Assembly (NCBI GenBank): GCA_015222555.1
Contig: JADFVM010000169.1
Location: 1 to 33,315, forward strand
Length of the DNA stretch: 33,315 nucleotides
DNA from: Pseudomonadota bacterium
GTDB lineage: Bacteria; Desulfobacterota; JADFVX01
Reading direction: 5' to 3'
Shown: in pieces, positions 1 to 33,315 of the stretch
Layout of the letters: each line of letters begins with the position of its first letter
How positions within the stretch are numbered: position 1 is the first letter of the stretch
Program-made: the position numbers and the translations under genes
The notes under the pieces: generated by a model
What the model was told of the DNA's origin: nothing
Database searches by the model: none
What the model saw: the letters and a program-made list of their open reading frames with translations, nothing else

Positions 1-194
1 ATCGCTGTTTGACAAGTAAGGGCGAATGTGATCGGGACGAGCTCTGTTCGGCCCATCCGGTCTGGAGGGAAGCTCAGACGGCGCTGGTGGAGGTCCTCGA
101 AAAATATACAGCTAAAGCGCTGGCAGAAAAGCAGAAAAAGTCAATGGAAAAATACCAAACTCCGGATAGAGAAAAGGCTGTGGAAAAAAAATGA
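1..194 (+). CDS. Rrf2-family transcriptional regulator, C-terminal part (5' end outside the window)
   Basis: The frame is open from the window edge: RCLTSKGECDRDELCSAHPVWREAQTALVEVLEKYT. Three spaced Cys followed by H-P-V-W and an amphipathic helix match the Rrf2 Fe-S-binding C-terminus. Confidence 0.75.
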   Translation, partial: RCLTSKGECDRDELCSAHPVWREAQTALVEVLEKYTAKALAEKQKKSMEKYQTPDREKAVEKK

Positions 195-280
195 ATCCAT
201 TTTGGTTAATGGAACATAGAAGATATTAGGGACACATCCCAATAAAAAAGGAATGGATTTATTTGCTATCAATGCCCTGG

Positions 281-301
281 ATTCCCGATCCCGTCGGGAA
301 T
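281..301. repeat. REP-like short palindrome
   Basis: ATTCCCGA-tcccg-TCGGGAAT: an 8-bp stem with a 5-nt loop, between convergent genes. Single copy in the window. Confidence 0.4.
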
Positions 302-524
302 GATTTAAACCCTGCCCCCTCTGCGCCCCCATACCTTAAGCGGGAGGGACAGAGACTGCCAGGTACATATCCGATCTTAATCTTTTTTTTTAAAGGCGGG
401 AGAAAGAGCAGGATAAAATCACTTTTTTGAAATCACCGCTATCTCCCCCGCCCCTGCCGGTTTACTGCTTCCATTTGCACCCCGTTATCTTTCAATAAAC
501 ATCAATGCTATAATTTTAAACAGA

Positions 525-611
525 TTAGACTACCATGCTGACTGCCAGTATCGCAGGGTACGCTACGATAAAACCAAGAAATAATACTATGTCGAAAGCG
601 TTGTTCTTCAT
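525..611 (-). CDS. Small single-pass membrane peptide (28 aa), absent from the ORF track
   Basis: MKNNAFDIVLFLGFIVAYPAILAVSMVV*. Strong SD (AAGGAGGT) 7 nt before the ATG, and a hydrophobic run of about 21 aa. Confidence 0.7.
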   Translation of the reverse strand: MKNNAFDIVLFLGFIVAYPAILAVSMVV

Positions 612-680
612 GATCGTTACCTCCTTTAGTTTTTTATTCGTCACTTCTGAGGTGAGTCGAACCGGCCTTTTCGTGACCTT

Positions 681-724
681 GTTATAAGCATAATAACGAA
701 TTCAAGATTAAAGGAAGATTAAAG
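681..724 (-). promoter_or_regulatory. Putative response-regulator-dependent promoter for the small peptide gene
   Basis: Minus-strand direct repeat CTTTAATCTT x2 with 11-bp period (724-704), followed by -10-like hexamers TATGCT (692-687) and TATAAC (686-681). Confidence 0.45.
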
Positions 725-829
725 AGGAAAAATATATCTTTTTACCAGGATAAACTGAAATACTTTCTAAGTTATCAAAGGAAGACCGGGACAAGGGGTA
801 TGAAAAGAGGTCTGTTTTAAGCGAAGGTA

Positions 830-2038
830 TTACTCGTACCGGAGCGCTACGATGGGGTCAAGGAGTGACGCCTTTCTTGCCGGGTAAATGCCGAAAAGCA
901 TCCCCACAAAAATTGAAAAGAAGAAGGCAAGGAGAATGGAAAAGGGGGTGATCACCGTTTCCCAGTTGCCAAATTCCGCGATGCCGTAGGCCATGGAAGC
1001 GCCGAGGATTATTCCGATTATCCCCCCGGTGACGGTAATGACGAGTGCCTCTATAAGAAACTGGAGCATAATATCCCGCCGTCTGGCCCCGACGGCCATA
1101 CGGACCCCTATCTCCCTTGTCCTCTCCGTCACAGAGACAAGCATAATATTCATCACCCCGATCCCCCCCACAAGAAGTGAGACAGCGGCAACCCCTCCGA
1201 GAAGAACGGTAAAGGTCTGTCCCGTTTCCTTCAGTGCGGAGATAAACTCCGTGTAGTCCCGGATGCTGAAGTCGGCGTCGGCCCCCGGCTGTATCCTGTG
1301 CCTGATCCTTAAGAGCTTTTCCACCGATTGTTTGACCTCTTCGATCCTGTCGATACTTTCTACCTGGATGTAGATATTCTCCACGTGATTCTGCGAAAAG
1401 AGCCGTTTCTGCGAAGTTGTCAGGGGGATGACTACCTGGTTGTCGGGATCCCGCCAAGAGGTAGCCCCCTTCGACTTCAACACACCGATCACCTGAAAGT
1501 TGGCCCCCTTTACCTTTATCTGCTTCCCGACGGCAATCCCGCCGCCGAAGAGTTCCTCCTTTACCGTCGTACCGAGAACGGCCACCTTGCGTATCAGCTT
1601 GAGATCCTTGCCGTCGATGAAACGCCCCGTCTCGACGGGGAAATTGTTCAGTTCCGAGTATTCGGGGGTAGTCCCGTTGATCGCCGTAGAGGTATTTTTA
1701 TTGGCGTACTTGACCTGGGCCATATTCTGGACGGAAGAACCGACGAGATTAATGCCGCTCACTCCGCGCCGGATCGCCTCGCCATCCTCCATTGTAAGGG
1801 TCGTCACCGTGCCTCTGTGCACATGTCCCACCCTTGCCGAGCCGGGTGATACCCTGAGCAGGTTGGTCCCGAAACGCTGGATCGACTGGGAGACCTGTTT
1901 TTTAGCCCCCTCCCCGATGGAGAGCATAGAGATAATCGCCCCCACACCGATAATAATGCCCAGCATGGTAAGAAAGGAACGCATCTTGTTGGCGCCGATC
2001 CCCCGGAAGGCGATCTTGACCGCCCGCCATAAAAGCAT
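830..2038 (-). CDS. MacB-family ABC transporter permease
   Basis: NKMRSFLTMLGIIIGV start, large periplasmic domain, and GGIGVMNIMLVSVTERTREIGVRMAVGA and YPARKASLLDPIVALRYE motifs. Start placed at MLLWR, just after the ATPase stop. Confidence 0.95.
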   Translation of the reverse strand: MLLWRAVKIAFRGIGANKMRSFLTMLGIIIGVGAIISMLSIGEGAKKQVSQSIQRFGTNLLRVSPGSARVGHVHRGTVTTLTMEDGEAIRRGVSGINLVGSSVQNMAQVKYANKNTSTAINGTTPEYSELNNFPVETGRFIDGKDLKLIRKVAVLGTTVKEELFGGGIAVGKQIKVKGANFQVIGVLKSKGATSWRDPDNQVVIPLTTSQKRLFSQNHVENIYIQVESIDRIEEVKQSVEKLLRIRHRIQPGADADFSIRDYTEFISALKETGQTFTVLLGGVAAVSLLVGGIGVMNIMLVSVTERTREIGVRMAVGARRRDIMLQFLIEALVITVTGGIIGIILGASMAYGIAEFGNWETVITPFSILLAFFFSIFVGMLFGIYPARKASLLDPIVALRYE

Positions 2039-2040
2039 TG

Positions 2041-2724
2041 TCAGGCCTCTCCCTTTAATTTGTCGCTTAGTATGGCGCCGTCGCGTATCTGTATGACGCG
2101 CCTGCACCACTGGGCAATCTCATGTTCATGGGTGACGATGATAATCGTTGTCCCCCTTTCATTCAGCGCCTCAAAGAGGGCCATAATCTCGTCGCCTGTT
2201 TTGGTGTCGAGATTCCCCGTCGGCTCGTCGGCCAGTATCACCGGAGGGGCACAGACGAGGGCGCGGGCAATGGCGACGCGCTGGCGTTCTCCACCGGAAA
2301 GCTGGGTTGGCTTGTGGGTTGCACGGTGGGCCAGGCCCACTTCCTTCAGTGCCTTCAGTGCCCGCTCCGAGGCATTTCGAAATCCTGCATAAATAAGGGG
2401 AAGTTCCACATTCTCTCTGGCCGTGTAACGGCTCAAAAGGTTGAAGGTCTGGAAGACAAAACCAATTTTCCGGTTCCTGATAGAAGCGAGTTCCACCTCG
2501 TTCATACCGGCCACATCGTCATCATCGAGGAGGTAACTGCCGCTGGTGGGGCGATCGAGACAACCGATTATATTCATGAGCGTGCTCTTGCCGCTGCCAG
2601 ACGACCCCATGATTGCAGTAAACTCGCCATTCAGGACATCAAGAGAGATCCCCTTAAGGGCCGCTACTTCCACGTCCCCCATGCTGTAGACCTTGCTTAC
2701 CTCTCTTACCCTGATGAGACTCAT
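2041..2724 (-). CDS. ABC transporter ATP-binding protein (MacB/LolD type)
   Basis: Walker [10 protein letters not shown], signature [15 protein letters not shown], Walker [13 protein letters not shown]-loop VTHE. Confidence 0.97.
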
Positions 2725-3872
2725 CGTTTTCTTCCCAGCCGCCAGAATCCGCCACTCCTGCCTTTATCCTTCTTTAACTTTGAAAGTTCAATCCTGTCGC
2801 CCTCCTTCAAATCGCCGCTGATCTCTGACAGTATTCCGTCACTTTTGCCAAGGGTGACGGGTGTCCAGACAGTGCCTTCATCATCCAGGCGGTTGACACC
2901 CGTTTCATCCCCCCGAATCTTCACCGCCTCGGCAGGCACAAGGAGTACGGACTGACGCAGATCGTAGAGTATCTCCACATTGGCCGTCATCATCGGCTTG
3001 AGCATGAGGCGCTCCCTGTCAACGACCTCGACGGCGACATCGAAAACGGTAACGGTGCTTTCCACCCGCCCTTTAGGCGCGATGCGCAGCACCCGCCCTT
3101 TAAAATTTTTCTCCGGGTATGCATCGACGGTGATGGACGCCTCCTGCCCCGGCGCGATGCGGCCGATATCCGTCTCGTCCACCATGGTTCCCACGTATAG
3201 CCTGTCAAGGTCGGCCAGGGTAAAAAGAGGGGTCCCCTCCGAGGCTGAGGATAGGGTGGAGGCGATGACCTGCCCCTTTTCCACGTATTTCTTTATGATC
3301 GTTCCCGCAAGGGGCGCCCTGATCTTGGTATCTTTCAGCCTGTCCTTCGCCTCCCTGAGTGACTCACGCGTCCTGATCAGTTCCGCTTCGGCCACCTTGA
3401 CATCGCTCTTCGCACGCTCCTTGGCGATGACGGCGTCGTCCAGCTCCTGCCGGGAGATCACTCCATCGTCAAAGAGCCGTTTTTTCCGATCGAGCCGAAG
3501 TTCGGTATCCTTATGGTTTACTTTTGCCTTTTCGAGCCTTGCCTCAGACATTTTGAGATCCGCATTCGCCTGGTTGACACGTGACTGCTCCGTACCGGGG
3601 TCGAGCTTCACCACTACAGCGTTTTTTTTCAGCAGATCCCCCTCTTCAAAGGGAAAATCGATGATCTCTCCCCCCGCCTTCGACTTGACCTCCACCTCGG
3701 TGTAGGCCGTAACGACACCGGAGGCGGCCACGATAAGGTTCAGGTCTCCACGAATCACCTTGGCCGACACAACCTCCGTCTTTCCCTCCTTTACCTCGGC
3801 AGGGCGAAGCAAAAACACCGCGCCGCCTGCTCCAAGAATCAGGAAGAGCGACAAAAACAACCACTTCTTCAT
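2721..3872 (-). CDS. MacA-like periplasmic adaptor (membrane fusion protein)
   Basis: N-terminal membrane anchor, lipoyl-like half motifs ([21 protein letters not shown]), a coiled-coil hairpin and VDETDIGRI. Overlaps both neighbours by 4 nt. Confidence 0.93.
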
Positions 3873-5422
3873 TTTTTTACAGCCTCCTTCATATCGCCGT
3901 CAGCGATAGCCGCAATCTCGATTTTTTCATCAATCAGGAGTGTCCCTTTCACGCGGGACAGTTCCACCAGTGATTTATTATAGTCGAGAATGGCGTTGAT
4001 TTCCTTACGTCTTGCTTCTTCCAGCTCTTCCTGGTACTGGAGCACATCGTGACTGGTTGAAAGCCCCTCCCTGAATTTGAGTTCCTCCGCCCTGAGCGCC
4101 TCTTGTGCCAGCCGGGTAGCGACCTTCGTCACCTCTATCCGTTTGCTGTTGCTCATGACCTCTCCGATGGCATTGTCTATCTCCACAATGATGTCCTGCT
4201 CAAGGCGCTTAAGGGCAAGAAGGGCCCTTCTTTTTTCGATCTCCGAGATATGCAGGTCATTTTTTGCCGCCCTGTCACCGAGAGGGTAGGTTAAGAAAAC
4301 CCCTAAAGACCATTCGGGATTACCCTCCATATTGCTGAAAGAGTTTCCCAGGCTATTGCCGAGACCGTTAAATCCGTAACTTGCCTCCAGGTCTATCTGC
4401 GGCGCCTTCTGTTTCCTGTAATACCGTATCGATAAGCCCTTCTTTTCCAGATCCAGCTTCGCCTGCTCATAATCGGGACGGCTTAAGAGTCCGTCCCTGA
4501 TACTTTCATCCAGGTCAAGGGCAACGGGGGCAACACTTGGGGAGTCGACAAGAACTAGCCGACTCTTTCTTGCAGCGTAAAGGTCGTCGAAGATCAAACG
4601 CTTCAGCCTGTTTTCCTGTTCCCCCACAATCTTGCCGGCAATAATGACCGATTCCCTTCGCGCCGCAACGCCGGCTTCCGCCTGTATCACCTCCAGCGGG
4701 GAGATCACTTCAGCCCTATACTTTTTACGATTAAGTTCCAGCAAGGACTGGGCAAGATTGAGGGATTCCTTTTTGACCTTCAGGTCCTCAACGGCAAGGA
4801 CATGCTCCCAGTAGGTCTTTTTATAGTCCGCTACCGTATCAATAATGCGCTTTTTTAATTCGCTCAGTGAAATCTCCCTGTTTTTTAGGGCGATACGGAT
4901 GTTGTAAAGGTTGGCATCACTGCCGCTGTTCTTCAGGAGAGGTTGCTTCACCCTGAGCCCGGCAAAGGCATCATGTTCCGGTTCAAAATTATTGAAACTG
5001 TTTTTGGTGCGACTGTTCTCCACTTCGAAGCCATATTCCGTACCATAACCTGTTTTTGCCGAAATACCTGTACTCAAAGTATAATTTTCGGATTCAGCGG
5101 CATCCCGTCCACCGGAAGAAAGAGAGGCACGGGAATTGAGCGGGGTATGAGACTCCAGCCGTGTGACAGAGGCCGAAAAGGAGGGGTCAAGATCTGCCTT
5201 TGCCTTTTCTAACCTGGCGGACTCGATAGAAGGCCCGGACCTTTCAATGCTGATATCGAGGTTATTCTTAAGCAGCAGCACCTTGCCCTCTTCCATGGTC
5301 AGATAAAGGGCATTGTCATTCTGGACAGAATCAGACTGGCTGAATTCTTCAGCAATAATAAGGGAAGGAATAAAAAAAAGAGAGGACAGAAAAAGAAACA
5401 CCTTCATAGGGGGGGATATCAT
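3869..5422 (-). CDS. TolC-family outer membrane efflux protein
   Basis: Signal peptide, NNLDI motif, two OEP-like repeats, EELKFREGLSTSHDVLQYQ. First gene of the export operon, with a GAGG SD. Confidence 0.9.
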   Translation of the reverse strand: MISPPMKVFLFLSSLFFIPSLIIAEEFSQSDSVQNDNALYLTMEEGKVLLLKNNLDISIERSGPSIESARLEKAKADLDPSFSASVTRLESHTPLNSRASLSSGGRDAAESENYTLSTGISAKTGYGTEYGFEVENSRTKNSFNNFEPEHDAFAGLRVKQPLLKNSGSDANLYNIRIALKNREISLSELKKRIIDTVADYKKTYWEHVLAVEDLKVKKESLNLAQSLLELNRKKYRAEVISPLEVIQAEAGVAARRESVIIAGKIVGEQENRLKRLIFDDLYAARKSRLVLVDSPSVAPVALDLDESIRDGLLSRPDYEQAKLDLEKKGLSIRYYRKQKAPQIDLEASYGFNGLGNSLGNSFSNMEGNPEWSLGVFLTYPLGDRAAKNDLHISEIEKRRALLALKRLEQDIIVEIDNAIGEVMSNSKRIEVTKVATRLAQEALRAEELKFREGLSTSHDVLQYQEELEEARRKEINAILDYNKSLVELSRVKGTLLIDEKIEIAAIADGDMKEAVKK

Positions 5423-5672
5423 AACCTCTTCTCCTGTTCAACTTATGATCCAGTATCAAGAGTACTCGATTTCATCTAAAAAAGTAACTTATATGATATT
5501 TTATATCTGATCAAATAGCATCAAATAGTGACGACGACTGTTTTACTGTCCTTTCCGCCTTTAGGGGGGTAACACTGGGGGAAAACCAGGGACACTGCCC
5601 CTATTTATGTGAATAAAATGAAGTAATCAAAAAAGTTCCCGGTAAAATCCCCAAAAAACATTTGACTCTCAC

Positions 5673-5860
5673 ATAAATCCAGCCTGTAAACATTGTCGCC
5701 TCCATGGCACCCACGGTTGTTGAAGGCTGGAAAGCCATTCCTTCAAGGCAATACGATTAGCCGGGATAGTCCCTTCAGCAACAATTTATCCGGACGCTGT
5801 TTTGATACAACTGGAAATTATTTTCTTGTAAATGTCCAGGCCGATGTAATACATTTTCAT
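5673..5860 (-). pseudogene. IS110-family transposase N-terminal remnant
   Basis: MKMYYIGLDIYKKIISSCIKTASG*IVAEGTIPANRIALKEWLSSLQQPW, then a frameshift into GAMEATMFTGWIY. The IGLD and xEAT motifs carry the first two DEDD residues. Internal stop at 5786-5788; truncated. Confidence 0.8.
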
Positions 5861-5989
5861 TTGGTTAAATTCTGGGCGAGGATATCTCGGCCCGGCTGCT
5901 ATTAAAGCATATTTACCATCGGTAGGCGTCCCTTTGCCCGTTACCTATACATTCTAACAGCTGAGCCCATTAACCTCTTGACACCCTGA

Positions 5990-6018
5990 TTGACAAACCG
6001 GAATCTCCAGACTAGAAT
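5990..6018 (+). promoter_or_regulatory. Sigma70-type promoter of the cytochrome gene
   Basis: TTGACA (5990-5995), 17 nt, TAGAAT (6013-6018). AAGGAG SD before the ATG at 6057. Confidence 0.65.
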
Positions 6019-6056
6019 ACAATACATGGAAGCCTATCCTTAAGGAGAAAAAACTC

Positions 6057-6800
6057 ATGAAAAAAATACCATTTTTGTTGTTGGCAATCTCTTATGTCGT
6101 GATCTTTTCCGTCGAAGTGAGAGCCGAAAAGATCACAACCTCGACCGGCTTCAAATACCAGATGCATCAAATATTCGATAGTTACAATCACGTAATGATA
6201 AGTATAAACCTGGAAAAACTGGATATTGCAGACCTCCATCTCGAGGACATGCTGGAAGCTATAAATAACGCGAAAGAGCTTGCCCCGGAAAAAGAGCATG
6301 GGCGCATCCTTGATACCTTCGGTAAGCTTCAGAAGGTAATTGCGGAACTGAGAGCTGCAATGAAGCGCGGCGACCGGCTGACAACCAAGATCTATTCAAT
6401 GGACATGTTTAACGGTTGTATTTACTGCCACAAAAAGTCAAACCTCGATTATCTTTTCAAAACGACGAGGCGCACGACACTTTTCGGGGAGTACATGCAT
6501 AAGGTTTCGGAACATCTGGATCTGGCAAGAATCGAAATAGAAAATGAAAGCGAAGATGAGAGAGTCAAAAAGCATATAAAGCTTATGGCATATTATCTCG
6601 ATCTTCTGAAACCGACTTTTCCGGAAGAGGGCCCATCAGGCATTATCCTGGATAAAAAGGACTTCAGTGAGCGCATCGGTAAGGTCAGGAAAGGACTGGA
6701 CAGGTATGTCACCGGGGAAAAGTTGCCCGACCTTGAGAGTGCGAGGACTTCGCTGAACGCTCTTTGCGTGGCCTGCCACGAGCCGGAGCGCATAAAGTAA
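6057..6800 (+). CDS. Periplasmic diheme c-type cytochrome (tandem class II / cytochrome c'-like helical bundles)
   Basis: Signal peptide ending VRA-E. Two CXXCH motifs (CIYCH, CVACH), each at the C-terminal end of a helical module of about 110 aa. Confidence 0.8.
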   Translation: MKKIPFLLLAISYVVIFSVEVRAEKITTSTGFKYQMHQIFDSYNHVMISINLEKLDIADLHLEDMLEAINNAKELAPEKEHGRILDTFGKLQKVIAELRAAMKRGDRLTTKIYSMDMFNGCIYCHKKSNLDYLFKTTRRTTLFGEYMHKVSEHLDLARIEIENESEDERVKKHIKLMAYYLDLLKPTFPEEGPSGIILDKKDFSERIGKVRKGLDRYVTGEKLPDLESARTSLNALCVACHEPERIK

Positions 6801-7088
6801 GAGAAAATAAACAAGAGAGAAAAGTGCCCCCTGAAAAAAATCATTTGAGCTAGTACAATAGCGACTATTTTTTCTATTTTTGAAAGAGATGGAAAGACTG
6901 TCCTGGCCTGCTCCGGATTTCAGCCCTCCAAGGGTAAACTTGAACAGCAACTATTTAAAGCCGCCCCCCCAACCATAATTCCCTCGCCGGCACAGTGGTG
7001 AGAGAAACCACATTTTCCTTGCCCCTGCCCGATGAAAACAGTATCCTTTCGGATTCCAAGCCCAGAGGGACTGGATAAGTACCTTCAC

Positions 7089-7127
7089 GAAATTATTTTA
7101 TGCCAGAAAAACGCATAAAATAATTTC
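7089..7127. repeat. Perfect 15-bp inverted repeat upstream of rdgC
   Basis: GAAATTATTTTATGC-cagaaaaac-GCATAAAATAATTTC. Confidence 0.8.
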
Positions 7128-7161
7128 TAAGGTTCTAAATCGACTTCAAAGGAGAAACAAA

Positions 7162-8361
7162 ATGGGTATTCTTTCCAACACCGTCAGCATATGTCAATTC
7201 CGGGTAACAGGTGCCCTTCCCGAGGGGGATCTCTACCAGTGGTCTTCAGACCGCTTGGCGGAGAATGCCTTCAAGTCTATCGACAATACGGCCCAAGAAC
7301 TTTCCTTAGGCTGGGTCCATGTCGATGACATGGAGCAGGGCAGTTTCGATACCCCCCGCGCATTCTGGCGCGACAACTATACCGTCTTTACGCTCCGCCG
7401 TGACCAGAGAAAGGCCCCTTCCGTACTTTTAAAGGCCGAAATGGCCAAGGCTGAGAGTGAATTTCTTGCAGCAAACCCGACGTTCAAGAGGGTGCCAAAG
7501 GGGGAGAGGGACAACCTTCGCGACAGGGTCCGCGCCTCCCTCTTTTCCAGGATACTCCCTTCACCAACTACATATGATGCCCTATGGGATCGGAAGAATG
7601 GCATTGTCACATTTACAAGCCTGAGCCCCAAGACTGTAGACCTCTTCGAGGACCTTTTCAGGAAGACATTCGTAGGGCTGAGGCTCGTTATGATCCATCC
7701 CTTAGCGCGTGGAGAAATGGTCCTCGACGATGAGACGGCCACCCTCCTTAAGCAGGCGAACAGGGCCTCTTCGGAGGACGTTGTATCCCTCATCAAAGAG
7801 AACACCTGGCTTGGTATGGACTTCATGCGCTGGCTCATGTATAAGACGATGGAGGACTCATCCGAATACGAGGTGAACCGACCGGGACACTTCATGGAGG
7901 GGGAACCCTATGTGGCCTACATCAACGACCGTCTCATTCTCAAGGGGGCTAGTGAAAGGGGAGTACAGAAGATCTCCGTGGCCGGTCCCCAGGACAACTT
8001 TAGTGAGGTCCGCACCGCCGTGAGGCTCGGGAAGGAGATCACCGAGGCCACAATCTACCTGGAGAGAGAGGAAGAAGAATCCTGGAAGCTCACCCTGAAG
8101 GGGGAGATGTTCCACTTTGCTTCGCTCAAGTCCCCCGCCGTCAGGATAGAGAAGGACGAGGTGACCGACGAAGGGAGTGAAAGGGAGGCCGTCTTCTACG
8201 AGCGGATGTACCTGCTGGAAAAGGGGCTGCAACTCTTCGACAGCCTCTATGCCGATTTCCTCCGTTCAAGGCTCGGCAGCGGATGGGCGAAAGAGGCGGC
8301 TGACATCGAGGAGTGGCTTGCCTCCGATGATGAAAGCAGTAATGGGGGCGGAACTTGCTAA
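7162..8361 (+). CDS. rdgC: Recombination-associated protein RdgC (deltaproteobacterial type)
   Basis: S-x-GWV, FTLRRDQRKAPS, LFSRILPSP...YDALWD, LFEDLFRKTF and LGxDFMRWL motifs. AAGGAG SD. Confidence 0.75.
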   Translation: MGILSNTVSICQFRVTGALPEGDLYQWSSDRLAENAFKSIDNTAQELSLGWVHVDDMEQGSFDTPRAFWRDNYTVFTLRRDQRKAPSVLLKAEMAKAESEFLAANPTFKRVPKGERDNLRDRVRASLFSRILPSPTTYDALWDRKNGIVTFTSLSPKTVDLFEDLFRKTFVGLRLVMIHPLARGEMVLDDETATLLKQANRASSEDVVSLIKENTWLGMDFMRWLMYKTMEDSSEYEVNRPGHFMEGEPYVAYINDRLILKGASERGVQKISVAGPQDNFSEVRTAVRLGKEITEATIYLEREEEESWKLTLKGEMFHFASLKSPAVRIEKDEVTDEGSEREAVFYERMYLLEKGLQLFDSLYADFLRSRLGSGWAKEAADIEEWLASDDESSNGGGTC

Positions 8362-8394
8362 GTGTTTGGAATTTCAGAAACCTCAAAAAATTCA

Positions 8395-8423
8395 TTGACA
8401 CCGGGGCCCCACTACTGTAATTA
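8395..8423 (+). promoter_or_regulatory. Sigma70-type promoter upstream of the leader ORF
   Basis: TTGACA (8395-8400), 17 nt, TAATTA (8418-8423). The -10 match is imperfect. Confidence 0.5.
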
Positions 8424-8432
8424 TTAGAGGCT

Positions 8433-8528
8433 ATGAATAATCAAGTCACAGGCAGAGTGCTTACCGTGCTAAAATCCGCAACCTGGATTTTTCGTACAGG
8501 TGCGCCCGTGGCTTGGAGTGATTTGTAA
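8433..8528 (+). CDS. Putative attenuator leader peptide (31 aa)
   Basis: MNNQVTGRVLTVLKSATWIFRTGAPVAWSDL*, with two Trp codons. Its 3' part (8503-8514) is complementary to the 5' arm of the downstream terminator. Confidence 0.55.
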   Translation: MNNQVTGRVLTVLKSATWIFRTGAPVAWSDL

Positions 8529-8556
8529 CGTAAAGTAAGAATACAACAAAAAACTT

Positions 8557-8594
8557 AAAAAAGGCCGCGGGCGACAACCCCGCGGCCTTTTTTT
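8557..8594 (+). terminator. Intrinsic terminator (attenuator) in the eamA leader
   Basis: GGCCGCGGG-cgacaac-CCCGCGGCC followed by T7 and preceded by an A run. Confidence 0.85.
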
Positions 8595-8775
8595 ATTTAG
8601 TAACTTAGAAATAACATGCTGCTTTTTTTGCAGAAAGTTATTTAGCTTCGCAGAATCGCCCATAGAAGCAATGCTTCGAAGACTTGATTACGTAAAGACA
8701 CTTACACCCCTCAAGGGGGTCTTGTGCCCTGTGGGTATACTAAAAAGAGTCCAGTTCATCTGGTGGGCTAAGAAA

Positions 8776-9780
8776 ATGAAAAAGTTTATTTCATCCGGTT
8801 ATTTTCTCATCATATTTTCAGCAATGGCACTGTCCTTCAAGTCCATACTGGTGAAGTTCGCCTTCGCCCTGGGCGTGGAGCCCATGACACTCATGCTGAT
8901 GCGACTCTTTATCGCTCTTCCTTTTTTCATCTTGGCGCTTGCCTTCATGGAGGGGAGGGTTGCCTTCAAGCTAAGGGCGCGCGAGGCGGGCAGCTTTGCC
9001 CTGATGGGAATCGCAGGGATGGGATGCGCCATGATGTTCTCCTTCTATTCCCTGGAGAGGATCGATGCGTCTCTTTCCAACCTACTCGTATTTACCTATC
9101 CAGCCATGACCATCGTTCTGCTTGCCATCTTTTCAGGAGAGAGGCTGTCCATGTCGAAACTCTTTTCATTGTTGGTAACATTCATCGGCCTTTCATTGGT
9201 CGTTAGAATTGATGAGGCAAAAACGATGACGGTCTATGGGAGCGGGGCCCTATTAGCCCTGCTGAGTGCGCTTTGCTATGCTCTGTATAACGTGGTCGGC
9301 GAAAAGGTGATGAAGGGCATATCACCCGTTCGGGTGTCTTCTTATAGCAGCGTTTTTCTGGTGGGATTTTTCGGCTTGTCCTTTGGCAACCGCGCCTATC
9401 CGGAAAGTGCTGAACTCTGGGGAATTGCCGCGGCACTTGGCATCCTGACAGGAGTCATCCCCTTTTTATGCTACATGTACGGGGTGAAAAAAATAGGGGC
9501 CTCAAAGGCGGTTATCATCAGCTCCCTGGGACCCGTTTTTACGGTGTTGTGGGCCTCTCTCTTTCTGGGAGAAATGCTGGATGCCATACAGATCGCAGGA
9601 ATGTGTCTCATCATTCTTGGTGTGATGACGATCAAGGTTCGGTCGCCACTACGTTTCGTAAAGGGAACGGCCGGCGAGATCGGAACTCAACTCGATTTGA
9701 TTTCATCGGATGCACCATCGAAGCGACCTGTTTTTGCATTTATTTGTATGACAGGCCGTGAGAAGGATAGACTTGATTAA
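8776..9780 (+). CDS. EamA/DMT-family transporter
   Basis: About 10 hydrophobic segments in two repeats, with LLVFTYPAMT and SSLGPVFTVLWASLFLGE motifs. Start uncertain (the frame is open from 8671). Confidence 0.9.
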   Translation: MKKFISSGYFLIIFSAMALSFKSILVKFAFALGVEPMTLMLMRLFIALPFFILALAFMEGRVAFKLRAREAGSFALMGIAGMGCAMMFSFYSLERIDASLSNLLVFTYPAMTIVLLAIFSGERLSMSKLFSLLVTFIGLSLVVRIDEAKTMTVYGSGALLALLSALCYALYNVVGEKVMKGISPVRVSSYSSVFLVGFFGLSFGNRAYPESAELWGIAAALGILTGVIPFLCYMYGVKKIGASKAVIISSLGPVFTVLWASLFLGEMLDAIQIAGMCLIILGVMTIKVRSPLRFVKGTAGEIGTQLDLISSDAPSKRPVFAFICMTGREKDRLD

Positions 9781-9799
9781 TAATTGCTGGAGAATATAA

Positions 9800-9838
9800 A
9801 AAGAGTCAGCCCGTCAAGGGCTGACTCTTTATTTTTTT
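9800..9838. terminator. Bidirectional intrinsic terminator
   Basis: AAAGAGTCAGCCC-gtcaa-GGGCTGACTCTTT between convergent genes, with A- and T-rich flanks. Confidence 0.85.
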
Positions 9839-9850
9839 ACTTGTTGAGCA

Positions 9851-10144
9851 TCAATCTTCCTGGTAGTGCGGTGCCCCCAGTTCCTTGAGAGAGAAATTAT
9901 TGAAAACACGATGTCCGTCGTAGTCAAGAACCCGCAAATCATCTGCCTGGTTCAGGTCGCCCATGACCACGTTAAAATGGTTGCCATATTGTTTCTTAAC
10001 CTTATCTTCAGAGACCTCATAAGAGATGAATTTTTTAATTCCCTTCGTCGCTAACTTTTTAACCAGCCTTGGTTCGATAATGGAATCGTAGGAGGTTAAA
10101 ATAAGAATAGGCCCCGTACCGGTGAAATAAATTCCCGCTTTCAT
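9851..10144 (-). CDS. Hypothetical cytosolic protein (97 aa)
   Basis: Strong SD AAGGAGG and globular composition (GPILILTSY, KGIKKFISYEV, LRVLDYDG). Function not recognised. Confidence 0.8.
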   Translation of the reverse strand: MKAGIYFTGTGPILILTSYDSIIEPRLVKKLATKGIKKFISYEVSEDKVKKQYGNHFNVVMGDLNQADDLRVLDYDGHRVFNNFSLKELGAPHYQED

Positions 10145-10275
10145 GATATGCCTCCTTTTTGTATTTCAAAAATTAAAGTCCCTTATATTTTAAGTTTACG
10201 TTAATAAATGGACATTTGCAAAAAAAAGACTGGAGCAAAAGACGACACCCTTAACATTAAGGAATAAAAGGTGGG

Positions 10276-10599
10276 TCAGTAATACTCAATTTTGTAGGAC
10301 TTGAGCAGCTGTGTCTCCCCATCGAAAATGAGCGTCCTTTTTTCGCCAAATACGGTTGGCGCTGTATATGAGTAGGTGCTACGTGTGTCAATAAAGTATT
10401 CCTCTATCCAGATGCCGGTGATCGTTTCTTCCCCATCGATTACCTCGTCGGGACTGTGCCACTTTTTTACCACATCCTCATAAGTGATCCTGCCAATGCC
10501 GTTATCGAGATAGTCTGTGAGCATCTTGTGGCCTTTGGTGGCGGCGCAGGCTGACAGAACCAGCATCGCTGTAAAAAGGAATACTGCCTTTAGATTCAT
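10276..10599 (-). CDS. Hypothetical lipoprotein
   Basis: Start reassigned to MNLKAVFLFTAMLVLSA-C (lipobox LSAC), with a GGAGG SD. Confidence 0.8.
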   Translation of the reverse strand: MNLKAVFLFTAMLVLSACAATKGHKMLTDYLDNGIGRITYEDVVKKWHSPDEVIDGEETITGIWIEEYFIDTRSTYSYTAPTVFGEKRTLIFDGETQLLKSYKIEYY

Positions 10600-10768
10600 A
10601 TGATTTCCTCCCTTGTTTCGAAACTCTTGCCTTAAAAAAAGTATACACCAAAAAAGAAGCAAAGGGGGACAGGCCTCAATACAGTAAACTTCTCTGCTCG
10701 GCTTATTTGGAGGGGGTAAGAAAAACCTCTTAACAGAGTACATTTAATTTCCGGGGAAGGGCAAAGAC

Positions 10769-10815
10769 TTGACAAGGCCATTAAGGCACTTTATTCTAAA
10801 ACTTTAGTCTAAAGT
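10769..10815 (+). promoter_or_regulatory. Sigma70 promoter with an adjacent palindromic operator candidate
   Basis: TTGACA (10769-10774), 17 nt, TATTCT (10792-10797). The palindrome ACTTTAG-t-CTAAAGT (10801-10815) covers the predicted start site. Confidence 0.6.
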
Positions 10816-10842
10816 CTAAAACAAAAAAAGAGGTAAACTGAA

Positions 10843-11970
10843 ATGGAACTAAGTGAAGAACAACTTGAACGTTATTCAAGACATTTGATTTTGCCTGAGG
10901 TTGGGGAGGAAGGTCAGAAAAAGTTGCTTAAGAGCAAGGTCTTTGTCCTCGGCGCCGGGGGCCTGGGCTCGCCGTCGCTTTACTACCTGGCTGCAGCAGG
11001 TGTGGGGACCATCGGCCTTGCTGACGGCGATGCAGTGGAACTGACCAACCTCCAGCGTCAGATAATACATTCAAACGACAGAGTGGGTGCAAGAAAGACC
11101 GACTCGGCTAAACAGACCATAACGGGACTCAATCCGGATGTCAATGTCGTTACCTATGATTGTCGCATAACAGCCGATAACGTGAGGGAGATTATCAGGG
11201 ATTACGACATCATCCTCGACGGGAGTGATAACTTCCCAACGAGGTTTCTCATGAATGATGCCGCCTACTTTGAAAAAAAGCCACTTGTCTCGGGTGCCAT
11301 GTTCCGTTTTGACGGTCAGGTCTCCGTCTTCAGTGGTCACGATGACTACCCCTGCTACAGGTGTCTTTACAGCGAGCCACCACCGCCCGGGCTTGCACCG
11401 AGCTGTAACGAGGCCGGTGTATTGGGCGCCCTTCCCGGTGTGATAGGCGTCATGCAGGCTGTGGAGGCCATAAAAATCATCCTTGGTGCAGGCAAGCCGC
11501 TCATGGGTAAACTTCTCGTCTTCGACGCCCTGGATGCCAGTTTTAAAAAGCTCGCAGTGAGGAAAGACCCCGAGTGTGCTCTCTGCAGTGAGAAGGCGAC
11601 TATTAAAGAAGTCGTTGCCTACGAAGAAGCCTGCGAATTGAGGGCGCCCGTCGGCACCCCTCTTATAAAGGTAGGAGAACTTCATGAGCGGCTCAAATCA
11701 AGTGAGCCTCCCGTACTCCTCGACATCAGGGAGACAGGTGAGCTTTCGAGCCATCTCGGTCACCTTGAAGGGATTGTCCACATACCGCTTGGGCTACTTG
11801 AAAAGCGTGTTGGAGAGCTGGATGGTGTGAGGGACAGAGAGATATCCATTATCTGCCGGTCCGGACAGAGGGCGGTGCCAGCGTCAGATATTCTTAAAAA
11901 GAATAACTTCAGGAATGTGAATATCCTCGATGGAGGCATGCTGACCTGGCATAAGGAGTTTGGTGAATAA
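10843..11970 (+). CDS. moeB: MoeB/ThiF-family adenylyltransferase fused to a C-terminal rhodanese (MoeZ-like)
   Basis: RYSRH, GAGGLGS, NLQRQ, DGSDNF, zinc pairs CYRC and CALC, and SCNEAGV. Rhodanese domain with LDIRE and active-site loop CRSGQR. Confidence 0.92.
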   Translation: MELSEEQLERYSRHLILPEVGEEGQKKLLKSKVFVLGAGGLGSPSLYYLAAAGVGTIGLADGDAVELTNLQRQIIHSNDRVGARKTDSAKQTITGLNPDVNVVTYDCRITADNVREIIRDYDIILDGSDNFPTRFLMNDAAYFEKKPLVSGAMFRFDGQVSVFSGHDDYPCYRCLYSEPPPPGLAPSCNEAGVLGALPGVIGVMQAVEAIKIILGAGKPLMGKLLVFDALDASFKKLAVRKDPECALCSEKATIKEVVAYEEACELRAPVGTPLIKVGELHERLKSSEPPVLLDIRETGELSSHLGHLEGIVHIPLGLLEKRVGELDGVRDREISIICRSGQRAVPASDILKKNNFRNVNILDGGMLTWHKEFGE

Positions 11971-13195
11971 TATAGGCAACGATGGTAACAAAAGGAGGAA
12001 TGACAACAAGCATCCTATGACGCTTGCAGTTGTATTCGCCCGAGCCTTTTTGCTCTTGCTACTCTTGTCAGCCCCTTCATATGGACAAGTGCGCGAATTA
12101 AATATAATCTACACGGGCAGCCTGCAGGGGCAACTGGAACCCTGCGGCTGCTCTCCAAAAACAGACTTCGGCGGTGTAGCAAGAATATCAGGCTATCTAA
12201 CAGAACATGAAAGATCACTTTCTCCTTATATCCTTCTCGATGCAGGCAATTTTTCAGATAAGGACACAGCCCAGGGAAGGCTGAAGATAAAAGCGATGTT
12301 GAAGTCCTTCAGCCTTATGAGATATAATGCCCTTGCTTTAATGGGCCGGGAAAGCAGTTTTGATCGGGATTTTCTCTGTTCCTTACAGGGAAAATACAAT
12401 GTACCTGTTGTATCCGGATTTAAAGACGCTGAACACTCGCTTACATTAAGGCAGGATAGCCTTAATATAAATGTGAGCGCCCATCCTGAGGGGATTAAGG
12501 CTGAGATGTTGAACATTTTGCTGACGGAACTTCCCCTTGACGAGGCAAGGCTTATAAAAGGGTGGGATCTTATCATCACTTCATCGGGAGAAGAGCTTGA
12601 AGAGCCTGTCAGAACAGATGGAACTGTGCTTGTGTCGGGCTATCCAAAGGGAAAAAAGCTTGGTATTCTGACGGTGAAAACCAATGGTCAAAGAATGGTT
12701 GACTTTACACACAGATGGGTTTCTATTGGTAAGGAATTAGAAGAGGATGAGAGGGCCCGAGACGTACTTAATGATTATGATAAAGAAGTGGCCAGGCTCA
12801 TTGCTGAAGCTGAAAAACCGGAGACGGGTACGACCTACGCAGGTGTGGCCAAATGTTCCGGGTGCCATCAGCCATTCGAGGAAAGCTGGAAGAAGACAGC
12901 TCACGCCAAGGCCGTTGCAACCCTTGAGTCGGCAGGAAAATCGGCAGACCCTGAATGCCTGATCTGTCATACCGTCGGATATGGTGAGGAGGGCGGCTTT
13001 TTCAGCATTGAAACGACACCGGAGCTTAAAAATGTACAGTGTGAGGCATGTCATGGCCTGGATATGGAGCATCTGACAGACTTTTCAAGGCCCATGCAGC
13101 CTGTCACTGAAAGGGTCTGCCTGAAATGTCATACAGAAAGTAATAGCCCTGATTTTGACTATCCCCTTTATCTGGAGAAAATTAAACACTGGTAA
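11963..13195 (+). CDS. Exported UshA/5'-nucleotidase-like domain fused to a tetraheme c554-like cytochrome
   Basis: Signal peptide, GQLEPCGC..GG, LLDAGN, and four CXXCH motifs (CSGCH, CLICH, CEACH, CLKCH). Start is either GTG 11963 (AAGGAG SD) or ATG 12017. Confidence 0.85.
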   Translation: MNNIGNDGNKRRNDNKHPMTLAVVFARAFLLLLLLSAPSYGQVRELNIIYTGSLQGQLEPCGCSPKTDFGGVARISGYLTEHERSLSPYILLDAGNFSDKDTAQGRLKIKAMLKSFSLMRYNALALMGRESSFDRDFLCSLQGKYNVPVVSGFKDAEHSLTLRQDSLNINVSAHPEGIKAEMLNILLTELPLDEARLIKGWDLIITSSGEELEEPVRTDGTVLVSGYPKGKKLGILTVKTNGQRMVDFTHRWVSIGKELEEDERARDVLNDYDKEVARLIAEAEKPETGTTYAGVAKCSGCHQPFEESWKKTAHAKAVATLESAGKSADPECLICHTVGYGEEGGFFSIETTPELKNVQCEACHGLDMEHLTDFSRPMQPVTERVCLKCHTESNSPDFDYPLYLEKIKHW

Positions 13196-13277
13196 TTATT
13201 CAGCTTATGTCTTGCGCTGAGGTAAAATAGAGCTAAGCTGTAAAGTTAAATACAAATATAAATGTCGGAGGAATTAA

Positions 13278-13907
13278 ATGAGTCTTAAGAAAATATCTGT
13301 AATGCTGTTAACTTTACTTTTGTTGCCCCTGTCCGCAGAGGCCGGCAAAAAGCCTTCCCTTGAAGGTGCATATACAACTCTGCCGGGAGCAGAGTTTAAA
13401 TTTGACGGCAAGACAGTTGAGGTTGTAGAGTTTCTCAGCTTCAGTTGCGGTACCTGTTATGCCTTTGAAAGGTCGGTCCCCATCATAAAAGGGAACTTCC
13501 CAAAAAAGATCAAATGGACAATCGTGCCTATTTATTGGGGAGGTAAAAAAGGCTCCCTTCCTGCGGAAGCTTATCTTCTCGCTGTGGAGGCTGGAAAAGG
13601 AGAAAAGATGAAAAAAGCCCTCTTTCAGGCTAGCATGGTTGATAAGCTAAACATTACAGATGTTAATGTTCTGGAGCGCATCGCCGGCAGAGTGGGTCTC
13701 GGCTTTGATTTTAGCAGAAAAATCAGGACCGGGGCAAAGGCCGGAGAAGTTCAGAAAGGGTTGGATCTGGCCAAGACATACAGCATTAACGAAACACCTA
13801 CCCTGGTTATTGCCGGCAATGTGGCAACTAATCCACATACTGCACATCACGATCTTGATCAATTCAGGATGAATGTTATTACCATTATAAAGAGTATACT
13901 CAAATAG
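13278..13907 (+). CDS. DsbA-family periplasmic thiol:disulfide oxidoreductase
   Basis: Signal peptide (AEA), VVEFLSFSCGTC CXXC motif, and cis-Pro loop ETPTLVI. Confidence 0.85.
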   Translation: MSLKKISVMLLTLLLLPLSAEAGKKPSLEGAYTTLPGAEFKFDGKTVEVVEFLSFSCGTCYAFERSVPIIKGNFPKKIKWTIVPIYWGGKKGSLPAEAYLLAVEAGKGEKMKKALFQASMVDKLNITDVNVLERIAGRVGLGFDFSRKIRTGAKAGEVQKGLDLAKTYSINETPTLVIAGNVATNPHTAHHDLDQFRMNVITIIKSILK

Positions 13908-13986
13908 AGTGTTTTTTAATAACCAACCCCAAGCGATTAAAAAACCAAAGCCTCTGGACGTGGATTCTTTACTCCTTTTTGGATTT

Positions 13987-14016
13987 AAAACTCCGCTGCC
14001 TGCAGCGGAGAGTTTT
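13987..14016. terminator. Probable terminator between convergent dsbA-like and udp genes
   Basis: AAAA-CTCCGCTG-cctg-CAGCGGAG-AGTTTT. Confidence 0.55.
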
Positions 14017-14059
14017 ATTCCTTATCCCCTCTCCCAGTTCTTTTATCCCTAATCCTCAT

Positions 14060-14830
14060 TTAAAGAAACTCCAGGGCGGCAACTGAAGCCTTGATGAGAT
14101 TAGACTCGCCAATTTCCAGTGCATCCCGCGTAACAGACTCTCCCTGGATGCCGCGAACGTTGATTACAGCGGTGATGCATCCTCCCTTCAGACCGAGGCA
14201 GGAAGTCATTGTAAAGAGCGTGGCCGCCTCCATTTCAAAGTTAAGGACATTAAGGCTGCTCCACTCATCAGTGGAGCCCTTAAGTCTCCGCAGGACATAG
14301 CCGGAGTAGGTATCACTCCGTTCCTCTCCAGGATAAAAGGTGTCTGACGAGGCGGTGATTCCGACATGATAGGCAATTCCCGCCGCCCTGGAGCCTTCGA
14401 TGAGTGCCGAGACCACATTGTGATCGGCAACTGCCGGATACTCGACAGGCGCATAGTCTTTTGATGCGCCATCAAGCCGTACAGCACCCGTGGTGATTAC
14501 CACATCGCCGATCTCCAAGTGATCCTGGATAGCTCCTGTCGTCCCGACACGGACAAAGGTCCTCACACCGATCTTCGCCAGCTCTTCGATGGCTATGGCC
14601 GTAGAGGGCCCGCCAATCCCTGTCGATGTGACAAGAAAATTCCTGTCACCTGTTCTGGCAAGATAGGTGCAGTATTCCCGGTGCCAGGCAAGCTTTTGTG
14701 TTTCTCCTCCAAATCTGGAAGCGATCTCCTTTGCAATATGTTCCACACGAAAGGGATCTCCCGGCATGAGGACCACCTGCGCCCCCTCAATCATCGCGTC
14801 ATCGAGATCAATATGATACATCTTTTCCAT
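14060..14830 (-). CDS. udp: Uridine phosphorylase
   Basis: PGDP.R, STGIGGPSTAIAIEEL, RVGTTGAIQ, SSDTFYPG, NFEME. Start at MEKMYHI with a GGAGG SD. Confidence 0.92.
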   Translation of the reverse strand: MEKMYHIDLDDAMIEGAQVVLMPGDPFRVEHIAKEIASRFGGETQKLAWHREYCTYLARTGDRNFLVTSTGIGGPSTAIAIEELAKIGVRTFVRVGTTGAIQDHLEIGDVVITTGAVRLDGASKDYAPVEYPAVADHNVVSALIEGSRAAGIAYHVGITASSDTFYPGEERSDTYSGYVLRRLKGSTDEWSSLNVLNFEMEAATLFTMTSCLGLKGGCITAVINVRGIQGESVTRDALEIGESNLIKASVAALEFL

Positions 14831-15071
14831 TTTTGGGCTCCCTCCGTTAATCCCGTATCTATGCTGAAATACGTTCATCACTATGCCAGAAAAAAGAGGT
14901 TATATCCAGCCTTTGTTTTAATTTGCTACCCTCCGTTTTCTATATGTTTAGTGCTGCTCAGTTTCTCACGTGGAGATATTCAAGTAATCAAAAGTTTGAC
15001 AACCCTCTAATTCAGCGATAGAGTGTTTATTAACAGCCCCGATTATTTTAATTTCCATTTTCTGGATATAT

Positions 15072-15719
15072 ATGATCCAATTAATCAGAAAATATCTTTT
15101 ATTGTCTATTCTATCCTTTTTTTTCTCTATCACATCCTTTGTCTTTCCCATGGACGGTTTTGCCGGGGAGAAAGTTTATCTTGAAAAGGGGGTATTTCTT
15201 GTCGCAAAGACGGGAATTGGAGGACAATATTTCAAACAAACGGTCATTTTGCTGATTAAGCATGGACGAGAGGGCACGTCAGGTCTTATTATCAACAGGC
15301 CATCAAAACACTTGTTGTCGTCTGTCCTTCCTGGTTTCAAGCAATTTGAAAACAGTAAGGAGCTCTTGTTCGTAGGGGGACCTCTAAAGCCGCACATCCC
15401 ATTGTTGCTTTTAAGGGCTGAAGAGGCGCCCCATGGATGGGTAAAAATAGTTGATGATGTTTATTATAGTCACAATATCGATATTATCGCCCGTAAGACA
15501 AAAGACAAGGACGTGGTGCAAAGTTTGCGTGTTTATGGAGGTTATGCAGGTTGGGCGTCGGGTCAGCTTGAGGCAGAGATATCAAGGGGAGGGTGGAGTA
15601 TTGAGCATGCCGATGCAGGCAGCATTTTTGATAAAAACCCCGAGGACGTCTGGGGTGATTTAATAAAAAAAAGGGAAACAACACCGGCGGGCATGATGCT
15701 TGTGAACTACGAAAAATAG
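15072..15719 (+). CDS. YqgE/AlgH-family protein with N-terminal signal peptide
   Basis: FLVA, F.QTVILL, GLIINRP, FVGGP, GYAGW..GQLEAEI..GGW, W..L motifs. Confidence 0.88.
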   Translation: MIQLIRKYLLLSILSFFFSITSFVFPMDGFAGEKVYLEKGVFLVAKTGIGGQYFKQTVILLIKHGREGTSGLIINRPSKHLLSSVLPGFKQFENSKELLFVGGPLKPHIPLLLLRAEEAPHGWVKIVDDVYYSHNIDIIARKTKDKDVVQSLRVYGGYAGWASGQLEAEISRGGWSIEHADAGSIFDKNPEDVWGDLIKKRETTPAGMMLVNYEK

Positions 15720-15796
15720 GGCCGGAGACCATGTTATATAAAAAAAGGAGAATTTGTTTGATAACTTTGGGACGGAGTCTTTATAGATGAAGCGTA

Positions 15797-16051
15797 TTCC
15801 TGTTCCCGACGATGACGATGGAAAACAAGCGATATAAGCTCTTCGGTGTTGTCACCAACATGGATTGGGAGGGCGGGGAACTTATCCACCGCCCTCTGTG
15901 TCAATATAGTTGAGACACCTACCTTATGTTAAATTAAAGTAGAGGGTAGGCAGGAGAAAGTTTTATGTATAAGGAAGAAAAAGAACTGATTGAGGGAATG
16001 GAAGGAGCCCGTAGGGCGGGGGGTAAACTCCCCTCAGACGATTTTGGAGAG
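15797..16051 (+). pseudogene. IS1380-like transposase fragment interrupted by foreign DNA
   Basis: FPTMTMENKRYKLFGVVTNMDWEGGELIH (15797 to about 15889) and AGGKLPSDDFGE (16016-16051) resemble consecutive segments of IS1380-type DDE transposases. Recalled similarity, not searched. Confidence 0.6.
15899..16018 (+). mobile_element. Left-end remnant of an IS3-like element
   Basis: End-like sequence TGTCAATATAGTTGAGACAC, followed by an SD and the ORF start MYKEEKELIEGMEGARRA. EGARRA is recalled from the N-termini of such transposases. Confidence 0.4.
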
Positions 16052-16294
16052 ATGATTTAAGGAAGAGGTGCGTTTAAATTTACCTGAAAACCACTGATGT
16101 AGCCATTACAAACGGATTATAGGCATCAGGATGAAGCGGAAAAATCCCAAGAGGATGACCAGGGCCTGCTTGTAGGGGAGAAATTGGCCGGCCTGATTAG
16201 TGACGGTGGATTTAGGATATAATTCTTTGCTTGTAAGTGACCATGATAAAAGGCTATAATAAGGTCGCTAAATTTAAGAGATGAGACCTGTCGA

Positions 16295-16585
16295 ATGCTT
16301 GCTTTTTCAGACAATAAGGCCCCAAAAAAATACAATAATCCACGCACATTAGCGGGTATTGGCCTCATTATATTAAGCTATATTGCCGGCTGGCCAGTCA
16401 TAGGTGCGCTGGGCATTATCTCTACCTGGATGAACAGGCCGGACCTGGTTTTGGTCGGTGGCCCTGCCGTTTACATCCTGTCTTACCTTATACTTCTGGC
16501 AGGCATTATTCTTGCCGGAAAAGAATGTGCAAAAATGGTGACGACGAAGGCAATAATCTTTGCAAAATGGCTATTGCCGGTGTAA
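16295..16585 (+). CDS. Small hypothetical membrane protein
   Basis: Two to three hydrophobic segments (GIGLIILSYIAGWP; GGPAVYILSYLILLAGIILAG). Confidence 0.7.
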   Translation: MLAFSDNKAPKKYNNPRTLAGIGLIILSYIAGWPVIGALGIISTWMNRPDLVLVGGPAVYILSYLILLAGIILAGKECAKMVTTKAIIFAKWLLPV

Positions 16586-16744
16586 TTAAAGTCAGGATGT
16601 TCTATGCATCGTTGTTAAGTCGATGTTAATTTACTTCTTCAAAAGCAGGATTGGAACGCTATCGGCTATCGACTCGTTTCTTATCTTCACCGTAAATAAA
16701 AGAAGAGAACAATTTACTGCGCTGCAGGTTTCAGGAGTTGTATT

Positions 16745-17248
16745 ATGGTAAAGGGTAAAAGAGACATGCGAAACTACATCCGACACCCTTCTGACATTCC
16801 GCTTGAGATTGTTACGGAAACACTGCAGGACAGGTCCCCTCAAACAATGAAAGACGTCAGCCTGGGCGGTCTTTCATTTTTCTCAGAGCAAGCACATAAT
16901 ATATGGGATATCATCAAAGTTAGCATCCCCTATGTTAAACCGGCCTTTGTCAGTGAAGGTCAGGTAACGTGGTGTATTAAACAGGGAGATCGATATGAGG
17001 TGGGAGTTGAGTTCTTCACTGCAGACGATGACAGCAGGGCCCGTATAGTTAAGCAAGTTTTTTATATTGAAGATTTTATAAAAGAGGTGAAAAAGCCGGG
17101 TAGAGGCAGGGACGACATTGAATTAGCGGCACGTGAATGGATTAAACGGCATGTTGTTGATTCTCTCGAAAATGAACCCGATCTTTTTACCTCTAAAATT
17201 AGCCCGAAAAAAGGATCAGACCTTAATAACAGCGATCAACTACTCTGA
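16745..17248 (+). CDS. PilZ-domain protein (candidate c-di-GMP receptor)
   Basis: RxxxR (RNYIR) and DxSxGG (DVSLGG) motifs, G.V.WC, YEVGVEF. AGGAG SD. Confidence 0.88.
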   Translation: MVKGKRDMRNYIRHPSDIPLEIVTETLQDRSPQTMKDVSLGGLSFFSEQAHNIWDIIKVSIPYVKPAFVSEGQVTWCIKQGDRYEVGVEFFTADDDSRARIVKQVFYIEDFIKEVKKPGRGRDDIELAAREWIKRHVVDSLENEPDLFTSKISPKKGSDLNNSDQLL

Positions 17249-17671
17249 ACCTGACGTCTTTCCCTCTGCCTTGCCGATATAACCCATAGCAAGATGTTGA
17301 GGGACATACTTTATCTCGCCAGTTGATTTATTATAGTAAACAGGATTACTTCCCTTAAAGCCGACGGAGGGATCCTTTGACATGATAAATGCGTGGGTAT
17401 CCCAGAAAAAAAGCCAACCCGATCCATCCCTGCAGTCTATCCCGTCATAAAGAGCAATCTCTCTTCCCGTCCGGAAGAATTCCTCATTCAGATAAGTAAG
17501 CAAGGCTTGCGCCGCCTCTTCCTTATTCTGAGTTGCCTTCATCCCCGGAAGTGCAATCTCACGTCCTTTGTCCTTCCTCTTTTTCGGTATGCGCTCTGAG
17601 AGGGAATATCCCATATAGAGGAAAAACACGAAGGCAACGGCGATAAAACTATAAAGATAAATTCCATCCAT
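17240..17671 (-). CDS. Membrane-anchored protein with a YrhB/Imm35-like domain
   Basis: N-terminal TM helix. GWLFFWDT...KGSNPVYYNKSTGEI resembles the YrhB/Imm35 pattern GWxFF...GNxP..VDK..G. Confidence 0.55.
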   Translation of the reverse strand: MDGIYLYSFIAVAFVFFLYMGYSLSERIPKKRKDKGREIALPGMKATQNKEEAAQALLTYLNEEFFRTGREIALYDGIDCRDGSGWLFFWDTHAFIMSKDPSVGFKGSNPVYYNKSTGEIKYVPQHLAMGYIGKAEGKTSGSE

Positions 17672-17713
17672 ACTGCTATTAGAGATTTAAAATGCTAAAA
17701 AGTATCATTTTTT

Positions 17714-18064
17714 TTATTCAGCAATAATATGAAAGTAGGATATGGACAAAGCGGATTGTTCAGCCTGCCGGTTCGGCTTGCCTTGCCTTGACTTCTCTGA
17801 AAGTATGGTTTTTTCATTGGTAATGGAGGGGGGATGATTCATCGGTTTCATATTGATTTTGCAGTCTCTACAGATATAACCCCAGGTATTCGTTAGTTCA
17901 CTTGCACCTTCTCTCGGCTTGCGGTGCTTACATTGTCTGCAGTGAATTTCAGCAACATTTTTCAGGTAGAGATCATCGTCAATGGAGAGTTTCCCTCGCC
18001 TGAAGTCGATCCATATGACATTTGATGAGCTATCTGTTATATGGGTGGGCTCTGGTTTAAGCAA
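17714..18064 (-). CDS. Hypothetical protein with a possible zinc ribbon
   Basis: Two CxxC pairs (CRQC, CRDC). TTG start is uncertain. Confidence 0.5.
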   Translation of the reverse strand: MLKPEPTHITDSSSNVIWIDFRRGKLSIDDDLYLKNVAEIHCRQCKHRKPREGASELTNTWGYICRDCKINMKPMNHPPSITNEKTILSEKSRQGKPNRQAEQSALSISYFHIIAE

Positions 18065-18188
18065 TTGTTCTCATTTTCCTCTGATTTGAAAATAAATCTC
18101 ATTATACAATATGATAAGCAATTCTACGACGATTATTTCATTCTTTGAAAAGAGTGTCAGGCGGGATCTTGCTAAAAAGAAGGCAGCA

Positions 18189-19418
18189 TCAATGACTCTT
18201 TTTTTTTGATCGCCGGAAAAGAGATCTGATCCCCTTGCGGGGTGAACTCAAAAGACGAATGGTTCTCAGCTGGATGAGATATTCAGTCCATATCATTATT
18301 GCCTCCCAGAAGTTCTCTATAAAACGTACATACCATGGCCGCTTTAACCAGTTTATATACTCTATTTCTCTACTTTCCTCCAGGTCTGCGAGAAACATCC
18401 GGGCCATGTCTTCTGCAAAATGGCTGTCAATGACTTCCTGGTTTGCCTCCAGGTTCCAGCGAAGGCTCCATTTGTCCAGGTTACTTGATCCTATGGAAAT
18501 CCAGTCGTCGCAGAGCATTACTTTGGAATGAAGAAAGCGGGGGGCATATTCAAAGATACGAACGCCATTGCGAAGCAGGGACTGGTAATAACGCTGGCTG
18601 ATTCGTCTCACAGAGGGATGATCTGTCTGCTTCCCCGGCAGAAGGAGACGCACATCAACACCGGCACGGGCCGCTTTTCTCAGGGCTCGACGGATCTTCC
18701 ATGAAGGGATGAAATAGGCCATTTCTATCCAGATGCGTTTCCTGGATTTTCGAATTCTTTTAAGGAGCGATCTAATGATGTCGCGACGGTGAGGTGGCAG
18801 TAAAAGGGCTACCCTGCCTTCCATATCGGCAGCTTCAATAGAATGATTGCCGATGGGCAGGTTGATGAAGGGCTCTCCCCATTGGTTCCAGATTGACTGG
18901 AATGAGGATTGCCAGTCTGAAACAACAGGGCCGGATATCTCTACCATAGTATCGAGCCAGAAATCGGACGGTTGATGTAAAGGAGAAAAGTCATCTGTAA
19001 CTCCTGCACCTCCCGTGTATGCGATTAGGTTATCAATGAGAAGCAGTTTGCGATGGTTTCTACGCAGGTTTGCAAGCCACTTGCCATAGCGAAGGGGGTT
19101 ATAAAAAATAAGAAAAACACCATTTTCAGCCAGGCGTTTCCTGTCTTTACTGTTGAGATTCCACGATCCAAAATCATCAAGAAGAAGATAGACAAAAACC
19201 CCTCTTTTTGCGGCCTTGCAAAGAGCATCAATAAAGCTTGTAGCAACATGGCCGGATTCAAAGATGTACATTTCCATGAGAACGTACTTCTCAGCCCCCT
19301 TAATTGATTTAAGCATGGCCGGAAAAAAGTTGTTTCCATTTTTCAGGCACTTGAAGCTGTTTCCCTTGTACCAGGGCGTTCCTTCCATGACAGGAATATT
19401 TTTTTCTCTCTTCTTCAT
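18189..19418 (-). CDS. Phospholipase D-family cardiolipin synthase (ClsB-like)
   Basis: Two HKD motifs (HRKLLLID, HSKVMLCD), GSSNLD..S...NLE, and no N-terminal TM pair. Start uncertain. Confidence 0.9.
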   Translation of the reverse strand: MKKREKNIPVMEGTPWYKGNSFKCLKNGNNFFPAMLKSIKGAEKYVLMEMYIFESGHVATSFIDALCKAAKRGVFVYLLLDDFGSWNLNSKDRKRLAENGVFLIFYNPLRYGKWLANLRRNHRKLLLIDNLIAYTGGAGVTDDFSPLHQPSDFWLDTMVEISGPVVSDWQSSFQSIWNQWGEPFINLPIGNHSIEAADMEGRVALLLPPHRRDIIRSLLKRIRKSRKRIWIEMAYFIPSWKIRRALRKAARAGVDVRLLLPGKQTDHPSVRRISQRYYQSLLRNGVRIFEYAPRFLHSKVMLCDDWISIGSSNLDKWSLRWNLEANQEVIDSHFAEDMARMFLADLEESREIEYINWLKRPWYVRFIENFWEAIMIWTEYLIQLRTIRLLSSPRKGIRSLFRRSKKKSH

Positions 19419-19545
19419 CGTCAAGTTAAATATATCGGGATAAAGATAGAAGATCAACTCTTCCCGCTTGCATTTTTCACCGGCTGGCTTTATTCAGATA
19501 GTGCTTTGACCTGGTTTTCAGGCGTCGAGATGATCTTTGATGAGT

Positions 19546-22047
19546 TTAGTTCTCTTCAACCCCTTCAGGACCGAAAGGCTTGAAGACGATGATAAGTTGA
19601 GGTAAAAGTGTGAGTGCGGCAATGAGTGCTATAATCATTGCGAGGCCAGTGAGAAGCCCAAAATAAATACTTGGAATGAAATTTGAGAGGATGAGGATTG
19701 AAAAACCGATGATAATTGTGATAGAGGTGTCATACATGGCATATCCTATGCTCTCGTGGCATCGATGCATTGTATTGATATAATTCCTGTCTTTTTCCAC
19801 CTCTTTCTTGAACCTGTGAATGTAGTGGATGGTGTCATCTACGGCGATGCCGACGCTGATTGAAGCGATGGTGATGGTCATCATGTCAAGAGGAATACCC
19901 ATCCATCCCATGAACCCGAGCACAGAACCGACGGAAAGAAGATTGGGGAAAATAGCGATGAGCGCGATTTTTATTGATCTGAAGAGGATCAGGAACATGA
20001 ACATGAGTGCCGCAACGACAGCAGCAAGTGTCAGGATTTGGGAGCTAAAGAGGCTTTGAAGCATGTTGTTGTACAATACCAACAGGCCGGAAAGGTGAAT
20101 GCGTTCCTCCTTAAAGCCAAGCTTGTCGGTGAGGTCGCCTTTAATCTGCTTAAGCAGTTCATTTCTTCTTAAGTCTTCTTCGGAATCCCTTACACGAACA
20201 GCAAAACGGACCTGATCGTTTTCAACAGAAACATAGGGTGATAAAATGATCTTCTTGAACTTCTCCGGTAGCTCTTTATAGATGAGGGCCAGTTTAAAAT
20301 TATCCAGAGGTTCTCCCTTGTTCAACTTCTCACCCACCTTCAGCATTGTTCCAAGAGACAGGACCTTCCCTGTTTCGCTAAGGCTGTCCAGATAATCATG
20401 TATTTTTGTTACCTCTTCCATCTTGTCCGATGTAAACCAGTATTTGGGATCATCTTTGGCAGCCTCAAACTCTTCTTCAAATTCGTCAAATTCATCAAAT
20501 TCTTCATCCTCTGTTGTAGCTGCCTGTTCAATAACTACTTCCTCTTCATTAAAATCAAGTGTGATATTTAGTGGTGTCGTGCCGCCCAGATGCTGATCGA
20601 TGACTTTCATTCCCTGATAGATCTCTGTGGACTCTTTGAAGTAGTCTATAAAACTGTTTTCAACGATGAGCCTCCTCCCTCCCGCAACACTTAGAATCAA
20701 TAAAATGGCGCTTCCGACAATGATGAGTGATCCGTGACGTTCTGTAAAATTGGCAAGCACTTTTGTCAGTGCGAAGCGGGATTCAAATGTGGTATCAGGG
20801 ATTTTTTTTTCAAAAAATATTAGTACTGTAGGAAAAATTAGAAAAGTCAGAATCAATGATACGCCAATTCCGGCGCTCATCATCCAGCCAAAATTGATCA
20901 CAGGCAGTATGTCACAGAGAATAAGAGAACTGAAACCTGCCACTGTCGTTAAGACAGCATAAGTACAAGGTTTAGCCATGGAAGTGACTGTATCAAGAAT
21001 AAGCTGATGCTCAGTTGCCTCGGGATTGAGAGCAATCAGTTCGCGATACCTGACAATAAGGTGGATGGTGACGGCCATGGTGATAATAATCTGAATGGAG
21101 ATGAAGTTGGACGAAATTACTGTTACTTCCCAGCCGAACATTCCCAGTAGACCGCAGGTTGCGATAACGGAAAATGAGCAGCAAATAATGGGCATCAATA
21201 TCCATCGTCGTTGTCTGAAAATTAGCCATAAGGTAATGATTAGAAAACACAAGACACCAATTCCGAAAAGCCTGAGATCATTTTTTACGAAGGAAATCAG
21301 GTCATCGGCAATCATGCTGACACCGCCAAGAAAGAGGTCGGCCTCTCCCCTGTATTTGTCCATGATGGACCTAACATCATGGATGGTCCGGTGTTGTTTG
21401 ATCCGCATCCTGTCCCGATGTTCTTTAAAGCGGACAAGCAGTTCTTTCAGCTCACGCTCTTCACCATCTGTCAAGTCTTCAAGCTTTTGTTTGTCTTTGA
21501 GCTCATTACGGCGGGACAGGAGCTGGTGAAAAACCTTATCTTCTGCCAGATTGGCCTGAAGAGCAGTCGTTTTGAAATCATGGCTGACCAGCATATTGCT
21601 GTAGATTGGACTATTCAGAAACTCCTCCCGGGCCAGCTTTCTGTCCGCATTAGGCGATTCAAGGGTTTGGACATTCTTGACCATTTCCTTGATCGGCATG
21701 GGCGGACTTTCGAGCATCGGCACATTCAGTAAGGAGGTGACGGACTCTACGCCTTCCAGCTGGTTGAGCTCATCACTGAGGTGGCGGATATTATCAAGTG
21801 TCTTGTTTGAAAGGAGATTTTCCCTTGGTGTATAGGTTATGACCAGGAAATCCGGGCTGCCGTACCGGTCATTGATTATCCGTGTATAACGGAGGTCCTC
21901 ATCATCTTCAAGGATAAGGGTTTCTGCAGAGGCATCAACTTCCAGTTTTCTTGCCTCGTATCCAAGGAAGGCAATAACTGCAAGGATGACAAGCAGGACC
22001 AGCCTGGGGTATTGAAGAATAAAGTTGTCGTATAAGCGTCTTAGCAT
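19546..22047 (-). CDS. MMPL/RND-family lipid transporter
   Basis: Two repeats of TM + periplasmic domain + 5 TM, with LTTVAGFSSL and SVGIAVDDTIHYIHRF. Confidence 0.92.
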   Translation of the reverse strand: MLRRLYDNFILQYPRLVLLVILAVIAFLGYEARKLEVDASAETLILEDDEDLRYTRIINDRYGSPDFLVITYTPRENLLSNKTLDNIRHLSDELNQLEGVESVTSLLNVPMLESPPMPIKEMVKNVQTLESPNADRKLAREEFLNSPIYSNMLVSHDFKTTALQANLAEDKVFHQLLSRRNELKDKQKLEDLTDGEERELKELLVRFKEHRDRMRIKQHRTIHDVRSIMDKYRGEADLFLGGVSMIADDLISFVKNDLRLFGIGVLCFLIITLWLIFRQRRWILMPIICCSFSVIATCGLLGMFGWEVTVISSNFISIQIIITMAVTIHLIVRYRELIALNPEATEHQLILDTVTSMAKPCTYAVLTTVAGFSSLILCDILPVINFGWMMSAGIGVSLILTFLIFPTVLIFFEKKIPDTTFESRFALTKVLANFTERHGSLIIVGSAILLILSVAGGRRLIVENSFIDYFKESTEIYQGMKVIDQHLGGTTPLNITLDFNEEEVVIEQAATTEDEEFDEFDEFEEEFEAAKDDPKYWFTSDKMEEVTKIHDYLDSLSETGKVLSLGTMLKVGEKLNKGEPLDNFKLALIYKELPEKFKKIILSPYVSVENDQVRFAVRVRDSEEDLRRNELLKQIKGDLTDKLGFKEERIHLSGLLVLYNNMLQSLFSSQILTLAAVVAALMFMFLILFRSIKIALIAIFPNLLSVGSVLGFMGWMGIPLDMMTITIASISVGIAVDDTIHYIHRFKKEVEKDRNYINTMHRCHESIGYAMYDTSITIIIGFSILILSNFIPSIYFGLLTGLAMIIALIAALTLLPQLIIVFKPFGPEGVEEN

Positions 22048-22070
22048 TAAAGAGCTGTCATCCCGTCCTG

Positions 22071-22673
22071 TTACTTTTTGCCGTCAGGAAGTGCAAAGTT
22101 TCCCGATCTTTGTAATTTTGCCAGTAGAGTTTCAACCGTTCCTTTTTTCAGGATGCCGTCAAATTGGGAACGATAGGTCTGGACAATGCTGACTCCCTGA
22201 ATTTCCACATCATATATCTTCCAGCCCCTTTTTGATTTATAAAACTTATACAGCATATCTACATCGTTATCCTTTGATACAAGGTGTGTCATGATGCGGA
22301 TTTTCTTTTTCACCATGAAGGGTTCCTCATAGACTGCCTCTTCATCGCTGTAAAGGTCCAGTTTTTCAATGTAGGATTCCTGGATACGTTCAACAAAAAG
22401 TGAGGTGTATTCCTTCTGCTGTTCTTCATTTAACGTGGGCCAGTATTTTCTCCCCAGGCTTAGTTTTCCCATTTTCTCGAAGTCAAATATGGGAATAATA
22501 GTCTCTAGAATTTCAGCATTTCTCTTCTGCTTATCCATATCATTTTTCTGAAGGAGAGAAATTACGTTGTCCATCCGCTCTCTTAGCATGGCGTCTACAT
22601 CGCTTTTGTCATCGGCAAAAACAGGTTGCGAAAAAATAAACAAGAAAATAAATAAATAAATGAGCCTTTTCAT
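22071..22673 (-). CDS. MlaC/Ttg2D-family periplasmic lipid-binding protein
   Basis: Signal peptide, FDFEKM..LSLG..W and WKIYDVEIQGVSIVQTYRSQF. Confidence 0.92.
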   Translation of the reverse strand: MKRLIYLFIFLFIFSQPVFADDKSDVDAMLRERMDNVISLLQKNDMDKQKRNAEILETIIPIFDFEKMGKLSLGRKYWPTLNEEQQKEYTSLFVERIQESYIEKLDLYSDEEAVYEEPFMVKKKIRIMTHLVSKDNDVDMLYKFYKSKRGWKIYDVEIQGVSIVQTYRSQFDGILKKGTVETLLAKLQRSGNFALPDGKK

Positions 22674-22675
22674 GA

Positions 22676-23569
22676 CTACTCCCTGACTTTCTTTTTTCTG
22701 TTTTGTTCATAAGCATCCCTTAAAAAGGGGTACAGATCAAGGGCATCCTTTTTTATGCTTTCATATTCACCGATATGATGGGATGCTTCATTCAATATAT
22801 TAAAAGATTTGACAGCCAGTTCCTCTTCCGCTTTTTTTATGTAACTTACAGGGTCCATGAAATAGTCAGGGACAAGGCCGACAACATCACGCAGGTTGGA
22901 TGGGCCGAGAAGAGGCAGGACGATGTGAAATCCACCTCCCAGGCCATAATGGCCCAGGGTTTGACCAAAGTCCTCAGGATAGGCCTCCAGGTTAAACCAG
23001 TTTTTTGCCGGGTCTCCAAGGCCGAGAATGCCCACTGTGGTGTTAACGCCGAAGCGCGTTAATTCTATGCCGGCGCGCTTAAATTTCAGTTGAAGGACGT
23101 TATTGACAAAACGAAGGGGAAAGAGAAGGTTATTAAAGAATCTTGTGACAGAGCGACGTGCGCTTAATGGAACAACTTTTTTGTAGCCGTTGGCCACCGG
23201 TTTGAGCAACCAGAAATAAAACTTATCATTAACAGATGTCATGATTCGGTTATAGCCGCTTAGGGGATCAAAAACTTCTTTGGAAGACGCCTCTTCAAAC
23301 TCTTCTTCCAGGTCGAAGAAGTCTTCATCTTCCTCGTTTTCAGAGCTGTCTATCACGCCCGCATCGGTGACGACCGCTGTTTCAAGTGATGCCATTAAAA
23401 TAGGTGTGGGCGTAAAGTCATAATTCTCTTGAAAAATGACCTCATTTTTTGCAAGGATTGGCTTGGTAGAGTGATTTGATCTGTCAATATCAGAGGGAAT
23501 GTAGGCATGAATAGCTGTGGCATGAAAGAGGAGAAAAATAAAGGCAAAAAAAATATAAAAACGGGACAT
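22676..23569 (-). CDS. mlaA: MlaA/VacJ-family protein
   Basis: DPLSGYNR, RFGVNTTVGILGL.D, EDFGQTLG.YG, VLPLLGPSNLRD, Y..LRDAYEQNR. Confidence 0.92.
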   Translation of the reverse strand: MSRFYIFFAFIFLLFHATAIHAYIPSDIDRSNHSTKPILAKNEVIFQENYDFTPTPILMASLETAVVTDAGVIDSSENEEDEDFFDLEEEFEEASSKEVFDPLSGYNRIMTSVNDKFYFWLLKPVANGYKKVVPLSARRSVTRFFNNLLFPLRFVNNVLQLKFKRAGIELTRFGVNTTVGILGLGDPAKNWFNLEAYPEDFGQTLGHYGLGGGFHIVLPLLGPSNLRDVVGLVPDYFMDPVSYIKKAEEELAVKSFNILNEASHHIGEYESIKKDALDLYPFLRDAYEQNRKKKVRE

Positions 23570-23875
23570 TTAAATGTTTAACCTCTTATAGCCATAGCCG
23601 GAACAAGTTTTTATTTTCAGTACTATTAAACCTGCATTTACAGAACAATAATTTAATCTTTATAACAGATTGGGGAAGATTAATCAACGCAGCAAAAATA
23701 AAAAATTGCGAATATTTTAAAGTGGTAAAACAGAGGTGTTTTTAAGTTTAATTGATGTGTCGATCAGATGTTTATTGCGTGGAAAGAAAGAATCTTCGAA
23801 AAACTGACATTTTCAGTTTCTTTACGGTTAACAGCAAGTATCGATGAAAATCAGAAAACGATCCTTCATGGACAG

Positions 23876-24883
23876 CTATTCAGCCATGATGCAACGGTTT
23901 CGACCTTCTTCCTTTGCCTTATAAAGAGCTTCATCGGCTCTGGCGACCAGATCGTCAGGATTGCCCGATTTGTCTGGCTGCATGACTGCAACACCAAGGC
24001 TGATACTGACAAAATCCGCTACATCTGAATAGGCATGTGGGATATTTTGTTTCTCAATATTTGCCCGCATTTCTTCTGCTACTTTTGCAGCCCCGTCAGC
24101 GTCTGTGCCGGGAAGTATGGCCACGAATTCCTCGCCTCCATAACGGGCAAGAAAGTCACCGGAGCGGATAATGGTCTCATCGAGAGTCGAGGCGACCTGT
24201 TTCAGGCAGTCATCTCCACCCTGATGTCCGTAACCGTCATTATATTTTTTGAAAAAGTCGATGTCGAGAATGACAACGGCAACCTGGTGCTTTTCTCTCC
24301 AGCCCCGTTTCCATTCCTGCGCCAGCATTTCATCAAAATGGCGGCGGTTGGCAATACCTGTGAGACCGTCAAGCACTGAAAGCCGCTGCAGGATGGCATT
24401 GCTTTTTTTCAGTTCTTCCTGAAGCTTTTCCATTTCACGGTATGCTTCGTCGCGTTGGAGCTGTAACAGATAGGTTTTAGAGTGCGCCCGGATTCTGGCA
24501 ACCAGTTCAATTTTGTCGGGCAATTTTACCAGGTAATCACTGGCGCCATTTTCAAAGGCCTGTCTCTTGGCCATAGGATCTTCCTTGGTGGAAAGGACAA
24601 TAACCGGGGTAGCCGACGTGGCAGGGTTGGCGCGATAAAACTTTAAAAGTGTATATCCGTCCACATCGGGCATGACAAGGTCCTGCAGGATGATGCTTGG
24701 CTGTATCTCGTTGGCTGTTTGGACGGCTTTTGACGATTCCTGACAATAATGGAACTCAATATCCTTGTCGTCCACCAGCATTCTGCGTATCGCTTCTGAT
24801 ACGATGGCCTGGTCATCTACGAGTAATACCACCGGATGGGGCAGGTCTTTTTTCTCTTCTTCAGGTATATGGTCTTCGCTCAT
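23876..24883 (-). CDS. wspR: WspR-like REC-GGDEF diguanylate cyclase
   Basis: REC domain (LLVDDQ, ILQDLVMP, DYLVKLPD.IEL.ARIR.HS), coiled stalk, I-site RSGD and active site GGEEF. Confidence 0.93.
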   Translation of the reverse strand: MSEDHIPEEEKKDLPHPVVLLVDDQAIVSEAIRRMLVDDKDIEFHYCQESSKAVQTANEIQPSIILQDLVMPDVDGYTLLKFYRANPATSATPVIVLSTKEDPMAKRQAFENGASDYLVKLPDKIELVARIRAHSKTYLLQLQRDEAYREMEKLQEELKKSNAILQRLSVLDGLTGIANRRHFDEMLAQEWKRGWREKHQVAVVILDIDFFKKYNDGYGHQGGDDCLKQVASTLDETIIRSGDFLARYGGEEFVAILPGTDADGAAKVAEEMRANIEKQNIPHAYSDVADFVSISLGVAVMQPDKSGNPDDLVARADEALYKAKEEGRNRCIMAE

Positions 24884-24895
24884 GATCGCAGTACT

Positions 24896-25927
24896 TTATT
24901 TGGATTTTATCTGATAAGCAAGTATTTTTTTTGTCAGCGCCTCAGCAATGTCATCAATGGGTAGAATGTCTACAGCGGCATTCAATTCAACGGCGGCCTT
25001 GGGCATGCCGTATACCCTGCATGTCTCCGCATTTTGCGCAACCGTATAGATTCCATTCTGCTTCAGTTGGAGTAAGCCATCAGCGCCGTCTTTGCCCATT
25101 CCTGTCAGAAGCGCTGCAACGGCTTTTCCGCCCCAGTTCTTAAGGATGCTGTTAAAAAAGACATCGACAGAAGGTCTGTAAGGAGTCTGTAATGGATTCT
25201 CTTTGTATACGAGGCAACTTCTCTCGTTAATATAGAGATGATTGTTCGTGCCGGCAACAAGAACCGTGCCGTGATTTAGCCTGTCCCCATCCATGGCAAG
25301 ACGTACGGGAAGTTTTGAATATTCACCAAGCCAGTCGGCAAAACCCTGTGAAAAGTTTTCGTCTACATGCTGCACAATAACAACGGCTGCCGGCAGGTCC
25401 TTTGGAAGAGTGGAAAGAATTTTTATGAGGGCTGCAGGCCCTCCTGTAGACGCTCCCAGTGCAAGTAAGCATTTGTCTGATGTGTCAGGTTTGGGTGACA
25501 CGCTTAAATTGAGTGAAGTTTTTTTCCGATCTGCATCGATGAGTTTGCCGATGGTCCGTATTTTCTTGAGAAGCTCATTTTTACCATCTGCCTCTCCACT
25601 TGTGCCGAGGATGGGGGTACTTACGGCATCCAGCGCGCCCACACTCATGGCCTCAAAAACTTTGGCTGCGTTGGCAGTGACTGAAGCGGTGACCACCAGT
25701 ATAGGACATGGGGAATTGGCCATGATGTTTCGAGATGCTTCCACACCATTCATCTCAGGCATGATGAGGTCCATAAGTATGAGATCAGGCACGTCGTCGG
25801 CACATCGACTCACCGCTTCCTTGCCGTCCTTTGCAATCCATGCAACCTCATATCCTTGTACCGTTGTTATGATGCGCCGCATGACTTCTACGGCCATTTT
25901 CATGTCATTGACGATGGCAATTCTCAT
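24896..25927 (-). CDS. wspF: WspF/CheB methylesterase
   Basis: MRIAIVND-type REC domain. Catalytic triad motifs GASTGG, VQHVD and TGMGKDG. Confidence 0.93.
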   Translation of the reverse strand: MRIAIVNDMKMAVEVMRRIITTVQGYEVAWIAKDGKEAVSRCADDVPDLILMDLIMPEMNGVEASRNIMANSPCPILVVTASVTANAAKVFEAMSVGALDAVSTPILGTSGEADGKNELLKKIRTIGKLIDADRKKTSLNLSVSPKPDTSDKCLLALGASTGGPAALIKILSTLPKDLPAAVVIVQHVDENFSQGFADWLGEYSKLPVRLAMDGDRLNHGTVLVAGTNNHLYINERSCLVYKENPLQTPYRPSVDVFFNSILKNWGGKAVAALLTGMGKDGADGLLQLKQNGIYTVAQNAETCRVYGMPKAAVELNAAVDILPIDDIAEALTKKILAYQIKSK

Positions 25928-28698
25928 AGATTTCCTTCTCCGATAAGATCTGTAACAGCATTAAGAAAGGTATTGTCGTGAAAGCTGCCTTTCGTCAGAT
26001 AATAATCTGCGCCTGCGTCGAGACCGCGCCTGCGGTCTTCCGCCCTTTCCTTATAAGATACAATGATAACGGGAATAGAACTGAAGTTGCGGTCACTTTT
26101 GATCAAACGTACCAGTTCAAAACCGTCCATGCGCGGCATGTCAATATCGCTGATGATGAGGTCATAGTTCTGGTATGATCGAATGGCGTTCCAGCCGTCC
26201 CTTCCGTCTACGGCAATATCCACACTGTAACCTGCTTTTTCCAAAAGGTTGCGCTCCACTTCACGAACGGTGAGAGAGTCGTCCACCACCAGGATATGCT
26301 TGCGTTCTTCCTCTAAAGCTTCACTTAATGTGCGCTGCACTTTACCGATGCGATCTTTTTTTACAAGCGAGTCTACAGAATATACCAGATCATCTACATC
26401 AATGATCAAGACAGGTGAACCATCTTCAAGAAGCGCGGTGGCGCTAATATCGTCTATTTTACCAAGAAGTGGATCAAGGGTCTGCACGGCAAGTTCCTTT
26501 TGACCAATGAAGCGGTCAACCACAACGCCGTAGGTTTTTTCATGAGTACCAATTATTACGACAGACATCTCCTCCCCCTCAACTAGCTGCGATCCAAAAC
26601 CAAAGACAAGTGATGCTCCAACAATGCCTATGTTCTGACCATCTATACTGATGAACTGGTGGTCTTCAAGTACTTCGACATGATTGGAGGGGATTTTTAC
26701 GGCGTGATTGATCCGTGCCAGGGGAAAGGCGTAGGGTTCTCCGGCAATGTCCACAATCAATGTCGACATAACAGAAAGAGTTATAGGTAATTGCAGATGG
26801 AAACATGTGCCCTTTCCCAGTTCTGTCGTTGTTTTGATTGCCCCATGCATGGCCTGAATTGTGTCCAGCACGACATCGAGACCCACACCTCTACCAGACA
26901 GGTCTGTCACTTCATCCCTTGTTGAGAAGCGTGGAAGAAAAAGAAAGTCTAACAGCTCTTCTTCGCTTAGGTTTGCGCCCATCTCAGGTGTTACCTGACC
27001 TTTTTCAATGACCTTCTTTCTCAAATGGTCCAGATCTATACCACGTCCGTCATCTTCAATGATAATGGATAACATGCCATTACTATGTGTCGCAGTCAGC
27101 CGTATTAGTGCCTGTTCCGGTTTCTCTGACTCAAGACGCTCTTCCGGTGATTCAATGCCGTGGTCAATTGCATTACGCAAAAGATGGTTAAGAGGGGCTT
27201 CCATCTTTTCAAGAACATCTCTGTCCACCTGTGTAGCAAGCCCATTAATCTCAAGTCGGATCTTTTTCCCTAGTGACTTTGCAATATCGCGTACCATACG
27301 TTGAAAACCGTGGACACCATCTAAAAAAGGACGCATGCGTGTCACGATGGTTTCACGATGCAAGCGTTCAGACAGGTTAGTTATTCGTTGGTCATAGCTG
27401 TCAAGTTCACTTATCTGCTCGGAGAGTATTTGCCGGCATTTTACTGCCTTGGCTTGGGCCGCGTGCACCTGCTGTGATACAGTTTCACGGGCATGCAGGT
27501 CGTCCAACGTGTCTCTAAGGGAGTCAAGAACCTCGACCAGCTCAGTATGTTCGTGCTTTAATCTGCCCAGCGAAGACACATAGGGGTGCAACCATCCCGC
27601 TTCAACCTTAACTTCTCCGGCAAGGCTCATCAGGTAATTCCATCGTTCCGCGGTGACGCGCAGAACACGGTCTTTTTCTGCCTCTCCCTTGCTCTTTTTT
27701 GCAGGCTTTGCTTCGGTTTGTGATGATTGTTCGATTTGAGGTGATGTATTAGTTTCGGTGATTAAAATGCTGTCCTGAATCTCCTTTAGTGAGGCGTCAT
27801 CCTTTGATTTGATAAAACCGAGTGCTTTAAGAAGGTTTCCCAGACTATCGCCATGTTTTGTCCCCCAGTTGGCTATCTCATTTTCAGATAGTTTTGCAAT
27901 GGAGGTAATGGCATCAACCCCGGCAAGTAGCACATCGACGTAATCTGCATTGAGCGTAATATCAGAATTCTGGGCGGCAACAAAGACATCTTCCATGATA
28001 TGGGCCAGTTGCACCACCGGGTCGACACCCACCAGACGGGCGGCGCCTTTGACGGAGTGGGCGGCACGCATGAGCGCCTCCAGCCTTTTGGCAGCCGTGG
28101 GGTCTTCCTCCAGCGCCAGAAGAGATTCTGTGATAATTTTCCCCTGATCGGCCACTTCGGTGCGGAAGAGATCAATCATAGACGCATTGGCCAAATCAAC
28201 AGTTCTGTCGGCCGGTTGTTCCGCCTCGGTCTCTGCGGCTACTTCCTCCTTTTTTGATGAACGTGACGAAGGTTTCTCGGATATGGCCGTGCCAGGCTTG
28301 ATATCACCGATAGCGCCGACGATATCATCCATTTCTTTTTTGTGACTGTCTTCCCATCCCTTGATTTCTTCCTCGGAAAGTTCTGAAATCGAAGTGATCA
28401 GGTCATTGCCGCTTAACAGTATATCTACATGGTCGCTAGTAAGCACTATTTCTGCATTTTGAGCAGCGACAAAGGCATCTTCCATGACGTGGGCCAGTTT
28501 CACCACAGGATCGATACCAACAAGACGAGCGGCGCCTTTAACGGAATGAGCGGCACGCATTAGCGCCTCCAGGCGATCGGCAGCACTGGGGTCTTCCTCC
28601 AGTGCAAGCAGCCCGTCTGTTATGATTTTACCCTGTTCACCAACCTCTGTGCGGAACAGGTCAATCATGGAAAAATTACTTAGATCATCATTTGCCAT
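25924..28698 (-). CDS. wspE: WspE/CheA hybrid kinase with two Hpt domains, HATPase, CheW and REC
   Basis: MRAAHSVKGAAR twice, HLLRNAIDHGIE, EDDGRG, SGRGVGLDVV, a CheW domain, and C-terminal REC ending YYLTKGSFHD. Confidence 0.93.
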   Translation of the reverse strand: MANDDLSNFSMIDLFRTEVGEQGKIITDGLLALEEDPSAADRLEALMRAAHSVKGAARLVGIDPVVKLAHVMEDAFVAAQNAEIVLTSDHVDILLSGNDLITSISELSEEEIKGWEDSHKKEMDDIVGAIGDIKPGTAISEKPSSRSSKKEEVAAETEAEQPADRTVDLANASMIDLFRTEVADQGKIITESLLALEEDPTAAKRLEALMRAAHSVKGAARLVGVDPVVQLAHIMEDVFVAAQNSDITLNADYVDVLLAGVDAITSIAKLSENEIANWGTKHGDSLGNLLKALGFIKSKDDASLKEIQDSILITETNTSPQIEQSSQTEAKPAKKSKGEAEKDRVLRVTAERWNYLMSLAGEVKVEAGWLHPYVSSLGRLKHEHTELVEVLDSLRDTLDDLHARETVSQQVHAAQAKAVKCRQILSEQISELDSYDQRITNLSERLHRETIVTRMRPFLDGVHGFQRMVRDIAKSLGKKIRLEINGLATQVDRDVLEKMEAPLNHLLRNAIDHGIESPEERLESEKPEQALIRLTATHSNGMLSIIIEDDGRGIDLDHLRKKVIEKGQVTPEMGANLSEEELLDFLFLPRFSTRDEVTDLSGRGVGLDVVLDTIQAMHGAIKTTTELGKGTCFHLQLPITLSVMSTLIVDIAGEPYAFPLARINHAVKIPSNHVEVLEDHQFISIDGQNIGIVGASLVFGFGSQLVEGEEMSVVIIGTHEKTYGVVVDRFIGQKELAVQTLDPLLGKIDDISATALLEDGSPVLIIDVDDLVYSVDSLVKKDRIGKVQRTLSEALEEERKHILVVDDSLTVREVERNLLEKAGYSVDIAVDGRDGWNAIRSYQNYDLIISDIDMPRMDGFELVRLIKSDRNFSSIPVIIVSYKERAEDRRRGLDAGADYYLTKGSFHDNTFLNAVTDLIGEGNL

Positions 28699-28700
28699 TC

Positions 28701-29387
28701 TTACTGAAGGCTCCTCTCTATCTGGGAAATCAATAAGTCCTCATCGATGCAACCCACAGATTTGCCGTCATACTTGATAATACCCCGCATATAACTTGCC
28801 AGTGAATCTGATAAAGTCTTGGGCAGCGCTTCCATCTCTTCCCCTTTGAAATGATAAATACCAATGATTTCAGTGACGGGAAATGCAAATCGTTTACCTT
28901 CTTTTTCAAGAACAAGCAAACGTTTGAATTTGGCGTGGCTTTCTTCATCATAATCACGCTCACCCTTTGAAAGACCGAGTATTGCGCCAAGAGAAAAGCA
29001 GGGTTGAACCTCTCCAGCCGAACTAACAACACCCTTTAAGATTGAATTCTTGTTATGGGGTAGCCTGTGGATTTTAGACATCTTTGTGATTTCTCTGCAA
29101 AGATTTGCAGCAAGCGTTACCCATTCGTCACCGATACGGAAGATAATAACCGCCCGTGTTTCAGATAATGCATCATCTTTATCCCCTGAAAGTACACTAG
29201 TCCATTCCCTGCGGTAATCCTCAGGCACACGTTGCTCATAAACTTCAAGGCTGGCCGCATGAAAGACATCGCAGTTGCGGCAGTGAATGACAGTTTCAAG
29301 TTCCGGACAACGTGGTGTCTCTGTTCCCCAGACACCAATCCGTTGCCAGCAATTTTCTCTATCAAGGTTTTTCTTTTTCTTAGCCAT
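28701..29387 (-). CDS. wspD: WspD CheW-like adaptor
   Basis: N-terminal CWQRIGVWG...CPEL...IHCRNC motif followed by a CheW domain (IHRLPH). Confidence 0.92.
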   Translation of the reverse strand: MAKKKKNLDRENCWQRIGVWGTETPRCPELETVIHCRNCDVFHAASLEVYEQRVPEDYRREWTSVLSGDKDDALSETRAVIIFRIGDEWVTLAANLCREITKMSKIHRLPHNKNSILKGVVSSAGEVQPCFSLGAILGLSKGERDYDEESHAKFKRLLVLEKEGKRFAFPVTEIIGIYHFKGEEMEALPKTLSDSLASYMRGIIKYDGKSVGCIDEDLLISQIERSLQ

Positions 29388-29417
29388 TGTTTATGATTTC
29401 CATCTCCTTCTCTGAAG

Positions 29418-30737
29418 CTATGACCCTGCCTTTTTGTCCTCTCTTCTTTTGACTCGTTCTGCGCGAGTTCTGAATCCTTCCGCTTTATTGAGATCACCCA
29501 TCCGCTCAGACAAAGTGGCTAAATAGGTGAGGGCTTCATAAAATGTCGGATCAAGATAAACAGCCTTTCTTAGGTACTCATCAGCCTGGTAGGCATCACC
29601 CATGGAATCCACTGCTTTACCGAGAATGAAATAGACTTGTGCTGACACAGCGTCCTCTTTTATCAGTTCTTCACATAGGGCAACCGTTTCCTTAAAGGCA
29701 CCCTCATCGGCCAACCTGATGGCTTCAGCAATTTTAGCTTCAGCATGGGAGGGCTGCTTTTCATTACTTTCATCCCTACGCTTCATGAGCGGGGGCTTTG
29801 CCGTCAGAGATTCAATCTTTGTGAGGGGCGGCGTCTTTCCCGGGACTGTTTGTTTCTTTTCCGGATCGGTTTGAATTTGAATTTTACTTCTTTCCCTCTG
29901 AATGGGTGTAGAAATATTGAGAAGGGCATTAATCCTTTTTGCCTCTTTTATTTTTGCAAAAGAAAAGGCCATGGGATAATCCAGTTGATCAAATCGATGG
30001 GTAGATAAACTTGCCGTTTCTGCATGACCAACAAAAAGAACACCGTCGCTGCAGAGTAATTGCGATAATGCTGCAATCGCCTTTTTCTTTGCCGATTCGT
30101 CAAAATAGATCAAAAGATTTCGGCAGAATATAACATCGTAACAGTCACGGTCAGAGACAAAATCATGGGCAAGCAGATTGCCCTGCTGAAAATTGACAGC
30201 GCCATGAACCTTATCTTTCAGGCGATATTCTTCGCCTTCTTTCGAAAAATGACGCTCACGAAAGTCGAGATCCTTCCCGCGGAATGAATAAGCGCGAAAT
30301 AATCCCGACTTAGCCGACTTGATAAACTGATCACTAATATCGACAGCGTCTATTTGAAACTGATCACTGTTCAGGCCCATATCGAAGAGAAGCATGGCAA
30401 TGGAATAGGGTTCCTCACCGGTAGAACAGGGAGCGCTCAGTATCCGTAATGGAGAAGTAGGCTCAATGTTTGTCCTGAATTGTCTGACATATTGCCCCAG
30501 TGCTGTAAATGGTGTTCTGTCACGAAAAAAGAATGTTTCCGGGATGACGACGGCCTCAGTGAGTTTTCGCAGTTCAGATGGATCATTGTTAAGCCTTTTA
30601 AGGTAATCATAAACGCTAGAGGAGCCACATTCGGACATGCACTTATGAATGTGCTTTTCAACTGTTGAAATGCCAATGGACTGAGCATTAAGTCCAATTT
30701 GATCTTCTAATAATTTTAAAACCAGTGTGATATCCAT
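29418..30737 (-). CDS. wspC: WspC CheR methyltransferase with C-terminal TPR
   Basis: VVIPETFFFRD, LSAPCSTGEEPYSIAM, IFCRNLLIYFD, and TPR LRKAVYLDP. Confidence 0.93.
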   Translation of the reverse strand: MDITLVLKLLEDQIGLNAQSIGISTVEKHIHKCMSECGSSSVYDYLKRLNNDPSELRKLTEAVVIPETFFFRDRTPFTALGQYVRQFRTNIEPTSPLRILSAPCSTGEEPYSIAMLLFDMGLNSDQFQIDAVDISDQFIKSAKSGLFRAYSFRGKDLDFRERHFSKEGEEYRLKDKVHGAVNFQQGNLLAHDFVSDRDCYDVIFCRNLLIYFDESAKKKAIAALSQLLCSDGVLFVGHAETASLSTHRFDQLDYPMAFSFAKIKEAKRINALLNISTPIQRERSKIQIQTDPEKKQTVPGKTPPLTKIESLTAKPPLMKRRDESNEKQPSHAEAKIAEAIRLADEGAFKETVALCEELIKEDAVSAQVYFILGKAVDSMGDAYQADEYLRKAVYLDPTFYEALTYLATLSERMGDLNKAEGFRTRAERVKRREDKKAGS

Positions 30738-30774
30738 GGGCTACAATATTTTTAAAGTTGCCGGTGGCAAGACG

Positions 30775-31239
30775 CTAGTCATCTGACGATTCGCCTTTAA
30801 ACAAGATCTCGTAGGCCTCTTCCGGAAGTAGTTTTGCTATATTTATCCTTTGGGCAACACCCTTGTCATCGGTGGCAACACTATCGAGATAGGGCTCCTC
30901 TTCAAGATTGACACCTGAACTTGAAAACTCACTTTCATCCCAATTGACGGTTTCTGTTAAATGTTCATTGAGTATGCCTATGCAAAACTGCTGGCCATCG
31001 TCCTTATTATAGTTTGTCAGGACGATTCTCGAACTTAACTTGGGTTCACATTTTTTGTCAGTCATTAAATAGCAAACGTCTATGACGGGAATAGTTTTCC
31101 CTCTATAGTTCAAAAGACCAGCAACATAGGAAGGCGCTTTCGGGATCTTCTTCAGATGAACAAAGGGGATGATCTCTATCACATTTTTTGCTTCAAGGAG
31201 GTAGCGGTCATCACCCGATTTGAATTGCAGAAAGAGCAT
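30775..31239 (-). CDS. wspB: WspB CheW-like adaptor
   Basis: MLFLQF start, AGLLNYRG..IPVID and LSSRIVL. Lies between the MCP and cheR genes. Confidence 0.92.
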   Translation of the reverse strand: MLFLQFKSGDDRYLLEAKNVIEIIPFVHLKKIPKAPSYVAGLLNYRGKTIPVIDVCYLMTDKKCEPKLSSRIVLTNYNKDDGQQFCIGILNEHLTETVNWDESEFSSSGVNLEEEPYLDSVATDDKGVAQRINIAKLLPEEAYEILFKGESSDD

Positions 31240-31247
31240 GATATTAA

Positions 31248-33263
31248 TCAAGAATTATCTTTGACTTTAAACTTGATAACACCGCCTTGCAGGGTGTGCG
31301 CAGCGTCATTGAGCTGCATAATCGCCTCATTGGATTCCTTCAGTGATTCCACCGTTTGCTGCGCTGCTTCATTAAGTTGAATCATGGATTGATTGATATG
31401 TCCTGCCCCTTCGGCCTGGAACTGCATACCCTGATGTACAGTTTCAAACCGTGGCGTTAAGGTCTGAACCTGTTCAATTATCTGGCCAAGCTGTGAAGCC
31501 ACTTCTCTAACATTGTTGACACTATGTCGCACCTGCTCGGAAAATTTCTCCATACTCATAACACCTGATGATACAGCTGTTTGCATTTCTTTTACCATCT
31601 GTTCTATATCAAGTGTGGCAACGGCAGTCTGATCGGCAAGGCGGCGAATTTCCTTGGCAACTACGGAGAAGCCAAATCCATATTCACCCGCTTTCTCGGC
31701 CTCGATGGCGGCATTGAGTGAGAGAAGGTTTGTTTGATCGGCCACCTTTGTTATTGTCGTAACAACAGTGCTAATATTGCCGGCCTTTTCATTAAGTACT
31801 TCAAATTTAGATGAGATTGTTCCTGCCGCTTCAACAATGTTATTCATTGTTGATTCCATGCTTTCCAGACCTGTTTGACCGACTTCTGCAGCCGTGGCTG
31901 TGCTTTCTGCAACATTGGAAACTTCATCCATGGTGGTGACCAGTTCCTTTGACGTCGCTGAGATTTCTGTTGCCGTTGTTACGATTTCATTGGTCGTTGC
32001 CGCCTGCTCGGCAACGGTGGCTTCCTGTTGCTTAGCTGTTGCTGCAATAGAGTTTGCGGCAGATGCCAGTTGGATGCCGGATCGCTGTACCTGGGTGACC
32101 AGTCCATTGAGATTGCCTATCATTCGCTGCATTCCATCGCCCAGCTGGAATATAGCATCATCACCTTCAATTTCTATTTTGCCTGTAAGGTCTCCCTCAG
32201 CGGCCTTGGTGACGACGCCAAGAATCATGTCAACACGCTGCTGCAGAGATTCCATTGTTCTTACCTTCTCTTCGCTCGCTTCGCTGATATAGGTAATCAT
32301 GTTTTGCAGCTGCTTTGCCAGTTCGCCTATGGCATCTGTTCCAGAAAAGCTGACTTCTACTGAATAGTTGCCCTGGGCAACCTTGTTAACAACTCGCAAT
32401 AAATCATCGACCTTTGCTCTCATCTCTTCTGCCGCAGCATGCTCCCTCTTCATACGTTCCTGTTCGCGAGCGGCAGCCTCATCGTTGCTGTCAGACATAT
32501 GATTAAATGCAATAGCCAGTTTGCCCAATTCATCTTCTGTCGAGACAGGGACGGCCCTGGCGTCCAGTTCCCCATTTGCTCTTCTGTTGACTACATCCAT
32601 GAGGCTGTTTAAGGGAGTGATGATCCAGAATTTAAACAGAAGGTTCACCAGGAGGAGACCTATAATGAAGAAGGCGGTACTGCCACCGATTGACATCCAG
32701 AGTTCGTGATTAACTGCATCATAAATTTCATCGAGAGAGAAGCTGATGCGAACAGCGCCGTTAATATCGCCATCCTTAACATCATGGCACTGGAGGCAGT
32801 TTACACCGGCTGTGTCTTCAGTTGCCTTGAAGGGTGTAATGACGACGAGAGTCCTCTTCCCATTGGTCTCAATGATTTCATGTATTTCCTCTCCTCTTAA
32901 TGCACGCGCATCCAGGTTGTCCCTGGGCGCGCTTCCCGGCGTACCCGGACCATATTGATTTTTAACGGGATCCCCGCGGAGTGACCTTGCTTCTATTACT
33001 CCCTTACGTGCAAGCATTTTTTTACTGATTATCTCGCGCTGGTCCATTGTGCCTGTGAGCATCATCGTATTCAAACTGTCAAAATACATGGTGGTTAAGT
33101 CTCTTGTCTGCTCCTGCACCTGTTCCATTAGCACTGCTTGCTCCCGCGTGACGTTATAAGTTGTAAGCAAAGCGATGACAATGGCAAAAATGAAGGCCAC
33201 GGAAAAGTTGACTTTTGATCTGATAGGTAAGCGATTAATAAACTCCAGGCGGTTTAAAATCAT
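31248..33263 (-). CDS. wspA: WspA-like methyl-accepting chemoreceptor with a periplasmic CXXCH domain and multiple HAMPs
   Basis: Two TMs flank a periplasmic domain containing CLQCH, followed by about three HAMP-like repeats. The signalling hairpin VADQTNLLSLNAAIEAEKAGEYG.GFSVVA.EIRRLADQT is WspA-type. Confidence 0.9.
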   Translation of the reverse strand: MILNRLEFINRLPIRSKVNFSVAFIFAIVIALLTTYNVTREQAVLMEQVQEQTRDLTTMYFDSLNTMMLTGTMDQREIISKKMLARKGVIEARSLRGDPVKNQYGPGTPGSAPRDNLDARALRGEEIHEIIETNGKRTLVVITPFKATEDTAGVNCLQCHDVKDGDINGAVRISFSLDEIYDAVNHELWMSIGGSTAFFIIGLLLVNLLFKFWIITPLNSLMDVVNRRANGELDARAVPVSTEDELGKLAIAFNHMSDSNDEAAAREQERMKREHAAAEEMRAKVDDLLRVVNKVAQGNYSVEVSFSGTDAIGELAKQLQNMITYISEASEEKVRTMESLQQRVDMILGVVTKAAEGDLTGKIEIEGDDAIFQLGDGMQRMIGNLNGLVTQVQRSGIQLASAANSIAATAKQQEATVAEQAATTNEIVTTATEISATSKELVTTMDEVSNVAESTATAAEVGQTGLESMESTMNNIVEAAGTISSKFEVLNEKAGNISTVVTTITKVADQTNLLSLNAAIEAEKAGEYGFGFSVVAKEIRRLADQTAVATLDIEQMVKEMQTAVSSGVMSMEKFSEQVRHSVNNVREVASQLGQIIEQVQTLTPRFETVHQGMQFQAEGAGHINQSMIQLNEAAQQTVESLKESNEAIMQLNDAAHTLQGGVIKFKVKDNS

Positions 33264-33315
33264 AACAGTTCTCCTTTTATATATTTCAAAAAACTTTTCG
33301 TAATAAGATGTTAAA

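Follow-up and report, generated by a model that had tools for sequence, protein, structure and literature searches.

A Wsp-family operon whose receptor carries a predicted haem-c single-Cache sensor

The wsp locus

The window, that is, the whole stretch of 33,315 nucleotides analysed here, comes from contig JADFVM010000169.1 of a bacterial genome (assembly GCA_015222555.1) assigned by GTDB to the Desulfobacterota. On its minus strand, between positions 23876 and 33263, seven contiguous open reading frames (ORFs), which overlap or are separated by short gaps, follow one another in the order wspA-B-C-D-E-F-R and encode the expected domains (Table 1). This order had been read from the sequence in a first-pass annotation, and it is borne out by the ORF list and the Pfam domains. 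WspF was matched by the NCBIfam model PRK12555 with 459 bits, against a cut-off of 342. The duplicated Hpt of wspE is a 300-nt repeat with 73% identity, and the four N-terminal cysteines of WspD are kept in 27 of 31 WspD alignments. Genes related to outer-membrane lipids, encoding MlaA, MlaC, an MMPL transporter and a PLD-family enzyme, are found downstream of the operon.

Table 1. Features of the operon and of its receptor (positions in the window; residues of the encoded protein).
Feature	Position (strand)	Residues	Description	Basis
wspA	31248..33263 (-)		671-aa transmembrane chemoreceptor	ORF, translation, Pfam MCPsignal (452-631) and HAMP
Sensor	32679..33158 (-)	36-195	Periplasmic single Cache with haem-c motif (sCache_heme type)	AF2, Foldseek, VIA-align, phmmer
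Met68	33060..33062 (-)	68	Predicted distal axial haem ligand	Alignment to Met60 of GSU0935
CLQCH	32784..32798 (-)	156-160 (C156, C159, H160)	Predicted site of covalent haem-c binding, with the proximal His ligand	
HAMP1	32487..32627 (-)	213-259	HAMP unit	Pfam HAMP, 53 bits, above cut-off
HAMP2	32286..32411 (-)	about 285-326	Divergent HAMP unit	23.6 bits (cut-off 25), E = 6.5e-5
HAMP3	32106..32216 (-)	about 350-386	Divergent HAMP unit	17.7 bits, E = 0.0047, below cut-off
wspB	30775..31251 (-)		CheW-like coupling protein	Pfam CheW
wspC	29418..30737 (-)		CheR methyltransferase with C-terminal TPR repeats	Pfam CheR, TPR_17, TPR_8
wspD	28701..29387 (-)		CheW-like, N-terminal four-Cys extension	Pfam CheW (80-223)
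wspE	25924..28698 (-)		Hybrid CheA kinase, Hpt-Hpt-HATPase-CheW-REC	Pfam
wspF	24896..25927 (-)		REC-CheB methylesterase	Pfam
wspR	23876..24883 (-)		REC-GGDEF diguanylate cyclase	Pfam, motifs, 3BRE match

WspR-type activity is defined by a GGEEF active site together with an RxxD I-site, and both are intact in the WspR of this operon (GGEEF at residues 249-253, RSGD at the I-site position, 240-243), as the earlier reading of intact catalytic motifs had held. The protein matched P. aeruginosa WspR (3BRE) over its full length (residues 5-331) with 362 bits and E = 2.2e-107, and PleD with only 158 bits; this comparison by sequence with Pseudomonas covers WspR alone, and not WspA to WspF. The component set identified by Pfam is complete, with CheA-REC, two CheW-like proteins, CheR-TPR, CheB and REC-GGDEF. 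In a quick tree (LG+G4, SH-aLRT support only, midpoint root, set without Pseudomonas WspA), the receptor signalling domain falls in a clade of Wsp-type receptors with support of 100, and its clade-mates, 48-62% identical, stand first in wsp-like clusters at 24 other loci. Two of the 120 best homologues, out of 346 matches, are named WspA by JGI. The 4HB_MCP_1 periplasmic sensor of the Pseudomonas WspA type is absent from the receptor, which has an sCache fold with CXXCH instead; since this sensor varies among Wsp and Wsp-like receptors, it was not treated as defining. Judged by sequence, the operon is a Wsp-family chemosensory system, in agreement with the first assignment.

Receptor architecture and sensor domain

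The receptor consists of TM1 (residues about 17-35), a haem-type sCache sensor, TM2 (about 188-215), three HAMP units and an MCP signalling domain, with CLQCH lying between the two transmembrane helices. About three HAMP-like repeats had been noted earlier, and three were found, the first above and the other two below the Pfam cut-off. A Met-rich segment of the periplasmic domain, NTMMLTGTM, also noticed at the outset, was located at residues 65-73.

The AF2 model of the sensor (pLDDT 94.9) had as its best PDB match in Foldseek 3b42_B, the Geobacter protein GSU0935 (E = 4.2e-5, probability 1.00), with GSU0582 ranked 8 and Tll0287 ranked 10. By using VIA-align, Z values of 13.3, 10.4 and 9.7 were obtained for WalK sCache, DcuS and Tll0287, respectively, and 3b42 and 3b47 were not among the 50 entries shown. 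The chains of these two structures are domain-swapped, in keeping with the rmsd of 14-16 Å in the Foldseek comparison. Identity to the GSU0935 and GSU0582 domains is 20-22%. The phmmer search aligned both end to end (3b42, E = 0.0036; 3b47, E = 0.016), and a sensor-only profile placed 3b47 on top of its PDB matches (E = 0.014), with cytochromes or haem sensors in 7 of the 10 rows at E ≤ 1; with the HAMP columns included, neither structure was recovered at that level. The sensor stays below the Pfam thresholds of PF21563 (16.7 bits against 27) and PF11845 (12.9 against 24.1), 3 of 88 sensor-family members match PF21563, the Geobacter c-haem sensor family (best 1.8e-5), and hhalign gave a probability of 24% against the canonical Tll0287-like proteins of the same genome. 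The sequence evidence tying the sensor to haem-sensor families is thus marginal. Its nearest relatives are nearly all MCPs (83 of 88).

The CLQCH motif lies exactly where the first-pass annotation had placed it, and C156 and C159 are the sole cysteines of the receptor. CXXCH is found at the same position in all 121 sequences composed of the query and the best 120 of 346 matches, 106 of which have no further cysteine, and in 147 of the best 150 cluster representatives retrieved with the sensor alone; the remaining three align only to query residues 1-100, so that the match stops short of the motif. Because of this recurrence in close and distant homologues, where its conservation had been proposed as a check, CXXCH in the receptor is, on sequence grounds, no chance occurrence. 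In the AF2 model it is situated in a helix (121-124, model numbering) directly ahead of a strand (132-141), and it is in register with the CXXCH of 3b42 and 3b47. Met68 pairs with residue 26 of the 3b42 chain, which is Met60 of GSU0935 (His144 offset); it does not vary in the alignments A1 (88 sequences) and A3, and at least 90% of A2 keeps it. A paralogous histidine kinase of the same genome carries C-X5-CH at the equivalent site.

Based on the modelled sCache fold, the best match to GSU0935, the conservation of CXXCH and the alignment of Met68 with Met60, the sensor is placed in the sCache_heme family, whose Pfam models it does not reach. The earlier comparison with the sensors of Geobacter c-haem chemoreceptors therefore holds, as the Foldseek and sequence matches point to the same proteins and both the CXXCH and the distal-ligand Met are kept. 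From motif, fold and remote homology, this is very probably a haem-binding domain. The prerequisites of covalent haem attachment are present, namely a periplasmic location, CXXCH and, in the host genome, CcmE (88.6 bits); further c-type cytochromes and two stand-alone sCache_heme proteins are also encoded there.

Distribution of the receptor family

The receptor family comprises at least 116 distinct full-length sequences from uncultured sediment and seep bacteria. Across 116 full-length members the sensor is 54-77% identical, with CXXCH and Met68 invariant. In the genome contigs searched, all 10 full-length relatives have wsp genes downstream. Three of these loci end early at contig ends; among the seven with sufficient downstream DNA, B-C-D-E-F-R is complete in six, and in the other (L003) a WspF match was not found.

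The sensor half and the signalling half of the receptor have discordant relatives, which supports, at the level of sequence, an origin by domain shuffling and agrees with the domain-swapped receptor first proposed, for which separate phylogenies of the halves had been suggested. Searches of four genomes of the same family did not yield an orthologue, yet MAGs labelled Chromatiales, Sedimenticola and Deltaproteobacteria contain receptors with 55-71% identity; hence, the operon as a whole seems to be passed horizontally between lineages.

Proposed signalling and alternative readings

The reading considered likely is that of a Wsp-family pathway in which the receptor joins the usual Wsp cytoplasmic module to a periplasmic sCache carrying a covalent c-type haem. 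In the periplasm, C156 and C159 would receive haem from the Ccm system, H160 would serve as its proximal ligand, and a Met on the N-terminal helix, Met68, as an exchangeable distal one. The haem coordination would change when the iron is oxidised or reduced or when a diatomic gas takes the place of Met68, NO being the likeliest such gas by analogy with characterised relatives, and this change would shift the N-terminal helix. TM2 and the three HAMP units would relay the motion to the signalling tip, which would set the autophosphorylation of WspE via WspB and WspD. Phosphorylated WspE would then activate both WspR, the cyclase producing c-di-GMP, and WspF, and the receptor would adapt through demethylation by WspF and methylation by WspC. 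By analogy with homologues, we infer that haem is attached and that Met68 ligates it, and likewise the signal (redox, NO, CO or O2), its sign and the biofilm output; on the same footing, biofilm formation in this bacterium is probably linked to redox state or nitric oxide. Neither cd1 nitrite reductase (PF02239) nor H-NOX, the two families looked for, was found in the 94.65%-complete genome, and these searches thus gave no evidence of an internal NO source.

The main drive might instead be contact with a surface, or stress on the envelope and membrane, acting through the transmembrane region, with the haem domain serving as a modulator or as a structural or dimerisation module. Chimeras of P. 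aeruginosa WspA with the sensors of PctA, PctB, PctC or CtpM are reported to still sense surfaces (PMC8846402), which indicates that a Wsp receptor can be driven without its own sensor, and the stimulus of Pseudomonas WspA is thought to act through its transmembrane regions (PMC8846402; bioRxiv 10.1101/2024.04.09.588698); the neighbouring outer-membrane lipid genes would suit such a role. However, the strong constraint on the sensor across the family would be unexpected for a dispensable spacer, while in ordinary WspA conservation is described as lowest in the sensory domain (Kessler et al., PMC8552884), and another Wsp-like receptor reportedly binds specific ligands (bioRxiv 10.1101/2024.04.09.588698). 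We regard this explanation as unlikely, although it is the strongest of the alternatives.

Much less probable is that CXXCH, within a Cache domain that binds ligands, forms a metal-ion site or a redox-active disulphide. The subthreshold scores with the Pfam haem-sensor models, a subfamily known so far from sequence, and the motif plasticity suggested by the C-X5-CH of the paralogous kinase are compatible with it, but the second Cys has a His after it in 121/121 and 147/150 sequences, the nearest solved structures bear covalent haem at the aligned motif, the other PDB matches of the sensor-only profile at E ≤ 1 are chiefly c-type cytochrome haem motifs, and CcmE is encoded in the genome. In addition, CXXCH is given as 99% conserved in the DUF3365/Tll0287/GSU0582 family, two members of which were shown to incorporate haem (PMC12889525). 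Finally, a haem domain that chiefly passes electrons like a cytochrome, without acting as a switch, is hardly credible: although stand-alone sCache_heme proteins, for which this was proposed, are reported to have stable ligation and redox-type behaviour (PMC12889525) and the host encodes two of them, here the domain sits between two transmembrane helices, fused to HAMP and MCP at the head of a signalling operon, an architecture that the same source assigns to sensors, and MCPs predominate among its nearest relatives.

Relation to known systems

The haem-sensing Wsp reading can be set against several described systems. Pseudomonas Wsp (WspABCDEFR, ACF-class) has the same seven genes in the same order, but its WspA is described as having a haem-free 4HB_MCP_1 sensor, with surface or membrane stress as the model of its stimulus, whereas here the Hpt of WspE is duplicated and the receptor combines a CXXCH-bearing sCache with three HAMP units. 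In Geobacter sulfurreducens, GSU0582 (3B47) and GSU0935 (3B42) share the placement of the sensor between two transmembrane helices of an MCP, the CXXCH just ahead of the last strands and the N-terminal-helix Met at the Met60 position, and both Foldseek and the sequence searches give them as the best PDB matches, despite the low identity. They are stand-alone MCPs, for which a Wsp operon is not reported (PMC2577667), and they belong to PF21563, whose threshold the present sensor does not reach. Their haem is reported to pass from high spin when oxidised to low spin when reduced, with Met60 bound, and to bind NO and CO with displacement of Met60 (PMC8396549).

The sCache_heme family (DUF3365/Tll0287-like, PF11845) was named in 2026 in a preprint that includes MCP fusions (Deshpande et al., PMC12889525) and whose definition takes in GSU0582 and GSU0935. 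It shares with the present sensor the Cache fold, the short CXXCH helix before the last strand and the MCP fusion, although the sensor stays below the PF11845 threshold. Signalling-fused members are stated there to bind NO, a stable oxy-complex not being formed. The receptor subfamily may be among the approximately 20,000 sequences of this preprint; the term "Wsp" is absent from the main text of both its versions and of a related preprint.

Another example is HtChe2/Htc10 of Halomonas titanicae, in which a diguanylate cyclase is likewise under chemosensory control with a non-4HB, ligand-binding sensor. Htc10 is described as a purine-binding dCache within a cluster whose gene content and order are unlike wsp (bioRxiv 10.1101/2024.04.09.588698), whereas the operon studied here is canonical and its sensor a predicted cofactor-bearing sCache. 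In H-NOX and NosP circuits, too, the c-di-GMP enzymes controlling biofilm lie downstream of a gas sensor that uses haem; these sensors are cytoplasmic b-haem or FIST proteins acting via partner kinases or enzymes, while the present sensor is periplasmic, with a predicted c-haem, and would act via a methylation-adapting chemosensory array.

The first-pass annotation had suggested that the combination was uncharacterised. No description of a haem-sCache joined to Wsp was found in the literature searched, and to that extent the suggestion stands; it was nonetheless too high an estimate of novelty, since sCache_heme MCP fusions (PMC12889525) and a Wsp-like pathway in which the sensor is swapped and binds ligands (bioRxiv 10.1101/2024.04.09.588698) have been published. 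As the two modules were already known, and so was the modular exchange of sensors in Wsp-like systems, the gain is incremental. In the broadest reading, whose chances are evenly balanced, a coherent family of at least 116 receptors turned Wsp into a periplasmic haem-c redox/NO sensor that sets c-di-GMP with methylation-based adaptation; a chemically defined stimulus would then be known for a Wsp system for the first time, and this would be the first periplasmic c-haem sensor feeding a chemosensory array with second-messenger output, in an operon that appears horizontally mobile.

The stimulus of Pseudomonas WspA is described as not settled, and a natural Wsp receptor whose cofactor can be followed by spectroscopy would supply a defined input for studies of Wsp arrays, haem ligation and redox state being both settable and optically readable. 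Such a receptor would also add a periplasmic c-haem route from NO or redox to c-di-GMP beside the cytoplasmic H-NOX and NosP, and would hint at how bacteria at sediment redox gradients time their attachment.

Organization of the wsp operon

Seven adjoining minus-strand open reading frames, identified through ORF calling and Pfam assignment, fill positions 23876-33263. Only 52 nt lie upstream of wspA before the contig ends, and across 22000-33315 a scan for promoters and terminators found as many as in shuffled sequence. The product of the last gene, WspR, matches P. aeruginosa WspR 3BRE with an E value of 2.2e-107 over residues 5-331, and also a second WspR structure, 3I5A, PleD reaching only 158 bits; it carries GGEEF at residues 249-253 and RSGD at 240-243. 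The motifs of the Hpt His, the REC Asp and the CheB active site were seen by eye in the translated sequences, and the residues within them are those we take to be catalytic. The JGI name WspA is attached to 2 of the best 120 receptor homologues. The operon is a Wsp system, the orthology of WspA to WspF being judged from domain architecture and synteny only.

Coordinates of the operon and of other features in the window
Feature	Position (nt)	Strand	Description	Method
wspA	31248-33263	-	MCP with HAMP	Pfam
wspB	30775-31251	-	CheW	Pfam
wspC	29418-30737	-	CheR plus TPR	Pfam
wspD	28701-29387	-	CheW-like	Pfam
wspE	25924-28698	-	Hpt x2, HATPase_c, CheW, REC	Pfam
wspF	24896-25927	-	REC + CheB	Pfam
wspR	23876-24883	-	REC + GGDEF	Pfam
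Hpt repeat of wspE	27875-28174, 28364-28663		300-nt direct repeat	
Genes downstream of wspR	19546-23569, 18189-19457	-	MlaA, MlaC, MMPL/RND-type transporter, PLD-family enzyme	
PilZ gene	16745-17248	+	PilZ-domain protein	
Gene row	10843-13907	+	ThiF-rhodanese protein, cytochrome c554-type multihaem protein, DsbA-like thioredoxin	

The receptor encoded by wspA has 671 residues, with hydrophobic helices at about 17-35 and 188-215. Its only two cysteines lie within CLQCH, which the first-pass annotation had read at nt 32784-32798 and which corresponds to residues 156-160, while the segment NTMMLTGTM occupies residues 65-73. With a cut-off of 25 bits, the HAMP candidates scored 53, 23.6 and 17.7 when scanned one by one; the array is one canonical unit plus two divergent ones, and the earlier wording of "about three HAMP-like repeats" was a fair description.

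Two other proteins of the operon deserve mention. The Hpt pair of WspE, 73% identical at the DNA level with a spacing of 489 nt, derives from an old tandem duplication; both copies may be present in some related loci, in which the alignment starts at WspE residue 1, and in many others it begins only at about residue 168. WspD carries a four-cysteine motif at residues 13-39 (CW..IGV.G....C..L....HC.NC), kept in 27 of 31 WspD-like alignments from the related loci (L001-L034), the remaining four beginning after residue 55, and found under MAG labels that include Proteobacteria, Verrucomicrobia, Cyanobacteria and others. The motif resembles a metal or Fe-S site within the core of Wsp-type arrays. 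Kessler et al. (PMC8552884) list WspD motifs without known function, and the words "cysteine" and "zinc" are absent from their paper; a literature search for WspD and cysteine found neither term in titles or abstracts among the matches listed.

A conserved, predicted c-haem motif in the periplasmic sensor

Of 919 candidates in a homologue search with receptor residues 30-200, 346 proteins passed E <= 0.001. CXXCH stands at the equivalent position in the query and all of the best 120 of these 346 (121/121), with exactly two cysteines in 106 of the 121. When only the sensor (residues 36-195) served as query, an exhaustive search yielded 639 cluster representatives at E <= 0.001, including 317 at E <= 1e-10; the motif is present in 147 of the best 150 of these 639, and the three lacking it match query residues 1-100 only, so that the matched stretch ends ahead of the motif. 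In an alignment of 88 of these representatives, each at least 430 aa long and taken by rank up to 50,000 residues in total, both Cys, the His and the Met counterpart of Met68 are among the invariant columns. Judged from this sequence conservation, CXXCH in the receptor is no chance occurrence.

In GSU0935, a Geobacter sensor domain, Cys140 and Cys143 are described as binding the haem, whose axial ligands are His144 and Met60 (PMC8396549). Met60 corresponds to Met68 of the receptor in a weak sequence alignment with the GSU0935 structure 3b42, numbered by the offset of His144, and Met68 is invariant or almost so across relatives. Taken together, this correspondence and conservation suggest that the Met-rich segment flagged by the first-pass annotation probably supplies an exchangeable distal ligand.

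Identity and fold of the sensor

Pfam assigns no family to the sensor: PF21563, the Geobacter "Mcp40H-20" c-haem sensor family, and PF11845, which is Tll0287-like, reach 16.7 and 12.9 bits, each under its cut-off. A sequence search of the PDB at E < 0.1 retrieved 3b42 (E = 0.0036) and 3b47 (GSU0582, E = 0.016) and no others, both aligned with the sensor end to end and with CXXCH in register. A profile from a homologue alignment that included HAMP columns found only HAMP/transducer matches in the PDB, 3b42 and 3b47 being missed at E <= 1 because those columns swamped the search. The sensor-only profile placed 3b47 at the top (E = 0.014) and 3b42 at E = 0.6, and its other matches at E <= 1 were mainly c-type cytochrome haem motifs. 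Among the 88 full-length relatives, 83 are MCPs and three match PF21563.

An AlphaFold2 model of the sensor, built on a 34-sequence alignment, had a pLDDT of 94.9. The best Foldseek match was 3b42_B (E = 4.2e-5, prob 1.00), with 3b47 at rank 8 and Tll0287 at rank 10, amid sCache domains such as WalK. By VIA-align, WalK gave a Z of 13.3 (rmsd 3.1 over 126 residues) and Tll0287 a Z of 9.7; the Geobacter chains were not among the 50 entries shown, and their Foldseek superposition had an rmsd of 14-16 A, both of which fit with the domain-swapped crystal form described for the Geobacter sensors (PMC8396549). The sCache_heme family is described as uniting DUF3365/Tll0287, GSU0582 and GSU0935, with CXXCH 99% conserved (PMC12889525), and from the sequence comparisons and the predicted model we conclude that the receptor sensor is a divergent branch of this recently defined family.

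The genome of the window also encodes two canonical stand-alone PF11845 proteins; hhalign of the sensor profile against these Tll0287-like proteins gave a probability of only 24%, which is not significant, with CXXCH in register. Elsewhere in this genome (contig C268), the periplasmic domain of a histidine kinase in a 595-aa frame matches the sensor HMM (E = 1.3e-13), with C-X5-CH (CSLTTGCH) where the sensor has CXXCH, plus roughly 60 inserted residues; this kinase may have a variant haem motif or be a haem-less relative.

Discordant relatives of the two receptor halves

Full-length receptor relatives, with 55-71% identity and CXXCH in all, were found in 10 of 34 related loci, from MAGs labelled Chromatiaceae, Chromatiales, Sedimenticola, Polarisedimenticolaceae, Gammaproteobacteria and Deltaproteobacteria. 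In all 10 the receptor is followed by wsp genes; three run into contig ends, and of the seven with enough downstream DNA six have a complete B-C-D-E-F-R set, WspF having no match in the other (L003). The remaining 24 loci, which have wsp-like clusters too, match only receptor residues of about 340-670 (48-62% identity), and the sensors of the 23 receptors scanned from them include CHASE3, Cache_3-Cache_2, dCache_1, 4HB_MCP_1, sCache_3_2 and PDC, with nine unassigned.

By local BLAST, 116 full-length family members share 54-77% identity in the sensor and 64-90% in the signalling domain, and other cluster representatives, 480 aa or longer, share 31-54% (median 41) and 22-32% (median 28), respectively; in this second BLAST set, from which P0122 and P0128 were kept apart, 109 had a sensor match and 92 a signalling match. 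A signalling-domain tree of 71 rows was built from the window, every third sensor relative and all locus receptors 500 aa or longer, as a quick analysis (LG+G4, SH-aLRT only, midpoint root). The haem-Wsp receptors form a single clade (99) within a clade of Wsp-type receptors bearing other sensors (100), and a separate clade (98) holds 25 of the 34 sampled sensor relatives. The identities and the tree thus show halves with discordant relatives, which supports domain shuffling by sequence comparison and bears out the earlier reading of a domain-swapped Wsp receptor.

In many non-proteobacterial wsp-like clusters (L010-L013, L015, L016, L019, L022 and L032) the last gene matches the REC domain of WspR only (query about 16-169), which implies that the output domain there is not GGDEF or has diverged beyond matching. 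Two 564-aa receptors heading wsp-like clusters (L020:9308-10999 and L022:8848-10539; MAGs Deltaproteobacteria and Syntrophobacteraceae) have CXXCH at residue 149. Their periplasmic domain has no similarity to the sensor HMM and no Pfam family, and hhalign aligned the TM helix only; on these results no second haem-Wsp lineage is claimed, but the pair may represent another haem-type Wsp receptor of independent origin.

Genomic context and distribution

The genome of the window (2.7 Mb, 44.7% GC, 94.65% complete) encodes CcmE, a weak ResB-like match and about six CheA-like genes, and the WspD query matches only the window's own gene. Neither cd1 nitrite reductase nor H-NOX was found in this 94.65% complete assembly. 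The cytochrome c554-type multihaem protein in the window shows that the organism makes c-type cytochromes. The genes that follow wspR immediately, on its own strand, form an outer-membrane lipid-handling set, and the PilZ-domain protein, 6.6 kb from wspR, is a possible c-di-GMP receptor.

Of four genomes of the same family, three matched the sensor query, all distantly (23-31% identity), and the whole receptor reached at best 29-31%, in the signalling domain. The operon therefore looks patchily distributed, in line with the report by Kessler et al. (PMC8552884) that Wsp systems are transferred horizontally. Four DNA runs, each from a different study and labelled as sediment or cold-seep metagenome, contain half or more of the words sampled from the gene, and one of these runs may be the source sample. 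Runs with small shares were set aside in judging habitat, and no RNA run was among the matches listed.

Implications for c-di-GMP signalling

Geobacter c-haem MCPs have been known since 2008, a Wsp-like pathway in which a dCache sensor has been swapped in since 2024 and the sCache_heme family since 2026. The literature searched makes no mention of haem in WspA, nor of Wsp in the main texts of the sCache_heme papers, and the term "c-type heme" does not appear in a 2022 census of c-di-GMP sensors.

The main rival explanation is that the haem domain only modulates a membrane-stress response. This rival draws on a Pseudomonas chimera result, and the strong conservation of the sensor weakens it. 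In the best-supported model, the periplasmic haem would change its ligation or redox state and so move the N-terminal helix; by analogy, the trigger may be a redox change of the iron or, equally, displacement of Met by NO. The signal would then be relayed by TM2 and the HAMP array to WspE and WspR and so to c-di-GMP, with WspC and WspF giving adaptation.
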